Shown here: positions 1-64,000 of the stretch, one piece after another
How the letters are laid out: the number at the start of each line of letters is the position of its first letter
Position numbering within the stretch: the first letter of the stretch is position 1
NCBI GenBank assembly: GCA_043798915.1
Contig: JAZDOG010000089.1
Span: 33,158-97,157 of the forward strand
DNA from: Pseudomonadota bacterium
GTDB lineage: Bacteria > UBA10199 > 2-02-FULL-44-16 > JAAZCA01
Length of the DNA: 64,000 nt
Direction of reading: 5' to 3'
Notes under the pieces: model-generated
Database searches by the model: none
Told to the model about the DNA's origin: nothing
Seen by the model: only the letters and a program-made list of their open reading frames with translations
Translations under genes and position numbers: made by a program

Positions 1-1132
1 GGGAAGAAGAGGTCATCTTGATGCCACTCTCACCATTGGGTACGATGGAGATGGTGATGGGGAATGATTTGCCTTGTTGCATGGCGTCTACTTCGGGATA
101 GGCGGTCTTAAATTCGAGTATGGTTCCTTTCCCTTCCCAGCGACCGATGAGATCGTCTACCTTGTCTGGAGCCGCGGGCTTGCCGTCTCCCGTTAGTATT
201 TGCTCCCCATTGTTTTCCGCCGGCGCTCCGGCCACAGTCACGGTGACGCTGTCGGCGATATTATCGCGCGTCGCCCTCACCACAAAACTCTGGCCCGGTT
301 TCAATCCTTTAGCCGAGCCGGTGGGGCCATTCTCCCAGCGTGTGCCAGGATCATTCGTAAGATCAAACTCTTTTAAGCCACCGCCGCTATAAGCGAAAAT
401 GCCCAGCGCCGTGCAACTGACTGTTCCGTCCGGTGGGACCGGGTTGGGTGTGCATTTGACCGTAAAACCGGTTGGTGAACTCGATGGGGCCAGTTCCTGC
501 TGTTGCTGCGGTCTTGCGGTTGGTGACTTCGATGGAGCCAGTTGCTGCCTTGCAGCTGTCAGCTGACTCTCAAAATCAGCGCAGGCTTCGGTCGTGGACG
601 CAAGGATTCGCACCAGCTGTTGGCAGGCTTCAGACCCACTCACACAGTGTTTGTAATCCTTTTCTTGCTTGGCGATTTCTGCGACCCAGAGCTTCTTCTC
701 ACGCTCAAAATAAAACTCTGCGCTTTGTTCACGGTTTTTTCTATAGGTTATGTCGTTTAACAATCGATCTGCAACTGGATCGGTTGACCTCATATCAAAA
801 AGACTTTTACCTTTGCCTTTGGATTTTTCATAGGCAACAGCCTCTTCAGAGGCCTTAAAATATCTATTTGATGCATCCATTACCTCTGTATGTGCCTTTA
901 GATATTTTATTGGGGGTTCCGTGCGAATCAGTTCAAGGTTTTTCTTGATGGCGCTGCAAGCCTGGTCGTTTTGCTTGCAATCCCTCTGAATCCGCTCATT
1001 CTGCGTCCGCAATGAACTCTTACATTTATTGAGGCTGACCTCGATTTCATTAACCGTCGCCCCGGATGCCGGGGCAACTATTCCAAAAACAAACACAAGA
1101 ACAACCAGCAGTCTGCTTGTTGATGTAATCAT
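1..1132 (-). CDS. Secreted protein, 5' partial (runs off the window start). Signal peptide MITSTSRLLVVLVFVFGIVAPASGA, then a Cys-containing helical domain (DUF1311/LprI-like lysozyme-inhibitor-type N-terminal domain, tentative) and a beta-rich Ig-like region.
   Basis: ATG at 1132 preceded by GGAGGTAAAAAA. I read the frame by hand and found no stop down to position 1. The ORF track omits it because it has no in-window stop. Minus strand in keeping with neighbours. Confidence 0.5.
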   Translation of the reverse strand, partial: MITSTSRLLVVLVFVFGIVAPASGATVNEIEVSLNKCKSSLRTQNERIQRDCKQNDQACSAIKKNLELIRTEPPIKYLKAHTEVMDASNRYFKASEEAVAYEKSKGKGKSLFDMRSTDPVADRLLNDITYRKNREQSAEFYFEREKKLWVAEIAKQEKDYKHCVSGSEACQQLVRILASTTEACADFESQLTAARQQLAPSKSPTARPQQQQELAPSSSPTGFTVKCTPNPVPPDGTVSCTALGIFAYSGGGLKEFDLTNDPGTRWENGPTGSAKGLKPGQSFVVRATRDNIADSVTVTVAGAPAENNGEQILTGDGKPAAPDKVDDLIGRWEGKGTILEFKTAYPEVDAMQQGKSFPITISIVPNGESGIKMTSSS

Positions 1133-1386
1133 TTTTTTACCTCCTAAATAATAGGAAATAATGGGGTCAGCCCGTGGACAGCAAATGTTCCTTATAGGCT
1201 CTGGCTTTTTCGGCTATTTGGAATTCAGATGCCCTATACTGACACATAATGCAACCCGTCAGACGCACCAAACAAACATCTGCAATAACATGCACCCAAA
1301 CAATTAGCGCGCTTGCTCCGTTTGATAATCTCCAGAGGGGTCAGCACTCCGTCTGCCTTGCCCCTCTCTTTTACACTGTACACATT

Positions 1387-1403
1387 ATATCATTTTATGA
1401 TAT
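1387..1403. promoter_or_regulatory. 17-bp palindrome ATATCAT-TTT-ATGATAT just upstream of abiEi; candidate autoregulatory operator.
   Basis: Perfect 7-bp inverted arms seen directly in the sequence. AbiEi antitoxins are known autorepressors that bind inverted repeats (established knowledge). Confidence 0.3.
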
Positions 1404-1415
1404 TATACCAGCATC

Positions 1416-2027
1416 GTGAAATACAACATCATTTCAATCGCTGCAAAGATCGAAAAGCACAAAAAGGGTATGGCGGGGGTATACTCCTATGCCGACCTTT
1501 GCAATTTAATCGGCCTTGGCTCCCCTCTTGCGACCGCGCGCATAATAAAGCGGCTTGTGCGGGATGGGCTATTGTTCGGGGTTCAGAAGGGAATTTACAC
1601 GACCGCCGAATTCGACACTCTCCGATTGGCAGGGCGCATCAATCCGGAGTGCTATATTTCAATGGATACAGTTCTGGCGCGGGAGGGGCTAGTGGGTACC
1701 GTGCCGAAGTATTCTTTTTCAGCCGTTCAGCGCCAGCGCTCGAGAATAGTTGAGACCCAAGCTGGAACCGTCAGGTTCTATTCCCTTGCGGAAGAACTTT
1801 TCTTCGGATTCATGCCGGACAAAAACGGCGTCCGGATCGCCGATCCGGAAAAGGCTTTTTTGGACACGCTTTACTTCTACACAAGAGGCAACAAGTTCGT
1901 GTTCGATCCGCTGAAGGAAATAGCCGTTCGGAAGCTGGATCAGAAGAAGATCAACCGCTATCTCAAGAGATACCGCAATCCGAAGTTTGTGAAATTTACA
2001 AGGAGGGTAATCGGTGAAAACATCTGA
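1416..2027 (+). CDS. abiEi: AbiEi-family type IV toxin-antitoxin antitoxin / transcriptional regulator. The listed start is GTG; the true start may be the ATG at about 1470.
   Basis: N-terminal wHTH-like segment (ADLCNLIGLGSPLATARIIKRLVRDGLLFGVQKGIYT) typical of AbiEi. Its last codons overlap the start of the downstream AbiEii gene by 14 nt. Confidence 0.55.
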   Translation: MKYNIISIAAKIEKHKKGMAGVYSYADLCNLIGLGSPLATARIIKRLVRDGLLFGVQKGIYTTAEFDTLRLAGRINPECYISMDTVLAREGLVGTVPKYSFSAVQRQRSRIVETQAGTVRFYSLAEELFFGFMPDKNGVRIADPEKAFLDTLYFYTRGNKFVFDPLKEIAVRKLDQKKINRYLKRYRNPKFVKFTRRVIGENI

Positions 2028-2751
2028 AGAACTCCTCGTAAGGATCATTCATTTTTTAGCCGAGCGCTATAAGACCGGCCTGGCCCTTGAGGGAGGAATG
2101 CTGTTGCGCCTGCTCAATTGCCCGCGTTCCACGCAGGATGTGGACTATATTCTCCTGTCATCCGAATCCAAAAAAATACTGGCTAAACATATCAAAGGTG
2201 TCCTGGGCCGGATGAGGGGCATCAAAATAGATTCTGTAAACCTCAATTCACGCGGTATCTTTATCGATGTGAGCACAGCCGATGACAGCCAAATCAAGGC
2301 GAAGATCGAAATCGATGTGCGACCGGCGCTGAATTTGCCGATTGAAAGCCTTTCCACCTCAACCCTTGCCGGCCGTTATTCTCTGGGCGGCCGGATAGTT
2401 TCAACTATTGCGATGGCCGAGGCCTTCGCCAACAAAATCGCCGCAGCCCTGGAAAGGGATTCGGTCCGCGACCTGTATGACTTAAGCCAGTTTGAACCCC
2501 TCTGCATCTATGATGAGGCCACGTTGGAAAGGCGGCTGGAGAATCTATCCGTCGATCGAAAGAAACCAGCAGGGATATCTCTCGAAAAGGCTGCGGAGCT
2601 CCTTCGAATCAAGGGCGCCAGACTTACGGAAAAGGTGTTGATGAGGGAGTTGTATCCGCTCCTGCCCGTAGAACAGAGAAAGGGAACGCTCCTTCTCATC
2701 AAATCCTCGCTTGGCAGGTTGGCCTCCAGGTTGATAGGATCTAAATATTAA
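2014..2751 (+). CDS. abiEii: AbiEii/AbiGii-family nucleotidyltransferase toxin.
   Basis: MKTSEELLVRIIHFLAERY...LEGGMLLRLL...RSTQDVDYIL matches the conserved GG..LRL / R.S.DID nucleotidyltransferase core of AbiEii. Translationally coupled to the upstream antitoxin. Confidence 0.65.
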   Translation: MKTSEELLVRIIHFLAERYKTGLALEGGMLLRLLNCPRSTQDVDYILLSSESKKILAKHIKGVLGRMRGIKIDSVNLNSRGIFIDVSTADDSQIKAKIEIDVRPALNLPIESLSTSTLAGRYSLGGRIVSTIAMAEAFANKIAAALERDSVRDLYDLSQFEPLCIYDEATLERRLENLSVDRKKPAGISLEKAAELLRIKGARLTEKVLMRELYPLLPVEQRKGTLLLIKSSLGRLASRLIGSKY

Positions 2752-2760
2752 GAGGAACAT

Positions 2761-3381
2761 ATGAATAAAAACAATTTCATGACTACGCTGCTATCGACAG
2801 TCCTTGTGATCATCGCAGCAATTGCATTCAAGCCATCCCTTTCCCTTGGATCGGACAAAAAGCCTAAATTCGTGGAATATGTGTCCACCGAAAATTACTT
2901 CAAATGCCGCATCCCTGAGGACTGGAGCAAATCCGAGCAGGTCTTCGGCTTGTGTGAGGAGGAAAAAAGAGTATATGGCGTTACCCTCCTCGGTCCGCCA
3001 AATGAAAACCAGGTCTCCACGTCGATCTCCATTCACTATTACGCCCCGGGAAATATTGTGCACAAAACGATGGATAAGTTTATCAAGCTGCACGCCAAAC
3101 CTGTCTTTGGCGTCGCAGAGGAGGGGCAGTCTTTCAGCAAGGTCCGGCAGGTCAGAATTGCTGGAAGAAAAGCGATGGCATTCGATAGAATCGATATCCG
3201 GTTCCTCGGGCATGAGGAAATAAATCCGAAGAAAGTGTCAGTCTATGAAAGATTTGTCGTCGTCCCGGCCATGGATGATATGGGGTTTTATGTCCTTATA
3301 TTGTCTGTCCCTGAAGAGATAAAAGATAAATATAAAGAGACATTCGAGAAGACCGTAAAATCATTCCTGCCGGAGAAGTAA
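2761..3381 (+). CDS. Hypothetical secreted protein with N-terminal signal peptide/TM segment.
   Basis: Hydrophobic N-terminus MTTLLSTVLVIIAAIAFKPSLSLGS. No recognisable domain. Confidence 0.45.
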   Translation: MNKNNFMTTLLSTVLVIIAAIAFKPSLSLGSDKKPKFVEYVSTENYFKCRIPEDWSKSEQVFGLCEEEKRVYGVTLLGPPNENQVSTSISIHYYAPGNIVHKTMDKFIKLHAKPVFGVAEEGQSFSKVRQVRIAGRKAMAFDRIDIRFLGHEEINPKKVSVYERFVVVPAMDDMGFYVLILSVPEEIKDKYKETFEKTVKSFLPEK

Positions 3382-3385
3382 GCTT

Positions 3386-4513
3386 CTATCGCTTTTTAAA
3401 TAAACCCTTTATCCCCTTCTCGATCTTGAAAGGAATGGCCTTGGCGGGCACCGGGGCAAGCTCCTTCAACTTGCCAAGCGCCATCTCAGGCGCTGCGGCA
3501 ACCGAACGGCGCGTCAATTCATCGAAGAAACCCTTTGAGACCGCAGTGGAGACCGAAAAGTCGCCGGACGAAAGATCGCCGTTTACGGATGTATCGACGC
3601 CGATCGGACCGGATTGCGACAGGACAAATTTGTTCAGGACGTCGCCCTTGATCCCGCCGCCCACTTTAAGGCCGGAAATGGTCGCATGGTACGTGGATAT
3701 AAGCCTGTCCTTTTGCGCGCGAGCGCGGCTTGTCACGGCTATCGAACCGCCCATGACAGGGAGCGACACCGAACCGGCATAGAACGAAGCGAATGTCGTG
3801 ATCGGCGTGCTGGCAAGCCCCCCTGTCAGGTCAAAGGAGATTCCGTCGCCGAACACATCCGCGCTGCCGGCCACCGAAATGACGCCTCCCGCCTTGCCTG
3901 CATTCGCTTTGAGTTTAAACGATGTCGGCAGCTCATCTGCCCTCGCTGCAGCCTTGATATTTTCGACCGAAATATCGACATTTTCAAGATCGAGATGCGA
4001 GCCTTTCACCTGATCACGATAGGCAACCGCGCCATGCTCTATCTCTATTTTATCGACGGTGATGGGCCAGGATTTGGATTTGCTTTTCTTGTCGACGCCA
4101 CTCTCTTCAACCTTTTTCTTGCTTCCGTCGCCCAGCGAGAGCACGTCCCAATTTGAACTCTTTATCCCGGTTATCACGTATGAAATGGAGGGCCCCTTCA
4201 ACGTAATCTTTCGCGCGTGCAAGGCGCCCCGCAAAAGGTCAAGCGGTGCAACTCTTATGGTGAGTTCATCGGCGGAAGTGAGAAGTGATTTTTCATCCTC
4301 GTGCCCAGCAGGATAAATCCTGATGCGTTCCAGTTTTAACTCGGCCCGGGCCAGAGAAGCTTCATAACCGCCGATATCAAGGGCCAGGCCCGCAATGTTA
4401 TGCCGCCGCTCTTCGATCATCTTTTTTGCGGCGCCGGCACACCAGACACCGATGGCGATAAAAACAGCAACCACCCCGACAACTATCACCGCCACAACGA
4501 TCAATTTTTTCAT
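3386..4513 (-). CDS. AsmA-like / DUF748-type membrane-anchored protein.
   Basis: Start moved to MKKLIVVAVIVV (RBS GGGGGA 6 nt upstream). N-terminal TM anchor followed by Gly/Ser-rich beta-repeat region typical of AsmA-like proteins. Confidence 0.45.
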   Translation of the reverse strand: MKKLIVVAVIVVGVVAVFIAIGVWCAGAAKKMIEERRHNIAGLALDIGGYEASLARAELKLERIRIYPAGHEDEKSLLTSADELTIRVAPLDLLRGALHARKITLKGPSISYVITGIKSSNWDVLSLGDGSKKKVEESGVDKKSKSKSWPITVDKIEIEHGAVAYRDQVKGSHLDLENVDISVENIKAAARADELPTSFKLKANAGKAGGVISVAGSADVFGDGISFDLTGGLASTPITTFASFYAGSVSLPVMGGSIAVTSRARAQKDRLISTYHATISGLKVGGGIKGDVLNKFVLSQSGPIGVDTSVNGDLSSGDFSVSTAVSKGFFDELTRRSVAAAPEMALGKLKELAPVPAKAIPFKIEKGIKGLFKKR

Positions 4514-4581
4514 AGCATCCCCCGGCTTCTGGAAAGTCGGCATTTTGTTGGATTTTATGAATTTTTGGAACTGTCGAATAT

Positions 4582-7086
4582 TTAACTGACGCTCTGTTCT
4601 TCCTCCAGAGGAGAAGCCGACAGAGGCAGATAGAAGTAGAAGCGGCTCCCCTTTCCGGGAACGCTCGTGACGCCGATCGTTCCGCCGTGCAACTCCACCA
4701 GCTGTTTCGCAATCGGGAGCCCCAACCCCAGCCCCTTCTCGCCGGGACCGTATGTCCTGCCTATCTGATGGAACCTCTCAAACATCGACCGCTGTTCATC
4801 GGGAGAGATGCCGACGCCGGTGTCGGACACCGAGACCTCGATCCTTCCGGGCTTCTTTGCCACGGAGAGCGAAACCTCTCCGCCGCGCGGCGTGTAGCGG
4901 ATGGCGTTGCCTAGCAGGTTCGAGACGACCTGGCCTATCATGTTCGGGTCGCAGTAGACATCGACGGGTTCCTTGGGGAGCGTCAAGGAAAACTCAAGCT
5001 CCTTGTGGGCGATGAGGTCCTTCATGGACTCGCAGGTTTTTTCAATCAGAGGGATGAAATCGACAAGGGATCGCTGCGGCGTCGCCCGGCCGGTGTCCAG
5101 CGCTGCGATGTCCAGGAGGTTGTCGATGACGCCCCCGAGGCGCCTGATATCGTCGCGGCACATCTCGAGATGGGTTTTGAGCTTGTCCGTGATGACGCCG
5201 GTCACGCCAGCCAGGGCGCCCGACACGACATTGCTGATTGCGGCCAGCGGCGTGCGGAGCTCATGTGAGACGTTGGCGATCAGCTCGTGTTTGGCCTGGT
5301 CGAGCTCCCGCTGGCGGGTGATGTCGCGCATCACGAGCATCGAGCCGATCCTCTCTCCGCCCTTTGCCGCCACCGGCAACGTTTCGACGCGTATGGCGTG
5401 CTTCACGACGGCGCCAACCATGACTTCGTAAGAGACGCGCTCCTGCAGCCCACCCTCCCCCTCCGATTTCGGAAGGTTCTCGAGGTTCAGCCCGAGGGCC
5501 TTCGACAGCATCATGACTTCGTTAGAGACGCGCTCCTGCAGCCCGCCCTCCTCTTCCGACTTAAGAAGGCTCTCGAGGTTCACCCCGAGGGCCTTCGACA
5601 GCATCATGGCTTCGTGAGAGACGCGCTCCTGCAGCTCACCGTCCCCCTCCGATTTCAGAAGGCACCCGAGGTTCAGCCCAAGGGCCTTCGACAGCATTCC
5701 GATGTCCACCTCCGTATCCCTGCCCAGATTCAGCATGCTGCGCGCCGCAGGGTTGATCAGCAGGATACTGTTCCCCTCAGAGAACATCACGAGACCGTCG
5801 GTCATCGAGAAAACTGCCGCGGTGGTCTTCTGCTTTTCCGCCTCCGCGACTGCGCGCGCCTTCTGGTTGTCGTCGAGGATGGAGAGGAGGGCCTTCTGAT
5901 AGTCTTCGAGGTCGGCCGCGCGCGCCTGGAGTTTTTCCACGAGCGAGATGGTTTCGCGCATATCGCGCACCACCGCCACTACGCCGCGCAGTTCGCCGGA
6001 GAGGTCCACCATCGAGGCTGCTGACAAGTTGACGGGCATCGTTTCTCCGCCCTTGGCCCTGAAAGACGCCTCGACGTCGAAAATGTTCCCTCCCGCAAGG
6101 AGCCCTCGCCATCCCTCTTCCGAGAGCGGGCCGGATTTGCGATCTGCGAGCAGAAGATCGACCGGCCTGCCGAGCAGCTCCTGTTGGGTGTAACCGAGCA
6201 GCTCCTCTGCTGCCCTGTTGACCGTATGGACCGACTTGGTCCGGTCGATGACGATCAGGGCCTCGTTCATGGAGCCGACGATGTTGTCCACATAATCCTT
6301 GGAAACGGTGGATTGCCTCAGCGCCATCGCCATGGAATTGAACGCGACCGCCAGCTCGCCAATCTCGTCTTTGCTGGCGACCTTGAGGGTTATGTCGAGG
6401 TTGCCGGCGGCGATACGCTTCACCCCATCCTTCAGCGCGGCCAGCGGTTGCAGGATGCGCCGGCTGAGGAACAGGGCGATCGACACGGCAAGCAACAGGA
6501 CGACGACCGCTATCGCTGCAGAGACCTTCAGATCGTCATTCTCCGCCGCCTGGATTCTGGCCCTTGTGTGAACGACCCGGGCAAACCCGATCTTTGTCGG
6601 CGGCGCCTTTTTCCCCTCCGGGGATTCCTCGGGCGCTTCAACTGCGCTCCCTTTTTCAGCGGGGATCAGCACCGGGGCATAAAAATCATCCGCGTCTTCA
6701 GTCGCAAAGCTTATTTGCCTCCCCATGAAAGGTTCTTGAGCGGTGGAAAATCTGGAAAGGGTCTCGTCGGTCAAAGGGAGTTCGACCACCCTGCGCGACA
6801 TCTTTTTGATGACCTCTCCCTTGACTTCGTAGACGGCGGCAAAGATCGTCCCCTCATCCTTCATGATAACGGCAAGCGGCTCGTCGATGAGCTTCATATC
6901 GGACGCCTGCACACCGATCCCGGCGCTCTGCGCCAGCATGCTGACCAGCACGGTGCCCCCTTCAAACTGTTGTTCGTTGAGAGCGCTGCTGATGTGGCTC
7001 GTGTGATAGGCAAAAAAGGATATCGTCAGAAGAGAGATGAGAGCGACGATGCTGAAGAGAATCTTGTTTGCCAGGCGCCTTCTCAT
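4582..7086 (-). CDS. Sensor histidine kinase: N-terminal TM, periplasmic region, second TM, HAMP, PAS, three tandem 31-aa repeats, HisKA (HELRTPL) and HATPase_c (GLGLGL...G.G..F).
   Basis: Conserved H-box 'SHELRTPL', N-box 'NLLGNAIRYT', and G1/G2 boxes 'DTGVGI' and 'GLGLGLPIAK'. Confidence 0.85.
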   Translation of the reverse strand: MRRRLANKILFSIVALISLLTISFFAYHTSHISSALNEQQFEGGTVLVSMLAQSAGIGVQASDMKLIDEPLAVIMKDEGTIFAAVYEVKGEVIKKMSRRVVELPLTDETLSRFSTAQEPFMGRQISFATEDADDFYAPVLIPAEKGSAVEAPEESPEGKKAPPTKIGFARVVHTRARIQAAENDDLKVSAAIAVVVLLLAVSIALFLSRRILQPLAALKDGVKRIAAGNLDITLKVASKDEIGELAVAFNSMAMALRQSTVSKDYVDNIVGSMNEALIVIDRTKSVHTVNRAAEELLGYTQQELLGRPVDLLLADRKSGPLSEEGWRGLLAGGNIFDVEASFRAKGGETMPVNLSAASMVDLSGELRGVVAVVRDMRETISLVEKLQARAADLEDYQKALLSILDDNQKARAVAEAEKQKTTAAVFSMTDGLVMFSEGNSILLINPAARSMLNLGRDTEVDIGMLSKALGLNLGCLLKSEGDGELQERVSHEAMMLSKALGVNLESLLKSEEEGGLQERVSNEVMMLSKALGLNLENLPKSEGEGGLQERVSYEVMVGAVVKHAIRVETLPVAAKGGERIGSMLVMRDITRQRELDQAKHELIANVSHELRTPLAAISNVVSGALAGVTGVITDKLKTHLEMCRDDIRRLGGVIDNLLDIAALDTGRATPQRSLVDFIPLIEKTCESMKDLIAHKELEFSLTLPKEPVDVYCDPNMIGQVVSNLLGNAIRYTPRGGEVSLSVAKKPGRIEVSVSDTGVGISPDEQRSMFERFHQIGRTYGPGEKGLGLGLPIAKQLVELHGGTIGVTSVPGKGSRFYFYLPLSASPLEEEQSVS
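5419..5697. repeat. Three tandem 93-bp direct repeats inside the histidine-kinase gene, encoding MLSKALG(L/V)NL..L.KSE..G.LQERVS.E(A/V)M.
   Basis: Period 93 bp with starts at 5419, 5512 and 5605. About 85-90% identity between units, in frame. Confidence 0.8.
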
Positions 7087-7111
7087 CTATCTGTATCCCC
7101 CTGCTTTTTCT

Positions 7112-7378
7112 CTATTTCCCTGCCTTGCCACCCTCTTCGCCAGGCATCGGCATCCCCATTCCAGGCATGGGCCGCATGCAGTGACCCCTGTAGTACTGTG
7201 CACACATGACCACCTGGCCGATGAGCAGGAGCGCGGAGACGAGGATCGCAACCCATGCGATGAACTTGGCGAACTTCTGGCAGCAGATGCCCGCCTTGCC
7301 CTCGACCCATATGAGCAATGCCGTCGATGCGACGAGCGCCAGAACAGCTAATGCAGCACCACTGTGTCCGTAACCCAT
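7112..7378 (-). CDS. Small membrane protein (two TM helices) with a Met-rich C-terminal tail (MRPMPGMGMPMPGEE); possible Cu(I)/metal-binding peptide.
   Basis: ATG at 7378 with AAGGGGGAA RBS 4-5 nt upstream. Hydrophobic segments AALAVLALVASTALLIW and FIAWVAILVSALLLIG. Lies upstream of and co-directional with the histidine kinase. Confidence 0.35.
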   Translation of the reverse strand: MGYGHSGAALAVLALVASTALLIWVEGKAGICCQKFAKFIAWVAILVSALLLIGQVVMCAQYYRGHCMRPMPGMGMPMPGEEGGKAGK

Positions 7379-7802
7379 GGTTCCCCCTTGGAAAGTGTAC
7401 GTCATTTTGGCAGCTGATCTTGTAACATACAAAACCAGCGGCGGCAATCGCCGGATTTCACCCTGTCGATGAGGGGGCCCGCTGTTGCCTGGCAGCCCGG
7501 CGGGCTTCCTTCTTCTGTTGTTCGATGCGGGCGCGCTCCTCGGCGGACATCACTGTTTGGGGAGCAATCCTGTCGAACCGGTCCCTGCCCCTTATGCGAC
7601 CTTTGCAATTGCATGGGATTGCCGCGTCGCTTCGCTCCTCGCAATGACATCAGATGACTTCGGAAACAGCCTCTGAAGGGGAGAGGAAAATGAGCGTGTG
7701 TCCTCTATTGTCATTTCTTTTATCGGGTGCTAGGGTTTCGGCTCTTTTGGTCGAGGGTTGCAACATATTGAAATAACTAGCAAAGAGGAGCACGGGGGCC
7801 GC

Positions 7803-10397
7803 ATGAAGGCACATGAAATCCGGGAGGCATTTCTCTCCTATTTTGAAAAAAACGGCCACACGCGCGTGAGGAGCAGCTCGCTCGTTCCCGCAAACGATTC
7901 CACCCTCTTCTTCACGAACGCGGGCATGGTCCAGTTCAAGGAGACCTTCATCGGCGAGGAGAATCGTCCGTATAACCGCGCCTGCTCGTCGCAGAAGTGC
8001 ATGCGCGTCTCCGGCAAGCACAACGACCTGGAAAACGTCGGCCACACTCCGCGACATCACACGTTTTTCGAGATGCTCGGCAACTTCAGCTTCGGCGATT
8101 ATTTCAAGAAAGAGGCGATCGCCTTCGGCTGGGAGTTCCTGACCAAAGAGATGAAGCTCGATCCGAAGAGGATGTGCGTCACGGTCTTCCGCGAGGACGA
8201 CGAGGCGGAAAAGCTCTGGCTCGCGCACGTGCCGAAGGAAAAGATATTCCGGCTGGATGAGAAGGACAACTTCTGGTCTATGGGCGACACGGGGCCCTGC
8301 GGCCCCTGCTCCGAGATCGCATGGGACTTTGGCTCCGGGGCAGTGAAGAAGGAGGACCTCGAATCAGATCGCTTCATGGAGATATGGAACCTGGTCTTCA
8401 TGCAGTACAACCGCAGTGCAGACGGCACGATGACGAATCTCAAGGCGCCGTCGATCGACACCGGCATGGGGCTCGAGAGGCTCTCCGCGATCATGCAGGG
8501 CGTGAAATCGAACTGGGAGACCGACCTCTTTATCCCGATCATCGACGGCGTGTCAAAGATCACAGGCGTGAAGGCCGGCCAATCCCCGGAAGTGGATATC
8601 GCGCTCAGGGCCATCGCGGATCACATCCGCGGCTGCGTCTTCCTGATGGGCGATGGTGTGATGCCTTCCAACGAGGGGCGCGGATACGTTCTGCGCAGGA
8701 TCATGCGGCGCGCCATCCGCTACGGCAAACGCCTCGGCAGAGACGAGCCGTTCCTCGCCGGGCTTGTGCCGACCGTCGTTGAGGAGATGGGCAGAGCGTA
8801 TCCTGAAATTGCGACGCACGAGCGCTTCATCACGAAGGCCGTCTCGGCGGAGGAAGAGCGCTTCTACGCCACACTCGACCGCGGCCTCGAGCTCCTGGAG
8901 CAGGAGATGAAACGCGCAGGGGCGAAGAAAATGATCGCAGGGGATATCGCCTTCAAACTCTATGACACCTTCGGATTTCCACTCGATGTGACGCAGATCA
9001 TCGCCGCAGAAAAGAACTTCTCCGTCGATGAGGCCGGCTTCGCCGCCCTCATGGAGAAGCAGCGCGAGCGGGCGCGCGCCAGCTGGAAGGGATCGGGCGA
9101 GGAATCCGTCGCGTCGATCTACAAAGAGCTGGCGGCAAATGGCATCAAGACGAAATTCGTGGGCTACACAGAGGAGAGCTCGGAGGCGAAAGTCCTGGCG
9201 ATCATCAAGGATGGCAAGCGCGCCAGGGACGCCGATCAGGGGGAAGAGATCAGCTTCGTCGCCGACGCCACGCCTTTCTATGGCGAATCCGGCGGGCAGA
9301 CGGGGGACACCGGCCTCGCGGCAGCGGAAGGGCTGGAGGTCGAGATCACCGATACCAGGCGCCCCATGTCCGACATCATCGTCCACACAGGCAAGGTGAA
9401 GACCGGAAGACTCGCCGAGGGCGCAACAATCACGCTCGCCATAGACATGGAACGCCGCCAGCAGACGCGCTGCAACCACACGGCCGCGCACCTTCTGCAC
9501 AAGGCGCTGCGCGAAGTGCTGGGAGAACATGTGAAACAGGCCGGGTCGCTGGTCGATCCCAGGCATCTGCGCTTCGATTTCTCACACTTCCAGGCGATGA
9601 CAGATGAAGAGCTTCGCGAAGTCGAGCACCACGTGAACGACGCGATACGCAGGAATTATCCTGTCACGACATACGAACTCGCCTACGACGAGGCTGTCGG
9701 AAAAGGCGCACTAGCCTTCTTTGGCGAAAAATACGGCGAGCGGGTGAGGATGATCGACGTCTCCGGATTCTCCCGCGAGCTGTGCGGCGGGACGCACGTC
9801 TCGGCCACCGGCGAGATAGGTATGATGAAGATCGTCGCGGAGTCCTCCGTCGCCGCGGGCGTGAGGAGGATCGAAGCGGTGACCGGCGTCGGCGCGGGAA
9901 AATACATCGAAGAGCTGGAGGGCAGGATTGCGGAGGTCGGCCGGATCGTCAGGGCGGCCCCTTCCGAGATCGCCGACAGGACGAGGAGGCTCGCGGATGA
10001 AGTCGCGCGGCTGGAGCGCGAGCTGAAGAAAGCTCGAAGCAATGCCGGCGGCGCCGTCAATCTCATGGGCGAGGTCCGCGATATCGGAGGGATCAAGGTG
10101 ATAACGGCGAAGGTCGATGCCCCGGATCGTGACACGCTTGGGGCATGGGCCGAGAAGTACCGCGACAAGCTCGGCAAAGGGGTCGTCGCACTGGCAAGCG
10201 TCATCGACGGCAAGGTCGCGCTCGTCGCGGCGGTCTCGAAGAATTTGACGCCGAAGGTCCACGCGGGGAAGATCGTGCAGGCGCTGTCGGAAGCGATCGG
10301 GGGCAAGGGCGGCGGCCGCCCGGATTTCGCTCAAGGCGGCGGCGCGGATATCGCGAAGATCGAAGAGGCGCTGAAGAAAATCGATGATCTGATATAG
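7803..10397 (+). CDS. alaS: Alanine--tRNA ligase.
   Basis: MKAHEIREAFLSYFEKNGH...FTNAGMVQFK class-II motif, then the C-terminal editing and DHHA1-like regions. True start taken as the ATG at 7803. Confidence 0.95.
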   Translation: MKAHEIREAFLSYFEKNGHTRVRSSSLVPANDSTLFFTNAGMVQFKETFIGEENRPYNRACSSQKCMRVSGKHNDLENVGHTPRHHTFFEMLGNFSFGDYFKKEAIAFGWEFLTKEMKLDPKRMCVTVFREDDEAEKLWLAHVPKEKIFRLDEKDNFWSMGDTGPCGPCSEIAWDFGSGAVKKEDLESDRFMEIWNLVFMQYNRSADGTMTNLKAPSIDTGMGLERLSAIMQGVKSNWETDLFIPIIDGVSKITGVKAGQSPEVDIALRAIADHIRGCVFLMGDGVMPSNEGRGYVLRRIMRRAIRYGKRLGRDEPFLAGLVPTVVEEMGRAYPEIATHERFITKAVSAEEERFYATLDRGLELLEQEMKRAGAKKMIAGDIAFKLYDTFGFPLDVTQIIAAEKNFSVDEAGFAALMEKQRERARASWKGSGEESVASIYKELAANGIKTKFVGYTEESSEAKVLAIIKDGKRARDADQGEEISFVADATPFYGESGGQTGDTGLAAAEGLEVEITDTRRPMSDIIVHTGKVKTGRLAEGATITLAIDMERRQQTRCNHTAAHLLHKALREVLGEHVKQAGSLVDPRHLRFDFSHFQAMTDEELREVEHHVNDAIRRNYPVTTYELAYDEAVGKGALAFFGEKYGERVRMIDVSGFSRELCGGTHVSATGEIGMMKIVAESSVAAGVRRIEAVTGVGAGKYIEELEGRIAEVGRIVRAAPSEIADRTRRLADEVARLERELKKARSNAGGAVNLMGEVRDIGGIKVITAKVDAPDRDTLGAWAEKYRDKLGKGVVALASVIDGKVALVAAVSKNLTPKVHAGKIVQALSEAIGGKGGGRPDFAQGGGADIAKIEEALKKIDDLI

Positions 10398-10411
10398 AGG
10401 AGAATACGGAT

Positions 10412-10969
10412 ATGGTTCAGGCAAACAGGCTGAGATCGGGTTCGGTCATAATGTACAAGGGCGATCTCTGCCGCGTCCTCTCCGTCACGCACCTGACGCC
10501 GGGCAACCTGCGCGCGATGGTCCAGGCCAAGGTGCGCAACATAAAGAGCGGCGTGCAGTTCGAGCAGCGCTTCCGCGCCACGGAGGACGTCGAGGCGGCA
10601 TTCCTGGAGAAGCACTATATGGAATATCTCTACGACGACGGCAGCCGCTATCATCTCATGAACTGCGAGACATATGAGCAGATCGAGATGGACCGCGACA
10701 TGATGGGCGACGCGATCCACTATCTCCTTCCCAACACGAAGGTCGAGGTGACCTTCTACGAGGGCCAGCCGATCGGCGTGGAGCTCCCCTCCACCGTCGA
10801 CCTCAAGGTGATCGAGGCGGAACCATCCGTCAAAAAGCAGACCGCGTCCTCCTCGTACAAGAAGTGCACGGTCGAAACGGGCATGGTCGTCATGGTCCCG
10901 CCTTTCGTCGAGGCCGGGGACAAGATAAGGATCAGCACGGAGACAGGGGAGTATCTCGAAAGGGCCTGA
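10412..10969 (+). CDS. efp: Translation elongation factor P.
   Basis: 185 aa, with the KPGKG-like loop region (here 'KSGVQFEQRF') and three OB-domain architecture. Sits in the canonical position after alaS. Confidence 0.9.
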   Translation: MVQANRLRSGSVIMYKGDLCRVLSVTHLTPGNLRAMVQAKVRNIKSGVQFEQRFRATEDVEAAFLEKHYMEYLYDDGSRYHLMNCETYEQIEMDRDMMGDAIHYLLPNTKVEVTFYEGQPIGVELPSTVDLKVIEAEPSVKKQTASSSYKKCTVETGMVVMVPPFVEAGDKIRISTETGEYLERA

Positions 10970-10976
10970 CCTTCAC

Positions 10977-13397
10977 ATGCGATACACCAAAATAATATAT
11001 TCACTCGCCATCCCGATCGTCCTCGCCTCGCTCGTCCTCTTTGCGGTCAGCATCCACTTCGTGGCCAAGCTCTCCGTCAAGAGCAACTTCAAGGAGATGC
11101 TGCCGCAGCACGCGCCAAGCGTCATTGAGCTGGGCCGCATCGAGAAGCGGGTGCGCAGCACCGACAACCTGATTATCCTCGTGGGCAACTCCGACTGGCC
11201 CACGATCCGCGCCTTCGTCGACAACCTGGTGGAAAAAATCCGCACCGATTTCAAGGGCGACGTCGGCAGGATCGAATACGACGTGACGAAGGTGAAGAAT
11301 TACTACGACCACAACAAATACCTTTACATCGACCTGGAGGATTTGAAGGAGCTCTACACGAGGCTCAAGACCCGGATCGACTGGGAGAAACTCAAGAAGA
11401 CGCCGCTCTTCGTCCAGATAGACGAGGAGGAGCCGACCTTTGACAGCAAGGACATCGAGAACAAGTACAGTTCGAAGACCGGCCGTTACCAGAACTATCA
11501 GGATGGATACTTCACGGACCAGGCCGCCGACCTCGCCGCAATCATCGTCTGGCCCAGGGAGCCCGCGACCAACGTCGAGTTCTCGAAGAAATTCATCGAG
11601 CGCATGAGCGAGACCATCAAAGCCACGCCCGGTTACGGGCCGGATATAAAATTCGCTTTTGCCGGCCGCATCCAGAAGATGATCACCGAGTACAGCGCGA
11701 TCATAGGCGACATACTCACGACGACGCTCCTGTGTTTCGTCCTGGTGGGCGCGGTCGTCTTCTTCTATTACAAAAGGGTGCGCATGTGCATCCTGATGCT
11801 CATCAACGTGGCCCAAGGTGTGCTCATGGCGCTGGCGTTCGCCTATTTCGCCATCGGGCACCTTACAAGCCAGACCGCATTCCTCGGATCGATCATCGTC
11901 GGAAACGGCATCAACTTCAGCCTGATCCTCATGGCGCGGTACCTCGAGGAACGCCGGGGCGGTTCTCCGGTGCAGGGCGCCCTCTCGGTCGCGCTGGCCC
12001 GGACGTGGAAGCCGACCTTCGTAGCGGCGATCGTCACAAGCGCGTCGTTCGGGGCACTCGTCGTCACCCACGTGCGGGGGATCAGCCAGTTCGGCGTGAT
12101 AGGCGGCATAGGCATGATCCTCTGCTGGATATGCACCTACACGGTGCTGCCGGCCTGGCTCTGCGTCTTCGAAAGGGTATGGGAGACGAAGGTCCCGCCG
12201 CACACGACATCGACCGCGATGGAGAGATTCGCCGCCTTCATCGTCGCCAGGCCCTGGAAGATATTGAAAGTGACGGCGGCCCTGACTGTCGCATGTGCCG
12301 CGCTCATCGCCTGGTATATGCCGAGATCGCTCGAATACGATTTCTCCCGCCTCTCCTTCAAGGCCCCGAAGGCCACGAACAGCTGGGAGGAGAAGGCGGG
12401 CGACAAGATGGACGAAATATTCGGGCAGTCCACCTCCCCTTCCGTCGTCGTGCTGGACAGGACCGATCAGGGGATGTCCTACTGCGACGCGGTCCTGGCG
12501 AAGGATCCCGGAAAAAAATACGTCGAGAGCTGCAAGACGATCTTCTCCTTCGTCCCGACAGAGCAGCAGGAAAAGCTCTCTATCCTGGCGGATATGCGCA
12601 ATCTCCTCTCCGGCTCGACGCTCAAGTTCTTGAACGAGGAGCAGCTCAAGGAGGTCAACAAGTTCAGGGATAGCTTCGACCTCAGAGAGCTCACGCTCGC
12701 GGATGTCCCGCGCGAGATAATCGAGTCGTTCGCCGACATCGACGGCAAGGAAGGCATCCTGGCTTTCGTCTATCCCAAGGCCGATCTGTGGAACGGCAAG
12801 GAGCTGGAAATATTCGCCGACATAATCCGCGAGGTGAAACTCCCCAATGGCGAGGTCGTCCGCGCATCCGGCCAGCCGGTGATACTCTCCGATCTGCTCA
12901 ATGCGGTGGTGAAGGAGGGGCCAAGGGTCACGCTCCTCTCCTTCTGCCTTGTCCTCGCCCTCATATGGGCCAGCTTTCTGCGCTGGAAGTCTGTCTCGAC
13001 GATCCAGATGTCCCTCATCACGGGCGTCGTCTGGCTCGTGGGCTGCATGGCGATCATGGGGATCAAGCTCAACTTCTTGAACTTCGTCGCGCTCCCCATC
13101 ACCTTCGGCATCGGCGTGGATTATGCGGTCAACATCTACCAGCGCTACAGGGTCGATGGGCCCGGGAGCATCTCGCAGGTCATCGGCAGGACCGGCGGCG
13201 CGGTGATCCTCTGTTCGCTCACGACGATCATCGGCTACTCCGTTCTCCTGATGTCCCGCAGCCGCGCACTCGTTTCCTTCGGCATGGTGGCCCTCCTGGG
13301 CGAGGTCACCTGTCTCAGCGCAGCGCTCATCTCTCTGCCAGCCTTCATCATATGGCGGGAGAAAAGGGAGGCCGCGAAGCAAAAGTGGAACCCCTGA
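10977..13397 (+). CDS. MMPL/RND-superfamily exporter: two 6-TM bundles with large extracytoplasmic loops (HpnN/MmpL-like).
   Basis: Two hydrophobic blocks (about 230-420 and about 640-790) with the duplicated RND topology. Starts 7 bp after efp. The 793-aa antisense ORF is rejected. Confidence 0.75.
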   Translation: MRYTKIIYSLAIPIVLASLVLFAVSIHFVAKLSVKSNFKEMLPQHAPSVIELGRIEKRVRSTDNLIILVGNSDWPTIRAFVDNLVEKIRTDFKGDVGRIEYDVTKVKNYYDHNKYLYIDLEDLKELYTRLKTRIDWEKLKKTPLFVQIDEEEPTFDSKDIENKYSSKTGRYQNYQDGYFTDQAADLAAIIVWPREPATNVEFSKKFIERMSETIKATPGYGPDIKFAFAGRIQKMITEYSAIIGDILTTTLLCFVLVGAVVFFYYKRVRMCILMLINVAQGVLMALAFAYFAIGHLTSQTAFLGSIIVGNGINFSLILMARYLEERRGGSPVQGALSVALARTWKPTFVAAIVTSASFGALVVTHVRGISQFGVIGGIGMILCWICTYTVLPAWLCVFERVWETKVPPHTTSTAMERFAAFIVARPWKILKVTAALTVACAALIAWYMPRSLEYDFSRLSFKAPKATNSWEEKAGDKMDEIFGQSTSPSVVVLDRTDQGMSYCDAVLAKDPGKKYVESCKTIFSFVPTEQQEKLSILADMRNLLSGSTLKFLNEEQLKEVNKFRDSFDLRELTLADVPREIIESFADIDGKEGILAFVYPKADLWNGKELEIFADIIREVKLPNGEVVRASGQPVILSDLLNAVVKEGPRVTLLSFCLVLALIWASFLRWKSVSTIQMSLITGVVWLVGCMAIMGIKLNFLNFVALPITFGIGVDYAVNIYQRYRVDGPGSISQVIGRTGGAVILCSLTTIIGYSVLLMSRSRALVSFGMVALLGEVTCLSAALISLPAFIIWREKREAAKQKWNP

Positions 13398-13535
13398 CCT
13401 TCGTCCTGCTTTCTCTCGCCGGCCTCGCGGCGGGTCTCTCGGCAGCCATTACGCGATGAAACACGGCGCCGCGCTCATCCATAAGCTCGTCTTCGTCTCG
13501 CTTGGACTCTTGTTCGCTTATCTTGTGTGGAAGTA

Positions 13536-14783
13536 TTATTGACCGCTCAGAATACGGTAGGTTATTGCAACGACTCCAATGATCGAGAGGATGAGGAGCG
13601 TTCCATAAAAAGCTGCGGTGACCCACTTGAATCTGCCTGGCCGTTTGAGATTGCCCCATCGCCACCACGGGATGAACTGATAAGGGAGATCATCGGCCGG
13701 GCCGTCGTCGCCAAAACCGCCGTGCCTGGCCCTCAAGCCCTTCGCCTTCTGGCTCAAGTGCGCCGCAAGCGGCAGCCCCAGCGCCTCGGCCGCCATCGCC
13801 TCCGCTCGACCGCCCACGAACTTGCCCTGCATCGGGAGCATCGCCGCGGCGAACCGGCGCCCGCGCGAGACGGCCAGAGCGAGATACATCAGCTCCTCGC
13901 CCGAAAGTTTTCCCAGCATGCCTTTGTCGAATGCGTCACCCGGCAACAGCCCTTTGAGCTTCGCCAGCGCCTCAGCGAGAATTGAAAAGCGGACAAACTT
14001 CTCGGCGCGCCCGTTCTCAAGCCGCATGTCGCTTATGACTATCCCTTTTTCGCCCTTGGATATGAGGCCGCGGAGGAGAAAATCGCGGATGTCGGAGAGC
14101 AGCACTTTCTTCTGCACAGTGCGGTCAAAAAACATCTTGAAGAATTCGCGCCACTGGGCCGCGCTCTTCTCGAGAAATTTGGGTTTTCCGTCGGGGCTCT
14201 CGCTGGCTACCTGCCTGCCGCCCTCGAAGCGCTCGAGGACCATCCGCTCGAACGCGGACATCATCCTCTCGACCCGCTCGCCGGCCGCCTCCGCATCGAG
14301 GCCTCCCCTTCCCGCGCCGCGATCGCCAAGATAGTTCTCATAGGTGCGCTCGCGATGTTTTATCAGCCGCCCGTCCTTGAGATGCATCTCACCTGCCGCA
14401 TCTCGCCCCTTCCCGTCCGTCTTTTTGTCGTCCGCACCCTTCTTCGCGGCCTCGCGCTGCGCTTCCTGCGGCTTGCCATGCTCCGGTCCCTCGCGGCGGT
14501 CGGACACGACGCGGTCGGTCCCAGGCAGTCGGAACTGTTGGAAGGCCGTGCTGGCATCCAGCTTCTTCGCCACCGCCTGCAGAAACTGCGGGAGCTGTTT
14601 GGCAACTTCGAATGGCTGCTGCTTGAAGGCCTCAGCCACCTGCTGCTCCGCCTCCTGGATCTGCATCTGACCCTGCTCCACGAGCTGGGTGATCTGCGCG
14701 ACGCGCTCGCCGGGGTCAAACGGAGCCGTTACAGATTTTACCGACCCATCAGGCGGCTGATCTGGAAATCCTCCTGCAAACAT
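13536..14783 (-). CDS. Hypothetical protein with a C-terminal tail-anchor TM helix and a charged coiled-coil N-terminal region.
   Basis: Long ORF with a C-terminal hydrophobic segment VTAAFYGTLLILSIIGVVAITY. No domain recognised. The N-terminal start is uncertain. Confidence 0.4.
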   Translation of the reverse strand: MFAGGFPDQPPDGSVKSVTAPFDPGERVAQITQLVEQGQMQIQEAEQQVAEAFKQQPFEVAKQLPQFLQAVAKKLDASTAFQQFRLPGTDRVVSDRREGPEHGKPQEAQREAAKKGADDKKTDGKGRDAAGEMHLKDGRLIKHRERTYENYLGDRGAGRGGLDAEAAGERVERMMSAFERMVLERFEGGRQVASESPDGKPKFLEKSAAQWREFFKMFFDRTVQKKVLLSDIRDFLLRGLISKGEKGIVISDMRLENGRAEKFVRFSILAEALAKLKGLLPGDAFDKGMLGKLSGEELMYLALAVSRGRRFAAAMLPMQGKFVGGRAEAMAAEALGLPLAAHLSQKAKGLRARHGGFGDDGPADDLPYQFIPWWRWGNLKRPGRFKWVTAAFYGTLLILSIIGVVAITYRILSGQ

Positions 14784-15051
14784 TCCGATTTTCCTCCAAA
14801 TTTATTTTTTGATTATAAACTTTTACGAAAAAAGGACAACAACTTACAAACCGCTTCGACGGAAGACGCCAGCCCCTTCCCTATTATCGGCACAACCACA
14901 CCCGAAAGTTGCCCGAGAAAAAATCCGGCGTTCCGTCAAAAAAATGCCGTTTACGGTAAATAAATACCCATCCATCCATTTTTCAGGCTTTTGTAGAATT
15001 ATAACTTATTGATATATCACGCCTTTTTATGGCGGCGAACGCGCATCGCGT

Positions 15052-15067
15052 TGGCACGCATTTTGCT
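15052..15067 (+). promoter_or_regulatory. Consensus sigma-54 (-24/-12) promoter TGGCAC-gcatt-TTGCT.
   Basis: Exact match to TGGCAC-N5-TTGCW at 15052-15067. The downstream ORF begins at 15107 with RBS AGGAGAGG...GGGGG. Confidence 0.5.
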
Positions 15068-15106
15068 TAATATAAAGACAGGAGAGGCAGGAAGGGGGCT
15101 TCGAGT

Positions 15107-15328
15107 ATGATACGGGCGAGGGCAATGGCGGACAGCAGGCCATTCTGGTGGGTCATCGTCGCAGCAGCGCTGTGCACGATTGCCCTGTCGATCTCGCCGC
15201 TCTTCCGCGGCCTGACCAAAGGAACGAGCGCCGCAACGAGCGGGATATCCGCCGTCTCATCGTCCGTAGTCGCGACAACCGATTCGCGCGAGGACGACTC
15301 CGAAGAATCCGACACAGAATACGCGTAG
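15107..15328 (+). CDS. Small (73-aa) membrane protein with an acidic Ser/Asp/Glu-rich C-terminal tail; apparently sigma-54 dependent.
   Basis: TM helix FWWVIVAAALCTIALSISPLF. Lies downstream of the consensus sigma-54 promoter. The competing minus-strand ORF 15067-15342 is rejected. Confidence 0.35.
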   Translation: MIRARAMADSRPFWWVIVAAALCTIALSISPLFRGLTKGTSAATSGISAVSSSVVATTDSREDDSEESDTEYA

Positions 15329-15331
15329 CCA

Positions 15332-18049
15332 TCAGTGAGCATCGGACCAGGTGGGGCCTGTGCCTGCGGCTACTTCGAGCGGAACTTTGAGTTGAGCTGC
15401 GGAGACCATCTCTTTTATCGCAAACTCCTTCACGCCCTCGACTTCATCCTTCGGCGCCTCGAAGAGGAGTTCGTCGTGCACCTGGAGGATCATCCTCGCC
15501 CTCTTCGATATCTTCGGGAGCCCGGCGTGGATGGAGATCATCGCGCGCTTTATGATGTCGGCGGCGGTGCCCTGGAAGACGGTGTTGAAGGCCGCCCTCT
15601 CCGCGAACTGCGCGAGCTGCCCGTTGGTGCTCGTGATGTCGGGGACGAACCTGCGACGGCCGAAGAGCGTCTCCACCATCCCCTCTTTCTTCGCCCGCCC
15701 TATGACCTCGTCGCGGTATTTCGCAACGCCGGGATATTTTTTGAAGTAGTTGTCTATGTATTCGTTCGCCTCGCCCACGTCGATCCCCAGCTGGCGCGAG
15801 AGCCCGTAGGCCGTCTGCCCATAGATCGTGGCGAAGTTTACGGTCTTTCCCACCGCGCGCTGCTCGGAGGTGACGTCCTTCGGTTTGACGCCGAATATCC
15901 CCGATGCCGTGATCGCGTGGACGTCCTCGCTCTTTTTGAATGCCTCGGTGAGCGTGGCGTCGCCGGACATGTGGGCCAGGACGCGAAGCTCGATCTGAGA
16001 ATAGTCCGCGGAGAGAAGCACGAATCCATTCTCCGCCACGAACGCCTCGCGGATCTTTCGCCCCTCATCCCCGCGGTTCGGGATGTTCTGCAGATTGGGA
16101 TCCGACGATGAGAGTCGGCCGGTCGCCGTGACCGCCTGGTTGAACGACGTGTGGATCCGCCCGGTCTCCGGGTCGACGAGGAGCTGCAGCGCGTCCACGT
16201 ATGTGCCCTTGAGCTTGGAGAGCGACCTGTAGTCGATGACAAGCCGCGCGAGCTCGTTTTTTGATGCGAGCTCCTCGAGTATCTCCTGGTTCGTCGAGAA
16301 TCCTGTCTTCGTCTTCCTGGCGCCCGGGAGCTTCATCTTTCCGAAGAGGATATCGCCCAGCTGCCGCGGAGAGTTTATGTTGAAGGGTTCGCCGGCCAGA
16401 TCGTGAATTATCTTTTCAAGGGCGCCTATCCTCTTCGAGAAATCATCGGCGAGCGCGGCAAGCTTTCGCGAATCGACCCTCACGCCGGAGAACTGCATGT
16501 CGACCAGAACTTCCAGCAGCGGCATCTCCATGTCGTGAAGAAGCCCTGAGAGACCCTCTTTCTCTATCTCGCCCCCGAACTTTGCCGCCAGACGCAACGC
16601 CACATCCGCCCTCTCGCAGACGTAGTCGCGCGCGCTGGCAGGCTCCGCCTCGGCAATGCCTATCTCATCGCGGCCCTTGCCTATCACATCTTCAAGGCGA
16701 ACCATGCTTTGACTGAGAAATCTCTGCGCCAGCGCATCGATGCCATGATCGCGCGATGGATCGAGCAGATACGATGCGATCATCGTGTCGATCGCAATTC
16801 CTTCGACGGCCACGCCCATCCGCCGGAGCATGAGGAGCGCGCCGTTCAAGTCGTGCCCGATCTTGCGTATGGAGACATCGGCTAAGATTTTGCGCATGGC
16901 CTCCACAACTTCACCAAGGCCGACCTGACCTTTGATCAAACTGCTTCCCCCGAAGAGGTCGGCCGTCTCGCCCTTCTTTTCGGAAACGCCGGACACATGC
17001 CCGACCGGTATGTAGGCCGCCTCGCCCTGGCCCCAAGCGAGCGCGAAGCCGATCACATCGGCCCTCATGGGGTTTGGCAAAGACATCTCGAGGACAAACG
17101 AAAATGCGCCAGTCTTCCCCGCCTTCGCCAGCACATCATCGAGCGCTTTTCGATTTTCCACTAGGCGATACCCATCGCGCGCTATCGACCCTACAGGCGA
17201 GAGCTCTCCCAGGAGCTTTGTGAACTCGAACTCGCCGAAGAGCTCGCGCATCCTTTTGTCGTCTGGTTTCCTGAGGCGGAGATCAGACTCGCTCATCTCT
17301 ATCTTCACCCCTGTGTCGATCTTCACGAGCTCCAGCGAAAGCCGCGCCTGGGCGGCCTGTTTCTTGAGCTTATCGCCGAGCGACCCGCCGACCTCGTCGG
17401 CGTGCGCGATCGCATTCTCGACCGTGCCGTATTTCTGGATGAGCACCGTAGCCGTCTTGGGGCCCACACCGGATATGCCCGGCACATTGTCGGATGCGTC
17501 GCCGGAGAGCCCCAGCACCTCTACCACCTTATCAGGGCCCACGCCAAACCTGTCCTCGACCTGTTTGGGGCCTATTCGCAGCCCCTTCATCTCGTCGAGG
17601 ATCGAGATGTTCGGGCCCACGAGCTGCATGAGGTCCTTGTCGCCGGAGACGACGACGACCTCGCACCCCTTCGCCGCGTACTCCTTCGCGAGCGTGCCGA
17701 TCAGGTCGTCGGCCTCGAAGCCTGGCTTGTCGATGATCGGCAGGCCCAGCACCTCCGCTATCGGCCGCATGAAAGGAAACTGCTGGACGATCTCCTCCGG
17801 CGGGGCCTTCCGGTTGGCCTTGTATTCCTTGTACATCTCGTCGCGGAAGGTGGGCTCGGGTGTGTCGAAGCAGACGGCGACGAGGTCCGGTTTCTCCTCG
17901 CGCAAGAGCTTGAGGAGCATCTGGGCAAATCCATACAGCGCGCCGGTCGGAAACCCCTTCGAGTTCGACAGATTCCTGATGGCGTAGAACGCGCGGAAGA
18001 AATAATTCGCGCCGTCGATCAGATAGAGTTTTTGGGGTTTGTCAGCCAT
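15332..18049 (-). CDS. polA: DNA polymerase I (5'-3' exonuclease, 3'-5' exonuclease and polymerase domains).
   Basis: MADKPQKLYLIDGANYFFRAFYAI..., plus the polymerase motifs 'RRAAKTVNFATIYG' and 'LQVHDELLFE'. Confidence 0.95.
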   Translation of the reverse strand: MADKPQKLYLIDGANYFFRAFYAIRNLSNSKGFPTGALYGFAQMLLKLLREEKPDLVAVCFDTPEPTFRDEMYKEYKANRKAPPEEIVQQFPFMRPIAEVLGLPIIDKPGFEADDLIGTLAKEYAAKGCEVVVVSGDKDLMQLVGPNISILDEMKGLRIGPKQVEDRFGVGPDKVVEVLGLSGDASDNVPGISGVGPKTATVLIQKYGTVENAIAHADEVGGSLGDKLKKQAAQARLSLELVKIDTGVKIEMSESDLRLRKPDDKRMRELFGEFEFTKLLGELSPVGSIARDGYRLVENRKALDDVLAKAGKTGAFSFVLEMSLPNPMRADVIGFALAWGQGEAAYIPVGHVSGVSEKKGETADLFGGSSLIKGQVGLGEVVEAMRKILADVSIRKIGHDLNGALLMLRRMGVAVEGIAIDTMIASYLLDPSRDHGIDALAQRFLSQSMVRLEDVIGKGRDEIGIAEAEPASARDYVCERADVALRLAAKFGGEIEKEGLSGLLHDMEMPLLEVLVDMQFSGVRVDSRKLAALADDFSKRIGALEKIIHDLAGEPFNINSPRQLGDILFGKMKLPGARKTKTGFSTNQEILEELASKNELARLVIDYRSLSKLKGTYVDALQLLVDPETGRIHTSFNQAVTATGRLSSSDPNLQNIPNRGDEGRKIREAFVAENGFVLLSADYSQIELRVLAHMSGDATLTEAFKKSEDVHAITASGIFGVKPKDVTSEQRAVGKTVNFATIYGQTAYGLSRQLGIDVGEANEYIDNYFKKYPGVAKYRDEVIGRAKKEGMVETLFGRRRFVPDITSTNGQLAQFAERAAFNTVFQGTAADIIKRAMISIHAGLPKISKRARMILQVHDELLFEAPKDEVEGVKEFAIKEMVSAAQLKVPLEVAAGTGPTWSDAH

Positions 18050-18100
18050 AGATGATGCCTGGATATAGGGTCGGGCCGTAATAGTTTAACAACCGACATA

Positions 18101-19096
18101 TTATGACGCCGCCTCCAATAGTGGATCAGCTATCGTATAAAGACCTTCGCTTTTTTCGATAAAACCGCTATCCATCAATCTGTTTAGCATGGAATACAGC
18201 TGTTTATCCGATATTTGTGTCTGACTTTTAATTTCTTCCCACCTTGCCCCGCCCTTTATCGTTTTCATGATTTTTTTGTATCTCGCTTCGGCATTTGAGG
18301 CAAATTTTGCAAACTCCTCCTTTGCAAGCGTCTTGCCCTCTTCGACAGTTCTTCTCAAAGATTCCTTGGGGGCATATTTTAATCTATACCACCCATACTT
18401 TGTGAGCCATCCAATGATACCATCTAATTCCTTTATGGCTGTCAGGGTTTCTTCATCGCCAAAATCCATTTTTGCCTGTTTCGCGCCCTCTTTTAAATAG
18501 ACAAAACCGCTCTCCTTGTCCAGCCGGCTCGTTTTGAGCTCAAACACAGCCCTTCCATAAAGCGGAGCCTTTGCATTATTTTTGCCCAGAAAATTTTTCA
18601 ACATTCCAGATTCTGAGCCAGATATAACAATCTTGATATTTCGGAAATTGTCATAAATGTAAGCAATCGAATTGTCCAGATGCAATCTCTTTAATAACTG
18701 AGCCTCGTCTATAACCAGAATCATTTTATGTTTATCCAGATAGTCCAGCCCTTTTTTTATGAAATTTAACGACAGACCAACCCCTTTCAAAATCAGTCTA
18801 TCAATTTTAACTCGTTTGACCTTGTCAATTTCATCCGCAAGCTTGTTATGGAAGTCGTCGCGTGAAGCGACGTCGCGGCTGTCAATCCATACGTATTTTC
18901 TGCCCAATGAATTGAGCACCACCTTGATAAGGCTGGTCTTGCCGGTTCGCCTGAGTCCGTATACTGCAATGAGCGGAGTCAACTTGTCCTGCAGGGCTTT
19001 TTTTAGCTCTTCTTGAATCACCTCAAAATTGAAGAAGTCTTTCCTATGATCTTTTACCTGCGGATTAAAATACACGAACACCTCCCGTCTGGCCAT
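18101..19096 (-). CDS. ATP-binding protein of the archaeal-type ATPase family (PF01637-like P-loop NTPase with a DUF234-like C-terminal wHTH region).
   Basis: Walker A 'GLRRTGKTSL' and Walker B 'ILVIDEAQ'. Markedly AT-rich gene in a GC-rich context. Confidence 0.65.
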   Translation of the reverse strand: MARREVFVYFNPQVKDHRKDFFNFEVIQEELKKALQDKLTPLIAVYGLRRTGKTSLIKVVLNSLGRKYVWIDSRDVASRDDFHNKLADEIDKVKRVKIDRLILKGVGLSLNFIKKGLDYLDKHKMILVIDEAQLLKRLHLDNSIAYIYDNFRNIKIVISGSESGMLKNFLGKNNAKAPLYGRAVFELKTSRLDKESGFVYLKEGAKQAKMDFGDEETLTAIKELDGIIGWLTKYGWYRLKYAPKESLRRTVEEGKTLAKEEFAKFASNAEARYKKIMKTIKGGARWEEIKSQTQISDKQLYSMLNRLMDSGFIEKSEGLYTIADPLLEAAS

Positions 19097-19107
19097 CCTA
19101 CATTATG

Positions 19108-19124
19108 GTGTAAGTTACTTACAC
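19108..19124. promoter_or_regulatory. Perfect palindrome GTGTAAGT-T-ACTTACAC, 12 bp upstream of the ATPase gene start; candidate operator.
   Basis: 8-bp arms with a 1-nt spacer, seen directly in the sequence. Located in the 5' region of the AT-rich ATPase gene. Confidence 0.3.
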
Positions 19125-19224
19125 TAAGGGTTAGTTGCTGTCAATTATTTGATAAACAATCCATTTGTCTTTGATAACGTTATTGAGAACTGGATAAGCA
19201 ACGGAACCGATGAGGTGCCGATGG

Positions 19225-19372
19225 ATAAATAATGGGACCAGCATGCCCTCGAGCGGCCTCTGGAGGCGACGACATCCAAGCCTGCAATTTTGCGTCGCCG
19301 AAAGGGCAGGCGAGCGAGCGGCGTTTGAGCGAGCGAGACGAAGCGAGAGGGCATGCTGGTCCCATAATTTAT
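19225..19372. repeat. Long imperfect hairpin. 17-bp perfect inverted repeats GGGACCAGCATGCCCTC / GAGGGCATGCTGGTCCC (extendable to about 26 bp) flank 96 nt of GAGCGAGC-rich sequence that contains a nested 7-bp hairpin.
   Basis: Arms at 19234-19250 and 19347-19363. Lies immediately downstream of the hemB stop, between hemB and the AT-rich ATPase gene. On the minus-strand transcript it is followed by AUUAUUUAU. Confidence 0.5.
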
Positions 19373-20348
19373 CTAGTCATCAATAATCTGGCGAAATCGC
19401 GGGCGAAGTAGGTCAGGATGATATCGGCGCCGGCGCGGCGGATCGCGGTGAGCGTCTCCTCCATCGCGCGGCGCTCGTCGAGCCAGCCGTTCGCGGCGGC
19501 GGCCTTGATCATCGCGTATTCGCCCGAGACCTGATAGGCGGCAAGCGGCACGCCGACCGCCTCGCGCGCGCGTGAGATTATGTCGAGATAGGGCATGGCT
19601 GGCTTGACCATCACGATGTCGGCGCCCTCCTCCACATCCTCTATTATCTCGCGGATCGCCTCCCGCGCGTTGGCGGGATCCATCTGGTAGCTTCTGCGGT
19701 CGCCGAACGCTGGCGCGGAGTGCGCCGCGTCGCGGACTGGCCCGTAGAAGCAGGAGGCATACTTTGCCGCATAGCTCATGATCGCCGTGTCTTCGAAGCC
19801 CTTTGCATCCAGCCCCTGCCTGATCGCCGCGACGCGGCCGTCCATCATGTCGGATGGCGCGACGATATCGGCGCCGGCCTTCGCGTGCGCAAGCGCCATC
19901 GCCGAGAGCAACTCGAGGGACGGGTCGTTCAAGATGCGCCCGCTCCTGTCGGTCACGCCGCAGTGGCCGTGGTCGGTGTAGGCGCAGAGGCATACGTCGG
20001 TGATGATAGTCGTCGCCGGCACGGCTTCCCTGATGGCGCTGACTGCGCGAGGAACGAGGCCGTTTGGATCCGTGGCCCCGGATGCCTTCGAATCTTTTTT
20101 ATCCGGCACCCCGAAGATGAGGATCGAGCCCACCCCTTCCTTCGAGGCGTCGCGGACCTCCTTCGTCAGCTCGTCGACCGAGAGATGGCAGATGCCCGGC
20201 ATCGAGGAGATCGGCTTTCTGACGCCCTCTCCCTCCACCACGAACGCAGGATAGACGAGCATCGATGGATCGACGCGCGTCTCACAGACGAGCGAACGCA
20301 TCCTCTCGCTCACCCTGAGCCTTCGCAATCTGGTTTGAGGAAATGACA
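19369..20348 (-). CDS. hemB: Porphobilinogen synthase (delta-aminolevulinic acid dehydratase).
   Basis: True start taken as MSFPQTRLRRLR. Active-site and zinc region 'DVCLCAYTDHGHCG'; 'SDMMDGR' and 'SYAAKYASCFYGPVRDA' motifs. Confidence 0.9.
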
Positions 20349-20353
20349 TTTTT

Positions 20354-21562
20354 TTATTTATTCCGTTGAGCAAAAAACGCCTTCGCCTCACCCACCATAG
20401 TGAACGAGCCGGAGATGACCAGGGTATCATCGCTGCCGAGGCTGTCCATCAGTCCCGACAGGGCGAGCGCAATATCCTTCTCGACCTTGACGAGCGCCCC
20501 GGACGAGCGCGCAGCCGCCGCCAGGTCCTTGGGCGATGCGGCGCGCTCCGATGGCGCCTTTGTGCAGACTATCTCGCGGAAGAGCGGCGCCAGAGGGCGC
20601 ACGATCCCTGCGACGTCCTTGTCGGAGAGCACCCCCAGCAGAAGCACCGATTTTTCGCGCTTGAGATTATTATGGACGTACGAAGCGAGCGATTCCGCCC
20701 CGGCGACGTTGTGCGCGCCGTCGAGTATCACCCGCGGCCCCTCCGACACGGTCTCGAGCCTTCCCGGCCAGCGCGTCCCTGCCAGCGCCTCCTCGATTTT
20801 GCCTATATGAAATCCGGCCTGAGCAAGAAGCCCGGCGGCCTCGACGGCGCACGAGGCGTTCTGCCGCTGATGTTCCCCGGCGAGCCCCAGCGGCACCGTC
20901 ACCTCATCGGGCGTCGCGAGGCAGAGCGGGGAGCCCACGTCGTCGCAGAAGCGGCGGACGACCTCCATCACCTCCGGCGGTTGGTATGCTACGGCCGTCG
21001 GCACACCGCGCTTGATGATGCCGCATTTCTCAGTCGCTATGTCCTTGAGTGACTCGCCCAGGTGGCGGGTGTGGTCGAAGGAGACGGACGTGATGACGGC
21101 CACCTTGGGGAACAGCACGTTGGTAGCGTCGAGGCGGCCCCCGAGCCCTGTCTCGATGACGCCCATGTCGATCTCCCGGTCGTTGAAATGCACGAACGCC
21201 GCGAGCGTCAGCATCTCAAAATAGCTCAGCATCCTCTCATCGGGTAGCGTCTCGCGGATGCGCGAGACGACTCCGGCCAGTTCCTCGGGGGCGATCATCT
21301 CCCGGTTGACCTGTATCCGCTCGCGAAGATCCATCAGATGCGGCGAGGTGTAGAGGCCGACCCTGTAACCGCTCTCCCTGAGTATCGAGTCGAGGAACGC
21401 GGCGGTCGATCCCTTGCCGTTCGTCCCGCTTATGTGCACCGAGGGAAAACCGCCCTGAGGGTTGGACATGATGCTGCACGCCTCCGTGATCGGCCCGATC
21501 TCGAGGCGAAACGCCCTGGGCTGGAGGGAATCGAGATATTTGATCGTCTGGTCGTAGTTCAT
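20354..21562 (-). CDS. folC: Bifunctional folylpolyglutamate synthase / dihydrofolate synthase.
   Basis: Start at MNYDQTIKYLD. P-loop 'ISGTNGKGST' and Mur-ligase-family architecture. Confidence 0.85.
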   Translation of the reverse strand: MNYDQTIKYLDSLQPRAFRLEIGPITEACSIMSNPQGGFPSVHISGTNGKGSTAAFLDSILRESGYRVGLYTSPHLMDLRERIQVNREMIAPEELAGVVSRIRETLPDERMLSYFEMLTLAAFVHFNDREIDMGVIETGLGGRLDATNVLFPKVAVITSVSFDHTRHLGESLKDIATEKCGIIKRGVPTAVAYQPPEVMEVVRRFCDDVGSPLCLATPDEVTVPLGLAGEHQRQNASCAVEAAGLLAQAGFHIGKIEEALAGTRWPGRLETVSEGPRVILDGAHNVAGAESLASYVHNNLKREKSVLLLGVLSDKDVAGIVRPLAPLFREIVCTKAPSERAASPKDLAAAARSSGALVKVEKDIALALSGLMDSLGSDDTLVISGSFTMVGEAKAFFAQRNK

Positions 21563-21570
21563 ATGGATTC

Positions 21571-22827
21571 CTATATGACTTTCAAGACCAGCGCCGTTAT
21601 GTCGTCGCGCGGAGGATCCGGATCGACGAACGCCTGCACCGATTCCACGATGACGTCGCATATCTGGCGCGCGCTTCCCACCAGCGCATCGGAGAGGACC
21701 TCGACGAGCCTCGCCCTTCCGAAGCGCTCCCCGCGGCGATTTGCCGCTTCGGTGATCCCGTCGGTGTAGAGCAGGATGACATCCCCCTTTGAGACGACCA
21801 TCTGCCTCTCGTGGAAGACCCCGCGCGCCTCGAGCCCGATGAGGCAATCGCCCGTCCCTATCTCCTCGAACTGCCCGCCGGCGGCGCGCCAGACGATCGG
21901 AGCGGGATGGCCGGCCGACGTGTACTGGATGACCTGCCGGGAGCGGAGATACTGCAGATAGATCATCGATATGAATTGCTCCGACTGAAAGAGATCGTCG
22001 TAGAGAATCGTGTTGATCCTCTGCACTAGGAGCGAAGGCGAATAGTCCGCGTCCATCTGGGAGCGGATGGCCGCCCGAAACGCGGCCATGATGAGCGCCG
22101 CCCCGATCGAGTGCCCCGACACGTCGGCGACGACGAAGGATGGGCGCTTCGCATACGTGAAGAAGCAGTCGTAGTAATCGCCCCCGACGCGCTCCGCGGT
22201 GATGAGCCGCCCTGCCACCTCCAGCCCCTCGACCTCAAGCGGGGAAGCGGGCAAAAGCCGGTACTGTATCTGACGCGCGATCTCCAGCTGCCCGCGGAGC
22301 TTCTCCGTCGCATTGCGCTCTTCGACGAGGCGGCAGATGTGGAGATAGGCCGCGGCCTGGTTGGCAAGCGTAGTGAGGAGCTGGAGATCATCCTCGGTGA
22401 AGGCGCTTCCGTCGGTCCTGTCGGTGACGTTTATAACGCCCAGGGGCTCCTCGCCCACCTTCATGGGGAAACACGTGACCGGCGCGGAGATGAGGGACTT
22501 CGTCTGATAGCGGTCGCGGCCCGGGCCCATCTCAGACGCCTTGATTTCCGAAACGAGCAGCGGCTCGTGGCTCGCGAAGACCTTGCCCGATATCCCCTCG
22601 CCGACCTTCACGACGGCGTGCTCCATGATCCCGGGCTCCATGCCGCGGGCCGCCGCGATGCGCAGCGCGCCGATTGCGGGATCATAAGTCATGATCGAGG
22701 CCTTCTCGACACCCAGAAGGCGCACCACTGCATCGAGGATCAGCTCGTAGACCTCCCTCGGGTCCTGGGCCCGGACGATCGCCTGGCTTAAACCGTGGAT
22801 CGCATCGATTGTCGCTCTTTCATTCAT
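21571..22827 (-). CDS. GAF-domain PP2C-type serine phosphatase (RsbU/SpoIIE-like) of a partner-switching module.
   Basis: N-terminal GAF domain, C-terminal PP2C domain ('SGHSIGAALIMA', 'LLYTDGITEA'). Overlaps the upstream anti-sigma kinase gene by 4 nt. Confidence 0.8.
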   Translation of the reverse strand: MNERATIDAIHGLSQAIVRAQDPREVYELILDAVVRLLGVEKASIMTYDPAIGALRIAAARGMEPGIMEHAVVKVGEGISGKVFASHEPLLVSEIKASEMGPGRDRYQTKSLISAPVTCFPMKVGEEPLGVINVTDRTDGSAFTEDDLQLLTTLANQAAAYLHICRLVEERNATEKLRGQLEIARQIQYRLLPASPLEVEGLEVAGRLITAERVGGDYYDCFFTYAKRPSFVVADVSGHSIGAALIMAAFRAAIRSQMDADYSPSLLVQRINTILYDDLFQSEQFISMIYLQYLRSRQVIQYTSAGHPAPIVWRAAGGQFEEIGTGDCLIGLEARGVFHERQMVVSKGDVILLYTDGITEAANRRGERFGRARLVEVLSDALVGSARQICDVIVESVQAFVDPDPPRDDITALVLKVI

Positions 22828-23228
22828 AGCTCGTAGACCATCCTCAAAGAATGGCGCCCGTTCTTCATGCGGCTCTCCACCCGTGTCATCAGGCGGTGGA
22901 TGAGGAAGAGGCCCCTGCCATGGCTCACCGGCTCTTCCGGTTCAGACACCACGTGGCGGCCTATGCCGCAACCGGTGTCGACCACCTCGATCGTCATGCC
23001 GGACAAAGACAAGGCAAGCGAGACGCGGATCGGCAACCGCCTCCTGCGGCGGTGGGCGTGGAAGATCGCATTATCGACAGCCTCTATCAAGGCCAAAGTG
23101 CACGCTGTGACGGCCTTTGGAGGCAAGGCCCTGAGCCCCGCGACGCTTACCGCCACAGAGACCCACTGGCGCAAAAGCGCCAGATAGCGGGTGTCGCTCC
23201 TGATCGTGAAGGCGCAGCGAAATGGCAT
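22824..23228 (-). CDS. Anti-sigma regulatory factor, RsbW/SpoIIAB-like GHKL serine kinase.
   Basis: HATPase_c motifs 'EAVDNAIFHA' and 'VVDTGCGI'. 134 aa, the typical size. Confidence 0.75.
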   Translation of the reverse strand: MPFRCAFTIRSDTRYLALLRQWVSVAVSVAGLRALPPKAVTACTLALIEAVDNAIFHAHRRRRRLPIRVSLALSLSGMTIEVVDTGCGIGRHVVSEPEEPVSHGRGLFLIHRLMTRVESRMKNGRHSLRMVYEL

Positions 23229-23240
23229 AGGCGTCTCGCG

Positions 23241-23585
23241 TTACGGTTTTTTGGAGAACTGCCGCACGGCGGCGTTCCAGTCGGCGCAGACTTCGAAGAG
23301 CCGGTGCAGCCTCGTGATCTCGAATATCGTCTTCACCTCGTCGGAGAGGGCGGCCACCTTGACGTCCCCGCTGCGGCTGCGCACACGGCGCAGCAGCGAG
23401 ATGAGAACCCCGAGCCCCATCGAATCGATGAACGTGAGATTCGTGCAGTCGATCACGAAGCGCGTTGCGCCCCCGCTCACGAGATCGTAGGCGATCTTCT
23501 TGAACGCCGACACCGTATCGGCATCGAGGCTCCCGCCGCAGTGCATGACATGAATGCCGTTCTCCTGTTTCACTTCGATGTTCAT
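23241..23585 (-). CDS. STAS-domain anti-sigma-factor antagonist (RsbV/SpoIIAA-like).
   Basis: Conserved phospho-Ser region 'FIDSMGLGVL'. 114 aa. Confidence 0.8.
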   Translation of the reverse strand: MNIEVKQENGIHVMHCGGSLDADTVSAFKKIAYDLVSGGATRFVIDCTNLTFIDSMGLGVLISLLRRVRSRSGDVKVAALSDEVKTIFEITRLHRLFEVCADWNAAVRQFSKKP

Positions 23586-23610
23586 GGGAAACTCCTTTCT
23601 TGAGCTGTGT

Positions 23611-24993
<1,383 letters not shown>

Positions 24994-25012
24994 CTCGCTC
25001 GCCTCCTGTCCA

Positions 25013-26437
<1,425 letters not shown>

Positions 26438-26443
26438 GAATTC

Positions 26444-26523
26444 CTCCCCCTCCTTTGTAAGGAGGGGCTAGGGGAGGTAGATCCATCGCTGACTATTTTG
26501 ATCTACCCCACCCTTCCCTCCCC

Positions 26524-26541
<18 letters not shown>
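26444..26541. repeat. Copy A of an approximately 95-bp imperfect palindromic repeat element (two terminal CCCTCC..TTTGTAA..GGAGGG hairpins around an inverted GGGTAGATC / GATCTACCC core).
   Basis: Shares an identical 41-nt block (GATCTACCCCACCCTTCCCTCCCCTTACAAAGGGGAGGGTT) with a second copy at 59371-59465. Overlaps the stop codon of the upstream activator gene and the RBS of the next. Confidence 0.55.
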
Positions 26542-27936
<1,395 letters not shown>

Positions 27937-27937
27937 G

Positions 27938-29113
27938 TTATCCCCCCTCTGTCGATGCCGGCAAACGTACTACAAACTCGGTTCCGCCGCCCTTCACATC
28001 CTCGCACGATATCTCGCCGCCGTGCTCCTTCACTATTCGATAGCTGATCGAAAGGCCGAGCCCCGTGCCCTTGCCCGGCTCCTTGGTCGTAAAAAATGGA
28101 TCGAAGATGCGATCTCTGTTCTCGGGCGAAATGCCGACGCCGGTGTCGCGGACCCTCACCTCGACGAATCCATCCCCATTGCTGCAGCCGGTCTTCACGG
28201 TGAGGACCCCGCCCTTGGGCATCGCATGGCATGCGTTCGTTATGAGGTTCAAGAAGACCTGCTGCAGGCGGTCGGGAATCCCGACGACCTGCGGGAGTCG
28301 CGCGGCACCGTCGAAGTTGAGCTCGATGTTCATCGACCGGAGCTCTCGCTGCACGAACGGAAAGACCTTCTCCAGGAGGAGATTCAAGTCCACGCCGTGC
28401 CTCTCCCTGTCCTTGGAGACGCGCGAAAAATCCAGGAGGTCGGCGACGATCTTCTTGCACCTGACTGCCGCCTTTTCCATCTCGTCCAAGTCGGCCAGCA
28501 GCGTCTTGTTTCCATGCACGTCGCGCTTCATGAGCTGGGCGAAGGCGAGAATCCCGCCAAGGGGATTGTTGATCTCGTGGGCCACGCCGCCGGCGAGCAT
28601 GCCGATCGCCGCCATCTTCTCCTGCTGGATGACCTCGCGCTGGAGGCGGCGCTCTTCGGTGATGTCGCGGTAGTAGAGGACGGCGGACCCGGCCGCGGCG
28701 GCGCTCATCGGGTAAGCGCTCGTCTCGTAATCCCTGCGGCTTATCTGGCAGCCCAGCACGGAGGTCGTGTGCGCGTCGCGCTTGAGGGCCGCGGGCAAAG
28801 GGCATCCTTCGCACGGCGCCGTGCGCCCGGCGAAGACATCGTGGCACCTCTTGCCGATTATCGTCGCGATGTCCTTGCCGCAGGCCGCGGCGAGGGAGAG
28901 ATTTGCGCGAATTATCTCATAGTCGCGCGAGACGATCTGCACGGGGGATGTGATGGCATCGAAGGTGGACTCCCACATGTACTTGCCGCGGGAGATGATC
29001 CCAACCAGTTCCTCGAGCTTTGCGGCGCGGCCGGAGAGGATTTTGAGCCTCTTGACGAACTCTTCCCGGCTCAAGGATTCAATGGATGGGTCTTTTTTTC
29101 TGGATGAGGCCAT
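27938..29113 (-). CDS. PAS-domain sensor histidine kinase (cytoplasmic).
   Basis: PAS region, H-box 'AHEINNPL', and HATPase 'DTGVGI...GTGLGLSI'. Confidence 0.85.
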   Translation of the reverse strand: MASSRKKDPSIESLSREEFVKRLKILSGRAAKLEELVGIISRGKYMWESTFDAITSPVQIVSRDYEIIRANLSLAAACGKDIATIIGKRCHDVFAGRTAPCEGCPLPAALKRDAHTTSVLGCQISRRDYETSAYPMSAAAAGSAVLYYRDITEERRLQREVIQQEKMAAIGMLAGGVAHEINNPLGGILAFAQLMKRDVHGNKTLLADLDEMEKAAVRCKKIVADLLDFSRVSKDRERHGVDLNLLLEKVFPFVQRELRSMNIELNFDGAARLPQVVGIPDRLQQVFLNLITNACHAMPKGGVLTVKTGCSNGDGFVEVRVRDTGVGISPENRDRIFDPFFTTKEPGKGTGLGLSISYRIVKEHGGEISCEDVKGGGTEFVVRLPASTEGG

Positions 29114-29286
29114 ACGGTAACGAGATTGCTCGTCATCGATGGTCTACACGAAGGGGTGACAAATAGCCAGCGTAATTTTGACGCCTGACCTAACTGGTCT
29201 ATTTTAAATGTTATTTAAAAATATTCCATCTGGTGGGTGTGTTAAAAATAACCCGGATGACCGGAAGGAAAAACCGCTAGTTCACA

Positions 29287-32200
29287 CTATCGCGCTGGCT
29301 GAAAGGTGAAGGAAATATCATCTGAGACCTCGCTCTTTTTCACGAGGCCGCGAGGCAGCTTCTTCCTTCTTGCAATTTGGCATAGACGCTCTCCGAATTC
29401 TTTTGAATCACCTTCCGTGCCCTCACCAACTTTGCATCCAACATCTCCGGAAGGATCGACGGTATATTTAAGGCTCCCCGTGGCCGCGAAGTCGGGATTC
29501 CTTTTCAAAAAACGCTCGTAACAATACGAGAACTCCTTCTTCAGCTCATCCCTAAGACGCTGGAATATAACCGCAGAATCTCCCTTCGACCACTGGCTCA
29601 ATTTCCCCAGCTCGCCAGTCAGGCGTTTGATTGCCCCCTTGACTTCACCTCTTCTGTTTCTGTCAGCTGGTCCTCGCAGCTCCTCCAGCGTGATCTTTCC
29701 GTATTCCTCCAGAGCGCTTTTGATATCCCGGATCTTTATATCCCGAAGGTCGTTCAGGCGCGCCTCTTCCTCGAACGAACGCGCCAGATAATAATGAGCA
29801 CTGGCTACAAATGAGGGCGCTTTTGCGCGGATAGTCGAAGCAGTTGCGGAAAAAGACGGGGATTCCATGTCCCTGAAAAACTTCTGATAGGAAGCGGTTG
29901 CCTTATCATAGTAACCTACCCCCATAGCAAAATAAAGACGACCCTGACAGGCAGAGGACTGGATAAAATCAGGATGGAGCCCGCGAAACTCTTCGAGGGC
30001 CTTAATCTCCTTTTCTTTGTCGTCGTCTGATTGGCTGGTATACGACCAGCCGAGATCCGCTCTGGCAGCGAGGAGTTTGGCCTCGGCTTCCTTTTTTTTG
30101 TCTTTCATCTCAAGCTCTGATGCTATCCTGATGATCCCCTCGAGGGTGGAAATCAATCTCTCTTGCTCCGCGATGGATTTTGACTTCTTCGCATCACTTG
30201 AGAATCGTTTAAAGGTCACTTTGGCTTCATCTGTGAATGTTTTAAGGGCTTTGTCGCGCGCCTCGTCTATCTCTCTGTCACGCTCATTGGCCCATTTTTT
30301 CTGCTCGTCGGATGGCTGAAGCCCTCCATATCTAATAACCAGCCCCTTGGCTGACTTGATGCAATCAATGACACTTTTATAATTGCGCGCATGCACGGCT
30401 TTCTTAACTCCATCAAGTGAGGCCCGCACCTCCTCGAGAACCTCCTTTTTTGCCTTTTCATTTCTCTCTGCCTCGGTCAGCGGGGGTGGAGGTGGTTTTG
30501 GCACGACTGGTGCAGGCACAGGCGCCGGCGGTTTGGGCGGAGGAGGCGGAGCGACATGTGGCAGTTGGGCAACCGGCGCATTTTTAGCAGGAGGTGCAAC
30601 AGGAACGGTCGGCCTGAGAGCGGGAGTCGCGGCTGCAGGAGGTGCTGGAGCAACCGAAGGTTTTGTTGGCGGCGGAGCAGGCGGTGCAGCGGGAGCGGTC
30701 GGTTTGGGAGAGGGAGTGCCGGCTGCCGGAACCGGTGAACGGGGTTCGGTTTTGTCCTGAGGGGCAAGCCCAAGCAGCTTTGCTATATTCACATCAACCA
30801 TCTGCCTCGTCGCCCCCTTCGGACCACTGAATAGATAAATTTTAGGCTGGTCGGGGACCTCTGCCCCCCCCCTGTTGACGCCCGGCCAGTTCACGCTGTC
30901 GACAAACACGAGCGGCACCAGAGGCTTGCCATTCTCCACCTGTTTGTCCTCAAGCGCGACAAGCCTGCGCCTGAGTTCAGAGGTCTTCTCCTTGCCGGCC
31001 CCTTCCGTCGGAGCCACGAACACAATGACGCGCTCGTCTGTATTGTAGATTGCGCCGGCCGCCTCGCTGTTGGCAACTTCGACAAAACCCACCGGCTTGT
31101 AAGTTTGTGCCTTCCATCTGCCGCCATGCTGGGCGACCTTATAGATGTGGTATTTGGCTTTTTTGGATTCTATCTCCCTTGGTTCAATGCCGAGTTTTCG
31201 CAGAAATCCGCGGCGAAGACTTTGGAGTGTTGCCCCATCATGGCGCTCAGGCATATGCGGGATGAAGAAATAACGGCGCTTGATTTGCAAGTCCCTGCCC
31301 TCGCTGTAGAGACGATAGGTCAAATCGCCCGCCTGCGTATCGGTCGGATCACCGACGATGACAAACGCATCGCCGGCGCCCGGACCGAAGTGGGCCCCAA
31401 AATGACGATAATCGATATAGCAGAAACCATTCTCGTCGGTCGTCTCGCCGTGCTTCTTTATCAGTTCCTCAACATCGACATCTGGCACTTCGATCGGGGC
31501 CTCGATGCCCACAAAGCGGCCGTCCTTGATATCCCCTTCGAACTGGATCTTTGCGTATTTCGCAGTGGGCTGCGGCATCAAGATCCCAAGCCTGTTGGCA
31601 ATCTGTCTCCCCCGCTTGCTTGAAATATCCACGACGGCGATCATGCCCCTGTTCCCTGCTTTATCTTTCGTCGGCTCAGTATTATTCACAAGCTTCACAA
31701 AATCTTCTTCTCTGAAGAACGCGCCCGTGACAAAAACGGTGACGGAGCTTTTCCATTCATTTTTGTAGTTATCAAGCGTGAGTTCGACCACTCCGGGCTT
31801 GAAGGCCTGCTCCGGCTTCAGGGCAGGCGCCGTCGGGCCGGCGGGAGGGAACTCGGCATCTGGGACCTCGGAATGACTCACAAGCGCCTCCCGGATATCG
31901 AAGTCCTCACAGTGGCGATTGCCGGCGCTGCCGGTGCAGATTAAGAATGCCCGGCCGCTTAATTGCACATGGGGCAGATCCGCGAGTTTTCCCTTCAACT
32001 TCAATGGCACATAGATCGCCTCGACGTCGAGCTTTCCTCCGATGTCCTTTTTATTTATGAGTCTATCGTCCAACTTGGCCATGATCTTCTGGTTCTTGGC
32101 TTCCTTGTCCCGGTCCTCCTCCTCTATGACCACCAGAACATTGCCCGATGACTTTAAGATGTAGCGTTCGAGATCGCCGGCGGATTTGATATCCGTGAAC

Positions 32201-33864
32201 ATCACGACCTTGCGCGAAGTCTTCCTGTCCCACAGCTCATTTATCTTCGCCTGTCCCCTGGCAATCATCTCCCCCCAATTTTTCTTATCATCCGCATTCC
32301 CGGTCTTCTCATTCAACTTGGCCGCATCGTTGAATGCAGCGAGGGCCGCATCCTTGTCGCCCTCTTTCCCTGTCCCCTGAAAGACCGCTTTGAGAACAGT
32401 GGCCTTCAAGAAATGGGCGTGTGCCTTGACGGACTCCGAATCCCCTTCCTCGATATGGCCCAGATAAGCCTCAACGAATTTGCGGGCCTGCTCCAGCTCC
32501 AGGTTTACCTTGCCGGCATCCTGCGCGGCTTGAATCGCACCATCCTCAAAAATCTTCGCCGTCTTGAAATATTTCTCGATCTTCCCATCGATGTCCTTCA
32601 GCATCCTGGAGCGGACATCCGAACGTTTTTGCTTCGCAGCCAAAACCTGCTGGAACTCTTCGTCATTCTGTGTCTGCATGTCTCTGAGTCTATTATAAGC
32701 GTCATCAAGGACGGCAAAAACGGTGCTCATCGCATCCAGGTGGCGGGGATCGATCGCGAGCGCCTTCGCCTTTCTCTCCTGCTCCGCAATCATCTTATCG
32801 ACCGCACCCAGCTCTTCCTTGAGCTTTTTCGCCGCCGCCTTGTCTATCTTCGGGGGTTTTGCAGCAGGCGGTTTGGCCGCAGCCGCATCTTTCTGCGGCG
32901 TCTCTGGTTTCTGGACAGCGTCGTCCTTGAACTTCCTGGTTCCGAAACTGGCTTCAAAACTGAATTTGGCCGGACCGGCTTGATCCAGCTTCTCCGCGGT
33001 CCTCTCATTAGGAACCCCGCGCGGTGCAAACTTTGAGAGGAGAATCGGGTCCTTCTCGACTATGAAACGAGAGGCATCGGGATTATCTATTCTTACCTGA
33101 TCCAGGTATTTTTTGAGACCCCTGTCGCTCAAGTCGGCTGCGATGATCACCACCTTGTTAGCAGATTTGATGCTCTCCTCAATCTCGTCGGGCCCGATCA
33201 CAGGTATTCCGTACATTTTTTTTGCAGGCTTTGCGGCGGGCGGCTTTTCTGCGGCTGCCGCCTTGTCCGCCTTCTGAGGAGCCTCGGGCTCCTTGTCAGC
33301 ATCGTCCCTGAACTTCATGCTTCCGGAAATGAGTTCAAAACTGAATACGGACGGACCGGCCTGATCCAGCTTGTCCGCGGCCCTCTCCTGCGGAACACCG
33401 CGCTGCGCAAGCTTCGAAAGAAGACTCGAATCCTTTTCGACTATGAAGAGACAGGCTTCGGAATTGTCTTTTTTTACCTTATCCAGATTTTTTTTGAGGC
33501 CCTTGTCGCTCAAATCGGCCGCGACGATCACCACCTTGTCGGCGGAATCGATGCTCTTTTGAAGCTCGTCGGCCCCGATCACGGGTATTCCGTACAGGTT
33601 CTTTATCTTTGTTCTTGCCTTTGTCGGAACCTGGCATGCTCCAAAGAGTTTGATGATCGAGGGAAGCTGGCTGGCAAACTCGCCCTTTGTGGAAAACGAC
33701 CTGTTAAACTTTCCATCGCAGGACTCGAATTCAAATTTTCCGCCCGATTTCGTGTCGTGCTCAAACTTCTCCATCTGCTCCTCGCAATAGGAGCGTTTGT
33801 CCTCGTCGGCCGGACTGGAGTAAGTCTTTTTGCAGACATCGAAGGGGCCGCTTCCACCTGTCAT
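29287..33864 (-). CDS. Very large (about 1525-aa) multidomain protein of unknown function. N-terminal 4-Cys region, two tandem about 125-aa duplicated modules, coiled coil, three alpha/beta (thioredoxin-like?) modules, about 110-aa Pro/Ala-rich linker, alpha-helical TPR-like C-terminal domain.
   Basis: Single uninterrupted ORF. Start moved to MTGGSGPFD (RBS GGAGGAG 6 nt upstream); the listed GTG start is spurious. Duplicated module YGIPVIG.DE...KVVI.AADLSD.GLKK seen twice. Low-complexity linker PAPPAPPPTKPSVAPAPP... Confidence 0.7.
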   Translation of the reverse strand: MTGGSGPFDVCKKTYSSPADEDKRSYCEEQMEKFEHDTKSGGKFEFESCDGKFNRSFSTKGEFASQLPSIIKLFGACQVPTKARTKIKNLYGIPVIGADELQKSIDSADKVVIVAADLSDKGLKKNLDKVKKDNSEACLFIVEKDSSLLSKLAQRGVPQERAADKLDQAGPSVFSFELISGSMKFRDDADKEPEAPQKADKAAAAEKPPAAKPAKKMYGIPVIGPDEIEESIKSANKVVIIAADLSDRGLKKYLDQVRIDNPDASRFIVEKDPILLSKFAPRGVPNERTAEKLDQAGPAKFSFEASFGTRKFKDDAVQKPETPQKDAAAAKPPAAKPPKIDKAAAKKLKEELGAVDKMIAEQERKAKALAIDPRHLDAMSTVFAVLDDAYNRLRDMQTQNDEEFQQVLAAKQKRSDVRSRMLKDIDGKIEKYFKTAKIFEDGAIQAAQDAGKVNLELEQARKFVEAYLGHIEEGDSESVKAHAHFLKATVLKAVFQGTGKEGDKDAALAAFNDAAKLNEKTGNADDKKNWGEMIARGQAKINELWDRKTSRKVVMFTDIKSAGDLERYILKSSGNVLVVIEEEDRDKEAKNQKIMAKLDDRLINKKDIGGKLDVEAIYVPLKLKGKLADLPHVQLSGRAFLICTGSAGNRHCEDFDIREALVSHSEVPDAEFPPAGPTAPALKPEQAFKPGVVELTLDNYKNEWKSSVTVFVTGAFFREEDFVKLVNNTEPTKDKAGNRGMIAVVDISSKRGRQIANRLGILMPQPTAKYAKIQFEGDIKDGRFVGIEAPIEVPDVDVEELIKKHGETTDENGFCYIDYRHFGAHFGPGAGDAFVIVGDPTDTQAGDLTYRLYSEGRDLQIKRRYFFIPHMPERHDGATLQSLRRGFLRKLGIEPREIESKKAKYHIYKVAQHGGRWKAQTYKPVGFVEVANSEAAGAIYNTDERVIVFVAPTEGAGKEKTSELRRRLVALEDKQVENGKPLVPLVFVDSVNWPGVNRGGAEVPDQPKIYLFSGPKGATRQMVDVNIAKLLGLAPQDKTEPRSPVPAAGTPSPKPTAPAAPPAPPPTKPSVAPAPPAAATPALRPTVPVAPPAKNAPVAQLPHVAPPPPPKPPAPVPAPVVPKPPPPPLTEAERNEKAKKEVLEEVRASLDGVKKAVHARNYKSVIDCIKSAKGLVIRYGGLQPSDEQKKWANERDREIDEARDKALKTFTDEAKVTFKRFSSDAKKSKSIAEQERLISTLEGIIRIASELEMKDKKKEAEAKLLAARADLGWSYTSQSDDDKEKEIKALEEFRGLHPDFIQSSACQGRLYFAMGVGYYDKATASYQKFFRDMESPSFSATASTIRAKAPSFVASAHYYLARSFEEEARLNDLRDIKIRDIKSALEEYGKITLEELRGPADRNRRGEVKGAIKRLTGELGKLSQWSKGDSAVIFQRLRDELKKEFSYCYERFLKRNPDFAATGSLKYTVDPSGDVGCKVGEGTEGDSKEFGERLCQIARRKKLPRGLVKKSEVSDDISFTFQPAR

Positions 33865-34011
33865 GACCTGCTCCTCCAAAAGGGCGTACGGACATCCCCC
33901 CACTTTATTATCGGCAGATTTCCAATAATGTTGCGTCCTTTTGGCTGAAAAATGAACCGATAGCCATCGTCAGCAACGGCTTACGCTAAAATAGACATGA
34001 ATATCAATTAA

Positions 34012-34800
34012 TTATATCGATTTCTTGATACGTTGGATGAACATTGCCTTGCCGCTTTTCTCATCTATTTCGATCACAACCCCTTCCAATCTCACGCCTC
34101 CCTCGGCTACTTTGAACTTTCGCTTGTCGCCGGTGAGGAAGCGATGCAGGGCAATATCCTTGTCCAGGCCGATGACCGAGGCGTGAGGGCCGGTCATCCC
34201 AAGATCGGAGATATAGGCGGTCCCGCCGGGCATGATCTCCTCGTCGGCTGTCTGGACATGCGTGTGCGTGCCGACGAAGGCCGCGACGCGGCCGTCCAGA
34301 TACCAGGCCAGCGCGCGCTTCTCGCTCGTGGCCTCGGCGTGAAAATCGACGAATATCGCGTCGCAGAGCTTCGAAAGCTTAGGGATGAGGGCGTCCATCG
34401 CGACGAAGGGACTCTCCGCCTTTTTGCCCTTCTCATCCATGTAGACGATCCCCTGGATGGAGACGACCCCGATGCGCGCCCCGCCGCGGGCGGCGAAGAC
34501 GCACCAGCCCTTTCCGGGCAGCGACTCGTGGACGTTTTGGGGACGGAGTATCGGATGCGTGTCGAAATATGGATGGAGTTCGTCGTGCTCCCAGATGTGG
34601 TTGCCGGCCGTGAGGACATCGATCGGCCCCTCGAGTATCTCATCAGCGATCTTCGGCGTGAGCCCCCTGCCCCCTGCGGCGTTCTCGGCATTCACCACGA
34701 CGAAGTCGATGCCCATCTCTCGGACGATGCCGGGCAGAAGCTCGCGGAGCGCCTGCCTCCCGGGCTTTCCAAATATGTCTCCAATCGCCAATAACTTCAT
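34012..34800 (-). CDS. ymdB: YmdB-family metallophosphoesterase (TIGR00282; 2',3'-cyclic-nucleotide phosphodiesterase).
   Basis: MKLLAIGDIFGKPGR... with 'VVVNAENAAGG' and 'GNHIWE' metallophosphatase motifs. Follows rny, as in Bacillus. Confidence 0.85.
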   Translation of the reverse strand: MKLLAIGDIFGKPGRQALRELLPGIVREMGIDFVVVNAENAAGGRGLTPKIADEILEGPIDVLTAGNHIWEHDELHPYFDTHPILRPQNVHESLPGKGWCVFAARGGARIGVVSIQGIVYMDEKGKKAESPFVAMDALIPKLSKLCDAIFVDFHAEATSEKRALAWYLDGRVAAFVGTHTHVQTADEEIMPGGTAYISDLGMTGPHASVIGLDKDIALHRFLTGDKRKFKVAEGGVRLEGVVIEIDEKSGKAMFIQRIKKSI

Positions 34801-34805
34801 CGAGT

Positions 34806-36374
34806 CTACTTTGCGTATTCTGTGGCCCTGGTCTCGCGGATCACGGTGACCTTGATCTGGCCTGGGTAGGTCATCTCCTGCTCGATCTTCTTTGCGATGT
34901 CCTTTGAGAGGACGGTCGCCTCCGCGTCGTTCACCTGATCGTTGACGACCATGACCCTGATCTCGCGGCCGGCCTGAATGGCGTAGGCCTTCTCGACGCC
35001 CTTGAATGATGTCGATATGCGCTCTAACTCCTCAAGCCTCTTGACGTACGCCTCGAGCACCTCCCTGCGCGCGCCGGGGCGGGCGCCGGAGAGGGCGTCG
35101 GCAGCGTCGACGACGAGGTCGAGCGGAGAGGTCTGTTCGAGATCCTCGTGGTGCGCGCCGATCGCATGGCATATCTCCGGATCCTCCCGGTACTTCTTCG
35201 CATACTCCATGCCGATGAGCGCGTGGCTCCCCTCCACCTCGTGGCTCACCGCTTTTCCGATGTCGTGCAGGAGCCCCGCGCGCCGGGCCTTGTTCTCGTC
35301 GATCCCAAGCTCGGCGGCCATCATGCCAGCGAGATACGCGACGTCCCGCGTGTGCTCCAGGACGTTCTGCGCAAAACTGTATCGATACTTGAGCGAGCCC
35401 AGGAGCTTCACGAGCTCCGGGTGGACGTTCGGGACATTGAGTTCCAGGCACAGCTGCTCGCCGGCTTCCTTTATGGAGCCCTCGACCTCTTTGGTCACCT
35501 TGGCGACCATCTCCTCGATGCGCGTCGGGTGTATTCGGCCGTCGGCTATCAGGTTCTGGAGGGTGATCCTGGCCACCTCGCGCCTCACCGGATTGAAACC
35601 GGAGAGGATCACCGCCTCTGGCGTGTCGTCGATCACGAAGTCTATGCCGGTGGCGGCCTCAAGCGCGCGGATGTTTCTGCCCTCGCGGCCGATGATCCTG
35701 CCCTTCATCTCCTCGCCCGGCAGCTGCACGACGGAGATCGCCCGCTCGGACGAATAGTCTGAGGCCATACGCTCCATGGCTGTCGAGATGATGAGCCTCG
35801 CCTTCTTGGAGGCATCCTCCTTAGCCCTCTCCTCAATCTCCAGGATCTCGCGCGCCGCGTCCTTCTTGGCATCCTCGACGATCGACTCGCGGAGCTGGCG
35901 CCTGGCCTCCTCCGCAGAGATGCCGGCCACCTGCTCCAGCTGGCGGCGGACATCCGCGACCATATCCATGAATTTTTTCTCCAGGCCCTCGGCGTGCTTC
36001 TTCCGGTCGACGATGGACTGCTCCTCCTTGTGGAGCTCCTCCTCTTTCTTCTCGACCAGGTTGAACTTCTTCTCGAGGTTGTCCTCCTTGGCCTGGAGGC
36101 GCTTTTCCATCTGCTGCAGCTCGCGCGTCTTCTCCTGCGATTCCTTTTCGAACTCGGCCTTGGCCTTGAGCTGGACGTCCTTGGCCTCCAGCTCCGCCTC
36201 CTTCCTGATGGAGCGCGCCTGCTGCTCGGCATCCTTGAGGATCGATGCCGCCTTGCCCTCCGCCTCTTCCGTCTTCTTCTTCGCGATCTGCTTGCGTATC
36301 GCAACGCCCACGCCCAGACCGACACCGAGGGCCACGACGATAAATATGATTGCCTGCCATAGCTGCAGTAGCAT
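34806..36374 (-). CDS. rny: Ribonuclease Y (N-terminal TM, coiled coil, KH, HD domain).
   Basis: N-terminal TM helix, Lys/Glu-rich coiled coil, KH motif '[15 protein letters not shown]', HD motif 'LLHDIGK'. Confidence 0.9.
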
Positions 36375-36427
36375 TTAACACCTCCTATATAATCAAGGCA
36401 CCCGCAGGTGCTCGTGTGAGAACAAGA

Positions 36428-37072
36428 TCAGCACTTGATGAGCCGCTTCTCGGTCACTATCCAGTCGAGCTTTCTCCCTCGCACGGCCGTGGGGAGATCG
36501 GGGACGACCTGAAAATCATAGGCGAGCGCGATGCGCTTGCCGCGGAACCCCGCAAGGCACTTGTCGTAAAAACCCTGGCCGAACCCCATTCGCCCGCCAT
36601 GCAGGTCGAAGGCGACGCCGGGGACGATGAGGACGTTCAACGTGTTCAATTCTCGCAACCTGCTCTGCTTTGCTGAGGGTTCCCTCATGCCGACCTCTGT
36701 GAGGCGCAGGTCCTCGAGCTTCATGACGCGGAAAAAGGCAAGGCCGCCGGCCTCTGCATCGACCGCAGGGTAGTATATCTCCTTACGATTCTTGTCCCCC
36801 TCCTGGAAGAGAAGCTCGGTGCGGATTTCATTCTTGAAGGCCGCATAGAGGCCGACCCGCAGGGCCGTTCGAAACTCGCCCATCTGCAGCACGCGGTGCC
36901 CTATTGCATCGCTCGCCTGCTCCACCTCCTCGATCTTCAGTTCATCGCGGGCGGACATCATCCGGTTGTAGAGTTGAAGCTTGGACTGGCTCGACATGGC
37001 TCCATCCTCCTCAATGAATTTCAGGAAGACACCTTTAAGCCACTCGAACTGTGGATGGAAACAACCGAACAA
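36428..37072 (-). CDS. ygfA: 5-formyltetrahydrofolate cyclo-ligase (YgfA/MTHFS). The true start may be MSSQSK at about 36997.
   Basis: Family motifs 'LIVPGVAFD..G.R.G.G.GFYD' are present. Confidence 0.8.
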   Translation of the reverse strand: MFGCFHPQFEWLKGVFLKFIEEDGAMSSQSKLQLYNRMMSARDELKIEEVEQASDAIGHRVLQMGEFRTALRVGLYAAFKNEIRTELLFQEGDKNRKEIYYPAVDAEAGGLAFFRVMKLEDLRLTEVGMREPSAKQSRLRELNTLNVLIVPGVAFDLHGGRMGFGQGFYDKCLAGFRGKRIALAYDFQVVPDLPTAVRGRKLDWIVTEKRLIKC

Positions 37073-37083
37073 CCAGAAAAAAG

Positions 37084-37289
37084 GACAAGATATGAAGGTG
37101 GATGCGCCCTGTCACTCCCACTGACACGTCAGCCGGAAAATTGCGCCTGTAGCCGCACCCGCCTCAATGAAACCCCTTAAACTGCGCTGAAAAGCCAACG
37201 CATAATTGCTCATACATGAGTCCTGCCTGGGAGTTCCTGCCCTCGCCCGCCGCCTTCTTTCAAGCAGGCAAGGCATCTTGTCCATTCTT
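37084..37289 (-). ncRNA. ssrS: Candidate 6S RNA (ssrS): about 206-nt element closed by a perfect 9-bp terminal stem GGACAAGAU / AUCUUGUCC. Strand assigned by synteny.
   Basis: Conserved gene order zapA - ssrS - ygfA (5-FCL) is known from E. coli and many bacteria. About 690 bp with no convincing ORF lies between zapA and the 5-FCL gene. A terminal closing stem was seen in the sequence. Confidence 0.3.
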
Positions 37290-37764
37290 CGATCATCCAT
37301 CAGTTCAAGCGCCGCTTCAAAATCGCAAAGCCTATAACGCATCCCTTTTAACAGTTCAACTGTGAATTCTTGCCCCTGTATCGCGGGCTGTTCAAAAGGG
37401 CCCAGATGCGAGGCGTCCGACCGAGGCCGGCCGAGTCGTACTTGGATGTACGTCGCAGGCCGCGCCGAGGGAGGAGAACGAAGCAGATGGGCCCTTTTCA
37501 ACAGCCCGCCCCTAAAAAAATCCCCCCGCTTGGGCCGTTTGGTGTCACCATTTTTGAACCCGACTCAATCAGGTGGGTGATCGTATTGCTGCTTTAGGCT
37601 TCCCCACCCCGTCAAAAAGGCCGCACCGCCGGCCTTTCAGAAAGGGCGGGGCATGCACACCACAGCAAGGGACAATCCCCAAAATGGCAATGTCGGTTCT
37701 AAAATTACGACACCGAGGTCGCACCCAGCAGGGGGAAACCCTTGTCCTATGTGAAAGAGCAAAA

Positions 37765-38043
37765 CTACAATTGTATATCAATTAGTTCTATTAAATCCTT
37801 CACCCTTTTCTCAACAGCCGCGAACTTGGCTCCGCGATCACGCTTAAACCTTAAAAACTCATCCGCTATGTTCATCGCCGCAAGTATCGCTACGTTCAAA
37901 GACGCAACCGACTTCGTATTCTGGATGACCTCGTCTATTTTCTGATCGACGTACTTCGCAACCTCGCCGACATAATCGTCATCCGAATCACTCTTGACCA
38001 TGAACTTCTGGCCCATGATCGATATTTCCGTCGTTTTCTTCAC
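37765..38043 (-). CDS. zapA: Cell division protein ZapA.
   Basis: 92 aa; 'ISIMGQKFMVKSD' ZapA N-terminal motif and a coiled-coil C-terminus. Confidence 0.8.
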   Translation of the reverse strand: MKKTTEISIMGQKFMVKSDSDDDYVGEVAKYVDQKIDEVIQNTKSVASLNVAILAAMNIADEFLRFKRDRGAKFAAVEKRVKDLIELIDIQL

Positions 38044-38192
38044 GCCCCTCCCTTTCCCGCTAAGTTAATGATATGAGTTAGACTGTGGAGAGTCAAGATA
38101 ATTAACCGCTCGGACCACTCCGATTTTTATTGAAAAACAGCTGGTTCCAACGATATCCGGGAATCCTGTTCAGGAATATATAAAGTGATTCT

Positions 38193-40226
38193 TTATACAG
38201 GCAGAAAGAGGATTTCCCGGGCTGGAATATCGACCTCGCTCACCTCGATGAGGACCCGATCGCCGATCTTGAACGCCCTCTTCTTCTTCTGGCCGCGGAT
38301 CAGCATCCCGGCCTCCTCAAAACGGTAGCGATCATCGGAGAGCGCCTCGATGCGGACGAGCCCTTCCACGAAGAAGTCGATGAGTTCGACAAAAAATCCG
38401 AATTTGGTGAGATGCGAGACCACCCCTTCGAACTTGTCGCCCACATGCGCCTGCATGAACATCGTCGCATAAAGTTTGGCCATCTCGCGCTCTGCGTCCA
38501 TGGCGATGCGCTCGCGGCGTGAGCAATGCCCCGAAATTTCCTCCAGAGGCCGCTTCTGCGCGTCTTTGCTGCCGCGCACCTGCGCTTCGACGTTCAAGGC
38601 GCGCGTGAGGAGGCGGTGGACGACGAGGTCAGGATAGCGCCTGATCGGCGAGGTGAAGTGACAATAGCACCTGGAGACCAAGCCGTAGTGGCCCTTGTTC
38701 TCTGCACTGTAGACGGCCCGCGACATCGACCTCAGGAGCATGTGGTTGACGAGCCTCTCCTCGGGCGTCCCCCGCACCTTCTCCACCACCTCCGCCAAGC
38801 TTTGGGGCGGTGCATCCGCATCGAACCGGAATTTGTAACCAAGGTTGTGGAGGAGGATCGAAAACTCGCGCAGGCGGTCCGGCGGCGGCGGCTCGTGGAT
38901 GCGGTAGATGCATCCGGCGCGCCTCTTGGTCAGAAACTCGGCCACCGCCTCGTTAGCCGCTATCATGAATTCCTCGATCATCATGTGGCTCACATAACGC
39001 TGGGCGCGCACGATGTCGGAAACGTCACCCTGCATGTCTATGACGATCTCGGGTTCGGGGAGATCGAAGTCGATCGAGCCGCACCGCAGCCGCTTGGCGC
39101 GCATGCGCTTATAGCATTCCTCCATCAGCTCGAACGCGGGGAGGAGCTTGCGGTAGCGGTCGCAGGTCGGAGCGTCGCGATCCACGAGTATCTTCTTCAC
39201 CGCCGTGTAGGTCATCCTCTCCCTGCTCTGGATGACGCTCCGGCAGAAGCTCGTCCGGACGGTGTTGCCCTGCCCGTCGATATCCATCTCCGCGGTCATG
39301 GTGAGCCGGTCCTCGTCAGGCTTCAAGCTGCAGAGGATGTTAGAAAGCTGCTCGGGGAGCATCGGGAGACAGTCGCCGGGGAAATAGACTGATGTGCCGC
39401 GTTCGTAGGCCGCCCCATCGAGCGCCGTCTGCGGCCGAACGAAATGGGATACATCGGCGATCGAGACCCAGAGGCGAATGAGCCCGCCTTCGATGCGCTC
39501 GACAGCCACCGCGTCGTCGAAGTCCTTGGCGCTCTCGCCGTCTATCGTGACAAACGGCACGTCGCGGAGGTCGCGGCGCGAAGCGATCTCCCCCTCGTCC
39601 ATGAGCCTGAATGCGGCATCCGCATCCTTGAGCACGGCCGGCGGAAAACCGCGGCTCAACTGGTGCCTGGTCATCACGGCGGATTTCTCCGTTGCATCAT
39701 CGCCGCGCTGCCCAAGTATCTCGACGACCTCCCCAACCATCTGAGCCGAACCCGAGGGATAGCTCAGAATCCGGACCACAACGTTGTCGCCTGCTTTCGC
39801 GCCACCGCGCTTCTCCTGTGGAACTACGATCCGGTGACGGACGCGCTGGTCATCGGTGATCACCTGCAGGCCGGAACCCGACCTCTCGAGCCTCCCCATG
39901 AGGCGCATCACTCGGCGCTCCACAACGCGGACGATCCGTCCTTCGACCTTTCCGCCACGCCCCGGCGCCGTGCGCACCTCGACCAGGTCGCCGCCCAACG
40001 CGTCGCCCATAAACCTTGCGGGCACGAAGACATCGTCTTCGCCCGCGCGCGCGGAGATAACGAAACCGTAGCCGTCGCGGTGGAGGCGAAGATCTCCCGC
40101 GCGAAGCGCCGACTCGCCGCCGCCCTTTTGCGGCGCAGCCTTCGCCTGGGTGCGCTCCTTCTTGCCTGGCCTTCCAGCGCGCCTGACAATGCCGCCACTC
40201 CCCTTTTGTCTCCCGCGTCCTCTCAT
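38193..40226 (-). CDS. rnr: Ribonuclease R (RNase II family 3'-5' exoribonuclease: cold-shock/OB, RNB, S1).
   Basis: RNB catalytic motifs 'FTIDGESAKDFDDAV' and 'HYGL...YCHFTSPIRRYPDL'. C-terminal S1 domain and basic tail. Confidence 0.9.
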   Translation of the reverse strand: MRGRGRQKGSGGIVRRAGRPGKKERTQAKAAPQKGGGESALRAGDLRLHRDGYGFVISARAGEDDVFVPARFMGDALGGDLVEVRTAPGRGGKVEGRIVRVVERRVMRLMGRLERSGSGLQVITDDQRVRHRIVVPQEKRGGAKAGDNVVVRILSYPSGSAQMVGEVVEILGQRGDDATEKSAVMTRHQLSRGFPPAVLKDADAAFRLMDEGEIASRRDLRDVPFVTIDGESAKDFDDAVAVERIEGGLIRLWVSIADVSHFVRPQTALDGAAYERGTSVYFPGDCLPMLPEQLSNILCSLKPDEDRLTMTAEMDIDGQGNTVRTSFCRSVIQSRERMTYTAVKKILVDRDAPTCDRYRKLLPAFELMEECYKRMRAKRLRCGSIDFDLPEPEIVIDMQGDVSDIVRAQRYVSHMMIEEFMIAANEAVAEFLTKRRAGCIYRIHEPPPPDRLREFSILLHNLGYKFRFDADAPPQSLAEVVEKVRGTPEERLVNHMLLRSMSRAVYSAENKGHYGLVSRCYCHFTSPIRRYPDLVVHRLLTRALNVEAQVRGSKDAQKRPLEEISGHCSRRERIAMDAEREMAKLYATMFMQAHVGDKFEGVVSHLTKFGFFVELIDFFVEGLVRIEALSDDRYRFEEAGMLIRGQKKKRAFKIGDRVLIEVSEVDIPAREILFLPV

Positions 40227-40391
40227 AGGGCTGGAGAATAACTTTGTTATGGAAAGATTACAAGAAAGGAAAAGATGGAAGCTTCGCCCTTCGGCCGCAT
40301 TTAGTGCTCTGAAGCGGTCTTCCTGCGATTAGAGCTTGACCCTGGTCGGGCTCAACGTTATACGAACCTTATCTTATCGGAGGGCGCTATC

Positions 40392-41678
40392 ATGGGCGGC
40401 TGCAAAATCAACTTCACACAGGAAAGCAACGCATTGGCCTACAGGTTTTATCAGGCCCTCAGCAAAGACGGCATCTCATGCGCGGATTTGGACGTGGGCG
40501 CCGGCACCATAAATTACACTGGAACCGAATGTCCTGCCAAAAACGACAGAACCTGCACCAAAGGCAAGGGCGACAGTATCGTGGAGGCAGAAGAGGTCTT
40601 TGAATATGCGCTGAACAATTACGAAAAGTATCAAAAGCTGATCGAAGGGACGCTCAGCCGTCCCCTTCCGTGGGTGCTGGACGATTTGAACCCCAATACG
40701 CCAGATGACTTTGACGGTAAAGTACGCGGGCGTATCAATGAAGCAATTGCTGAGTTCAAGAAGATTCTCGAGGAAGATGGCTTGAAGGAGGGGACGCCAG
40801 AATATAGCGAGAGGCTGGCGGCTGGGCTGTTCTGGCTGGTGACGAGTCCGCCAAAAGGGGCATCTAATGGCTCTGTTAAACAAAAAATAACAAGCGGTCT
40901 CAATGGGGACAACTTGGGAAAATTTTGGGATTATACAGAAAAAAACGGAGGCCTTCGTATTAGAGGCGATTCTTCAGAAGAATATACCGCTCTGGAGGCC
41001 CTGCAACATAAAAAAGGCAAATGCACCGAAACTTCAAAAATCCTCTTTGCGGTCCTCAAGATGGCTGGCTTCAAACCCATTTTTACATACGAAGATATCG
41101 CCAGAGAGAAAATAGATGATCCGGAAATTAGAAAACTTGTTGAAGGATCTCCGCCAGGCAAGTTTCATGTTTGCATTGGACTTGCCATCAACGGCAGATT
41201 CAGAACGTTTGACCCTTCGCTGATAAACTCGGACGCGGACTACAAACACTTTTATCCATTGTCGTTGAGGCAGTTTTTAAGCCTTGATTATAGCAATCGC
41301 GGAGCTACCTGGCACGAAAAAGGTGAAGGTGACAAGGCGATCGCTGAACTTTCGGAGGCGATAACGATCGATTCAAAGTGTGCATGGGCATATTATAATC
41401 GCGGCCTTGTCTGGGGCAAGAGAGATAAACCTGACAAAGCAATCGCTGATTTTTCAGAGGCGATAAAAATCAACCCAAAATTTGCAGTAGCACATCTGAA
41501 CTTAGCAGTGGCCTGCGCGATAATGGGTGGAAAATTGGAAATAGCTGATGATAAAAGGCAGGCACTTGAAATGTATCAAAAGGCTCTGAAAGAAGCTCAA
41601 ACAGCAGCGGAATTTGGCATGCCGATGTCCGATGGAAATCTGATTGAGCTACGAAGGAGAATTGAAAGATTGAGGTAA
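40392..41678 (+). CDS. Transglutaminase-like cysteine protease-fold protein with C-terminal TPR repeats.
   Basis: Putative Cys-His-Asp triad 'GKCTETSKILFA', 'FHVCIG', 'RTFDPS'. TPR-like 'AIADFSEAIKINPKFAVAHLNLAVA'. Gene is AT-richer than its flanks. Confidence 0.55.
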   Translation: MGGCKINFTQESNALAYRFYQALSKDGISCADLDVGAGTINYTGTECPAKNDRTCTKGKGDSIVEAEEVFEYALNNYEKYQKLIEGTLSRPLPWVLDDLNPNTPDDFDGKVRGRINEAIAEFKKILEEDGLKEGTPEYSERLAAGLFWLVTSPPKGASNGSVKQKITSGLNGDNLGKFWDYTEKNGGLRIRGDSSEEYTALEALQHKKGKCTETSKILFAVLKMAGFKPIFTYEDIAREKIDDPEIRKLVEGSPPGKFHVCIGLAINGRFRTFDPSLINSDADYKHFYPLSLRQFLSLDYSNRGATWHEKGEGDKAIAELSEAITIDSKCAWAYYNRGLVWGKRDKPDKAIADFSEAIKINPKFAVAHLNLAVACAIMGGKLEIADDKRQALEMYQKALKEAQTAAEFGMPMSDGNLIELRRRIERLR

Positions 41679-41749
41679 GAAACGCAAGGCGAAGGGCATT
41701 GCCCAGAATCCAGAACGGTATTTTTTTGAAACCCATCAGACAAACCCAA

Positions 41750-42142
41750 TCATTCTCCTTCTATCGATGACAGCTCCATCTCCCTGCCGGCGACGACAGA
41801 GACATCGCCTGAGGAGCAGGCCGGACAATCGGGCGGGAGATAGAGGGCCGGCGCATGCGCGATGTGGTGCGCGAACTCGCAATCGTCAAACCGGCTGTCG
41901 GCAAAGCGCTTCCCGCAGGGGGCGCAGGCGAGCTCCACCGGGACTTCCTCTATATCGAAGCTCATCCCTTCGAGGGCTGGGGCCTTCTCATATGACGAAA
42001 GGCAGAACTCCAGCTGCTCCCTCTGGAAGGCGGCCATCTTCCCTATCCTGAGTTTTGCGCTCGCCACCTTCGTAAAACCGTTTTCAACCGCCTTTTCGGC
42101 TACCGTCTCGATGATCGTCTGTGCAATCGACAGTTCGTGCAT
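41750..42142 (-). CDS. hypA: [NiFe]-hydrogenase nickel-insertion / maturation factor HypA.
   Basis: MHELSIAQ... N-terminal 'MHE' Ni site and two CxxC zinc motifs (CAPCG, CPACSSG). Confidence 0.85.
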   Translation of the reverse strand: MHELSIAQTIIETVAEKAVENGFTKVASAKLRIGKMAAFQREQLEFCLSSYEKAPALEGMSFDIEEVPVELACAPCGKRFADSRFDDCEFAHHIAHAPALYLPPDCPACSSGDVSVVAGREMELSSIEGE

Positions 42143-42143
42143 A

Positions 42144-42635
42144 TCACTCCCCTTTCAACCAACCGCGCTCGTCTAACGTTTTAACAATAGACTCGGCCAT
42201 CTTCGGTATCGCCTCCGCAACCTTTGGAGTCGGGCTCTCTCCAAATGAAAATTCGTCCTTCACCTCCATCACGAATATTGCGATCTCGTTCGGGAAAGGG
42301 ACGCCCATCCTCTTCGCCAGCTCGCATGCCGTGGCGAAGTCGATCTGATGGAGCGACGAGAGGCGCGCAGAAGGCTTGAGGGCGGCCGGATCCAGCTCAT
42401 AGAAATCGCCAGGCGTCCCGCCCTTCGTGTGGATGGCATCTATTATCACGGCCCTGTCGTATCCAGAAAGGAGGTCCACGAAGTTAAAACCCCCGACAGA
42501 GGCCTCTTTGATCGAGATTCGAGACTTCGACCTCAACAGAGATTCAATATCGCGCACAACATAGATGCCGGCGCCGTCGTCGGTCAGGATGGTATTCCCG
42601 AGGCCTAGAATTATTGTTTTGGAAGGCATTCTCAA
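42144..42635 (-). CDS. Hydrogenase maturation endopeptidase (HyaD/HycI family).
   Basis: 'ILGLGNTILTDDGAGIYV' motif and 163-aa size. Overlaps mvhA by 4 nt. Confidence 0.85.
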   Translation of the reverse strand: MRMPSKTIILGLGNTILTDDGAGIYVVRDIESLLRSKSRISIKEASVGGFNFVDLLSGYDRAVIIDAIHTKGGTPGDFYELDPAALKPSARLSSLHQIDFATACELAKRMGVPFPNEIAIFVMEVKDEFSFGESPTPKVAEAIPKMAESIVKTLDERGWLKGE

Positions 42636-44092
42636 CGCGTCAACTTTTGCACTACATTGCGGTCTGAATCGTAGACCACGACCTCAAGGGGCATCTGGCC
42701 GGGGAGCGAGTGCGTGGCGCAGCCGTAGCAGGGGTCGTAGGAGCGGAACGACATCTCGACCATATTGAGGAGGGCGTCGGTCACGGGCTTTCCGGCCTTG
42801 ATCACGCCCTGCGCCGCCTTCTTGATCGACATACAGATAGGCGCATGGTTGTTCGTGGTGCCGACGATGAGATTCGCCTTCGTGACGATGCCGTTCTCGT
42901 CGGTCCAGTAGTGGTGCGTGAGCGTCCCGCGCGGGGCCTCGACGATGCCGACGCCCTCCGATGGGGTCTTCGTGGGTAGCGCGCGATAGTCGGCGCCCAT
43001 TATCCCGTCGTCCTTCACGAGCTCCACGAGCCTCTCTGCGGCATACATGAGCTCGATCACACGCGCCCAGTGCATCGCCAGGTTGTGCTTCACCGGCTTG
43101 CCGCCGAGGGTCTTGTACATCTTGTCATATTCCGCCTGCGCAAGGGGCGTCGTCATCCCGTCTGCGGCGTTCAGGCGGGCAAGCGGCGTTGCCTGATACA
43201 CGCCGGAGTCCTTGCCCGAGACAAATCCCTTACAGCCGATCTTTTTGAGATATGGGAATTTGAGGTACGTCCACGGCTCAACGTGTTCAGCAACATATTC
43301 GCGGTAATCATCCGGTGCATACTTACAATGTTCCACACCATCAGGACCGACCACGCGCACCTTGCCGTCGTAGAAATTCACCTTATTGTTCCCGTCGACG
43401 AGCCCCATATAATACGTCGGGAACGTGTATGGATCTGAGAGGATGAGGTCCACGTAGGCCTTGTTCTTTAGGACGATGTCCTCGAAGACCTTTAGCGTAA
43501 ACTTCGCAAACTCCACGCCATCCGTTGCGATCTGTGCGATCCTTGTGCGCTCCTCTTTGGAAAGCCCCTTGCTCACCCCGCCTGGCAGGGCATTGATCGG
43601 ATTTACCGGCTTGCCGCCGAGGATGGCTGCGATCTCGTGGCACTCTCTGCGCGTCTTTATCACCTTGCCGCCGACCTCGAGGCCGACCTTCTTTATCACG
43701 CCGATGATGTTTCTCTCCGCCTTGGGCGCGTCCGGACCGCAGACGAAATCAGGGCCGGCGAGCGCGTAGAAGTGCGTCGTATGATCGCCGAGGAAGAACG
43801 CGCTGTACTGTAGTTCACGGAGCTTCTTTGCGGTCTCAGGGATGTCGATGCCATATACCGCATCGCACGCCTTTGCGGAAGCCATGAGATGCGCCTCGGG
43901 GCAGACGCCGCAGATGCGCGAGGTGATGCGCGGCATCTCTTCGACCGGGCGCCCCTCCGCAAATTTTTCAAACCCGCGAAGCTCCGGCACCTGAAAGTAT
44001 GCGTTGGCGACGTCGCCCTTGTCGTCGAGGAATATTTCGATTTTTCCGTGCCCCTCAAGCCTCGTCACGGGGTCTATGGTGATGCGTTTCAT
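42632..44092 (-). CDS. mvhA: [NiFe] hydrogenase large subunit, Mvh-type (group 3c-like).
   Basis: N-terminal 'RICGVCPEAH' and C-terminal 'DPCYGCATH' Ni-Fe ligand motifs. Confidence 0.9.
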   Translation of the reverse strand: MKRITIDPVTRLEGHGKIEIFLDDKGDVANAYFQVPELRGFEKFAEGRPVEEMPRITSRICGVCPEAHLMASAKACDAVYGIDIPETAKKLRELQYSAFFLGDHTTHFYALAGPDFVCGPDAPKAERNIIGVIKKVGLEVGGKVIKTRRECHEIAAILGGKPVNPINALPGGVSKGLSKEERTRIAQIATDGVEFAKFTLKVFEDIVLKNKAYVDLILSDPYTFPTYYMGLVDGNNKVNFYDGKVRVVGPDGVEHCKYAPDDYREYVAEHVEPWTYLKFPYLKKIGCKGFVSGKDSGVYQATPLARLNAADGMTTPLAQAEYDKMYKTLGGKPVKHNLAMHWARVIELMYAAERLVELVKDDGIMGADYRALPTKTPSEGVGIVEAPRGTLTHHYWTDENGIVTKANLIVGTTNNHAPICMSIKKAAQGVIKAGKPVTDALLNMVEMSFRSYDPCYGCATHSLPGQMPLEVVVYDSDRNVVQKLTR

Positions 44093-44097
44093 ATGAA

Positions 44098-45096
44098 TTA
44101 CACCTTTGCCCTTCCCAGAACAGAATTCGTCACGCCAAACCTGTAGAACGTCCCGACCGGGTCGACAAGCCCCGCCGCGATTGCCTCGCCGCGCTTCTCG
44201 TCGCCTTTGGTGTCGATCAGAGAGCCGATCGCCGAAGCCGCCCTCGCGCCCTGATCCTCAACACCTTCTGCAGGACCGTAACAGCCGCGGCACGGCATGT
44301 TCGCCTTGAGACACTGCGCCTCGCATCCGGAGCGCGTGGCCGAGCCAACGCATACAAAACCCTGCTCCAGCAAGCACTGCGGCTTGTTCTTGAGCTCCGG
44401 CCTGGGAGTCAAGTCAGGCTTGTCCAGGTGAGGCCGCTTGAAGCGCTCGATGCGGACATCCTTCGTCTTCTTCTCGAACGGGCACTCGTCGCAGACCGAC
44501 TTGTCGCCCACGCCGACGATAGAGCCCTTCGGCGGGAGTTTTCCGGAGGCGATCGCCTCTATCACATTCCACGTCTGCTTTGCGGTCGGAGGACATCCGG
44601 GGATGAAGTAATCGGCGTCCACGACATCCTTCAGCCTCATCACCGAGCTGTAGAATTCAGGTATATGCAGCTCCCCTTCCGGCATCGTCACCTTCTCCTG
44701 CGGCAGGATGCCTTTGGGATTGTCGGTCGATTCTGTGGTCTTATACGCCCGTTCAAGGATGGAATCCTTCGTGTAGAGGTTCGCAAGTGAAGGAACCCCG
44801 CCGAAGCATGAACAGGCGCCGTATGCCGCGAGCACCTTCGATTTTTTGCGGAGGAGCTCCGCGATCTCTTTCGTCTCGCTGTTTCTCACGCCGCCGTTCC
44901 AGAGGCAGACGTCTATGTAGCCATCGGCATATTTGCGGACGTCGTCATATTTGAAGTCGGCGATGCACGGCCACATCACGATATCCGCGATATCTATCAC
45001 CTTGAGTATCTTCTCCGCTATCTCAAGCGTGGAGATATCGCATCCGCCGCAACCAGCGCCCCAATATACCCCGAGTTTTAATTTTTTATCGGCCAT
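44098..45096 (-). CDS. mvhG: [NiFe] hydrogenase small subunit, Mvh-type, with an extra C-terminal Fe-S region.
   Basis: 'WGAGCGGCDIS' proximal-cluster motif and additional Cys clusters. Confidence 0.85.
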   Translation of the reverse strand: MADKKLKLGVYWGAGCGGCDISTLEIAEKILKVIDIADIVMWPCIADFKYDDVRKYADGYIDVCLWNGGVRNSETKEIAELLRKKSKVLAAYGACSCFGGVPSLANLYTKDSILERAYKTTESTDNPKGILPQEKVTMPEGELHIPEFYSSVMRLKDVVDADYFIPGCPPTAKQTWNVIEAIASGKLPPKGSIVGVGDKSVCDECPFEKKTKDVRIERFKRPHLDKPDLTPRPELKNKPQCLLEQGFVCVGSATRSGCEAQCLKANMPCRGCYGPAEGVEDQGARAASAIGSLIDTKGDEKRGEAIAAGLVDPVGTFYRFGVTNSVLGRAKV

Positions 45097-45502
45097 CGCC
45101 TCTCCAATTGAGAGGTCCCAGCTTCCTGATCTGCTCGGTCATCTCATTTGTCACCGATGCGACGCGATCGCCCTCGGAAGCTGATATCCATTCAAGGCGA
45201 AAGCGCTCTGGCTCGATGCCGAATTGACTGAGCATCTCCTTCAGGATCGGCATCCGGCCCATCGTCTTGTGATTTCCCTCTATATAATGGCAGTCGCCAG
45301 GATGGCACCCCGCCACGAGCACGCCATCGGCCCCGTCCTTGAACGCCTTGAGGATGAAGAGCGGATCGACTCGGCCCGAGCACATAACACGGACGATGCG
45401 CATGTTCGGCGCGTACTTTATGCGCGCGATGCCGGCAAGGTCAGCGCCGGTGTATGAGCACCAGTTGCAGAAAATGCCGAGTATTTTGGGTTCAAAAGAC
45501 AT
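45086..45502 (-). CDS. mvhD: MvhD-like [2Fe-2S] electron-transfer subunit (methyl-viologen-reducing hydrogenase delta subunit).
   Basis: Start moved to MSFEPKILG. Motifs 'FCNWCSY', 'MCSGRVDP' and 'AGCHPGDCHY' are diagnostic. Confidence 0.85.
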   Translation of the reverse strand: MSFEPKILGIFCNWCSYTGADLAGIARIKYAPNMRIVRVMCSGRVDPLFILKAFKDGADGVLVAGCHPGDCHYIEGNHKTMGRMPILKEMLSQFGIEPERFRLEWISASEGDRVASVTNEMTEQIRKLGPLNWRGDGR

Positions 45503-45516
45503 TTCAGCACTCCGCT

Positions 45517-47304
45517 CTATGCCAACACCCCTTCTATCTCCGCAAGCACCTGCGAATTCTTGAAGTTTTGCGCCGCTATGACGCCGCACGGACATGCCGC
45601 GACGCACGTGCCGCACCCCTTGCAGAGCGCCTCGTTCACGCGCGAGACCTTCTTATCTTCAATGTAATCTATCGCGTGGTACGGACACATGTCATTGCAT
45701 ATCCTGCAACCTGTGCAATGATCTTCGTCGATGAGTGCAGTGGCCGCGTCTATCTCGATCTTACCCTTTGCCGCGAGCATCATCGCCTGTGCCGCGGCGC
45801 CCGATGCCTGCGCGACCGTGTCCGGGATGTCCTTGGGGCCCTGGCAGCAACCGGCGATGAAGATTCCGTCGGTCGCCGTGGAGACCGGCGCAAGCTTCGG
45901 ATGCTTCTCCGCGAAGAAGCCGTCCTTGCTCTGGCAGAGAGTGAGAAGTCTGGCCACCTCCGGCGCGTCCTTCCCCGCCTCGATGGCCGAGCACAGGACG
46001 ACCATATCCACCGGCACGCGGCGTATCCGGCGCAAAAGCGTATCCTCGCACGTAACGACGAGCTTGCCCTCCTCCTCCGGATAGAGCGCAAAATCGCTGA
46101 CCGAGGCCGCCTTGCCGCGAATAAAGCGCACATCCTCCTCAAGCAGGCGATTGTAAAACTCTTCATATCCCTTGCCGAATGAGCGCATGTCGATATAAAA
46201 AGCGTATACCTCCGCGCCTGTTTTTTCCTTCACGAGGTGCGCAAACTTCAGCGCGTACATGCAGCAGACGCGCGAACAATATTCATGATAGTTTTTGTCC
46301 CGGCTTCCTATGCAATGAATTATGCCGATCGATTTTGGCTCGGAACCGTCGGCAAGGACGATCTTGCCATTGGTGGAACCGGCGGCACAGTTCATCCTCT
46401 CAAACTCAAGGCTTGTTATGACATTGTCGAACCGCCCGTAGCCATACTGCATTGTCTTGCGCGGATCAAAGAGTTGAAAACCGGTGGCGGCGATTATGGA
46501 CCCGACCTCCACCTCCCGGGTTGTGTCCTTCATCTCGTGATCGATAGCCTCGGTGGGACATATTTTCGCGCAGATCTTGCACTTCCCGTTTCTGAAGTAG
46601 ATGCACGACTGCGTGTCGATGACCGGCTTGTTGGGGACAGCCTGCATCGTGGGCACATAGATCGCGGTGTTAGGGCCAAGGGTGATGTCGCCGTGCACGA
46701 TCTTGTCTTCCATCGTCCCCGTCACACGGATATGGCCCGTAGGGCAGACCTTCGCGCAGGAGCCGCACCCGATGCACCTGTCGGAATCCACTTCAAAAGG
46801 CGTAGTGACGCTTCGCTCGATCCCCCGTCCCGCGAACGCGATGGCCTTGGCGCCGACCACCTCATTGCAGACACGGACGCAAAGGCCGCAGAGAATGCAC
46901 CCCTCTTCGCCTTTGCCGAAACGAGATTCATCAATGCCGAGTTCAGAAGCGAGCTCGCGCAGCACTTTTACCTTTGAACAGCGCGCAAGGAAAAACTCCA
47001 CCAGGAGCTTTCGAATGGACCTTATCCGCTCGTTGTATGTGACAACCTCAAGCCCTTCCTCGACGGGATAATTGCAGGCGGTCACATAACGGACCCGTTT
47101 CCCGCGACGGACCTCAACGGTGCATATCCGGCATGCCGCATAAGGCTGCACGTGTCTGTAGTAGCAAAGGGTCGGGATCTTTATCCCCAGTTTCTCCGCC
47201 GCGGCGAGTATGTACGAACCCTTCGCGACCTCAACCTCCCTGCCGTCGACGACGAGTTTGACCGTTTCCACAGGAGCTTTTGTCTTCACATTATCGTTCG
47301 CCAT
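45517..47304 (-). CDS. Fusion protein: NuoG/FdhA-like N-terminal Fe-S module ([2Fe-2S] ferredoxin, His-ligated cluster, 2x[4Fe-4S]) joined to the C-terminal half of HdrA (second ferredoxin cluster, second half of the FAD domain, C-terminal ferredoxin domain).
   Basis: Start at MANDNVKTKA. N-terminus 'CYYRHVQPYAACRICTVEV' with CILCGLC / CIGCGSC. The HdrA part begins 'DTQSCIYFRNGKCKICAKICP' and contains 'CSRVCCMYALK', 'GIFIAGCCQGPKDI', and terminal 'CTGCRIC..CP..CKGCGTCVAACP'. Confidence 0.75.
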   Translation of the reverse strand: MANDNVKTKAPVETVKLVVDGREVEVAKGSYILAAAEKLGIKIPTLCYYRHVQPYAACRICTVEVRRGKRVRYVTACNYPVEEGLEVVTYNERIRSIRKLLVEFFLARCSKVKVLRELASELGIDESRFGKGEEGCILCGLCVRVCNEVVGAKAIAFAGRGIERSVTTPFEVDSDRCIGCGSCAKVCPTGHIRVTGTMEDKIVHGDITLGPNTAIYVPTMQAVPNKPVIDTQSCIYFRNGKCKICAKICPTEAIDHEMKDTTREVEVGSIIAATGFQLFDPRKTMQYGYGRFDNVITSLEFERMNCAAGSTNGKIVLADGSEPKSIGIIHCIGSRDKNYHEYCSRVCCMYALKFAHLVKEKTGAEVYAFYIDMRSFGKGYEEFYNRLLEEDVRFIRGKAASVSDFALYPEEEGKLVVTCEDTLLRRIRRVPVDMVVLCSAIEAGKDAPEVARLLTLCQSKDGFFAEKHPKLAPVSTATDGIFIAGCCQGPKDIPDTVAQASGAAAQAMMLAAKGKIEIDAATALIDEDHCTGCRICNDMCPYHAIDYIEDKKVSRVNEALCKGCGTCVAACPCGVIAAQNFKNSQVLAEIEGVLA

Positions 47305-47312
47305 AGATCCAT

Positions 47313-49295
47313 TCACTCGATGATGACAGCCCCGAACCTGCACACTTCCTGACACGAACCGCATTTGATACAGCGGGGGCCATCAATTATATGAGGTTTC
47401 TGTTTTTTACCGCTGATACAGTTCTCAGGGCAGGACCTCACGCACAGCGTGCATCCCGTGCACTTCACCTTGTCTATCGAATAACGCACGAGCGCCTTGC
47501 AGACGCCGGCAGGACAGCGCTTGTTGAATATGTGCTCCTCATATTCGGACCTGAAATAACGAATGGTGGACAGGACCGGATTGGGTGCCGATCCACCCAG
47601 GGCGCAAAGCGACGCATCCTGAAGGACCTGCGCGATCTCGACCAGGGTGTCTATGTCGTCCGCCCTTCCCCCGCCCGCAACGATGCGGTCGAGTATCGCC
47701 AGCATGTTGCGTATGCCTTCGCGGCACGGCGCGCATTTTCCGCACGACTCATCCTTGAGGAAGTTCAGGAAATAGCGGCCGATGTCGACCATGCACGAAG
47801 TGTCATCCATGATGATCATGCCGCCCGAACCCATCATGGACCCGGCCTCTGTCAGGGTGTCAAAATCGACGGGCAGGTCGATCAGGCTCTCGGGAACGTA
47901 GTTCACCGATGGCGGGGCTGTATCGCCCAGATAATCGCGGTGTTTCCATCCGAACGTGTCCACGATGAGGCAGCCGCCCGAGGGGCCCCCGGTCTGTACC
48001 GCTTTGAAGCGGCGTCCTTCGGGAATGCCTTCGCCGAGCTCATAGAGTATTTCGCGAAGCGTGATCCCCATCGGGACCTCCAGCAGACCGGTATTCTTCA
48101 CCTTGCCGACCAGCGAGAACACCTTGGTCCCTTTGGAGCCCTCGGTCCCGATGGACGAAAACCACTCCGCCCCCCGCGCCATGATGGGGGGGATGTTCGC
48201 CCACGTTTCAACATTGTTGAGGTTCGTGGGCCTTCCCCACAGACCCGTCTCTGCGGTATGCACATACTTTGCGCGCGGCTCGCCGACCTCGCCCTCTATT
48301 GAAGCCATGAGCGCCGTGGACTCGCCGCACACGAACGCCCCACCGCCACGATTGATCTTCATGTCAAAATCAAACCCGCTGCCGAATACATCTTTGCCCA
48401 GGATCCCGTATTCGCGCGCCTTATCAATCGCCTGCGTGAATTTGCGAACCGCCTGCGGGTATTCGTGACGCACGTATATGTAGCCCTGATTCGACCCTAT
48501 GGCATAGGCGCCGATGATCATTCCCTCGATGATGGCATGCGGATCCCCTTCGAGGACGCTGCGGTCCATATATGCCCCTGGATCCCCTTCATCGGCGTTG
48601 CATATGACATACTTCACGTCTCCGGGGGCATTCTTCACTGTTTCCCATTTTCGGCCGGCCGGGAAGCCGCCGCCACCGCGGCCGCGAAGGCCCGACTTTT
48701 TCACGGCCTCGACCAGCGAATCCGGACTTTTGCGTTCGGACAATATCCTGAAGAGCGTGAAGTAACCCCCCATCGCGATGTATTGGTCTATATCATCCGG
48801 ATCGATGAAGCCGCAGTGTCTCAGGACGATCTTGAACTGCTTTGAATAGAACGGAACATCGCTCAACAGGCGTATCCCGGATATTTCCGGAGGGAGCTTG
48901 CCCGAAGAATAGCTGAACACGGATTCATCCAGGAGATTTGTCTCATTCAAAATCTTTCCAAGGGCCCATTCCGGTTTGTGCGCGCCCCCGGCAAGGGATG
49001 CAACGAGTTCGCGCGCTTTGGCAGGCGTCATTTCACTGTAGAATATCCGAGGGAAACCCGGCATCCAGACGTCGAGGATAGGTTCTTCCTGACAGAAACC
49101 TATGCAACCGGCCTCGGCAACTATCGCGTCCAGCTTCCGCTTCTCCACTTCTTCCCTCACGGCCTTCAAGACCTCGCCCGAACCTGTCGCCAGACCGCAC
49201 GTGGCCGTTCCGACCGTGATCTTGATCCTCCCGGGATGGAGCTTCGCCTCTCCCCGTTTTTTTATCTCCTGAAAGTCCCGCAAAGTTCTGATCAT
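47313..49295 (-). CDS. NuoF-like NADH-binding flavoprotein subunit (HydB/HndC-type). N-terminal thioredoxin-like [2Fe-2S] domain, FMN/NADH site, [4Fe-4S], and a C-terminal 2x[4Fe-4S] ferredoxin.
   Basis: Start at MIRTLRDF; its ATG overlaps the nuoE stop (ATGA). Motifs 'GRGGGGFPAG', 'ESCGKCAPCREG' and two CxxCxxCxxxCP. Confidence 0.85.
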   Translation of the reverse strand: MIRTLRDFQEIKKRGEAKLHPGRIKITVGTATCGLATGSGEVLKAVREEVEKRKLDAIVAEAGCIGFCQEEPILDVWMPGFPRIFYSEMTPAKARELVASLAGGAHKPEWALGKILNETNLLDESVFSYSSGKLPPEISGIRLLSDVPFYSKQFKIVLRHCGFIDPDDIDQYIAMGGYFTLFRILSERKSPDSLVEAVKKSGLRGRGGGGFPAGRKWETVKNAPGDVKYVICNADEGDPGAYMDRSVLEGDPHAIIEGMIIGAYAIGSNQGYIYVRHEYPQAVRKFTQAIDKAREYGILGKDVFGSGFDFDMKINRGGGAFVCGESTALMASIEGEVGEPRAKYVHTAETGLWGRPTNLNNVETWANIPPIMARGAEWFSSIGTEGSKGTKVFSLVGKVKNTGLLEVPMGITLREILYELGEGIPEGRRFKAVQTGGPSGGCLIVDTFGWKHRDYLGDTAPPSVNYVPESLIDLPVDFDTLTEAGSMMGSGGMIIMDDTSCMVDIGRYFLNFLKDESCGKCAPCREGIRNMLAILDRIVAGGGRADDIDTLVEIAQVLQDASLCALGGSAPNPVLSTIRYFRSEYEEHIFNKRCPAGVCKALVRYSIDKVKCTGCTLCVRSCPENCISGKKQKPHIIDGPRCIKCGSCQEVCRFGAVIIE

Positions 49296-49771
49296 AACGC
49301 CTTTTCCTTCGCCGCAGTTGTCTTCTGCGGCCGGACAAGCCTCACAGCCTTGTCCTGATTGAGCCTGCCATGGACGTTCTCGTCCACGATGACGATGGGT
49401 GCCAGGCTGCAGGCTCCGACACAGCGCACGGTCTTCAAAGTATATTTGCCATCCAGGGTTGTTCCGCCCTCTTTTATGTGCAGTTCCCTCTCCATCCTGC
49501 TCACGATCCTGTCTGCGCCTTTGACATGACAGGCCGTGCCGCAACAGACATGGACCATATGCTCGCCCTGCGGAGTCAGGCTGAAAGCCTTATAAAAGGT
49601 CGCAACCGCATAAATCTGTGTCAACGGAATATCCATTTTGTCCGCCAGATAGCGGAGGGCCTCCTGAGGCAGGTGTCTGTAGGTATCCTGAATATCTTGC
49701 ATCATCATTATGAGCGATTCCCGATCCGCGTTGTATTTGTCAATAATCGCCGCCGTTTTTTCCTGTATCAT
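49292..49771 (-). CDS. NuoE-like [2Fe-2S] thioredoxin-fold subunit (24-kDa / HoxE family).
   Basis: 'CCGTACHVKGA...CVGACSLAP' cluster motif; 159 aa. Confidence 0.85.
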   Translation of the reverse strand: MIQEKTAAIIDKYNADRESLIMMMQDIQDTYRHLPQEALRYLADKMDIPLTQIYAVATFYKAFSLTPQGEHMVHVCCGTACHVKGADRIVSRMERELHIKEGGTTLDGKYTLKTVRCVGACSLAPIVIVDENVHGRLNQDKAVRLVRPQKTTAAKEKAL

Positions 49772-49784
49772 AATCGCGTCCTTG

Positions 49785-50612
49785 TCAGTCCCAATGCCTT
49801 ACCAGGTGGTCTCCGATCCTTATCAATCTCTTTACCGGGATGCGTCTCGCAGGACACGCATTCCAGCAATCGCCGCAACCTGTGCACTTCCCCTCATCCA
49901 CATAACGGCTCTTCTTCCTGACTGTGACCTTGAAGTTTCCCACGAATCCGTCGACTTTTTCAACCTCGCTATAGGACATGAGCTCTATGTTCTGATGCTG
50001 CCCCACCTGCACCATCTTAGGGGTCAATATGCACGCCGCGCAATCGAGCGTGGGGAAGGTCTTGTCGAACTGCGCCATATGTCCGCCGATGGAGGGTTCC
50101 TTTTCGACCAGATAGACCTTCCGGCCGCTGTCGGCGATGTCCAGCGCGGCCTGTATGCCGGCGATGCCTCCTCCTATAACCATCACGTGCGGATGGACGG
50201 GAACTTCCTTCGCCTGCAACGGCTCAAGCAAAGAGGCCCTTGCAACTGCGCCGTTGATCAGCGCCTTGGCCTTCTCGGTAGCGAACACGGAGTCATCGGT
50301 CACCCATGAACAGTGTTCCCGAACATTCGCCATATGAAACAGGTATTGGTTGAGACCGGCCGTCTGGCATGCCTTGCGAAAGGTCTTTTCATGCATCAGC
50401 GGAGAGCAGGATGCGACCACGACCCGGTCGATCTTGAGCTTCTCAATATCTTCCTTGATCAGGTTCTGGCCTGGCTCCGAACACATGAACTTGTATTCAC
50501 GCACAACGGCCACATTTGGCAATGATCGCGCATAATCGCAGACCTCGTCGATCGCGACCTTCCCCGCGATGTTCGTGCCACAGTGACATATGTAGACGCC
50601 TATCTTGGGCAT
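49785..50612 (-). CDS. hdrA: N-terminal portion of HdrA (heterodisulfide reductase subunit A): N-terminal Cys domain, first half of the FAD-binding domain, and the first [4Fe-4S] motif of the inserted ferredoxin. The ORF ends there.
   Basis: '[15 protein letters not shown]', FAD motif '[30 protein letters not shown]', terminal '[12 protein letters not shown]'. Ends with an in-frame stop 13 nt before nuoE. Confidence 0.75.
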
Positions 50613-50625
50613 GGCACCTGTCCGT

Positions 50626-51513
50626 TCATTTCATATATTTTGCCAGCACGTCGTTCGCCGACACTATCTCCTGACCTATCCCGAGGTCGGCGGGGCTCAA
50701 CCCCAACGCCAGGCCTATGAGCTGGGTGAAGTAGAGTATCGGTATATCGAACTTCATCTTATATTTTTTGGCCGCACGCTGCTGATAAGCATCTATGTTG
50801 AGCTGACACAGAGGACACGGCGTGACAAGTATCTGGGCGCCGCTTCGGATCGCGCTATGCAACAGGTTCTTTATCAGCCTGAGTCCTATCCATTCCTCCG
50901 TCCCCATGAGTGCGCCCCCGCAACAGTTTGCCTTCATGGCAAAATCGACCGGGGTCGCACCGCAGACCCTCATCAAACCCTCCATCGTTTCCGGACATTC
51001 CGGATCGTCTATCTCATTTTTGGGCCTTACCACCTGACACCCGTAATAACAGCCGACCTTCAGACCCTCAAGGGGTCTGACAACGAATTGTCTCACTTTT
51101 TCGGGCCCGATATCGTGGGCAAAGACGTCCAGCAGGTGGCGGACCTTGACAGTGCCCTTGTAGCTGAGGCCTCCCTCCGACAAGGCCGCATTGACCTTCT
51201 GACGCACCTGCGGGAACTCCTTCAGGTAGTTGTTCGTCTTGTTGAGTCCCACATAACATCCGCTGCAAGGTGCGACGATCTCTCCACTTTTTTGTTCCGC
51301 AAGCGCCAGATTCCTGGCCGAGATGGCGAAGGCAGTGAGCTCCTTGATGCCCATGTATGCGGTGGCGCCGCAGCAATTCCAGTCCTCAAGTTCCACGAGC
51401 TTTGCGCCAAGTGCGGCGGAAACCACGCGCGAAGACGCATCATAAGCTTTCGACGAGGAATGCAGCGAACAGCCGGGATAATAGAGATATTCTTTCCAGT
51501 AGGTCTCAGCCAT
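50626..51513 (-). CDS. hdrB: Heterodisulfide reductase subunit B (two CCG domains).
   Basis: CCG motifs 'CCGATAY'...'CSGCY' and 'CCGGAL'...'CPLCQ'. Confidence 0.85.
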
Positions 51514-51524
51514 TAAATCACCCT

Positions 51525-52097
51525 TTAAGACATCGATTCCGCTTTCATCACTATCGCACGAAATTGTTTGCGACCTTTTATCTTATGCGCTGTCAGCGGG
51601 AGTCTCCCTTTAAGCCAAAGTCTGAGCCCGATCGTCATGTTCTTGAGGAGCGCGAACGGGTTCGTCTTCAAAAAGAAACGGAGCAAAAGCTCCATTTCGT
51701 TATTGCGGCCATATCGATTGACCACCTTCATAAAGGATTTCGCCAGATGGAATCCGCGCCATTGCAGGGAAAACCGCTCCTTGCTTGAAAGGCGTTTGAG
51801 CGCATACATGATATCGGTGACCTTGATGTTTTTCGGACAGCGGACATAACAGAAATAACAGGAGGTACAGAGCCAGATATCCGGGCTTTTGAGGACCTCC
51901 TCGCGAAGACCCGCGCGGATTTTATAGAACAGGTTGCGCGGGCTGTCCTCCATGAGATATGAGGTGGGACAGGAACCGGAGCAGGTGCCGCATTGAATGC
52001 AATCGACGATCTTCTCTCCGCCCGGGATAGCGCGCACCTCTTCCAGAAAACTCAGATCCATCTCGCTTTCGCGCTGTATGTCGCGCTTCTCGGCCAT
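51525..52097 (-). CDS. hdrC: Heterodisulfide reductase subunit C (2x[4Fe-4S]).
   Basis: 'CIQCGTCSGSCP' and 'CTSCYFCYVRCP'. Confidence 0.8.
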   Translation of the reverse strand: MAEKRDIQRESEMDLSFLEEVRAIPGGEKIVDCIQCGTCSGSCPTSYLMEDSPRNLFYKIRAGLREEVLKSPDIWLCTSCYFCYVRCPKNIKVTDIMYALKRLSSKERFSLQWRGFHLAKSFMKVVNRYGRNNEMELLLRFFLKTNPFALLKNMTIGLRLWLKGRLPLTAHKIKGRKQFRAIVMKAESMS

Positions 52098-52215
52098 CCC
52101 GCCCTCCGCCGATAAATCAGTTCATCTTGGAAGGCGTGGGCTAACACAATAAACCTCCTTCGTCAAATCGCTCACACAGATTTCACACTTACATTTTTTA
52201 CAGGGAAGGCAGCGC

Positions 52216-53586
52216 CTACATCAGTCCCAGTTCCTTCATCTTGCCATAGAGCGTCGTGCGGCCCAAATCGAGACTCCTCGCGGCCTTGCTTTTGTCGCCG
52301 TTGCATATCCGCAGGGCGTGCTCGATATACTGCCGCTCGGCACGGGCGACGTAGTCCTTGAGGGCGCCGACCGTCGCATCGGCCGTGGGGAGGCCCACCG
52401 GCGCGGCCGCGCCGGTCCTGCAGCCGTTGAGCGCCCATGACGGGAAGATCGATTCGTCGATACGGTCGCCAGGCGCCAGGATGGACAAGCTCTGGACGAT
52501 GTTCGCCAGCTCCCTCACATTCCCCGGCCAATGATAGGCCATGAGCCGCCCCATGGCCGCGGGTGTGAAGCTCTTCACCGCGCCATCCTTCGCAAACCGC
52601 GCGAGGAAATGATCGATGAGCGGCGGGATGTCCTCCACGCGCTCGCGCAGCGGAGGCATCGAGAACTGTATGACGCGCAGCCGGTGGTAGAGGTCCATGC
52701 GGAATTCGCCGCGGCTGACCTTCTCCTCGAGCAATTCATTGGTCGCCGCAATCACGCGGAAGTCGGCCTTGATGAGTTCGTTGCCGCCCACGCGGCAGAA
52801 CTCTCGCTCCTGCAATACACGCAGGATCTTCGCCTGCATGTCGGCCTTGAGGGCGCCCACCTCGTCCAAGAAAATGTCGCCTCCGTCGGCGAGCTCAAAC
52901 TTGCCGAGCCTGCGCTTTATGGCGCCGGTGTAGGCGCCAGCCTCGGCGCCGAAGAGCTCCGCCTCGATCAGGTTGTCGGGGATGGCCGCGCAGTTGACTG
53001 CGATGAAAGGTCTGCGGGCATCGCCCTCGATGCGGTGTATGTGGCGGGCCAGGAGTTCCTTGCCGGTGCCGGTCTCCCCGACGATCAGGACGTTTGCCCC
53101 GTGGCCTTTGAGCTGCTCCGTCTGGGAGAGGATGCCGCTCACCGCGGCGCTCCTGTGTATTATGCCGGGACAGCAACTTCCGGTGTTTTGGGCCTCGACG
53201 AGGGCGTCGTACCGCTCGCGCACGCGGCGCGCAGCCGCCTGCCTCTCGGCTATCGCCTGAAGCTCCTCCATGTCGAAGGGCTTGGTGAGATAATCGATCG
53301 CACCGGCGCGTATGGCCTCGACCACCGTCTTCGGATCGCGTTGGCCAGACAGGATGACGATGTCCACGGCGGGGTCGACGGATTTTATTCGGCGTATGCC
53401 CTCTATTCCATTCTCCCTGCCAAGCCCAATATCCAGAAGGACCATATCGATCGAACCGCCCCGCATCAGCGACAATCCCTCCTCTATGGACGGCGCGGTG
53501 GAGACGGCAAATATCCCGTGAAGCTGCATGCGCATGCCGATGAGAAAATCTGGATCGTCGTCGATGCAAAGAACTTTATACGTCAT
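52216..53586 (-). CDS. Sigma-54-dependent response regulator (NtrC family); no adjacent kinase.
   Basis: Start moved to MTYKVLCIDDD (GGAGGA RBS 4 nt upstream). Receiver 'MVLLDIGLG...YLTKP'; 'GETGTGKE'; 'GAYTGA'; C-terminal HTH. Confidence 0.85.
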   Translation of the reverse strand: MTYKVLCIDDDPDFLIGMRMQLHGIFAVSTAPSIEEGLSLMRGGSIDMVLLDIGLGRENGIEGIRRIKSVDPAVDIVILSGQRDPKTVVEAIRAGAIDYLTKPFDMEELQAIAERQAAARRVRERYDALVEAQNTGSCCPGIIHRSAAVSGILSQTEQLKGHGANVLIVGETGTGKELLARHIHRIEGDARRPFIAVNCAAIPDNLIEAELFGAEAGAYTGAIKRRLGKFELADGGDIFLDEVGALKADMQAKILRVLQEREFCRVGGNELIKADFRVIAATNELLEEKVSRGEFRMDLYHRLRVIQFSMPPLRERVEDIPPLIDHFLARFAKDGAVKSFTPAAMGRLMAYHWPGNVRELANIVQSLSILAPGDRIDESIFPSWALNGCRTGAAAPVGLPTADATVGALKDYVARAERQYIEHALRICNGDKSKAARSLDLGRTTLYGKMKELGLM

Positions 53587-53615
53587 AAGTTCCTCCATGT
53601 TTTCATCCTTATCTT

Positions 53616-53631
53616 AGCAATTTTCGTGCCA
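53616..53631 (-). promoter_or_regulatory. Consensus sigma-54 promoter TGGCAC-gaaaa-TTGCT on the minus strand, about 30 nt upstream of the regulator start codon.
   Basis: Reverse complement of 53616-53631 is TGGCACGAAAATTGCT, an exact TGGCAC-N5-TTGCW match. Correct spacing to the GGAGGA RBS and ATG at 53586. A TGTTC-N8-GAACA inverted repeat at 53749-53766 is a possible activator site. Confidence 0.55.
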
Positions 53632-53818
53632 ACCCCACAGTTGTCGTTATGAACCGCGTATTCCTTGAAAAAATCATTCCTGCTGATAAACAATCAAATA
53701 AAAAATCCGGAATTCAGAACACCCCTGATGTTCCAATTCTCGGATTATGTTCAGTTGTCCGAACAACCAGCATGCTCGGAATTAAGCACACGCGGCTCGC
53801 ACAAACAAGAATAATCCT

Positions 53819-53838
53819 GGTTAAAATTGGTTAAAATT
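53819..53838. repeat. Tandem direct repeat GGTTAAAATT x2 in the divergent promoter region between the sigma-54 regulator and the DUF4912 gene.
   Basis: Seen directly in the sequence; possible regulator-binding site. Confidence 0.4.
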
Positions 53839-53947
53839 CGTCGATTGCTTTTCCGGAAGGCCTGTTATATACGGGTTATTGGAAAAGTAATTTATATCAA
53901 GTGGTTTAATCCGCAACGTCCCAAAGGCCGACAAAAAGGGGGACCAG

Positions 53948-54871
53948 ATGCCCAGAGCCAGCGGAATAAAGAAAAAGGGTGCGATGGCACGAAAAAAATC
54001 GACCTCCAGACCCAAGGCCCCTGTGAAGAAACGCAAGACCGCCGCAAAACGCCCCGCAATAAAGAAAGCCAAACCGCAAACAAAAAAAATCTCTACGAGG
54101 AAGGCGCGGCCCCAAAAAGCGCGGCAGGTCGGGGCACGCAATATCGCGGGGGTCGATCTAGGATTCGAAAAAATAGTCGCACACATCTCGCGTGGCCAGA
54201 CGGATGAGGGCAGTATCGAGAAAACGAAATTCGACATCGGCGTCGCGCACAACGCGCAGGCTATGGCGGTCCATGATATCCCCTCGCACTACGGCAAGGA
54301 CCACGCCTCCATTCTCGTCGTCGACCCCAGGTTCGTCTTCACCTACTGGGAGGTGAGGCAGAAATCGATGCTGGAGGCGGCCAAGAGGCTCGGCTCAGAG
54401 GCAAAGCTCACTCTGCGCTTCTACGACATCACCCGCACGCACGCGCCGGAGGACGCGCCGTCCTGGGACGTCGAAGTCTTCGACAGGCTCGGAAACTGGT
54501 ATCTGAAGCTCGAGTATCCGGAGCAGATCCTCTGCCTCGATGTCGGCATGAGGAGCGCTTCGGGCGCGTTCCACTGCATCGCAAGATCGAACTTCCTGCG
54601 CATGCCGCCGGCCTCGCTCGCCCGCCCGGGACCCATCAAGTGGATGGTGGTGACGCCCGCCGGCGACAGGCTCATAAGCGACGTTGAGGAGTACACGGAC
54701 GCGGACCTCTCGCTCCTCAAGAAGATACTGGGCCCGTACTTCTTCGATCTGCTCATGCGCGGACGATTCGCCTCGATCGCCGGATCGAGCCTCGAGGCGA
54801 TCTTCTACGACGTCCAGGCGCTGCGCGTCGGGGAGTCCCCAGCCGGACGCCCGCCGTGGATAAAATCGTGA
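53948..54871 (+). CDS. DUF4912-like protein with a highly basic Lys/Ala/Pro-rich histone-H1-like N-terminal tail; co-occurs with GH57 enzymes.
   Basis: Tail 'KKKGAMARKKSTSRPKAPVKKRKTAAKRPAIKKAKPQTKK'. Overlaps the GH57 gene start by 16 nt (translational coupling). Confidence 0.55.
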   Translation: MPRASGIKKKGAMARKKSTSRPKAPVKKRKTAAKRPAIKKAKPQTKKISTRKARPQKARQVGARNIAGVDLGFEKIVAHISRGQTDEGSIEKTKFDIGVAHNAQAMAVHDIPSHYGKDHASILVVDPRFVFTYWEVRQKSMLEAAKRLGSEAKLTLRFYDITRTHAPEDAPSWDVEVFDRLGNWYLKLEYPEQILCLDVGMRSASGAFHCIARSNFLRMPPASLARPGPIKWMVVTPAGDRLISDVEEYTDADLSLLKKILGPYFFDLLMRGRFASIAGSSLEAIFYDVQALRVGESPAGRPPWIKS

Positions 54872-56448
54872 CCAAAGGGTATCTATCGCTGGTTCTGCAT
54901 GCTCACCTGCCGTACGTGAGGCACCCTGAGCACGAGGAGTTCCTCGAGGAACAGTGGTTCTTCGAGGGGATGACGGAGACCTACATCCCGCTCCTCACCG
55001 TGTTCGAAGGGCTCGTGCGCGACGGCATCGACTTCAGGATCACGATATCGCTCACCCCTCCCCTCATCTCCATGATGACCGACGGCCTGCTTCAGGACCG
55101 CTATTCCAGGCATCTGCAGAGGCAGCTCGAACTCGCAGGAAAGGAACTCGACCGCACGCGGCACAACGAGGCCTTCCGACCGACCGCCGAGATGTACCAC
55201 GGCAAGCTCTCCCACGCCCGCTGGCTCTTCGAGGAACGCTGGGGGAGAAACCTCGTCGCCGGCTTCCGTCACTTCCAGGACATGGGGAAGCTCGAGATAA
55301 TCACCTGCGGCGCTACCCACGGCTTTTTGCCGCTTCTGCGCGTATCCCACGAAGCGGTGCGCGCGCAAGTTTCCGTCGCATGCGACCTGCACGAGCGGCA
55401 CCTCGGGCGCCGGCCCCGCGGCATATGGCTGCCGGAGTGCGGCTACTACCCGGGCCTGGACGAAATACTGTGGGACCACGGGATCAGATTCTTCTTCGTC
55501 GACTCGCACGGCATCCTCCACGCCGAATCGCGCCCCAAGTACGGCGTCTATGCGCCGCTCTATTGCCCGTCGGGCGCCGCTGCGTTCGGGCGCGACTACG
55601 AGTCGTCTAAACAGGTATGGAGCGCAAAGGAGGGCTACCCGGGCGATTTCGTCTACAGGGATTTCTATCGCGACATCGGCTTCGACCTTCCGCTCGACTA
55701 CATCCGGCACTACATTCACCCGGACGGCATCAGGATCATGACCGGCTTCAAATATCACCGCATCACCGGAGTCACGGACCACAAGGAACCCTACAATCCT
55801 TCGCACGCAGCCGAGACAGCTGCATCACACGCCGGAAACTTCATGTTCAACAGGCAGCGCCAGTGTGAATATCTCCACGATGTGATAGGAAAGCCGCCGA
55901 TCATCGTGGCGCCCTATGACGCGGAGCTCTTCGGCCACTGGTGGTATGAGGGCGTGGACTGGATCAATTATCTCTTCAGAAAGATTGGCTGCGACCAGGA
56001 CACGGTGAAGCTTGCAACGCCGTGGGAGTATCTCTGCTGGCATCCCAAGAACCAGCTGGCCCGCCCCTCGGAATCGAGCTGGGGCAACAAGGGCTATGCC
56101 GAGGTGTGGTGCAACGGGACCAACGACTGGATCTACCGGCACCTGCACGAAGGGGCGTTCCGGATGACGGAGCTGGCGCGCGCGCATCCCTCGCCCGACG
56201 GCAACTTGAAGCGCGCGCTGAACCAGATGGCGAGGGAGCTCCTGCTCGCGCAGTCGTCCGACTGGGCCTTCATCATGAACAGCGGAACGATGGTGGAATA
56301 CGCGGTCAAGCGCACGAAGGAGCACATCTGGCGCTTGACGAAGCTCTATGAGGACATCAAGGGCTGCCGCCTCGACATGAACTTCGTGGGCGAACTGGAG
56401 TGGAAGGACAACATATTCCCGGACATCGACTACAGGACATATGTGTGA
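54856..56448 (+). CDS. Glycoside hydrolase family 57 enzyme (alpha-glucan branching/amylase type).
   Basis: GH57 N-terminal signature 'GYLSLVLHAHLPYVRHPE' with catalytic-region conservation ('WLPECGY', 'FFFVDSHG'). Confidence 0.85.
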   Translation: MDKIVTKGYLSLVLHAHLPYVRHPEHEEFLEEQWFFEGMTETYIPLLTVFEGLVRDGIDFRITISLTPPLISMMTDGLLQDRYSRHLQRQLELAGKELDRTRHNEAFRPTAEMYHGKLSHARWLFEERWGRNLVAGFRHFQDMGKLEIITCGATHGFLPLLRVSHEAVRAQVSVACDLHERHLGRRPRGIWLPECGYYPGLDEILWDHGIRFFFVDSHGILHAESRPKYGVYAPLYCPSGAAAFGRDYESSKQVWSAKEGYPGDFVYRDFYRDIGFDLPLDYIRHYIHPDGIRIMTGFKYHRITGVTDHKEPYNPSHAAETAASHAGNFMFNRQRQCEYLHDVIGKPPIIVAPYDAELFGHWWYEGVDWINYLFRKIGCDQDTVKLATPWEYLCWHPKNQLARPSESSWGNKGYAEVWCNGTNDWIYRHLHEGAFRMTELARAHPSPDGNLKRALNQMARELLLAQSSDWAFIMNSGTMVEYAVKRTKEHIWRLTKLYEDIKGCRLDMNFVGELEWKDNIFPDIDYRTYV

Positions 56449-56687
56449 TCGGCGGCAAACCGACTGCTGCAGAGGGAGAAAGTAAGACAATGGGGGGCTA
56501 GGACTCAATTGTCTTGAGGGTCTCAATAAAACGGAATGTCGAATTTTTCCCCACCACTCATATCCGCTTTAATGACACTTTTATCATTGTATTTATGGCT
56601 GGCTTGGTTTGAGTAGGCACGGCCCAGCCGCTGCGGGAAAAGGACAGCAAATCGTTCAATCACATTAGCCTTCGGAGCTGCTATTTT

Positions 56688-58091
56688 ATGAAGACGGCTG
56701 ATCTCGATATTCTCGTCCAAGAGGGTGAGAGCACGACGCTGGAGTTCAAAGAGGGGCTGTCGTCGTCGTTCGCGCGCGAGCTGGTTGGGATGGCCAACAC
56801 GATCGGCGGCAAAGTTTTGCTCGGCGTTCGGGATGATGGCGCGGTGCTCGGCCTGACGGACTCCAACGCCTTGCGTGCCCGTGTCCAGGATATCGCCCGA
56901 AACTGCGATCCGCCAGTGGAGGTAGTGGTCGAACTGGTGGGGCGGGTGCTGGTGGTGCATGTTCACGAAAGCAATGCCAAACCGGTACAGTGCAGCGACG
57001 GCTTCTTCTGGCGGCAAGGGGCTGCTACTCAAAAGCTTTCTCGGGACGAAGTTAGGAATTTCTTCCACGCCGAGGGTGCGATACATTTCGACTTATCGCC
57101 TTGCCCGCGCTTCCGCTATCCGGAGGACTTCGACCGCGAGAAATACGCTGCGTGGCTGGAGCTCAGTGGCATCAGCGGACGGCCGAGCACGGAGGATGTG
57201 CTGGTCAATATCGAAGCCGCCGAGCGCACGGGTGGAAAACTCTTGTTCCGCAACGCGGGCGTGCTGTTCTTTGCCAAGAATGTTCGGCACTTTTTTAACC
57301 ATGCCTACGTCACATGCCTTTTGGCCAAGGGCACCGACAAGGTTCGTGTGCTGGACCGCAAAGATTTCGACGGTGGCATTGTGGCCGATATACAGGACTC
57401 CATGCGTTTCATCGAACGCAACACTCGAACCGCCTGGCGTATCGAAGGTCTGCGCCGGGAGGACATCCCCGAGTATCCGATGAAAGCCCTGCGCGAAGCT
57501 ATCACCAATGCGGTCATGCACCGCGATTGGTTCGTTGATGGGGCCAATGTTTTCGTGGAGATATACACCGATCGGATCGAAATCTCGAGCCCTGGCGGCC
57601 TGCCAAAGGGCATGAAGCTTTCCGACCTTGGCCGCAAGAGCATCCGACGCAACGCCCTTATCGCCGATTTGCTCCATCGCATAGAGTTCATCGAAAAGGC
57701 GGGAACTGGCATAAAGCGGATTCGCGACGAGGCACACGAGCAAGGCTGCCCCGAGCCGGTTTTCGAGGTGGACGGCTTTTTTACTTCGATATTCCGCCCA
57801 AATCCCGAAGTCAGGGCCCAAGCTGGGGTTGTAGCCAAATCATCGACCGGGGAAGTCACCGGGGAAGTCACAAGGCTTCTGGCCGTCATGTCCAGCGAGA
57901 TGAAACGCAAGGAAATCCAAGAGGCTCTGGGGCTTAAGCACGAGGACCACTTTCGGGAAGCGTATCTTTTGCCGGCTATCAGGGCTGGAGTTGTCGAATT
58001 GACAATCCCCGATAGACCCAGAAGCAGCAGGCAACGCTACCGCCTGACGGCCAAAGGGCGCAGTCTGTTGAGGAAGAAAAACAAGGAGTGA
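56688..58091 (+). CDS. AlbA_2 (divergent AAA / Schlafen-like) + HATPase_c_4 + C-terminal wHTH protein ('putative DNA-binding/ATP-binding transcriptional regulator' architecture).
   Basis: N-terminal 'ESTTLEFKEG...GGKVLLGVRDDGAVLGL' AlbA_2 signature, followed by a GHKL-like region and a C-terminal helix-turn-helix. Confidence 0.65.
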   Translation: MKTADLDILVQEGESTTLEFKEGLSSSFARELVGMANTIGGKVLLGVRDDGAVLGLTDSNALRARVQDIARNCDPPVEVVVELVGRVLVVHVHESNAKPVQCSDGFFWRQGAATQKLSRDEVRNFFHAEGAIHFDLSPCPRFRYPEDFDREKYAAWLELSGISGRPSTEDVLVNIEAAERTGGKLLFRNAGVLFFAKNVRHFFNHAYVTCLLAKGTDKVRVLDRKDFDGGIVADIQDSMRFIERNTRTAWRIEGLRREDIPEYPMKALREAITNAVMHRDWFVDGANVFVEIYTDRIEISSPGGLPKGMKLSDLGRKSIRRNALIADLLHRIEFIEKAGTGIKRIRDEAHEQGCPEPVFEVDGFFTSIFRPNPEVRAQAGVVAKSSTGEVTGEVTRLLAVMSSEMKRKEIQEALGLKHEDHFREAYLLPAIRAGVVELTIPDRPRSSRQRYRLTAKGRSLLRKKNKE

Positions 58092-58422
58092 CCTCTAAAA
58101 GCGATATTGGAACGTGACATCGTTCGGCAACAGCATTGGTCGCATAACAATTACATTAAGCATAAACGATCTAACCCCTTGAAATTGCGTAATATTTAAT
58201 GTCGTATAACATATCTTATGTCTAATTACCCTTATTTCTCCATATTTTCACTACTATTATTTCAAGTATTACTTGATCGTCCTCTCTATATAGTAGTCGT
58301 TCAACGCTTCACATCTTTCTCCGCTGATCGCCGTCTGATTATTCTTTCCTAAAACCTTCAAGTTCATAGGTGCCAAAGACATATGTAACACGAGGGGCTG
58401 TCAAATCGTGAAATTTCCGTGA

Positions 58423-59054
58423 TCAGTGGGAAGGCGCAGCGGTCGGCGCCTTCTTGGTAGATTTTCCTCCCTGAACTCCGTTTCCGACAGCGTCCCCGAG
58501 TTTGCTGATATAGTCCAATGCCTCACCCAGCGTTTCGCAGGTCTGTTCAATTTTCGTGATTTCCTTATTCACGTCCTTGCCCTTGAATCCCTTGGCTTCC
58601 AGGGTCATTCTGATCTGATCTTTCCCATTCTGTTTGCCCGCGGTGTCGGGCAGACCATCAAGGCCATAAAGGGCGTCAACAGTGAGCGGCTTCTGGCCGT
58701 GCAGGTGAAGGAACGCATTGACGCGACCCATGACCCTGGCAAAATCCGCGTCACTCGGCGGCGTTATGCCTTGTGGCTTGAGCTTCCATTGAGCCAAATA
58801 ATATTTTGCTATGCTCTTTCTCATTTTTTCCGGTGTCGGCTGAAAAACCGTCGTGACAATCTTCCATTCCTTTGCGTCCGACTTGTCCAGCACAATGGCG
58901 ATATATTGCCGCTGACCGTTGATGGCAGACGGAGCAATATCAGACGGAGGAGCGTCAGACGGAGCGCCATGGTGGATATCGAGCGGCGTGGAGGCGATAA
59001 GCTCCTTTTGCCCCTGACCGCCTATTTTATTGGTGTCTCCAGCCCCGAACATAC
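58423..59054 (-). CDS. Hypothetical 210-aa protein (no signal peptide, no recognised domain) expressed from a sigma-54 promoter. Gene is AT-richer than its flanks.
   Basis: ATG (MFGAGDTNK...) immediately follows the poly-G tract. The listed TTG start at 59100 lies inside the promoter element and is rejected. Confidence 0.5.
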
Positions 59055-59067
59055 CCCCCCCCCCCCG
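59055..59067. repeat. Homopolymeric tract, 13 x C on the plus strand (G13 on the coding strand), sitting between the sigma-54 promoter/TSS and the ATG of the downstream gene.
   Basis: Counted directly: 59055-59067 are all C. It is the longest homopolymer in the window. Confidence 0.9.
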
Positions 59068-59096
59068 AATAAACTCCTGATCGGTAGTATTTGATC

Positions 59097-59112
59097 GCAA
59101 TAGACGTGCCAG
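59097..59112 (-). promoter_or_regulatory. Consensus sigma-54 promoter TGGCAC-gtcta-TTGCG on the minus strand, about 40 nt upstream of the MFGAGD start.
   Basis: Reverse complement of 59097-59112 is TGGCACGTCTATTGCG, an exact GG-N10-GC core with full TGGCAC / TTGC. Confidence 0.5.
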
Positions 59113-59328
59113 GAGGGCGACTAATATAACTATTTGATATTAATGGTTTTTTTGACGTATTACAAGGGATGCATGCACCCCTGCTGAGGACTTCGATATT
59201 CGCATCGGGGCTTTTTGTCCCCAACATCACTAGGGCCCTTCTCATTCTCCGCTCAGGGCGATCGCCAAGTCCTTCCCTCCCGCAAGCGCCCATTTTGCAA
59301 AGCTCTCTCACAGATTTGAATAGCAACC

Positions 59329-59357
59329 CTTGATATTCCTTATAAAGGTCCCATATT
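59329..59357 (+). promoter_or_regulatory. Sigma-32-type heat-shock promoter candidate CTTGATA-N14-CCCATATT upstream of clpB.
   Basis: Matches CTTGAAA-N13-15-CCCCATNT with one mismatch in each box. About 120 nt upstream of the clpB ATG. Confidence 0.35.
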
Positions 59358-59370
59358 ATTGAGGAAGTTA

Positions 59371-59465
59371 CCCTCCCCCTTTGTAAGGGGGAGTTAGAGG
59401 GGGTAGATCGTGCGGAATCTACATGATCTACCCCACCCTTCCCTCCCCTTACAAAGGGGAGGGTT
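59371..59465. repeat. Copy B of the approximately 95-bp palindromic repeat element, located in the clpB leader directly upstream of the clpB RBS.
   Basis: Identical 41-nt right arm and near-identical left arm to copy A (26444-26541). Confidence 0.55.
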
Positions 59466-59479
59466 AAAAGGAGGTTTTC

Positions 59480-62071
<2,592 letters not shown>

Positions 62072-62076
62072 ACGCG

Positions 62077-62430
62077 TTAAAGAGATAGAATGGTTCTCAG
62101 CACTTCTTCTATTTCCAATAGAGTGCCGCTGGATACAATTCCCAATTTTTTAACAAAGCGGCTTTTGGAAATCGTGCGTATCTGGTCGCACTTAACAAAG
62201 CTGGTTTTTCTTAATCCTCCTTCTGGAGGAGCTAATTTTATATGAGAAGGAATATTTCTAAACGTTGTCGTGATGGGAAGAACTATTACAAGATCAGCCT
62301 GACAATTATTAATTTCATCGACCGATATTACGAGCGCCGGCCGCTCGCCATGAATTTCCTTGCCTTGGCCAGGGGGATTTAGATTAACAAGCCACACTTC
62401 AGAGCGATACATGTTTTCCATCAGCGTCAA
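62077..62430 (-). CDS. mazF: MazF/PemK-family type II toxin (endoribonuclease).
   Basis: 'SEVWLVNLNPPGQGKEIHGERPALVIS' matches the PemK/MazF N-terminal core. Overlaps the upstream antitoxin by 4 nt. AT-rich. Confidence 0.75.
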   Translation of the reverse strand: MTLMENMYRSEVWLVNLNPPGQGKEIHGERPALVISVDEINNCQADLVIVLPITTTFRNIPSHIKLAPPEGGLRKTSFVKCDQIRTISKSRFVKKLGIVSSGTLLEIEEVLRTILSL

Positions 62431-62675
62431 TCCTTTTCCAGACCATCACCACCTGTTGAATCCCAAGCTTCCCTCTCAATAATTTCATCTTTCCATGCCT
62501 TGCTGTCCGACTTGAGAGATGCATAGGCTTCAGCACAATTATTTAAAAAACATTTTCGTCGATAAATGACCAGGGCTTTCTGAATAATCCTTCCCCTTGA
62601 GAGATGTTCTCGTTCTGTCATTTCTCGAAGTATATTTTCAGACTCCCTGTCTATTCTAACAGTCGCAGTATGCAT
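62427..62675 (-). CDS. Ribbon-helix-helix-type antitoxin partner of the MazF-like toxin.
   Basis: Start moved to MHTATVRIDRES (AGGAGG RBS 8 nt upstream). Small basic N-terminal beta-strand 'ATVRID' typical of RHH/MazE-like antitoxins. Confidence 0.55.
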   Translation of the reverse strand: MHTATVRIDRESENILREMTEREHLSRGRIIQKALVIYRRKCFLNNCAEAYASLKSDSKAWKDEIIEREAWDSTGGDGLEKD

Positions 62676-62876
62676 ATTATTACCTCCTATATGGATAGTA
62701 TACATTATTGCATACTAATATGTCTACATATATGTTATCGGCAATGTGGCCATATATGTTGCTAACTATTTCGTATATCCATATTTATATATAAATATCA
62801 ATGAGTTGTTTCGCGCCACCAGTCGCTCCGTCTGACAATTTTGTTCGATCGTGACAACGGGTAGCAAGGTTGCCGT

Positions 62877-63947
62877 TCACTTATCAAGGCAAAGATGGGA
62901 GATCTCATCCACGAGCTTCCGGTGCTCGCGGCAGCCGATCATTTTTATCGGGGGGCGTTTGGCAGAAGACAAGCAAAAGCGCGACTTGAAATCAGCGACG
63001 CGTTTCAGAGATCGCGAAACATTCTCCTCGCCGACCGATCCTTCATCCACCGCGCGATTCAGTCGCTCCACCGCCATGCGCCCTTCGTCTAGGCCCCGGC
63101 AGATCATAGCCACATCGGCGCCTGCGGCGATCGCGCGCCACGCCGCCTCGTGCGGCGGGTAGATCGAGGCGCTCCCCTCCATCCTCAGGTCGTCGGTGAA
63201 GACCACGCCGTCGAAGCGGAGCTCCCCCCTCAACATGTCCCTCGTGATCGTGCGGGAGATCGACGCGGGCGAGACGGCGTCGATGTTCGGTATCATCAGA
63301 TGGGCGGTCATCATGGAGGCCACTCCCGCATCTATCGCGGCGCGAAACGGGAGGAGCTCGCACAGGTCGAAGCGCCTCCGCGTGTGGTGGAGCATCGGCA
63401 GGCCGAGGTGCGAATCGACGTCGGTGTCGCCATGCCCGGGGAAATGTTTACCGCATGCAGCGACACCTTCTCCCTGAAGGCCTAAGATGAAGGCCGAGCC
63501 CAGCCTCGCAACCGCATGCGCGTCGGGAGAGAATGCTCGATCGCCGATCACCGGGTTGAATGCGTTTGTCCGGACGTCGAGCACGGGGGCGAAGTCGATA
63601 TTAAAACCGGCGGCCGCGAGTTCGCGGCCCAGGAGTTTGCCCACGCGAAGAGCAAGCTCATCGCCCTCCCCCGCCGCCTGCCCCACCGCAGCCATAGGTG
63701 GCAGGACGGTGAATGGTGCAGAGAGCCTCGCTACGCGCCCGCCCTCCTGATCGACACCGAGGATGAGCGGCTCGGAAGCGGCATCCTGCAGATCGCCGAT
63801 CAACCGGACGAGTTGTTTCAAATCGGCGATGTTGCGTTTGAAGAGGATAACGCCGCCGCAGCCGGTGTCCTTGAGGAATTGCTTCACCTCCGGCGTGACC
63901 TTCGTGCCTTCGATGCCGACCATCAAGAGCTGGCCAAGATTTTTCAT
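62877..63947 (-). CDS. nagZ: Beta-N-acetylhexosaminidase NagZ (GH3; peptidoglycan recycling).
   Basis: 'LMVGIEG', 'GGVILFKRNI', 'KHFPGHGDTDVDSH' and 'VFTDDLRMEG' GH3/NagZ motifs. Confidence 0.85.
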   Translation of the reverse strand: MKNLGQLLMVGIEGTKVTPEVKQFLKDTGCGGVILFKRNIADLKQLVRLIGDLQDAASEPLILGVDQEGGRVARLSAPFTVLPPMAAVGQAAGEGDELALRVGKLLGRELAAAGFNIDFAPVLDVRTNAFNPVIGDRAFSPDAHAVARLGSAFILGLQGEGVAACGKHFPGHGDTDVDSHLGLPMLHHTRRRFDLCELLPFRAAIDAGVASMMTAHLMIPNIDAVSPASISRTITRDMLRGELRFDGVVFTDDLRMEGSASIYPPHEAAWRAIAAGADVAMICRGLDEGRMAVERLNRAVDEGSVGEENVSRSLKRVADFKSRFCLSSAKRPPIKMIGCREHRKLVDEISHLCLDK

Positions 63948-64000
63948 GATGTCATCTCCCTCTGGGCGCGAAGGAATCTCTTAAGCCCTCGCCCAGAAAA

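Follow-up and report, generated by a model that had tools for sequence, protein, structure and literature searches.

The palindromic element that occurs twice in the 64-kb stretch of DNA analysed here (hereafter the window), once inside an operon of sigma-54 activators (locus A) and once in the leader of clpB (locus B), represents a putative new and previously undescribed sequence family of the BoxC/PIT/TMECO kind. We consider it likely that each locus is an inverted pair of triplex-hairpin units, with the GTAG/CTAC ends facing inward, and that the element is a BoxC-type DNA repeat and not an RNA regulator. Both loci belong to a family and are insertions, the three blocks of the unit covary, and the copies have no bias of orientation or towards gene ends. 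In E. coli, BoxC-type repeats were recognised as early as the 1990s, and their function, their spread and the formation of the triplex in vivo are still unsettled.

Two loci with one identical unit

The comparison of the window with itself revealed an exact identity between 26499-26540 and 59424-59465. The initial annotation had described this block as identical and 41 nt long; it is indeed exact and shared, and its true length is 42 nt. Its 23-nt terminal hairpin, CCCTCCCCTTACAAAGGGGAGGG, is found exactly twice in the window, against an expectation of zero from 100 shuffles. Each locus is an inverted pair of ~35-nt units and forms a long imperfect palindrome, with a predicted RNA minimum free energy of -52 to -67 kcal/mol for either locus on either strand (z -4.5 to -8.2), in agreement with the earlier description of a long imperfect hairpin ending in short hairpins. 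The right units of the two loci are identical to each other. The left arms, previously regarded as near-identical, proved instead to be of two different stem types, CCCCTCC/GGAGGGG at locus A (type 1) and CTCCCCC/GGGGGAG at locus B (type 3). The features of both loci, and of the genes that they adjoin, are as follows.

26435..26447, minus strand: ribosome binding site (RBS) and start of the downstream activator; GGAGG (26447-26443), AATTC and ATG (26437-26435)
26447..26480, plus strand (G-rich form): locus A left unit, stem type 1, nhmmer E 4e-11; C-arm CCCCTCC 26447-26453 (+TT), loop TGT 26456-26458, G-arm (AA+)GGAGGGG 26461-26467, linker CTA 26468-26470, third block GGGGAGG 26471-26477, TAG 26478-26480
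26481..26502, no strand: locus A centre; ATC, 16 nt and GAT between the inward-facing GTAG/CTAC ends
26503..26538, minus strand (G-rich form): locus A right unit, stem type 4, T.A-T variant; on the plus strand CTAC 26503-26506, third block CCCCACCC 26506-26513, linker TT, C-arm CCCTCCCC 26516-26523, TT-ACA-AA, G-arm GGGGAGGG 26531-26538
26524..26541, minus strand: stop and last codons of the upstream activator; the right unit supplies KPSPL and TAA
59329..59357, plus strand: heat-shock-type promoter-like motif upstream of the element; CTTGATA-N14-CCCATATT (TTGATA...CATATT)
59373..59406, plus strand (G-rich form): locus B left unit, stem type 3; C-arm CTCCCCC 59373-59379 (+TT), loop TGT 59382-59384, G-arm (AA+)GGGGGAG 59387-59393, linker TTA, third block GAGGGGG 59397-59403, TAG 59404-59406
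59407..59427, no strand: locus B centre; ATC, GTGCGGAATCTACAT and GAT
59428..59463, minus strand (G-rich form): locus B right unit, stem type 4; on the plus strand CTAC 59428-59431, CCCCACCC 59431-59438, TT, CCCTCCCC 59441-59448, TT-ACA-AA, GGGGAGGG 59456-59463
59468..59482, plus strand: clpB RBS AAGGAGG 59468-59474 and ATG 59480, both outside the element

With its runs of C and G, the sequence is compositionally simple, and one might suspect a chance similarity, or a G/C-rich palindrome of low complexity that was duplicated locally and belongs to no family. This reading is already refuted, and we attach next to no probability to it. The 42-nt exact identity stands beside unrelated flanks, no match is expected by chance, and hundreds of related copies exist elsewhere. 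Moreover, a nhmmer profile built from 214 arms of other genomes, the window arms being left out, recovered the four arms of the window (E 4e-11 to 1e-9) and gave no further match in the 64 kb; the two loci are the copies of the source genome as counted within the window alone. Since the sequences flanking loci A and B are unrelated, a local duplication including the flanks, the case that the initial annotation had itself named as refuting a mobile element, is rejected.

Insertion into an operon and a leader

At locus A, three tandem sigma-54 activators (23611-24993, 25013-26437 and 26524-27936) follow a histidine kinase gene on the minus strand. The TTA at 26524-26526, located in the loop of the right hairpin, is the TAA stop of the activator ORF 26524..27936, whose translation ends in ...KIKKRKVAARGATKPSPL / ...KRKVAARGATKPSPL, the final five codons (KPSPL) being element sequence. 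The stop had correctly been ascribed to the element; its codons, previously counted as four, number five. The C-terminus of this activator is longer by seven residues, the last five of which, together with the stop, are derived from the element, and in two of three relatives the orthologue of activator 1 ends in ...KRKIEAEA* (...KIKKRKIEAEA*) with no element downstream. At the other end, the RBS GGAGG (26443-26447) of the activator 25013..26437 is the outer end of the left unit, partly in the stem and 5 nt from the ATG, which bears out the proposal that the element abuts or contains the RBS of the next gene. In three relatives with orthologous kinase-activator-activator-activator-STAS operons, the junction of activators 1 and 2 is 68 nt long in one, an ATGA overlap in another and 21 nt long in the third, and no arms were found at these junctions. 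An activator encoded on JBDRBN010000073.1 shares 75% identity with that of the window.

At locus B, the element was rightly placed between a sigma-32-like promoter motif (CTTGATA-N14-CCCATATT, 59329-59357) and the clpB RBS (59468-59474). As the promoter-like motif lies upstream of the element, the latter would be transcribed in the clpB 5'-UTR. The motif is conserved in the nearest ClpB relatives (84% and 82% identical; L100 and L101), as CTTTGAAT or CCTTGAAT ... CCATATCT, and is separated from the clpB ATG by 27 and 18 nt, the element being absent, compared with 13 nt, the 95-nt element and 14 nt in the window. The empty orthologous clpB leaders and activator operons of the nearest relatives argue that both window copies are insertions. 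The effects on the adjoining genes (a stop and five codons, an RBS, a stable 5'-UTR hairpin) look incidental, as by-products of insertion, and the repeat behaves as a DNA-level element, probably selfish or neutral.

The initial annotation had alternatively proposed an RNA module, whether stabiliser, terminator, attenuator or thermosensor. A transcribed cis-regulatory RNA, selected for its effect on the adjoining genes as a stabiliser or processing barrier, or as a thermosensor or translational regulator of clpB, would be in line with the position of both copies within predicted transcripts, with the very stable RNA hairpins (-52 to -67 kcal/mol) and with the stop codon and RBS held by the element at locus A; in E. 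coli, REP-type hairpins influence mRNA decay. We nevertheless judge this reading highly improbable, and the proposal is not upheld. The element has the same plus orientation at both loci while the adjoining genes lie on opposite strands, so it would be transcribed in opposite senses at A and B, and the orthologous leaders and operons function without it. There is no U-tract in the transcribed sense at either locus: no terminator-like site overlaps the element at locus B, and the sole hairpin-plus-T-run at locus A is on the plus strand, antisense to the operon, so that an intrinsic terminator was rejected for both. The hairpin of the clpB leader (-64 kcal/mol) starts a few nucleotides from the predicted mRNA 5' end and leaves the RBS outside the structure; it is too stable to melt on heat shock, which speaks against an RNA thermometer, and both a thermometer and a leader attenuator are at odds with the orthologous clpB leaders of relatives, which contain no element. 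A role of this hairpin as a transcript stabiliser is something that the predicted fold could provide. Rfam at the gathering threshold returned 6S RNA only over the whole window, and an E-value scan of both loci returned only sub-threshold matches to generic long hairpins (miRNA precursors), none of them a family for the element.

Copies, hosts and genomic setting

The four arms of the window all reduce to GATCTACC-N13/14-CCTTACAAAGG. When the pattern GATCTACC-N12-16-CCTTACAAAGG was applied to one genome of each species, at least 99 genome blocks matched, and a looser definition of the arm (CTAC, 14-22 nt, TTACAAA and the complementary stem), applied to the matched blocks, gave at least 218 arms in 21 other MAG assemblies and the window. 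The genome richest in copies, 'bacterium SO_2017_GW3_31', carries at least 114 arms in the 304 kb sampled, a sample chosen for containing matches, followed by SKS1.bin41 (at least 35), 'Bdellovibrio sp. FI88_57_8' (at least 16) and one 'Pseudomonadota' MAG (at least 10). Among the matches listed, one or two arms each are found in seven Nitrospirota-labelled MAGs, one of which is the closed chromosome OZ242026.1, and in MAGs labelled Nitrospinota, Myxococcales, Desulfobacterales and Deltaproteobacteria. Most of the arms among the matches listed come from one groundwater lineage, with few in the Nitrospirota-labelled MAGs. The labels of the records cannot be relied on, since several MAGs that bear different ones show synteny, with a nucleotide identity of 65-93%, and hence are related. 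The viral contigs scanned for the arm pattern gave no match, and a literature search for the unit sequence found no paper giving it.

Since TTACAAA and GATCTACC are both in the search pattern, their invariance is partly due to ascertainment. In a looser search for hairpins, CTAC was found upstream of 218 out of 225, from which it follows that at least 55 of the 62 hairpins without GATCTAC still carry CTAC.

The setting of the copies, evaluated on gene calls from a codon-usage scorer, adds to the case against a regulatory RNA. Single arms lie in either orientation with respect to transcription at similar frequency (27 vs 20, p = 0.38), outward arm ends point about equally towards gene starts (93) and gene stops (113), and the arrangement of the flanking genes is that of the background. 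The genes enclosed by neighbouring arms have ordinary housekeeping functions (NadA, EtfB, Asd, PntAB, FliPQ). AAGGAGG is carried by every hairpin, in both orientations. The supply of an RBS as a general function was rejected, the outward ends facing stops as often as starts, and so was mimicry of the 16S 3' end (GATCACCTCC vs GATCTACCTCC), as the block changes with the stem type. In practical terms, such elements reshape gene ends by creating new stops, C-terminal tails, RBSs and long 5'-UTR hairpins, and they can intrude into gene calls.

Covariation of three blocks

On the C-rich strand, the unit reads CTA, a third block (Y*), 2-4 nt, the C-arm (Y), TT-ACA-AA and the G-arm (R). On the G-rich strand, it reads C-arm, TT-TGT-AA, G-arm, a 2-4-nt linker, a second G-block that mirrors the first, and TA-G; an example of the G-strand oligonucleotide sequence of a unit is CCCCTCCTTTGTAAGGAGGGGCTAGGGGAGGTAG. 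Five stem types were recognised (CCCCTCC, CCTCCCC, CTCCCCC, CCCTCCCC and CCCTCCC), which co-occur in single genomes. Across them, Y and R covary perfectly, C-G pairs being exchanged for T-A pairs. Among 66 distinct arms, 99% of the cells are paired and 66 are compensatory, a result matched by none of 500 shuffles. It should be borne in mind that about five stem types provide independent evidence of the covariation; since arms seem to be replaced wholesale at orthologous sites, many of the 218 cannot be counted as independent.

The third block follows the hairpin in an unusual manner, Y* being the mirror image (the reverse, not the reverse complement) of Y in every stem type. The mirror match is complete (7/7) in 150 of 218 arms, and in 197 when A in Y* is equated to T. 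Counting distinct sequences, 82 of 103 match, against a permutation mean of 29 and a maximum of 46. In an independent count of the parallel relation between Y* and R, 51 cells are changed on both sides, which 0/500 shuffles match, and sliding the relation by 1-3 columns leaves at most 2 doubly changed cells. Expressed as triads on the G-strand, 1503 of 1526 are G.G-C, A.A-T or T.A-T in the antiparallel register, and of the 223 third bases at A-T pairs, 217 are A or T, a number that drops to 5-19 if the register is moved by 1-2 nt. The relation also takes in the conserved TT/AA of the loop and the TA of GTAG, to give 9-10 allowed triads in all four window arms; for the left unit of locus A, read from the sequence, 9/9 triads are allowed in the purine motif. 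A constraint between partner arms was rejected as the origin of this relation: identity fails in 1+3, 1+5, 3+4 and 3+5 pairs while the mirror within each arm holds, and the mirror match is found in 81 of 88 arms outside detected pairs, against 116 of 130 paired arms.

The pairs follow a rule of their own. Heterotypic combinations account for 64 of 65 pairs, where 27% homotypic pairs would be expected, and type 1 is nearly always one of the partners. Family-wide, the CTAC-GTAG gap falls into classes of 2, 7-9 and 19-22 nt, with a few at 11-13.

A putative intrastrand triplex

The simplest structural reading of the mirror is that the first two blocks form a 9-10-bp hairpin and that the third block would lie antiparallel on the G-arm, making up the third strand of an intrastrand DNA triple helix of the purine motif (class II), with the triads G.G-C, A.A-T and T.A-T. 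Slippage and template switching produce, to our knowledge, direct and inverted repeats and never mirror repeats, and as far as we know a symmetric protein dimer would not treat a mirror repeat as two equivalent half-sites; it is on these grounds that an antiparallel third block appears to be the simplest explanation. In 52 arms, a T of the third block stands opposite an A-T pair. These T-for-A variants suit the purine motif on the G-strand and are unfit for a pyrimidine-motif or RNA triplex on the C-rich one, which speaks against the latter triplex and is a further point against an RNA module.

The DNA folds of the window units are compatible with this arrangement: the third block is left unpaired beside a 9-10-bp hairpin with a TGT loop, and specifically, in the left unit of locus A, it is single-stranded next to a 9-bp hairpin with a 3-nt loop. 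ViennaRNA models Watson-Crick hairpins only, and the Hoogsteen strand is outside its scope. For the whole pair, the RNA and DNA folding programs favour one long hairpin, with which the local fold must therefore compete. We hypothesise that a single strand could fold into the triplex in the cell, for instance when unwound at replication or transcription, and that the fold may be recognised by a process of copying or maintenance.

The covariation argues that the third block, presumably through a triplex or a related single-strand fold, is under selection. That it has been kept precisely since the unit folds into a triplex in vivo, and since this triplex is recognised by a copying or maintenance machinery, is a more tentative proposal, which we regard as possible but somewhat doubtful. 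Were it true, it would constitute the first comparative (covariation) evidence of a functional intrastrand DNA triplex in bacteria, a question left open for the BoxC repeats of E. coli, where the triplex has been seen in vitro only. Compared with E. coli, the family has the advantage of numerous copies, of more than one host and of five naturally occurring stem variants whose hairpin and third strand change together, i.e. ready-made compensatory mutants for biophysical and genetic tests.

Relation to BoxC

BoxC, PIT (potential intrastrand triplex) and TMECO designate the same repeat (Holder et al, 2015, PMC4666352; Hoyne et al, 2000, cited there). Its consensus, CCCTCNCCC-N3-6-GGGNGAGGG-N3-GGGNGAGGG, corresponds to a class II purine-motif intrastrand triplex, and the isolated G-strand folds in vitro into a triplex of great stability as observed by CD and NMR, whereas the double-stranded form is without triplex and in vivo DMS footprinting gave no support for a stable one (PMC4666352). 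The repeat, always intergenic and without strand bias, is not associated with a mobile element and acts neither as a promoter nor as a terminator; all five inverted pairs of E. coli combine type A with type B, and TMECO loci are prone to rearrangement (PMC4666352). No later work on such repeats was found in the literature after Holder et al.

The new family resembles this repeat in several respects. Both have a C-arm, a short loop (TGT in several E. coli copies), a G-arm, a linker of ~3 nt and a second G-block, and both allow G.G-C, A.A-T and T.A-T triads of the class II purine motif on one strand. The inverted pair with inward third blocks is found in E. coli at 164547-164631 with the same block order, and pairs are heterotypic in both (64/65 in the new family, 5/5 in E. 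coli). Likewise, both are intergenic and without strand bias, and for neither is a transposase known or a regulatory role demonstrated. The four window arms and 197 of the 218 family arms have dimensions within those defined by ITxF (stems of 6-15 nt, loops of 1-6 nt), their stems being 9-10 nt when TT/AA/TA are counted and their loops 3 nt and 2-4 nt.

The sequence itself differs, and the TMECO consensus has 0 matches in the window. Stems of the new family have 7-8 G/C pairs plus TT/AA, and its conserved inner TAGATC/GATCTA has no counterpart in BoxC. Five stem types co-exist, compared with essentially one stem and two linker types in E. coli. The hosts are uncultured groundwater lineages and Nitrospirota-labelled MAGs, not Enterobacteria, and in some hosts the arms are much denser, with at least 114 in a 304-kb sample chosen for its hits, where the E. 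coli K-12 genome has 23 in all. As far as sequence comparison can tell, the new family has the same architecture as BoxC and is distinct from it as a sequence family.

Relation to REPs, REPINs and MITEs

The initial annotation had compared the repeat to REP- or MITE-like mobile elements. That it is interspersed is supported by the at least 218 arms in 21 assemblies and by the empty orthologous sites; the comparison with a classical MITE does not hold, and the fit to REPs or REPINs is not clean. GTAG-tagged REPs, BIMEs and REPINs are reportedly associated with RAYT transposases, a connection said to go back to Nunvar (2010) and to Bertels and Rainey (2011). One could thus suppose an ordinary GTAG-tagged REP or REPIN, moved on single-stranded DNA by a RAYT (IS200-like Y1/HUH) encoded elsewhere, with the third block being part of what the enzyme would recognise. 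The likeness is considerable: REPs, BIMEs and REPINs are also palindromic units of 20-40 nt with GTAG at one end, found as singles and inverted dimers in many intergenic copies, with sub-families that differ by compensatory stem changes and with no evident target duplication, and BIMEs pair two REP types. In the new family, GTAG/CTAC stands at one end of 218 of 225 hairpins, the units are intergenic and high-copy with no evident target-site duplication, and its short palindromes, set in inverted dimers that have GTAG on the inner side, correspond to the 'TT dimers' of Di Nocera et al (PMC3733652).

A RAYT-type enzyme was sought by regex and by phmmer, with E. coli RayT and the L015 protein as queries, in six-frame translations of the sampled loci (~0.8 Mb) and of the window. 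The genome richest in copies does encode a Y1_Tnp protein (L015, 6753-7401; PF01797, E 5e-12), which is the sole Y1 transposase in the sampled DNA, but this gene is flanked by another hairpin repeat, GGTGCCAGGCACC, and not by the arms; no other RAYT was found in these translations. Furthermore, we know of no 7-8-nt mirror relation that serves as a recognition feature of a RAYT. In defined GTAG families, the unpaired GTAG is 0-2 nt from the foot of the stem (Di Nocera et al, 2013, PMC3733652), whereas here the linker and the third block intervene and place it at 9-12 nt. REPINs are copied as a pair of like REPs; the new family, in contrast, forms heterotypic pairs whose arms assort independently, single arms switching type at orthologous sites, so that the arm appears to be the unit of copying. 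Taken together, these observations make a RAYT-mobilised REP an unlikely account of the family, and the BoxC-type reading is preferred.

MITEs such as Correia/NEMIS, RUP and ERIC share with the new element a length of ~95 bp, a long imperfect palindrome, insertion in intergenic regions or 5'-UTRs and the occasional supply of stop codons or RBSs. The new element differs from them by its modular construction from two independently assorting units, by the lack of evident target-site duplication and by the lack of IS-related terminal inverted repeats. A classical MITE was rejected in view of ~40 copies inspected, among which no consistent flanking direct repeat and no IS-derived terminal repeats were detected, the comparison of empty with filled clpB sites giving no such direct repeat either. 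TTA flanks locus B on both sides, an observation not reproduced at other copies.

Turnover of single arms

The right-arm variant of the window (CCCCACCC-TT-CCCTCCCC) is confined, among the at least 218 arms, to its two loci, where identical right arms are joined to left arms of two different types. A right arm that is both unique and shared, next to differing left arms, suggests that single arms and not whole pairs were copied or converted within the genome, and indicates that the arm, rather than the pair, would be the unit copied or replaced. A metagenome scan with this right arm yielded one extra copy, a singleton (L108, JGI metagenome contig).

The comparison of SKS1.bin41 with SO_2017_GW3_31, which have 70-83% nucleotide identity, is informative with regard to the fate of the copies. 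Most pairs are at orthologous sites, where arms are either near identical (L033/L088) or switched in type with their three blocks together (both pairs of L080/L091). One pair is missing at a syntenic locus (L052 vs L084), a second pair is nested inside a first in another case (L077 vs L046), and one arm has gained a GC hairpin of 24 nt that directly follows TTTGTAA (L091 vs L080). We take such changes as a turnover in which copies are replaced and rearranged, and this agrees with the reported instability of TMECO loci. As a minor observation, the ORF calls of L091 include two predicted genes that start within the element, e.g. with PPLCKG and PSPYKGEG.

Composite arrangements of the repeat arms

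The arms that compose the element also occur in another composite arrangement, in which they are paired tail to tail, with the G-arms face to face and 5-8 nt between them. These pairs are bordered on both sides by short heptamer arrays (GTGACTG, GTGAATG, GTGATTA and their complements), and are found at the following loci from other MAG assemblies:
L001, ~6030-6200
L002, ~270-450
L016, ~4040-4200
L068 and L072

Some arms also carry an insert: in about ten of them, a GC-rich hairpin of 24 nt with the sequence GCCTGCC(C)GCCGGC(C)GGCAGGC(GG) is inserted at a point that is identical in all, between TTTGTAA and the G-arm. The loci concerned are L008, L009, L012, L021, L036, L040 and one orthologous site shared by the MAGs SKS1.bin41 and SO_2017_GW3_31 (L091 ~6600-6660 versus L080 ~740-760), where one genome has the hairpin and the other lacks it. 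The hairpin can be considered either as a nested second mini-element with a precise target or as an arm variant that proliferates.

Gene calls and host labels

In our ORF calls, two predicted genes of L091 (4737-6230 and 6232-6615) start within the repeat, and their N-termini are therefore translations of the element (e.g. VNTTPPLCKGRMGGVELGLPPLPPPYKGGE..., LIYPSPPSPYKGEG...). The automatic annotation of host genomes may contain N- or C-terminal tails that are equally artefactual. The taxonomic labels of the host MAGs are unsafe to use at face value. Loci L003 and L076 (JBDRCU01, 'Parcubacteria group') are 85-93% identical over 450-670 nt to L089 (JBDRBN01, 'Pseudomonadota'), these being differently labelled bins from one study; this likeness points either to close relatives or to mis-binning.

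A separate REP-RAYT system

The genome with the most triplex-type repeats, SO_2017_GW3_31, also hosts a distinct REP-RAYT system at locus L015, formed by a gene for a RAYT-like (REP-associated) Y1 transposase and the GGTGCCAGGCACC / GTGCCTGGCAC hairpin pairs on either side of it (region 6500-7560):
L015 6753-7401, minus strand, RAYT-like Y1 transposase gene (PF01797, E 5e-12)

A candidate structured RNA beside 6S RNA

A rod-like hairpin lies directly 3' of the 6S RNA gene in the window:
37519-37737, minus strand, 6S RNA gene
37381-37511, minus strand, rod-like hairpin (~127 nt)
36428-37072, minus strand, downstream ORF, which from the look of its sequence, without a family search, we take to be a putative 5-formyl-THF cyclo-ligase

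The hairpin is ~80% conserved relative to L018:4277-4407 and L040:1859-1987, and RNAalifold on the three sequences gave 44 pairs, 9 of them with compensatory changes. An Rfam search of 37381-37511 returned zero families at E < 0.01. We propose it as a candidate for a novel structured RNA, which might be either another RNA of the 6S type or a 3' extension of the 6S RNA itself.

Other repeats in the window

Three further repeats were recorded:
5419-5697, tandem array in which a 93-nt unit of 31 codons occurs three times at 90% identity; it probably encodes a repeated protein module, on the minus strand
19224-19261 / 19336-19373, inverted repeat (GATAAATAATGGGACCAGCATGCCCTC...) with 38-nt arms, 84% complementary, and a 74-nt spacer, unrelated to the element
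32891-33190 / 33272-33571, direct repeat of 300 nt (80% identity) within the minus-strand ORF 29286..33903, which is very long; the repeat suggests that a domain has been duplicated inside this ORF

What the first reader, a model, noticed from the sequence alone, without database searches (positions are those of the whole stretch)
29287..33864. Giant 1525-aa protein of unknown function with duplicated modules and a 110-aa polyproline linker
A single uninterrupted 4.6-kb ORF, in the same orientation as and just downstream of rny-ymdB, and upstream of a sigma-54 two-component cluster. No catalytic signature (P-loop, HExxH, CxxC redox and so on) is recognisable. It has an N-terminal 4-Cys segment and two tandem about 125-aa modules (YGIPVIG.DE..SI.SA.KVVI.AADLSD.GLKK...FIVEKD..LLSK.A.RGVP.ER.A.KLDQAGP..FSFE), each followed by a Lys/Pro/Ala-rich spacer. 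Three further alpha/beta modules follow, with V.VF...beta-strand patterns resembling thioredoxin- or TIR-like folds. Then a PAPPAPPPTKP... linker of about 110 residues and an alpha-helical TPR-like C-terminal domain. No signal peptide or TM segment is present. Proteins of this size and low-complexity organisation in a high-GC anaerobe are candidates for cytoskeletal or scaffold, polar-organising, or unknown-system roles.
Basis: seen in the sequence. Interest (0 to 1): 0.6.

Follow-up and report, generated by a model that had tools for sequence, protein, structure and literature searches.

The report
Orphan giant thioredoxin-fold array protein
The 1525-residue ORF is a real gene from a very rare, fast-evolving protein family of an uncultured bacterial lineage, built mostly of thioredoxin-shaped modules that have lost their catalytic cysteines, so it probably binds other proteins rather than catalysing a reaction.

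Summary
An uninterrupted 1525-codon ORF lies on the minus strand (29287-33864), with a good RBS, its own promoter-like motif and a terminator-like hairpin.

The N-terminal domain has four invariant Cys and matches nothing known. The C-terminus is helical and ends in a weak TonB-C-like tail.

Only 9 relatives exist among 1.84 billion representative proteins, plus 1-2 found by synteny. They sit in a variable slot upstream of a conserved histidine-kinase/three-sigma-54-activator cluster.

All members carry an ECF-type promoter motif (GCAAC-N16-CGA). In relatives, two giant exported neighbour proteins share it. There is no sigma-54 promoter.

Best reading: a non-catalytic, PDI/calsequestrin/CnoX-like binding scaffold in an envelope-related regulon. 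Its function and cellular location remain inferred.

I rate it a new variant of a known kind, of moderate interest.

The parts
33907..33934 (-). Promoter-like bipartite motif GCAACATTATTGGAAATCTGCCGATAAT (AAC, 16 nt, CGA), 43 nt upstream of the ATG
   Evidence: This is the only site in the 64-kb window above 12.6 bits with the 17-site PWM; it scores 35.4 bits. The same motif lies upstream of every family member and of neighbour genes A and B in relatives. On independent loci it recurs in A/B intergenic regions, with 0 hits in 1.22 Mb of unrelated loci.
33871..33877 (-). Ribosome-binding site GGAGGAG, 6 nt before the ATG
   Evidence: Read directly from the sequence.
29287..33864 (-). Coding sequence, 1525 aa plus stop
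   Evidence: It is identical to NCBI MFH0800174.1, 'MAG: hypothetical protein V2A66_08365 [Pseudomonadota bacterium]'.
33604..33864 (-). N-terminal Cys-rich domain (aa 1-87). N-terminus is M-x-G-G...C. C11, C27, C49 and C77 are invariant.
   Evidence: It is the family signature and is duplicated in P0004, P0007 and P0008. Most members have 6 Cys; the query and P0006 lack Cys 3 and Cys 5 together. The profile has no significant match in PDB or Pfam.
33283..33603 (-). Duplicated module A (aa 88-194), a thioredoxin-like module without CxxC
   Evidence: Self-BLAST. The profile of this module type matches core module T2 at hhalign probability 86%. The Trx fold here is inferred, not modelled.
33223..33282 (-). 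Lys/Pro/Ala-rich spacer A (aa 195-214)
   Evidence: Read from the sequence.
32902..33222 (-). Duplicated module B (aa 215-321)
   Evidence: 66% amino-acid and 80% DNA identity to module A over the ungapped pair; dS 0.44, dN/dS 0.41. BLAST local alignments give 66-68%.
32830..32901 (-). Lys/Pro/Ala-rich spacer B (aa 322-345)
   Evidence: Read from the sequence.
32230..32829 (-). Helix-prone domain (aa 346-545), shared only with relative P0006
   Evidence: phmmer against P0006 gives E 1e-9. TPR hits are only sub-threshold. This domain was not modelled.
31870..32229 (-). Thioredoxin-like module ending in a C643-x8-C652 hairpin (aa 546-665)
   Evidence: It is homologous to the C-terminal Cx8-11C module of relatives (alignment). 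That module type matches the CxxC-bearing Trx modules of P0002, P0003 and P0008 at hhalign probability 82%.
30760..31806 (-). Conserved family core (aa 687-1035): three tandem thioredoxin folds without CxxC
30478..30759 (-). Pro-rich linker (aa 1036-1129): 39 Pro and 19 Ala in 94 residues
   Evidence: It is absent from the other family members found by HMMER.
29575..30477 (-). C-terminal helical region (aa 1130-1430)
   Evidence: In the single-sequence AlphaFold model the first ~140 residues have pLDDT 62-90 apart from a dip to 49 near residue 95, and are helical. The rest is helical but low-confidence. Fold searches give only generic helical-repeat, TPR or 3-helix-bundle matches.
29290..29574 (-). 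C-terminal tail (aa 1431-1525) with TonB-C-like topology (helix-strand-strand-helix-strand)
   Evidence: NCBIfam NF033768, the AgmX/PglI C-terminal domain, matches at E 2e-4 and 21 bits, below its 40-bit cut-off. Model pLDDT is 52-75 with helix-strand-strand-helix-strand order. Foldseek finds the FusB (TonB homologue) CTD 7zc8 at probability 0.96, E 0.11, and H. pylori TonB-CTD 6sly at probability 0.93, E 0.15. Pfam TonB_C is not detected.
29252..29265 (-). Terminator-like hairpin followed by a T-run, 22 nt after the stop codon
   Evidence: It is a weak 5-bp stem, so this is only a consensus match.

Best explanation
What it is:
- This is a genuine, independently transcribed gene. It encodes a cytoplasm-synthesised, signal-less "beads-on-a-string" protein.
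- From N- to C-terminus it contains:
  1. a novel Cys-rich N-domain;
  2. six thioredoxin-fold modules that have all lost the CxxC active site (two recent duplicates, one with a Cx8C hairpin, three forming the conserved family core);
  3. a helical domain lying between the duplicated modules and the Cx8C module;
  4. a 94-residue Pro-rich rod;
  5. a helical C-terminal domain ending in a TonB-C-like tail.
- It belongs to a very rare, fast-evolving, domain-shuffling family confined to one uncultured lineage that NCBI labels Pseudomonadota. The family occupies a variable slot next to a conserved HK/sigma-54 cluster.
- It is driven by an ECF-type promoter. In relatives that promoter also drives two giant exported Cys-rich proteins.

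How it most likely works (inferred, not shown):
- It is a non-catalytic binding scaffold or holdase-like adaptor of that envelope-related regulon.
- The redox-dead Trx modules would offer peptide- or protein-binding surfaces, as PDI b/b', ERp27/29, calsequestrin and CnoX domains do.
- The Pro-rich rod would set a distance of up to about 29 nm if fully polyproline-II.
- The helical and TonB-C-like end would dock a partner.

Shown: gene reality, the fold of the core, loss of CxxC, rarity, synteny, and the shared promoter motif.
Inferred: the Trx fold of the other three modules, the TonB-C-like tail, the binding function and the cellular location.
For: Gene reality:
- ORF, RBS, promoter-like motif and terminator-like hairpin are all present.
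- The family is conserved, and dN/dS between the internal copies is 0.41.

Fold:
- The AlphaFold core model has pLDDT 84.6 and pTM 0.82.
- hhalign links the module types: duplicated type to T2 at 86%; CxxC-bearing modules of relatives to T3 at 95% and to the Cx8C module type at 82%.
- The query has no CxxC. Relatives P0002, P0003 and P0008 each keep one CxxC module.

Rarity and evolution:
- Only 10 proteins reach E <= 1e-3 among 1.84 billion representatives. Nine of the ten 90% clusters hold a single sequence and one holds three.
- Core identity is 24-31%, while neighbouring genes are 58-79% identical.
- GC3 is below that of neighbours in all four loci tested.

Synteny:
- The relatives whose contigs extend downstream (P0005, P0007, P0010) lie directly upstream of the same HK / three EBP / STAS / RsbW-like / GAF-PP2C / FolC block. 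P0004, P0009 and P0010 share the same upstream genes A, B and C.

Promoter:
- 17 sites score 23-35 bits upstream of family genes and of genes A and B. Nothing else in the window scores above 12.6 bits, and nothing else in the training loci above 16.
- Independent loci confirm the motif, and 1.22 Mb of control sequence gives zero hits.
- ECF promoters typically have AAC at -35 and CGT at -10 (PMC3426412).
- A is a lipoprotein and B has a signal peptide.

Precedents for non-catalytic Trx folds acting as binders:
- YbbN/CnoX combines a Trx domain with a TPR domain and is a holdase (PMC10998233).
- Calsequestrin has three Trx-like domains (PMC8080761).

Tail.
Against: - No experiment or ligand supports the binding role. 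It rests on analogy with other redox-inactive Trx folds.
- Three of the six Trx modules are assigned only by profile similarity (82-86%).
- The TonB-C-like tail is below every significance threshold taken singly: 21 bits against a 40-bit cut-off, Foldseek E 0.1, on a model with mean pLDDT 56.
- Location is unresolved. There is no export signal, yet several features are typical of extracytoplasmic proteins: paired loss of Cys, a Cx8C hairpin, a Pro-rich rod, a TonB-C-like end, and co-regulation with exported proteins.
- Genes A, B and C are not in this 64-kb window. The co-regulation argument is therefore transferred from relatives.
- The same promoter motif also precedes cdnL-like genes in more distant relatives. 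The regulon may be broader than envelope functions.
- The sigma factor was not identified.
Confidence: 0.4

Rival explanations
1. Redox or metal role. The family would be a bacterial PDI-like thiol-disulfide oxidoreductase/isomerase or a metal-binding factor. The invariant four-Cys N-domain and, in relatives, a CxxC Trx module would act on the Cys-rich exported proteins A and B. This member, lacking CxxC, would work through the N-domain Cys or as the substrate-binding partner.
For: - Four Cys are invariant in 11 domain copies.
- Cys 3 and Cys 5 are lost together in the query and P0006, as expected for a bonded pair.
- One bona fide CxxC Trx module is present in each of P0002, P0003 and P0008, next to inactive ones. 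That is the PDI a/b logic.
- A and B are exported, contain many Cys, and share the promoter motif.
Against: - The query has no CxxC at all, and neither do several other members.
- No signal peptide is present in any member, so access to exported substrates is unexplained.
- The Cys spacing (x15, x21, x27) matches no known Zn-knuckle or Fe-S motif.
- The N-domain profile hits nothing in PDB or Pfam.
- The paired Cys loss is a single evolutionary event in two related sequences.
Confidence: 0.2
2. Accessory component of the adjacent signalling module. The protein would be a sensor partner or an output of the histidine kinase and its three sigma-54 activators, explaining the conserved adjacency.
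For: - The gene lies directly upstream of the orthologous HK-EBP x3 block in the window and in the relatives whose contigs extend downstream (L001, L002, L003). These genomes range from about 48% to 68% GC.
Against: - At least six related loci keep the HK-EBP block with an empty slot (L088, L089, L091, L095/L097, L098, L102). Others have unrelated upstream genes.
- The HK start lies 92-178 bp downstream. In the window this gap holds a terminator-like hairpin and a promoter-like site.
- No sigma-54 -24/-12 element lies upstream of the gene in any locus.
- Its promoter motif is shared with A and B, not with the HK or EBPs.
Confidence: 0.1
3. Cytoskeletal or polar-organising scaffold. It would be a HubP/FimV/PopZ-like hub that recruits clients through its modules and low-complexity linkers.
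For: - Its size, multi-domain beads-and-linkers organisation, helical segments and lack of enzymatic motifs fit such a hub.
Against: - No Pfam or NCBIfam model of any kind, including those for the domains that characterise HubP/FimV, matched at E <= 1.
- There is no TM anchor.
- Extreme rarity and presence/absence variation among close relatives argue against a core cell-organising role.
- An ECF-type promoter is unusual for such a housekeeping function.
Confidence: 0.1
4. TonB/TolA-like envelope-spanning tether. The Pro-rich rod and TonB-C-like end would reach across the periplasm to an outer-membrane partner, as GltG and GltJ do in Myxococcus gliding.
For: - A 94-aa Pro-rich rod is present.
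- The tail gives a weak NF033768 (AgmX/PglI C-terminal) hit and weak Foldseek hits to TonB CTDs.
- GltJ (AgmX) and GltG (PglI) are TM proteins with a flexible or Pro-rich periplasmic segment and a TonB-C domain (PMC11135422, PMC3169522).
Against: - There is no TM helix or signal peptide.
- No ExbB/ExbD or TolQ/TolR genes were seen among the window ORFs scanned against Pfam. Not all window ORFs were scanned.
- The rod and tail are absent from the other family members found by HMMER, so this cannot be the family's function.
- All tail evidence is sub-threshold.
Confidence: 0.08
5. Calsequestrin-like high-capacity cation buffer or polymer.
Against: - The protein is not acidic. Across the ten segments tabulated (aa 1-690 counted once) K+R is 252 and D+E is 230, and every segment is near neutral.
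- No acidic C-terminal tail is present.
Confidence: 0.03

Closest known systems
Protein disulfide isomerase family and its non-catalytic relatives (PDI b/b' domains, ERp27, ERp29/Windbeutel)
   Same: - Tandem thioredoxin folds, most or all of them redox-inactive and used for binding.
- Some relatives (P0002, P0003, P0008) combine one CxxC module with inactive ones, as PDI does.
   Different: - Bacterial, with no signal peptide or retention signal.
- No CGHC or any other CxxC in this protein.
- No detectable sequence homology (Pfam and PDB sequence searches are empty).
- Six modules, plus a novel Cys domain, a Pro-rich rod and a helical/TonB-C-like end.
Calsequestrin
   Same: - Three consecutive CxxC-less thioredoxin folds in one chain (PMC8080761).
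   Different: - Not acidic.
- The domain arrangement does not superpose beyond one domain.
- No evidence for cation binding or polymerisation.
CnoX/YbbN chaperedoxin (Trx domain plus TPR domain)
   Same: - The same logic of a degenerate Trx fold joined to helical, TPR-like parts that acts as a holdase or adaptor (PMC10998233).
   Different: - About five times larger, with six Trx modules.
- No sequence similarity.
- The TPR character of the helical parts is unproven.
TonB / GltG (PglI) / GltJ (AgmX) C-terminal architecture
   Same: - A Pro-rich spacer followed by a small alpha/beta C-terminal domain.
- Weak NF033768 and Foldseek TonB-CTD signals.
   Different: - No N-terminal TM anchor.
- A 300-aa helical region lies between the rod and the tail.
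- Scores are below the family cut-offs, and Pfam TonB_C is not detected.

Membership tests
Thioredoxin-fold superfamily (structural) | Trx fold: central beta-sheet flanked by helices | tested here: met
Thioredoxin / PDI catalytic domains | CxxC active-site motif after strand beta-1 | tested here: not met
   No CxxC occurs anywhere in the protein. In module T3 the CxxC position of relatives' modules corresponds to the A-G-K-E stretch, read by eye against the module alignment.
Thioredoxin fold | Conserved Pro (cis-Pro position) before the penultimate strand | tested here: inconclusive
   Pro1007 is invariant in the core alignment (A1 position 321) and directly precedes a predicted strand. Pro171 and Pro298 sit at the equivalent place in the duplicated modules (read from the sequence). 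The cis conformation cannot be checked with these tools.
PDI family | ER or periplasmic targeting signal and an a-b-b'-a' arrangement with catalytic a domains | tested here: not met
   No signal peptide and no catalytic domain.
Calsequestrin | Strongly acidic composition giving high-capacity Ca2+ binding | tested here: not met
   Net charge is near zero in every segment.
TonB family | N-terminal TM anchor that couples to ExbB/ExbD | tested here: not met
   The maximum 19-residue hydropathy is 0.97, so there is no TM segment. No exbB/exbD or tolQ/tolR genes were seen among the window ORFs scanned against Pfam; not all ORFs were scanned.
TonB family | Pro-rich spacer | tested here: met
   aa 1036-1129 are 41% Pro.
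TonB_C / AgmX-PglI C-terminal domain (NF033768) | C-terminal TonB-C domain scoring above the family cut-off | tested here: inconclusive
   NF033768 scores 21.4 bits against a 40-bit cut-off, E 2e-4. No Pfam TonB_C hit. Predicted order is helix-strand-strand-helix-strand with pLDDT 52-75. Foldseek finds 7zc8 at probability 0.96, E 0.11, and 6sly at probability 0.93, E 0.15.
HubP/FimV-type polar scaffolds | Family-specific domain models plus a TM anchor | tested here: not met
   No Pfam or NCBIfam model of any kind matched at E <= 1 apart from the two weak NCBIfam tail hits. No TM segment.
CnoX/YbbN | Trx domain fused to a recognisable TPR domain; HOCl-activated holdase activity | tested here: inconclusive
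ECF-sigma-dependent promoter | AAC at -35 and CGT-type at -10 with a 16-17 nt spacer; cognate sigma / anti-sigma pair | tested here: inconclusive
   The motif G(C/A)AAC-N16-CGA is conserved and specific. The -10 element reads CGA rather than CGT. No sigma-factor domain was found in the ten 163-225-aa window ORFs scanned. No transcription-start data are available.

The most novel reading that the evidence does not exclude
The gene may belong to a previously undescribed, lineage-specific envelope system with these properties:
- One alternative (ECF-type) sigma factor would co-drive two giant exported Cys-rich proteins (A and B) and a hypervariable, signal-less thioredoxin-array protein.
- That protein would either be exported by a non-classical route or act as the cytoplasmic assembly chaperone of the system.
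- In this genome it has additionally captured a Pro-rich rod and a TonB-C-like end. That would make it an anchor-less TonB-like tether joined to a PDI-like substrate-binding array.
Probability: 0.12. Interest if true: 0.75.

Novelty: new variant of a known kind. Interest (0 to 1): 0.45.

Why it matters
- If the reading is right, multi-domain arrays of redox-dead thioredoxin folds exist in bacteria as a distinct, rapidly diversifying family. Until now this design has been known mainly from eukaryotic ER/SR proteins (PDI relatives, calsequestrin).
- The family comes with a clean, testable regulatory handle: a highly specific ECF-type promoter motif shared with two giant exported proteins of unknown function.
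- That motif defines a small unknown regulon in an uncultured anaerobic lineage. It gives a direct route (motif scan, sigma-factor identification, co-purification) to the function of several orphan giant proteins at once.
- The finding is not a new principle. The fold is known and the function is still inferred.

Tried and rejected
Searches that found nothing useful:
- Pfam, PADLOC, PHROGs and PDB sequence searches on the whole protein gave nothing significant. Pfam on ten fragments gave nothing either.
- The word-indexed protein search found only the protein itself for the full-length query.
- The same tool found nothing, not even self, for the C-terminal fragment or the core alignment. I treat those two negatives as unreliable.
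- The look-up of encoding contigs has no record for the window protein.
- The genome-contig scan with the histidine kinase returned only distant kinases (<= 45% identity) and no family member. The lineage's name therefore remains unknown.
- The metagenome scan with the C-terminal domain found no relative.
- AFDB Foldseek was unavailable.
- The N-Cys domain profile has no significant match in PDB or Pfam.
- The giant protein has no paralogue elsewhere in the window.

Ideas tested and dropped:
- A sigma-54 promoter upstream of the gene was looked for and not found.
- An ECF sigma gene was looked for among ten 163-225-aa window ORFs and not found.
- The idea that the query's unique C-terminus is a fusion with neighbour proteins A, B or C of relatives was rejected: phmmer gave no similarity.
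- Recent horizontal transfer as the cause of the low GC3 is considered unlikely. The family gene has lower GC3 than its neighbours in every locus tested.
- A concatenated N-terminal plus C-terminal construct for structure prediction was drafted as alignment A2. I abandoned it because MAFFT scattered the homologues' ends.
Full report
**1. The observation**

The ORF is real but lies on the minus strand, at 29287-33864. Translation from the ATG at 33864 gives 1525 residues. GGAGGAG sits 6 nt upstream of that ATG. The upstream GTG at 33903 coincides with the end of a promoter-like motif, so it is unlikely to be the start.

The product is identical to NCBI MFH0800174.1, [quoted passage not shown].

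- rny (34806-36374) and ymdB (34012-34800) upstream;
- a PAS histidine kinase (27938-29113) and three sigma-54 response regulators downstream.

A weak terminator-like hairpin (29265-29252) and sigma-70-like hexamers lie between the stop codon and the kinase gene.

I found no TM segment or signal peptide by hydropathy, and no CxxC.

The tandem duplication is confirmed. Residues 88-194 match 215-321 at 66-68% amino-acid and 80% DNA identity, with dS 0.44 and dN/dS 0.41. It is therefore fairly recent, and both copies are under moderate constraint.

- a 200-aa helix-prone domain (346-545) separates the duplicates from the next module;
- there are four further alpha/beta modules, not three;
- the Pro-rich linker is 94 residues with 39 Pro.

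**2. What the modules are**

Sequence libraries are silent. Pfam, PADLOC, PHROGs and the PDB give nothing significant for the whole protein or for ten fragments.

An exhaustive HMMER search of residues 1-1035 against 1.84 billion representative proteins found only nine relatives, at E 1e-28 to 2e-7. All come from metagenomes. Eight of their nine 90% clusters hold a single sequence and one holds three.

The relatives share three things:
- an N-terminal Cys-rich domain;
- alpha/beta modules;
- a roughly 350-aa core equal to query residues 687-1035.

Three relatives (P0002, P0003, P0008) carry a module with a genuine CxxC. Profile-profile comparison ties the module types together:

| Comparison | hhalign probability |
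|---|---|
| CxxC module vs core module T3 | 95% |
| CxxC module vs the Cx8-11C module (query 546-665) | 82% |
| Duplicated module type vs core module T2 | 86% |

The protein thus holds six Trx-type modules. Three are shown by modelling and three are inferred. All lack the active site.

**3. The ends**

*N-terminal domain.* The N-domain starts M-x-x-G-G and has four invariant Cys: C11, C27, C49 and C77. Most members have six Cys. The query and P0006 have lost the third and fifth together. A profile of 11 copies matches nothing significant in PDB or Pfam. I treat it as a new domain. Whether it is disulfide-bonded or binds a metal is open.

*C-terminal region.* The Pro-rich linker and the 396-aa C-terminal region occur in no other member found by HMMER. 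A metagenome scan for close relatives of that region found none.

A single-sequence AlphaFold model of the region is poor overall (pLDDT 56) but gives two usable results:
- a mostly confident helical first 140 residues (pLDDT 62-90, with a dip to 49 near residue 95);
- a moderately confident tail with helix-strand-strand-helix-strand order.

Three weak, independent signals point to a TonB-C-like tail:
- NCBIfam NF033768 (AgmX/PglI C-terminal domain) at E 2e-4, 21 bits against a 40-bit cut-off;
- the predicted secondary-structure order of the tail;
- Foldseek probabilities of 0.96 and 0.93 for the CTDs of FusB (a TonB homologue) and of H. pylori TonB, at E about 0.1.

**4. Genomic context**

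P0007, P0005 and P0010 lie directly upstream of the same block as in the window. The block is HK, three sigma-54 activators, STAS, RsbW-like kinase, GAF-PP2C and FolC. Its genes are 58-79% identical to the window's, while the giant's core is 24-31% identical.

P0004 and P0009 lie on shorter contigs that end at or just past the gene. They share the upstream genes described next.

Upstream, the relatives carry three large genes with no Pfam assignment of function:
- A, a lipoprotein of about 1250 aa;
- B, a secreted protein of about 1100 aa;
- C, a VWA lipoprotein of about 860 aa with its own Pro-rich linker.

None of the three is in this window.

A second metagenome scan used the kinase's specific N-terminal half and returned 37 further loci. 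It shows the position between C and the kinase is a variable slot:
- empty in L088, L089, L091, L095/L097, L098 and L102;
- holding divergent Trx-array genes in L101 (core HMM E 2e-8) and perhaps L099, which also has a Pro-rich linker;
- holding an unrelated basic protein in L107;
- replaced by other neighbours in more distant genomes.

The family gene has lower GC3 than its neighbours in every locus tested. That fits relaxed constraint better than recent transfer.

**5. A shared promoter**

No sigma-54 -24/-12 element precedes the gene in any locus.

Instead a bipartite motif, G(C/A)AAC(T/A)TTT...(C)CGA(N)A with a fixed 16-nt gap, lies 35-75 nt upstream of several start codons:
- every family member, including the tandem paralogue in L006;
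- P0010, whose annotated start is therefore too far upstream; the true N-terminus reads MRSGGASPYSVC;
- genes A and B in all five relatives.

A PWM built from these 17 sites scores them at 23-35 bits. The next best score is 12.6 bits in the 64-kb window and 16 bits in the training loci.

On sequence not used to build it, the PWM finds the A/B intergenic regions of L088, L089, L091, L098 and L101, and the L101 slot gene. It also finds cdnL-like genes in three more distant genomes. It has no hit in 1.22 Mb of unrelated loci.

AAC at -35 and CGT-type at -10 are the hallmarks of ECF sigma promoters (PMC3426412). I therefore read it as an ECF-type promoter. The sigma factor is unidentified: none was found among the ten 163-225-aa window ORFs scanned.

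**6. Mechanism**

The best-supported reading is a non-catalytic binding scaffold or holdase-like adaptor belonging to an envelope-related alternative-sigma regulon. It rests on three arguments:
- the known behaviour of redox-dead Trx folds, such as PDI b', ERp27/29, calsequestrin and CnoX/YbbN (a Trx domain linked to a TPR domain, with holdase activity; PMC10998233, PMC8080761);
- the linker-and-module design;
- the shared promoter.

The function and the cellular location are inferred, not shown.

Rivals, weighed in the dedicated sections of this report:
- a redox or metal role for the invariant Cys;
- an accessory role for the adjacent kinase, weakened by the empty slots and the separate promoter;
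- a polar or cytoskeletal hub, for which there is no positive evidence;
- a TonB-like tether, which lacks an anchor and is not a family-wide feature;
- a calsequestrin-like ion buffer, which the near-neutral composition argues against.

**7. Verdict**

The finding is real and not an artefact.

The protein is an orphan: a new family and architecture built from a known fold, in an uncultured lineage, with an unexpectedly clean regulatory link to other orphan giant proteins. I rate it a new variant of a known kind, with interest 0.45.

Noticed in passing
window 33907-33934 (-); L001 3458-3485(-), 3587-3614, 9896-9923; L002 3614-3641(-), 3752-3779, 9921-9948; L003 3701-3728(-), 3807-3834, 10014-10041; L005 3746-3773(-), 3844-3871, 9938-9965; L006 3649-3676(-), 3805-3832, 9920-9947, 12325-12352: A highly specific ECF-type promoter motif (GCAAC-T-rich, 16 nt, CGA) is shared by the giant family genes and by two neighbouring giant exported proteins (A and B) in relatives. 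It defines a small regulon whose sigma factor is unknown. It recurs in independent loci and upstream of cdnL-like genes in L112, L114 and L116. It is absent from 1.22 Mb of unrelated loci.
   Followed up: partly
L001-L006, about 1-9800 (for example L002 1-3573(-), 3800-7207(+), 7208-9835(-)): In relatives, three large envelope proteins precede the family gene. None has a function assigned by Pfam; only C has a recognisable domain (VWA). A is a lipoprotein of about 1250 aa with many Cys. B is a secreted protein of about 1100 aa with many Cys. C is a VWA lipoprotein of about 860 aa with a Pro-rich linker. None of them is present in the 64-kb window.
   Followed up: partly
window 37519-37737 (-): A 6S RNA (Rfam RF00013, 97 bits) lies directly upstream of a 5-formyltetrahydrofolate cyclo-ligase gene (36428-37072, -). 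This is the classical ssrS-ygfA arrangement. RNase R (38193-40226) lies further upstream.
   Followed up: no
window 20354-29113 (-): A conserved signalling block follows the giant gene: a PAS histidine kinase, three tandem sigma-54 activator paralogues, then STAS (about 23256-23585), an RsbW-like kinase (about 22878-23222), a GAF-PP2C phosphatase (21571-22827) and a FolC-like ligase. The middle activator (25013-26437) has no HTH_8 hit. The third (23611-24993) has only a partial receiver domain. The block is 58-79% identical to L002.
   Followed up: partly
L003 10001-10081 (P0010): The annotated start of relative P0010 is probably wrong. The promoter motif lies inside the called CDS. A GTG preceded by AAAGGGG gives the family-typical N-terminus MRSGGASPYSVC.
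   Followed up: yes
L006 12403-13518: A second, tandem paralogue with the same N-terminal Cys domain and its own copy of the promoter motif follows P0009. It is cut off by the contig end.
   Followed up: partly
window 29287-33864 versus neighbours; L001-L003: The family gene has lower third-position GC than its neighbours in all four loci tested (0.615 vs about 0.8; 0.47 vs 0.51; 0.82 vs 0.91; 0.58 vs 0.70). This is a family property rather than a sign of recent transfer.
   Followed up: yes
window 42144-52097: Genes typical of anaerobes are present: a HycI-type hydrogenase maturation protease (42144-42635), an MvhD/FlpD-like protein (45086-45616) and a 4Fe-4S dicluster protein (51525-52097). 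EF-P is at 10412-10969.
   Followed up: no
method note: The word-indexed protein search returned no hit at all, not even the query's own database entry, for a C-terminal fragment and for the core alignment. Negatives from that tool for sub-fragments of long proteins should not be trusted.
   Followed up: no

Follow-up and report, generated by a model that had tools for sequence, protein, structure and literature searches.

In HdrA, low-potential electrons leave through the inserted ferredoxin domain, while MvhD and the C-terminal ferredoxin domain form the input side (bioRxiv 10.64898/2026.04.10.717634; PMC12054007). In BCRII, BamGHI acts as a confurcating input to the HdrA-like BamE (bioRxiv 10.64898/2026.04.10.717634). 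For type III HdrA, encoded in a cluster with mvhADG, the authors propose that NADH is a donor via a module that occupies the insertion site also used in the locus described here (PMC12054007). Following Schut et al., what sets bifurcating Bfu subunits apart from NuoF is a Trx-like domain at the N-terminus and a 2x[4Fe-4S] domain at the C-terminus, with their ligands (PMC9304861). We report here a locus in which HdrA is split and a Bfu-type module lies between its halves; no description of this layout was found in the literature searched. Its probable product is a hydrogen-oxidising complex that bifurcates electrons in two stages.

Organisation of the locus

The window, a stretch of 64,000 nucleotides from a Pseudomonadota bacterium, contains in its region 41750-53631 twelve genes, all on the minus strand, from a sigma-54 activator through hypA (Table 1). 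The order is activator, hdrC, hdrB, HdrA N-half, HydC/BfuC-like, HydB/BfuB-like, BfuA::HdrA-C fusion, mvhD, mvhG, mvhA, protease and hypA; ORF coordinates and domain searches confirm the succession from hdrC to hypA given by the first-pass annotation. The NCBI gene calls for this metagenome-assembled genome have identical lengths (595, 660 and 275 aa). From hdrC to hypA the genes are, as had been claimed, separated by at most 13 nt or overlapping, with the exception of a 14-nt gap from the fusion gene to mvhD; the BfuB-like gene overlaps the preceding BfuC-like gene (ATGA). The motifs RICGVCPEAH and YDPCYGCATH, read directly from the translation, are present in the mvhA product, and the HycI-type protease gene has an equivalent position in related loci.

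The unit had also been placed behind a sigma-54 promoter and activator. An activator gene and a promoter-like site are present, but the site, the region's only consensus match, precedes the activator gene and not hdrC, and the 118-nt spacer before hdrC contains no match to the consensus at one mismatch or fewer. At this threshold the window has 4 consensus matches where 1.76 would be expected, and the promoter-like site is suggestive only. Several related loci have a similar activator close to the cassette.

Table 1 Features of the locus, with positions in the window
Feature	Position	Strand	Evidence
Sigma-54 promoter-like site TGGCACGAAAATTGCT	53616-53631	-	Exact match to TGGCAC-N5-TTGCW, upstream of activator gene
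Sigma-54-dependent response regulator (receiver + AAA+ + HTH_8)	52216-53598	-	Pfam Sigma54_activat E 1.6e-62, Response_reg, HTH_8
hdrC-like, two [4Fe-4S] motifs	51525-52097	-	Pfam Fer4_17/Fer4_8; NCBIfam CoB_CoM_SS_C E 6e-26, under cut-off
hdrB-like, two CCG domains (disulfide-reducing site)	50626-51513	-	Pfam CCG E 5e-26, two stretches; NCBIfam CoB_CoM_SS_B E 4.5e-65, under cut-off
HdrA N-half, 275 aa	49785-50612	-	PDB HdrA 8rvv_A residues 1-256; HdrA2 profile 1-256
BfuC/HydC-like (NuoE-like) [2Fe-2S] thioredoxin-like subunit	49292-49771	-	Pfam 2Fe-2S_thioredx E 2.8e-48
BfuB/HydB-like (NuoF-like) FMN/NAD(H) subunit, 660 aa	47313-49295	-	Pfam Complex1_51K, NADH_4Fe-4S, Fer4 x2
BfuA::HdrA-C fusion gene, 595 aa	45517-47304	-	
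BfuA-like N-terminal part of fusion, residues 1-~199	46708-47304	-	Pfam Fer2_4, Fer4_7; PDB 9mqx_A
HdrA C-half of fusion, residues ~200-595	45517-46707	-	HdrA2 profile 262-640, E 1e-132
mvhD, [2Fe-2S] adaptor hydrogenase/HdrA	45086-45502	-	Pfam FlpD E 4e-55; HdrA2 profile 647-774
mvhG, [NiFe]-hydrogenase small subunit	44098-45096	-	Pfam Oxidored_q6; NCBIfam VhuG E 4e-67, under cut-off
mvhA, group 3c-type [NiFe]-hydrogenase large subunit	42632-44092	-	Pfam NiFeSe_Hases; NCBIfam VhuA E 8e-117, under cut-off
HycI-type hydrogenase maturation protease	42144-42635	-	Pfam HycI E 4e-13
hypA nickel metallochaperone	41750-42142	-	Pfam HypA E 6e-28

The two halves of HdrA and the module between them

HdrA is encoded as two complementary polypeptides needing reassembly. 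The N-half matched PDB HdrA 8rvv_A with an E-value of about 1e-106 to 2e-106 and the fusion matched residues 234-642 of solved HdrA with an E-value of about 1e-113 (1.5e-113). The N-half, the fusion and MvhD tile a single HdrA2 profile without overlap (limits in Table 1), which shows that the two pieces are complementary halves and not complete, independent paralogues. The N-half covers the N-terminal cluster domain and the FAD (TrxR-like) domain's first half, which includes GGGIAG; of the inserted ferredoxin domain it has the first Cys motif, at 49851-49886. The C-half contains the inter-motif segment and the second Cys motif CIYFRNGKCKICAKICP of the inserted domain (46555-46605), the remaining FAD domain with CSRVCCMYALK and GIFIAGCCQGP, and also the C-terminal ferredoxin domain. 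Both inserted-domain motifs are thus where the first-pass annotation had located them. Its breakpoints have to be corrected: the N-half does not stop exactly after the first motif, as a 21-aa tail follows, and the fusion restarts some 35 residues ahead of the second motif. By alignment and manual count, K353 of the fusion aligns with Lys409 of 5ODC HdrA. Considering the domain limits and the profile tiling, neither half can bind FAD alone, since the Rossmann motif is in the N-half while the CCMYALK lysine and GxxxAGxCxGP are in the C-half.

The NADH module had been correctly recognised as inserted between the halves; it was described as a NuoEFG electron-input module, whereas the matches identify it as a complete HydBC/BfuBC electron-bifurcating core with a WorA-like BfuA. 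The best PDB matches of the BfuC-like protein are HydC 8a6t_C (E 4e-40), WorC 9mqx_C and NfnC 9n5u_C. The BfuB-like protein matched the bifurcating HydB-type 7t2r_B with an E-value of 6e-208, with further matches to 9bov_B, 9n5u_B, 7q4v_B and 9mqx_B; every cluster-ligand Cys is aligned with 7T2R_B, and both the N-terminal Trx-like and the C-terminal 2x[4Fe-4S] ferredoxin domains are present. The BfuA part exhibits a [2Fe-2S] and two [4Fe-4S] motifs (46738-46899), and its best PDB match is 9mqx_A (WorA; residues 5-189, E 3e-38). Across 18 homologues there is no change at its Cys 47, 58, 61, 77, 136, 139, 142, 146, 177, 180, 183 or 187. The His-ligated cluster claimed for the N-terminus of the fusion is absent, as the region (LARCSKVKV...) has one non-conserved Cys and no HxxxCxxC. 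Considering that the module is of the bifurcating HydBC/BfuBC type, ferredoxin is a likely fourth substrate of the complex.

Proposed electron path and its direction

We somewhat favour the hypothesis of one soluble multi-subunit H2-oxidising complex with two different electron-bifurcating sites in series. MvhAG would oxidise H2, and the electrons would pass via MvhD to the HdrA FAD, from which the high-potential electron would go to HdrC and HdrB, reducing a disulfide. The low-potential electron, instead of going to free ferredoxin, would be channelled through BfuA to the BfuBC flavin/cluster site, where a second bifurcation would reduce NAD+ and ferredoxin, with the rough net reaction 4 H2 + 2 RSSR + NAD+ + Fd(ox) -> 4 RSH + NADH + Fd(red). 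A covalent fusion puts BfuA ahead of the latter half of HdrA's ferredoxin insert. From conservation and ferredoxin-fold logic, we infer that the N-half motif and CIYFRNGKCKICAKICP jointly bind the two inserted-domain [4Fe-4S] clusters across the subunit interface. These clusters would be placed beside the terminal [4Fe-4S] of BfuA (A4), giving a predicted wire of FAD, inserted-ferredoxin clusters, A4, A2, A1 and BfuB. The direction of electron flow is suggested by analogy with canonical HdrA; the module sits on the low-potential output branch, so the electron input formerly attributed to it is probably the wrong direction.

With potentials from PMC9304861, it is estimated that the series complex would remain exergonic at H2 pressures as low as about 1 Pa; the corresponding limit is tens of Pa for Mvh-Hdr alone and about 0.1 bar for a HydABC-type enzyme by itself.

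It is possible, though we consider it rather unlikely, that the Bfu module of a single complex runs in reverse, BfuBC confurcating NADH and reduced ferredoxin and delivering electrons into HdrA as in BCRII, either for disulfide reduction, with H2 as an alternative or co-donor, or for H2 evolution through Mvh in a reverse, confurcating mode. Bfu enzymes are reversible (PMC9304861), such an input to BamE has been shown for BamGHI, and the NADH donor proposed for type III HdrA would act at the same insertion site (PMC12054007). Additionally, the cassette variants L021, L023-L025 and L027 present MvhD but lack an evident hydrogenase or Fdh, and NAD(H)/Fd at their Bfu may then be the sole external low- or mid-potential couple. 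Against this, BfuA is fused here to the low-potential exit of HdrA, unlike in BCRII, and the operon still has the whole MvhD/MvhG/MvhA input together with maturation genes for it. Moreover, electrons at about -390 to -400 mV that enter the low-potential arm would reach the FAD productively only by thiol-oxidising confurcation, which by estimate would require H2 to be very low and offers no apparent physiological advantage.

Recurrence of the split cassette and comparison with known systems

The fusion gene is present in 36 loci (the window and 35 fetched contigs) from more than 10 phyla, the carriers being Zixibacteria, Acidobacteriota, Ignavibacteria, Calditrichota, Aminicenantes, Armatimonadota, Verrucomicrobiota, Planctomycetota, Desulfobacterales, Chloroflexota and Thermoplasmata. 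These are uncultured microbes, no cultured carrier of the split cassette having been found. A separate or BfuC-fused hdrA-N accompanies the fusion gene in 26 of the 36 loci; the other 10 are mostly short or run off the contig end. The four Cys of the N-half motif are kept in 27/27 separate or BfuC-fused HdrA-N genes, and all four Cys motifs are invariant. The mvhG and mvhA genes directly follow mvhD in 23 of the 36 loci, and some others have an Fdh-like gene in their place; this variation fits a view of MvhD as the entry point for interchangeable mid-potential donors. As a point against the proposed reading, the split forms are not cleanly monophyletic in a quick NJ tree.

In the unsplit relatives L033-L036, both HdrA pieces are contiguous and 65-68% identical to both halves, and the operon, hdrC-hdrB-hdrA-mvhD-mvhG-mvhA-hycI(-hypA), is otherwise identical to the split one. 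The junction sequence consists of an HdrA-N-like tail and a fusion-like 'VHxxxxLGP' segment.

That the locus encodes two separate enzymes, Mvh-Hdr and an independent BfuABC-type NADH/ferredoxin oxidoreductase, with genes interleaved by chance, is very improbable. Each module type works alone, as the PDB matches indicate, and a shared operon alone is no proof of one complex; however, more than 120 protein clusters have BfuA and the HdrA C-half in a single polypeptide, HdrA-N and BfuC are fused in-frame in five loci (L022, L025, L027, L047, L069), neither half suffices for FAD binding and the interleaved order is kept across phyla. The covalent fusions already contradict this reading. A frameshifted, mis-assembled or pseudogenised, non-functional hdrA with foreign genes inserted is hardly credible and already contradicted: the window derives from a metagenome-assembled genome and a frameshift may be present within the BfuA part of the related locus L061, but identical breakpoints recur in all 36 loci from different studies and assemblers, the cofactor-binding residues are all invariant, the tight spacing suits translational coupling and the downstream maturation genes are intact.

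Therefore, the tiling of one profile, the contiguous unsplit relatives, the recurrence in 36 loci and the five HdrA-N::BfuC fusions argue that the layout is not an artefact and does not represent two unrelated enzymes, and support the earlier proposal of a single supercomplex with the module inserted, at the gene level, in the HdrA ferredoxin insert.

The nearest precedents of the two-stage complex proposed here are BCRII, which is wired differently, and type III HdrA/HdrL. BCRII is the one characterised enzyme joining both module types, but its Bfu module is a donor, compared with the acceptor proposed here. There, electrons from BfuA (BamI) go to the C-terminal ferredoxin domain and to the MvhD-like adaptor, whereas our locus has BfuA joined to the ferredoxin insert. 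In WorA (9MQX_A), the nearest to the BfuA part, electrons enter at the C-terminal A4 end.

Gene content and the two halves of HdrA

The minus strand of the window carries, between 41750 and 53631, twelve closely packed genes, whose products were identified by Pfam, NCBIfam and PDB comparisons. The gaps between them range from -11 to 14 nt, the sole larger one being a spacer of 118 nt that separates the first gene, encoding the activator, from hdrC. The flanking genes (RNase R, a TPR protein, DUF4912 and a GH57 branching enzyme) are unrelated. In the NCBI annotation of the source MAG, which is labelled Pseudomonadota and has the window on a 121-kb contig, the same genes are called, with generic names only.

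Genes of the operon, in the order of transcription
Product	Position in the window	Strand
Sigma-54 response regulator	52216-53598	-
HdrC	51525-52097	-
HdrB	50626-51513	-
HdrA N-half (HdrA-N), 275 aa	49785-50612	-
HydC/BfuC-type [2Fe-2S] protein	49292-49771	-
HydB/BfuB-type FMN/NAD(H) protein, 660 aa	47313-49295	-
Fusion protein (BfuA::HdrA C-half), 595 aa	45517-47304	-
MvhD	45086-45502	-
MvhG	44098-45096	-
MvhA	42632-44092	-
HycI-type protease	42144-42635	-
HypA	41750-42142	-

The first-pass annotation had placed a sigma-54 promoter and a sigma-54 activator ahead of the unit. The activator is there, while the region's only sigma-54 consensus (53616-53631) precedes the activator gene and not hdrC. 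The 118-nt spacer was searched for promoters of the sigma-54 and sigma-70 types and for terminators, and gave nothing above chance. Control of the whole unit by the sigma-54 promoter and activator is plausible. A second exact sigma-54 consensus (TGGCACGCATTTTGCT) is found at 15052-15067 on the plus strand. Also on the plus strand, adjoining the GH57 branching enzyme gene and unrelated to the operon, the segment 56688-58091 encodes Schlafen/AlbA_2, HATPase_c_4 and Fic-like C-terminal domains.

All domains of HdrA are present but divided between two genes, and both pieces stay below the NCBIfam HdrA cut-off of 1100 bits, with 387 and 444 bits. Aligned with the solved HdrA structure 8RVV_A, HdrA-N covers residues 1-256 (E 2e-106) and the fusion residues 234-642 (E 1.5e-113); the overlap at 234-256 is only apparent, since the aligner pairs the last CxxCxxCxxxCP of BfuA with the first motif of HdrA. 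On the NCBIfam HdrA2 profile, whose model is itself an HdrA-MvhD fusion, HdrA-N occupies positions 1-256, the fusion 262-640 and MvhD 647-774, so that three genes tile one profile. The structural alignments and this tiling bear out the earlier proposal that the two genes encode complementary halves of HdrA.

The fusion residue K353 is aligned to Lys409 of the 5ODC HdrA, the lysine beside the flavin N5 (10.64898/2026.04.10.717634). The FAD dinucleotide motif lies in HdrA-N, and the fusion carries CSRVCCMYALK and the FAD motif GIFIAGCCQGP (GIFIAGCCQGPKDIP), invariant in 18 homologues. As the FAD motifs are shared out over both halves, neither could be a flavoprotein alone.

The same division affects the inserted ferredoxin domain. 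The four cysteines of its first motif are kept in all 27 HdrA-N genes, and its second motif, in the fusion, is invariant. The aligner suggested that the second BfuA motif doubles as the first motif of HdrA, and a mixed MAFFT alignment likewise put the first motif of HdrA-N and of unsplit HdrA onto it, a placement that we judged misleading; this pairing was rejected, considering that both BfuA motifs are needed for the two clusters of BfuA and that the HdrA-N motif is strictly conserved. With the BfuA motifs occupied, the HdrA-N motif and CIYFRNGKCKICAKICP of the fusion are the sole remaining partners, and the same two motifs are partners in unsplit HdrA, which argues for a ferredoxin domain rebuilt across subunits. 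By the logic of the ferredoxin fold, its clusters would be bound jointly by the two polypeptides. An AlphaFold2 model of HdrA-N and the fusion, concatenated and run with no alignment, had a mean pLDDT of 35 and a pTM of 0.25, values too low for it to be of use.

Unsplit HdrA proteins were found in four Krumholzibacteriota loci (L033-L036), in hdrCBA-mvhDGA-hycI-hypA operons, and are 65-68% identical to both halves. The unsplit junction, CP-GTRVPRKG-NVHEKLSLGP (L033:7296-9257; also L034, L036 and L037), joins an HdrA-N-like tail to the 'VHxxxxLGP' segment specific to the fusion, and this hybrid character sets the insertion point immediately after the first motif. The contiguous pieces of these operons, together with the hybrid junction, uphold the first-pass view that the module was inserted at the gene level within the ferredoxin insert of HdrA. 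In a neighbour-joining tree of the HdrA C-half, built without support values, the split forms are not cleanly monophyletic and the Krumholzibacteriota unsplit forms nest beside the fusion of the window. The latter are either the sister of the split clade, of the type ancestral to the split, or products of a secondary re-fusion, the Bfu genes having been lost.

Selenocysteine is known in some HdrAs. Two further loci encode unsplit HdrAs with an in-frame TGA at the Cys of FPTLDCSA*IL (L051:7878-7880 and L078:7869-7871), where it is probably read as selenocysteine.

The inserted module and its distribution

The best PDB matches of BfuB are the BfuB subunits of bifurcating enzymes, 7T2R_B (E 6e-208), 9BOV_B, 9N5U_B, 8OH5_B, 7Q4V_B and 9MQX_B, and its alignment with 7T2R_B is full-length with matched Cys ligands. 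Pfam recognizes Complex1_51K, NADH_4Fe-4S, a weak N-terminal 2Fe-2S_thioredx and two C-terminal Fer4 domains. According to PMC9304861, bifurcating BfuB binds FMN/NAD(H) and clusters B1-B5, and its N-terminal Trx-like and C-terminal 2x[4Fe-4S] domains are absent from non-bifurcating NuoF; with both domains, the present BfuB belongs to the bifurcating BfuBC type as Schut et al. delimit it. BfuC is a [2Fe-2S] thioredoxin-like protein (Pfam E 2.8e-48; HydC 8a6t_C, E 4e-40).

The first ~199 residues of the fusion are closest to WorA of WorABCSL (9MQX_A) and align with it without a difference in length. This BfuA part contains the [2Fe-2S] cysteines and two CxxCxxCxxxC motifs (A1, A2 and A4), all invariant in homologues, and shows the Type 2 pattern, i.e. 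A1, A2 and A4 without A3 and A5. This N-terminus lacks the His-ligated cluster previously assigned to it: the His-cluster segment of HydA (8A6T_A) is missing, and the corresponding stretch, ~25 residues shorter than that of HydA, contains no His and a single Cys, which is not conserved.

The module had been described as NuoEFG-like. It is indeed of NADH type, of the Bfu/HydBC kind, whereas the complex I identity fails: there is no HxxxCxxC, no molybdopterin-like domain and no adjacent nuo gene, and the NuoF-like protein carries additional N- and C-terminal cluster domains. From these domains and ligands, the module is predicted to catalyse NAD(H)- and ferredoxin-coupled bifurcation.

The remaining parts are those of an Mvh-Hdr system. 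HdrB has two Pfam CCG stretches and HdrC matches Fer4 dicluster families, which identifies them as HdrBC. MvhA (Pfam NiFeSe_Hases) contains RICGVCPEAH and YDPCYGCATH, i.e. the L1 (xCGxCxxxH) and L2 (DPCxxCxxH) motifs as defined in PMC6085437; with MvhG (Oxidored_q6) and MvhD (FlpD) this is a group 3c (Mvh-type) [NiFe]-hydrogenase, whose subunits score best against the NCBIfam models VhuA, VhuG and VhuD, each time under cut-off. None of the operon's proteins reaches a curated NCBIfam equivalog cut-off, including, for HdrB and HdrC, those for CoB-CoM specificity.

The best 120 protein-cluster matches to the fusion are 582-603 aa long, with at least 97% coverage and 57-84% identity, and the fusion gene is present in 36 genome or metagenome loci, window included. 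This recurrence at near-equal length disposes of an assembly artefact as the source of the split. In 26 of the 36, the same locus has a separate hdrA-N upstream of the fusion gene, and among the ten others the majority are short or at a contig end; in one locus (L026) the gene is present though the ORF classifier missed it, and in another (L031) the upstream sequence is partly masked. The carriers include Zixibacteria, Acidobacteriota, Ignavibacteria, Calditrichota, Aminicenantes, Armatimonadota, Verrucomicrobiota, Planctomycetota, Desulfobacterales, Chloroflexota and Thermoplasmata archaea. No cultured carrier was found, the best 80 genome matches and all named cluster members being MAGs. The order hdrC-hdrB-hdrAN-bfuC-bfuB-bfuA::hdrAC-mvhD-mvhG-mvhA-hycI is identical in, for example, L001, L005-L007, L012, L029 and L030, and after clustering at 50% the junction occurs in only ~13 of the top 150 representatives. 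The cassette family is thus widespread yet compact in sequence.

BfuA and the HdrA C-half form a single polypeptide in every carrier. In five loci (L022, L025, L027, L047 and L069) HdrA-N and BfuC are also one ORF, in which the four cysteines of the first motif are kept and a linker some 15-35 residues long comes after them. Both fusions indicate that the module is physically part of HdrA. Some cassette variants are devoid of any hydrogenase. A Dehalococcoidia variant (L003:10880-18008 and L004) retains hdrAN-bfuC-bfuB-fusion-mvhD, with an Fdh-like molybdopterin protein in place of MvhGA; another complete hdrA and hdrCB follow. It seems that one mid-potential donor module can be exchanged for another.

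Further variants were observed. In a deltaproteobacterial MAG (L061:7126-9784) hdrA-N directly precedes the BfuA::HdrA-C gene, without bfuC and bfuB between them, and the BfuA part is in two frames, by frameshift or a genuine split. On a Fidelibacterota chromosome (L031:7554-9491) a fusion-like gene aligns only from BfuA residue ~103, and the upstream 8 kb, partly masked, gave no hdrA-N or bfuCB match. Relative to solved BfuB structures, about 24-26 additional residues (DTFGWKHRDYLGDTAPPSVNYVPES; 47886-47963, minus strand) are inserted in the BfuB of the window, and they are found only in the compact-operon sub-clade (window, L001, L005-L007, L009, L011-L013, L029 and L030). In other loci (L003:5825-8962; also L017, L021 and L025-L027) BfuB is lengthened to about 1045-1064 aa by a Fer4_20 and Pyr_redox_2 part; this GltD/NfnB-like extension, on BfuB rather than HdrA, suggests that NADP(H) may be a further substrate in those variants. 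Finally, ~3.9 kb separate hdrA-N from bfuC in a group of loci (L008:1408-5283; also L010, L014, L015, L017-L020 and L028) and encode a HATPase_c protein, a sensory-type [FeFe]-hydrogenase-like protein (Fe_hyd_lg_C + 'FeS') and a PHP+HATPase_c kinase-like protein. This set, typical of hydABC operons, hints that the Bfu module derived from a HydABC-type locus.

Proposed path of electrons

According to published structures of HdrA complexes, electrons enter the FAD from MvhD and the C-terminal ferredoxin domain and leave it either at high potential, through HdrC/HdrB, or at low potential, through the inserted ferredoxin domain (10.64898/2026.04.10.717634; PMC12054007). In Bfu enzymes, as PMC9304861 describes them, electrons enter via BfuA (A4, A2, A1) and are bifurcated at BfuBC to NAD+ and ferredoxin. 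Considering that the A4-side end of BfuA is here fused straight to the inserted ferredoxin domain, and that the input side is taken by MvhD with a complete Mvh, a cascade is the simplest reading. Electrons from H2 would reach the HdrA-FAD, from which one would pass to the disulfide at HdrB and the other, through the inserted ferredoxin clusters and BfuA, to BfuBC, yielding NADH and reduced ferredoxin.

The net reaction would involve 4 H2 + 2 RSSR + NAD+ + Fd. Its acceptors would average about -265 mV, with the potentials taken as -414 mV for H2, -140 mV for the heterodisulfide, about -280 mV for NADH and about -500 mV for ferredoxin (PMC9304861). By a rough estimate, the reaction would be exergonic down to about 1 Pa H2, whereas plain Mvh-Hdr would need tens of Pa and HydABC about 0.1 bar.

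The split of HdrA and its conservation are real with near-certainty, and it is very probable that the HdrA halves, the Bfu and the Mvh-Hdr parts form a single complex. [quoted passage not shown] The first-pass observation is confirmed apart from minor corrections, its interpretation is supported and made more precise, and the mechanism is proposed with moderate confidence. More tentatively still, the operon may encode a widespread, undescribed cytoplasmic hydrogenase supercomplex with HdrA-FAD and Bfu-FMN sites in series, linked by a trans-subunit ferredoxin with two [4Fe-4S] clusters.

[quoted passage not shown] If the proposal is true, the cassette would be a two-stage 'voltage multiplier' that makes NADH and reduced ferredoxin from trace H2, paid for with disulfide, to the benefit of uncultured sediment and soil anaerobes. 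Environmental group 3c hydrogenase genes would need rereading if the model holds, because their products would be NADH and ferredoxin and not ferredoxin alone. The system would then also offer a natural test case for the disputed Bfu mechanism at a very low-potential input, and the ferredoxin insert of HdrA would be a general docking or insertion point for partner modules. The cassette accounts for the generic-only names given to these genes by automatic annotation.

Comparison with known systems

The literature searched, which lies outside subscription journals, contains no description of the split-HdrA/Bfu arrangement; papers naming HdrA with NuoE/F were considered as precedents and rejected, the clusters described there being unrelated. 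The FlxABCD-HdrABC of Desulfovibrio (Ramos et al. 2015, cited in PMC12054007) is reportedly an Hdr complex that is linked to NADH and includes an MvhD-like subunit, and is said to have an NADH-binding subunit unrelated to NuoF/HydB, an intact HdrA and no hydrogenase. Pfam found no Flx-like domain in the operon proteins.

All six subunit types of the methanogen MvhAGD-HdrABC (5ODC, 8RVU/8RVV, 7BKB) are present, in the order of the unsplit bacterial relatives, with the FAD-domain signatures, CCG domains and group 3c-type NiFe motifs in common. The differences are that HdrA is here two polypeptides, cut after Cys motif 1 of the inserted ferredoxin domain, and that BfuCBA is inserted at the low-potential exit, which normally serves free ferredoxin or a polyferredoxin.

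As a concept, an NAD(P)H module at this site has its closest precedent in the type III HdrA of ANME-1 and Bathyarchaeota (PMC12054007) together with HdrL of Desulfobacterium autotrophicum (PMC2702500), which carry an NAD(P)H flavoprotein module at the same insert. In Bathyarchaeota type III HdrA is clustered with mvhADG, and it has been proposed that the insertion takes the place of ferredoxin access and arose repeatedly (PMC12054007). There, one GltD domain lies within one polypeptide, whereas here the module is a three-subunit Bfu, itself bifurcating, and HdrA is in two genes, its ferredoxin domain probably rebuilt across subunits. No GltD, Fer4_20 or second Pyr_redox_2 domain was detected by Pfam in the operon proteins of the window.

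The Bfu/HydABC family (NiFe-HydABCSL 7T2R, FeFe-HydABC 8A6T/7Q4V, NfnABC 9N5U, WorABCSL 9MQX; PMC9304861) shares the BfuC [2Fe-2S] protein, the BfuB FMN/NAD(H) protein and a WorA-like BfuA. In place of a catalytic domain or a simple partner, the third-substrate module is here a second bifurcating flavoprotein into which BfuA is fused. The 2022 Bfu classification and its supplement (PMC9304861), in the parts consulted, list no Hdr/Mvh-linked Bfu type besides Bam-Bfu.

BCRII (cryo-EM preprint 10.64898/2026.04.10.717634) is the sole characterised complex in which HydBC/Bfu and HdrA modules are joined, via a BfuA-like subunit and an MvhD-like adaptor, giving two energy-coupling sites in series; according to that 2026 preprint, two distinct bifurcation modules in one supercomplex were unreported before it. 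In BCRII, BfuA (BamI) feeds the C-terminal ferredoxin domain and the MvhD-like BamF, i.e. the HdrA input, and the inserted ferredoxin domain leads to the tungsten enzyme, whereas here the hydrogenase sits on the input side and the inserted ferredoxin domain is where Bfu is fused. BCRII also has a fused double HdrA (BamE) and an HdrD-like BamD, in contrast with the single, split HdrA and the separate hdrB and hdrC genes of the operon; neither AOR-type BamB/BamC nor extra polyferredoxin genes were found by Pfam in 41750-53631 or its flanks. If the proposed path is true, the cassette would be a second case of coupled bifurcation modules, wired in the opposite way to BCRII. Compared with BCRII, the cassette is far more widespread (>10 phyla, seen here as uncultured genomes only) and its donor would be H2 or, in some variants, an Fdh-like module. 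Its parts belong to known families, and their combination resembles BCRII.

What the first reader, a model, noticed from the sequence alone, without database searches (positions are those of the whole stretch)
53586..53766. The regulator in front of the hdr-nuo-mvh operon is itself sigma-54-promoted
An exact TGGCAC-N5-TTGCT element (reverse complement of 53616-53631) sits at the right distance upstream of the GGAGGA RBS and ATG of the NtrC-family regulator (52216-53586). That gene lies 118 nt upstream of hdrC. A TGTTC-N8-GAACA inverted repeat about 120 nt further upstream (53749-53766) and a GGTTAAAATT tandem repeat (53819-53838) are candidate enhancer or activator sites. This suggests the bifurcating hydrogenase/Hdr complex is under sigma-54 control with positive autoregulation, and the receiver is an orphan with no adjacent kinase.
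Basis: seen in the sequence. Interest (0 to 1): 0.5.

Follow-up and report, generated by a model that had tools for sequence, protein, structure and literature searches.

The report
Self-activating sigma-54 regulator beside hydrogenase genes
The sigma-54 promoter and its upstream palindromes in front of this response-regulator gene are real and conserved wherever the gene occurs, but they belong to the regulator's own probable self-activating circuit, and the neighbouring hydrogenase/Hdr genes are a lineage-specific insertion with their own ordinary promoter.

Summary
Observation confirmed. TGGCACGAAAATTGCT lies at 53631-53616 (- strand), 45 nt before the ATG (53586) of a REC/AAA+/HTH_8 enhancer-binding protein. 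There are 2 exact matches in the window against 0.04 expected.

Eleven loci encoding this regulator (the window plus ten related loci, 58-100% identity) all carry a -24/-12 element upstream of the gene. Ten of the eleven have a GAACR-N5-7-YGTTY palindrome about 100 bp further upstream. The GGTTAAAATT tandem repeat is not conserved.

The link to hdr-nuo-mvh is not supported:
- In relatives the regulator is followed by RNase R, pyrR or other genes. In the window RNase R lies about 12 kb further on, so the hdr-to-hypA block is an insertion.
- The 118-nt gap has no GG-N10-GC element.
- The gap carries a TTGACG-N17-TAG sigma-70-type box shared with close hdr clusters that sit elsewhere without this regulator.

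No histidine kinase is adjacent, so the orphan call holds.

Best reading: a positively autoregulated orphan NtrC-family activator, a known kind of circuit in a new family. Read-through into hdr cannot be excluded.

The parts
53616..53631 (-). Sigma-54 (-24/-12) promoter TGGCACGAAAATTGCT. GG is at 53630-53629 and GC at 53618-53617. The inferred transcription start is near 53605.
   Evidence: Exact consensus match. A -24/-12 element is conserved upstream of the regulator gene in all 10 related loci. The transcription start is inferred from the usual spacing and is not measured.
53591..53596 (-). Shine-Dalgarno GGAGGA, 4 nt before the ATG at 53586.
   Evidence: Read directly from the sequence.
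52216..53586 (-). NtrC-family enhancer-binding response regulator (456 aa): REC with D52 and K102, AAA+ domain with GAYTGA, C-terminal HTH_8.
   Evidence: Pfam, alignment. Scores fall below every NCBIfam equivalog cutoff.
53717..53733 (.). Enhancer site B, palindrome GAACA-N7-TGTTC. It starts 102 nt upstream of the TGG of the -24 box.
   Evidence: The same type of site lies at -87 to -113 in 10 of 11 loci. Background frequency is 0.008 per 300 nt in 1.38 Mb of unrelated loci.
53748..53765 (.). Its centre is 32 bp from the centre of site B.
   Evidence: Present in 7 of 11 loci. Background frequency is 0.005 per 300 nt.
53704..53721 (-). Degenerate third element, TGTTC-N8-GGATT, sharing the TGTTC of site B.
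   Evidence: A G[GA]A[AT]T element 8 nt after the TGTTC recurs in the window, L001, L002, L003, L084 and L085. This is my reading of the sequences and was not tested statistically.
53818..53837 (.). Tandem TGGTTAAAAT x2. It lies just upstream of a possible -35 box (TTGCTT) for the divergent DUF4912 gene. I do not count it as part of the sigma-54 module.
   Evidence: Present but absent from 6 related intergenic regions.
52138..52166 (-). Sigma-70-type promoter candidate of the hdr cluster: TTGACG (52166-52161), 17-nt spacer, TGt-TAGCCC (-10 box at 52143-52138).
   Evidence: A TTGAC[GT] box lies 37-88 nt before the hdrC ATG in all 10 homologous clusters with at least 63% HdrC identity, against 5 of 66 more distant ones. 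Spacing is fixed at N17/18 followed by TA.
41750..52097 (-). hdrC, hdrB, short hdrA-like gene, nuoE, nuoF, Fe-S protein, mvhD, NiFe small and large subunits, hycI, hypA. This block is inserted relative to relatives, together with the + strand TPR gene at 40392-41678.
   Evidence: Pfam. Synteny comparison.
53948..54871 (+). Divergent DUF4912 gene, the conserved neighbour of the regulator, followed here by a GH57 branching enzyme (54856-56448).
   Evidence: Pfam. DUF4912 is divergent from the regulator in the window, L001, L002, L084, L167, L168 and L169. It is 57% identical to the L084 protein. No -24/-12 element faces it.

Best explanation
The 53587-53947 intergenic region holds a self-contained sigma-54 control module for the regulator gene.

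Inferred mechanism:
1. RNA polymerase carrying sigma-54 binds the -24/-12 element at 53631-53616 and forms a closed complex.
2. The gene's own product binds the TGTTC/GAACA palindromes centred about 95 and 126 bp upstream of the -24 box, through its conserved HTH_8 domain. The product is an orphan NtrC-type response regulator with an intact phospho-acceptor Asp and a GAYTGA loop.
3. Once phosphorylated by a kinase encoded elsewhere, it oligomerises, loops across the AT-rich spacer and uses ATP to open the promoter.
4. Transcription starts near 53605. The result is positive autoregulation.

What is shown: the sequence elements, their positions, and their conservation across genomic contexts. 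What is inferred: binding, phosphorylation, looping and the start site.

The hdr-nuo-mvh cluster is a roughly 12-kb insertion next to this module. It most likely fires mainly from its own sigma-70-type promoter in the 118-nt gap. At most it receives some read-through from the regulator's promoter.
For: - The promoter is exact and rare: 2 matches against 0.04 expected.
- All 11 loci (58-100% identity) have TGG[CT]A[CT]-N5-TTGCT upstream of the gene. It lies 42-55 nt from the ATG in 9 of them.
- In about 170 kb from these loci, the regulators' own promoters are the only high-scoring -24/-12 elements with these palindromes upstream.
- Site B lies at -87 to -113 in 10 of 11 loci and site A occurs in 7 of 11. 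Background is 0.005-0.008 per 300 nt.
- The module follows the gene into at least five different downstream contexts: hdr, RNase R, pyrR, nitroreductase, TauE and a methyltransferase with a hybrid kinase.
- The recognition-helix region GRTTLYxKMKxLG is conserved within the family and differs in the three paralogues in the window.
- D52, K102, the Walker motifs and GAYTGA are present. GAYTGA is an accepted working variant (PMC6615313).
- hdr independence rests.
Against: - There are no expression or binding data.
- rpoN is not in the window. Its presence is implied only by four activator genes and three good -24/-12 elements.
- A different activator could bind the palindromes.
- L086 has only a one-mismatch version of the site, and its promoter lies 328 nt upstream with a small ORF in between.
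- L002 and L168 use TGTTT half-sites and shorter spacers.
- No terminator is predicted between the regulator and hdrC, so co-transcription is possible.
- The proposed hdr -10 box (TAGCCC) is weak by the E. coli consensus.
- No consensus IHF site lies in the spacer.
Confidence: 0.62

Rival explanations
1. The regulator is the dedicated sigma-54-dependent activator of the hdr-nuo-mvh operon. Regulator and operon form one sigma-54 transcription unit, or the operon has a second sigma-54 promoter, giving autoregulated control of the bifurcating hydrogenase.
For: The genes share a strand and lie 118 nt apart. No intrinsic terminator is predicted in the gap. Sigma-54/two-component control of Hdr-like clusters does occur in a distant lineage: a Cache-HAMP kinase and an activator lie divergent from hdrC, with TGGCAG-N5-GTGCW upstream.
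Against: No related regulator locus (0 of 9) has hdr downstream. The cluster is an insertion into a conserved backbone. No GG-N10-GC element lies in 52060-52260. Close hdr clusters lack this regulator and any -24/-12 element, but share the TTGACG-N17-TA box found in the window's gap. Terminators are not predicted after the regulator in relatives either, so their absence here says little.
Confidence: 0.2
2. The promoter is real, but a different enhancer-binding protein binds the TGTTC/GAACA sites. The gene would then sit in a regulatory cascade rather than in an autoregulatory loop.
For: The genome is rich in such activators, with three more in this window. Cascades of these activators are known in Myxococcus (from my own knowledge). 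No binding data exist.
Against: The sites stay with the gene in unrelated genomic contexts, including L170, where every neighbour differs. The family's HTH is conserved along with the motif. No second conserved activator gene accompanies the locus.
Confidence: 0.15
3. The -24/-12 match and the palindromes are chance sequences in an AT-rich intergenic region, and the gene is transcribed from an unrecognised sigma-70 promoter.
For: Consensus matches alone do not prove function. The simple scan is not tuned to this organism.
Against: The elements are conserved in sequence and position in 11 of 11 loci at protein identities down to 58%, where intergenic DNA is otherwise not alignable. No sigma-70-like site was found on the - strand of the region.
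Confidence: 0.03

Closest known systems
E. coli glnAp2/NtrC (glnA-ntrBC) positive autoregulation
   Same: Both have a REC-AAA+-HTH_8 activator whose gene is transcribed from a -24/-12 promoter. The promoter is activated from two palindromic sites about 100-140 bp upstream. In the window the two site centres are 32 bp apart, at about -120 and -152 from the inferred start. The glnAp2 sites at -108 and -140 have the same separation (from my own knowledge).
   Different: The regulator scores below the NtrC equivalog cutoff (381 against 558.6 bits). Its half-site is TGTTC rather than TGCACC. There is no adjacent ntrB-like kinase and no glnA. The promoter lies directly before the regulator gene.
Autoregulated NtrC-like activators of Myxococcus and other deltaproteobacteria (for example the nla28 and mrpAB operons; from my own knowledge)
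   Same: These genomes carry many such activators, several of which have sigma-54 promoters and their own binding sites upstream. The regulator's homologues come from MAGs labelled Deltaproteobacteria.
   Different: Those operons usually include the cognate kinase. The binding motifs differ, and no orthology was shown.
Sigma-54/NtrC-type control of hydrogenases (FhlA-hyc in E. coli, HoxA/HupR)
   Different: The FhlA score is far below its cutoff (260 against 830 bits). No -24/-12 element precedes the hydrogenase/Hdr genes, and the adjacency is not conserved.
TGT-N(x)-ACA enhancer sites of other activators (NifA TGT-N10-ACA, GlrR TGTC-N10-GACA, CbrB TGTTAC-N14-GTAACA; from my own knowledge)
   Same: Dyad sites with outer TGT...ACA, placed about 100 bp upstream of the -24 box.
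   Different: Here the dyad is TGTTC-N8-GAACA (TGT-N12-ACA), combined with the inverse dyad GAACA-N5-7-TGTTC, and the two often share a half-site. No paper in the library links TGTTC to a sigma-54 enhancer.

Membership tests
Sigma-54 (-24/-12) promoter | GG and GC dinucleotides separated by 10 nt within a TGGCAC-N5-TTGCW context | tested here: met
   12 of 12 specified consensus positions match at 53631-53616.
Sigma-54 (-24/-12) promoter | Intergenic, oriented toward a gene, at a workable distance from the gene | tested here: met
   45 nt from the TGG to the ATG, with the Shine-Dalgarno in between. The distance is 42-55 nt in 9 of 11 loci.
Sigma-54 (-24/-12) promoter | Conserved in related loci | tested here: met
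   11 of 11 loci.
Sigma-54 (-24/-12) promoter | The genome encodes RpoN, and transcription starts about 12 nt after the GC and depends on RpoN | not testable with these tools
   I found no rpoN among the ORFs scanned in the window. Indirect support only: four activator genes and three good -24/-12 elements.
NtrC-family response regulator / bacterial enhancer-binding protein | REC domain with phospho-acceptor Asp, AAA+ sigma-54 interaction domain with a GAFTGA-type loop, C-terminal HTH_8 | tested here: met
   Pfam E-values are 6.6e-24, 1.6e-62 and 1.7e-11. D52, K102, GETGTGKE and GAYTGA are present. GAYTGA is an accepted variant.
Named equivalogs (NtrC, AtoC, PrsR, ZraR, FhlA) | Score above the NCBIfam curated cutoff | tested here: not met
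   Scores against cutoffs: 381 vs 559, 362 vs 714, 342 vs 503, 332 vs 760 and 260 vs 830. This is an unnamed subfamily.
Enhancer (upstream activating sequence) of an enhancer-binding protein | Dyad-symmetric sites about 80-150 bp upstream of the -24 box, conserved with the promoter | tested here: met
   Site B starts 102 nt and site A 134 nt upstream of the TGG. They occur in 10 of 11 and 7 of 11 loci, against a background of 0.005-0.008 per 300 nt.
Enhancer (upstream activating sequence) of an enhancer-binding protein | Bound by the activator and required for activation | not testable with these tools
   Needs EMSA, footprinting or reporter mutagenesis.
Positive autoregulatory loop | The sites are recognised by the product of the downstream gene itself | tested here: inconclusive
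   The motif stays with the gene across unrelated contexts, and the HTH is conserved. No test separates this from a cascade.
Sigma-54-controlled hydrogenase/Hdr operon | A -24/-12 element upstream of the first structural gene, or conserved linkage to the activator | tested here: not met
   No GG-N10-GC element in 52060-52260. None of 24 close hdrC homologues has one within 400 nt. Linkage is absent when viewed from either gene.
Orphan response regulator | No histidine kinase gene in the same operon or adjacent | tested here: met
   Neighbours are hdrC and DUF4912/GH57. The nearest kinases are at least 23 kb away. No kinase is adjacent in L001, L002, L003, L084, L086, L167 or L168. L170 has a hybrid kinase three genes downstream, after a methyltransferase and a periplasmic binding protein, and L169 has one 4 kb upstream.

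The most novel reading that the evidence does not exclude
An uncharacterised, widely conserved orphan activator family keeps a portable self-activating sigma-54 module, often paired divergently with a DUF4912 gene and a large TPR Ser/Thr kinase. The module has a tripartite TGTTC-N8-GAACA-N5-7-TGTTC enhancer about 100 bp upstream. In this one genome a 12-kb Hdr/NuoEF/Mvh hydrogenase island landed immediately downstream of the module. With no terminator in the gap, the island could be partly captured by read-through. That would be a natural case of a metabolic island acquiring sigma-54/two-component control on top of its own promoter.
Probability: 0.2. Interest if true: 0.45.

Novelty: new member of a known kind. 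Interest (0 to 1): 0.3.

Why it matters
The result corrects a tempting annotation-by-adjacency: the hydrogenase/Hdr complex should not be assigned to the sigma-54 regulon on this evidence. It also gives a testable binding motif and promoter architecture for an unstudied family of orphan NtrC-type regulators from uncultured deltaproteobacteria-like bacteria. That motif can be used to find the family's real regulon in complete genomes. The circuit itself, a sigma-54 activator that activates its own gene, is textbook.

Tried and rejected
It was useless for comparing related loci.
- I searched for a second sigma-54 promoter in the regulator-hdrC gap and for one facing DUF4912. Neither exists, even at a 6/12 or 7/12 threshold.
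- I looked for the same palindromes upstream of the other -24/-12 elements in the window (15052, 59096, 30499) and elsewhere in the related loci. None were found, so no regulon member beyond the regulator gene could be identified.
- I looked for a consensus IHF site between enhancer and promoter. None occurs within one mismatch in the window; the spacer only has AT-rich tracts.
- No intrinsic terminator follows the regulator, but none is predicted in relatives either, so this is uninformative.
- The tandem repeat is not conserved as an activator site.
- Literature searches for TGTTC with sigma-54 and for DUF4912 gave nothing relevant.
- The 209-aa ORF behind the 59096 promoter is not homologous to the 211-aa gene near ClpB in L001.
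- The Rfam scan found no RNA family in the intergenic region.

Full report
**1. The observation**

- On the - strand the sequence reads ...GGGGTTGGCACGAAAATTGCTAAGATAAGGATGAAAACATGGAGGAACTTATGACG.
- TGGCAC-N5-TTGCT occupies 53631-53616, GGAGGA occupies 53596-53591, and the ATG is at 53586.
- The exact pattern TGGCACNNNNNTTGCW occurs twice in the 64-kb window, against 0.04 expected from shuffles.
- The second exact match (15052-15067, + strand) and a one-mismatch match (59096-59111, - strand) are also intergenic and point at ORFs. The organism therefore clearly uses this promoter class.
- The downstream gene (52216-53586) encodes Response_reg + Sigma54_activat + AAA_lid_14 + HTH_8.
- The tandem repeat is TGGTTAAAAT x2 at 53818-53837.

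**2. Gene context**

- Downstream on the - strand lie an HdrC-like protein, HdrB (CCG domains), a short HdrA-like protein, NuoE, NuoF, a 2Fe-2S/4Fe-4S protein, MvhD, the NiFe small and large subunits, HycI and HypA.
- Upstream and divergent lie a DUF4912 gene (53948-54871) and a GH57 branching enzyme.
- No histidine kinase is adjacent. The window's kinases are at 27938-29113 and 4582-7086. The first of these heads an operon with three more tandem activators at 23611-27936.

**3. Related loci**

- The regulator has a graded series of homologues. I fetched ten loci at 58-75% identity.
- All ten have a -24/-12 element upstream of the gene: TGGCAC-N5-TTGCT in nine and TGGTAT-N5-TTGCT in L168. It lies 42-55 nt from the ATG in nine of the eleven loci (the window included), 104 nt in L170, and 328 nt in L086, where a small ORF intervenes.
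- About 100 bp upstream of the -24 box, ten of eleven loci have GAACR-N5-7-YGTTY, starting at -87 to -113 from the TGG. Seven have YGTTY-N8-GAACR.
- In L003, L084, L167 and L170 the two dyads share the central half-site, giving TGTTC-N8-GAACA-N6/7-TGTTC.
- In 1.38 Mb of unrelated fetched loci these patterns occur 0.005-0.008 times per 300 nt.
- Across about 170 kb of the related loci, the regulators' own promoters are the only strong -24/-12 elements with such sites upstream.
The tandem repeat is found in none of six related intergenic regions.

**4. The hdr link fails from both directions**

From the regulator's side:
- The downstream gene is RNase R in L001, L084 and L085. In L167 and L168 a small ORF precedes RNase R.
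- It is pyrR-pyrB-pyrC in L002, a nitroreductase in L086, a convergent TauE gene in L169, and a methyltransferase followed by a binding protein and a hybrid kinase in L170.
- It is never hdr.
- The window retains the relatives' backbone: DUF4912, regulator, then RNase R (38193-40226, 71% identical to the L084 protein), a 6S RNA, 5-FTHF cyclo-ligase, RNase Y and YmdB.
- The hdr-to-hypA block plus a TPR gene (about 40.4-52.1 kb) is therefore an insertion of about 12 kb.

From the hdr side:
- Eighty loci with HdrC homologues were fetched.
- The ten closest (63-91% identity) have no homologue of the regulator upstream. In L087 and L089 carA/carB are divergent from hdrC, and in L092 a kinase plus a receiver protein are.
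- None of the 24 loci at 52% identity or more has a -24/-12 element within 400 nt.
- All ten of the closest, and the window, have TTGAC[GT] 37-88 nt before the hdrC ATG, followed by N17/18 and TA, often with a TGn extended -10. Only 5 of 66 more distant loci have any such box.
- In the window this candidate sigma-70 promoter is at 52166-52138.
- The 118-nt gap contains no GG-N10-GC element at any threshold.

Co-transcription:
- No terminator is predicted in the gap, so read-through is possible.
- None is predicted after the regulator in relatives either, so this carries little weight.

**5. A useful contrast**

- A distant group of hdrCBA-like clusters (46-51% HdrC identity, for example L136) sits divergent from a Cache-HAMP histidine kinase and an activator that is 33-35% identical to this regulator.
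- These clusters carry a recurrent TGGCAG-N5-GTGCW element upstream of hdrC.
It exists elsewhere, but not in this window.

**6. The protein**

- The receiver has D9/D10, D52, S80 and K102. The AAA+ domain has GETGTGKE and a GAYTGA loop. The HTH region GDKSKAARxLxxGRTTLYxKMKxLG is conserved in the family and differs in the three paralogues in the window.
- GAYTGA is reported as a functional variant (PMC6615313).
- The protein falls below every NCBIfam equivalog cutoff, including NtrC, AtoC, PrsR, ZraR and FhlA. It is an unnamed NtrC-family subfamily.

**7. Mechanism**

- Shown: the elements, their geometry and their conservation.
- Inferred: the regulator binds the TGTTC/GAACA dyads, centred at about -120 and -152 from the inferred start and 32 bp (three helical turns) apart. 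When phosphorylated by a kinase encoded elsewhere it oligomerises, loops over the AT-rich spacer, which has no consensus IHF site, and opens the sigma-54 closed complex.
- The outcome is positive feedback on its own gene. A cascade through another activator is the main alternative.
- The real regulon is unknown, because no other promoter in the available sequence carries the motif.

**8. Verdict**

- The autoregulation and orphan parts of the interpretation are plausible and well supported by phylogenetic footprinting.
- The claim about the hydrogenase/Hdr complex is not supported.
- The circuit is a new member of a well-known kind, of modest interest. Its main value is a defined motif for an unstudied regulator family and a caution against inferring regulation from adjacency.

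Noticed in passing
window 37519-37737 (-): A 6S RNA (Rfam RF00013, 97 bits) lies between RNase R and the 5-formyl-THF cyclo-ligase gene. This is the classic ssrS-ygfA arrangement.
   Followed up: no
window 15052-15328 (+): A second exact sigma-54 promoter, TGGCACGCATTTTGCT, lies about 40 nt before a 73-aa ORF (15107-15328) that matches no family. The ORF is wedged between two - strand genes, one of which is polA.
   Followed up: partly
window 58423-59111 (-): A -24/-12 element, TGGCACGTCTATTGCG (59096-59111), precedes a 209-aa ORF with no family match. A run of 13 G (about 59054-59066) lies immediately before its ATG and could be a slippage-prone tract.
   Followed up: partly
window 23611-29113 (-): A PAS histidine kinase is followed by three tandem REC/sigma-54 activator paralogues, two of which have a detectable HTH_8. 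An anti-sigma-type HATPase_c_2 protein and a GAF-SpoIIE phosphatase lie downstream.
   Followed up: no
window 59372-59463, upstream of clpB (ATG 59480, +): Three GC-rich hairpins (CCCTCCCC...GGGGAGGG, and GGGGTAGATC...GATCTACCCC) are packed into the roughly 110 nt before the clpB start. They could be a repeat element or a leader structure.
   Followed up: no
L136 738-5000, and L111, L112, L125, L130, L149, L152, L154, L163: Distant hdrCBA-like clusters lie divergent from a Cache-HAMP kinase plus an activator and carry a recurrent TGGCAG-N5-GTGCW element, about 350 nt upstream of hdrC in L136 and four others and 95-297 nt upstream in the rest. This looks like genuine sigma-54/two-component control of Hdr-like genes in another lineage.
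   Followed up: partly
window 52138-52166 (-), and L087-L096: A TTGAC[GT]-N17/18-TA promoter-like box, often with a TGn extended -10, is conserved in front of hdrC across close homologous clusters, regardless of their genomic location.
   Followed up: yes
window 40392-52100: The hdr-nuo-mvh-hycI-hypA block plus a TPR gene is an insertion of about 12 kb into a backbone (regulator, RNase R, ZapA, 6S RNA, 5-FTHF ligase, RNase Y, YmdB) that is otherwise conserved in relatives. Some close hdr clusters (L089, L093) lack the NuoE/NuoF genes, so the module composition varies.
   Followed up: partly
L001, L086, L167, L168, L169: A roughly 1,100-aa Ser/Thr protein kinase with TPR repeats lies next to DUF4912 or the regulator in five related loci. 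In the window a GH57 branching enzyme takes that position.
   Followed up: no
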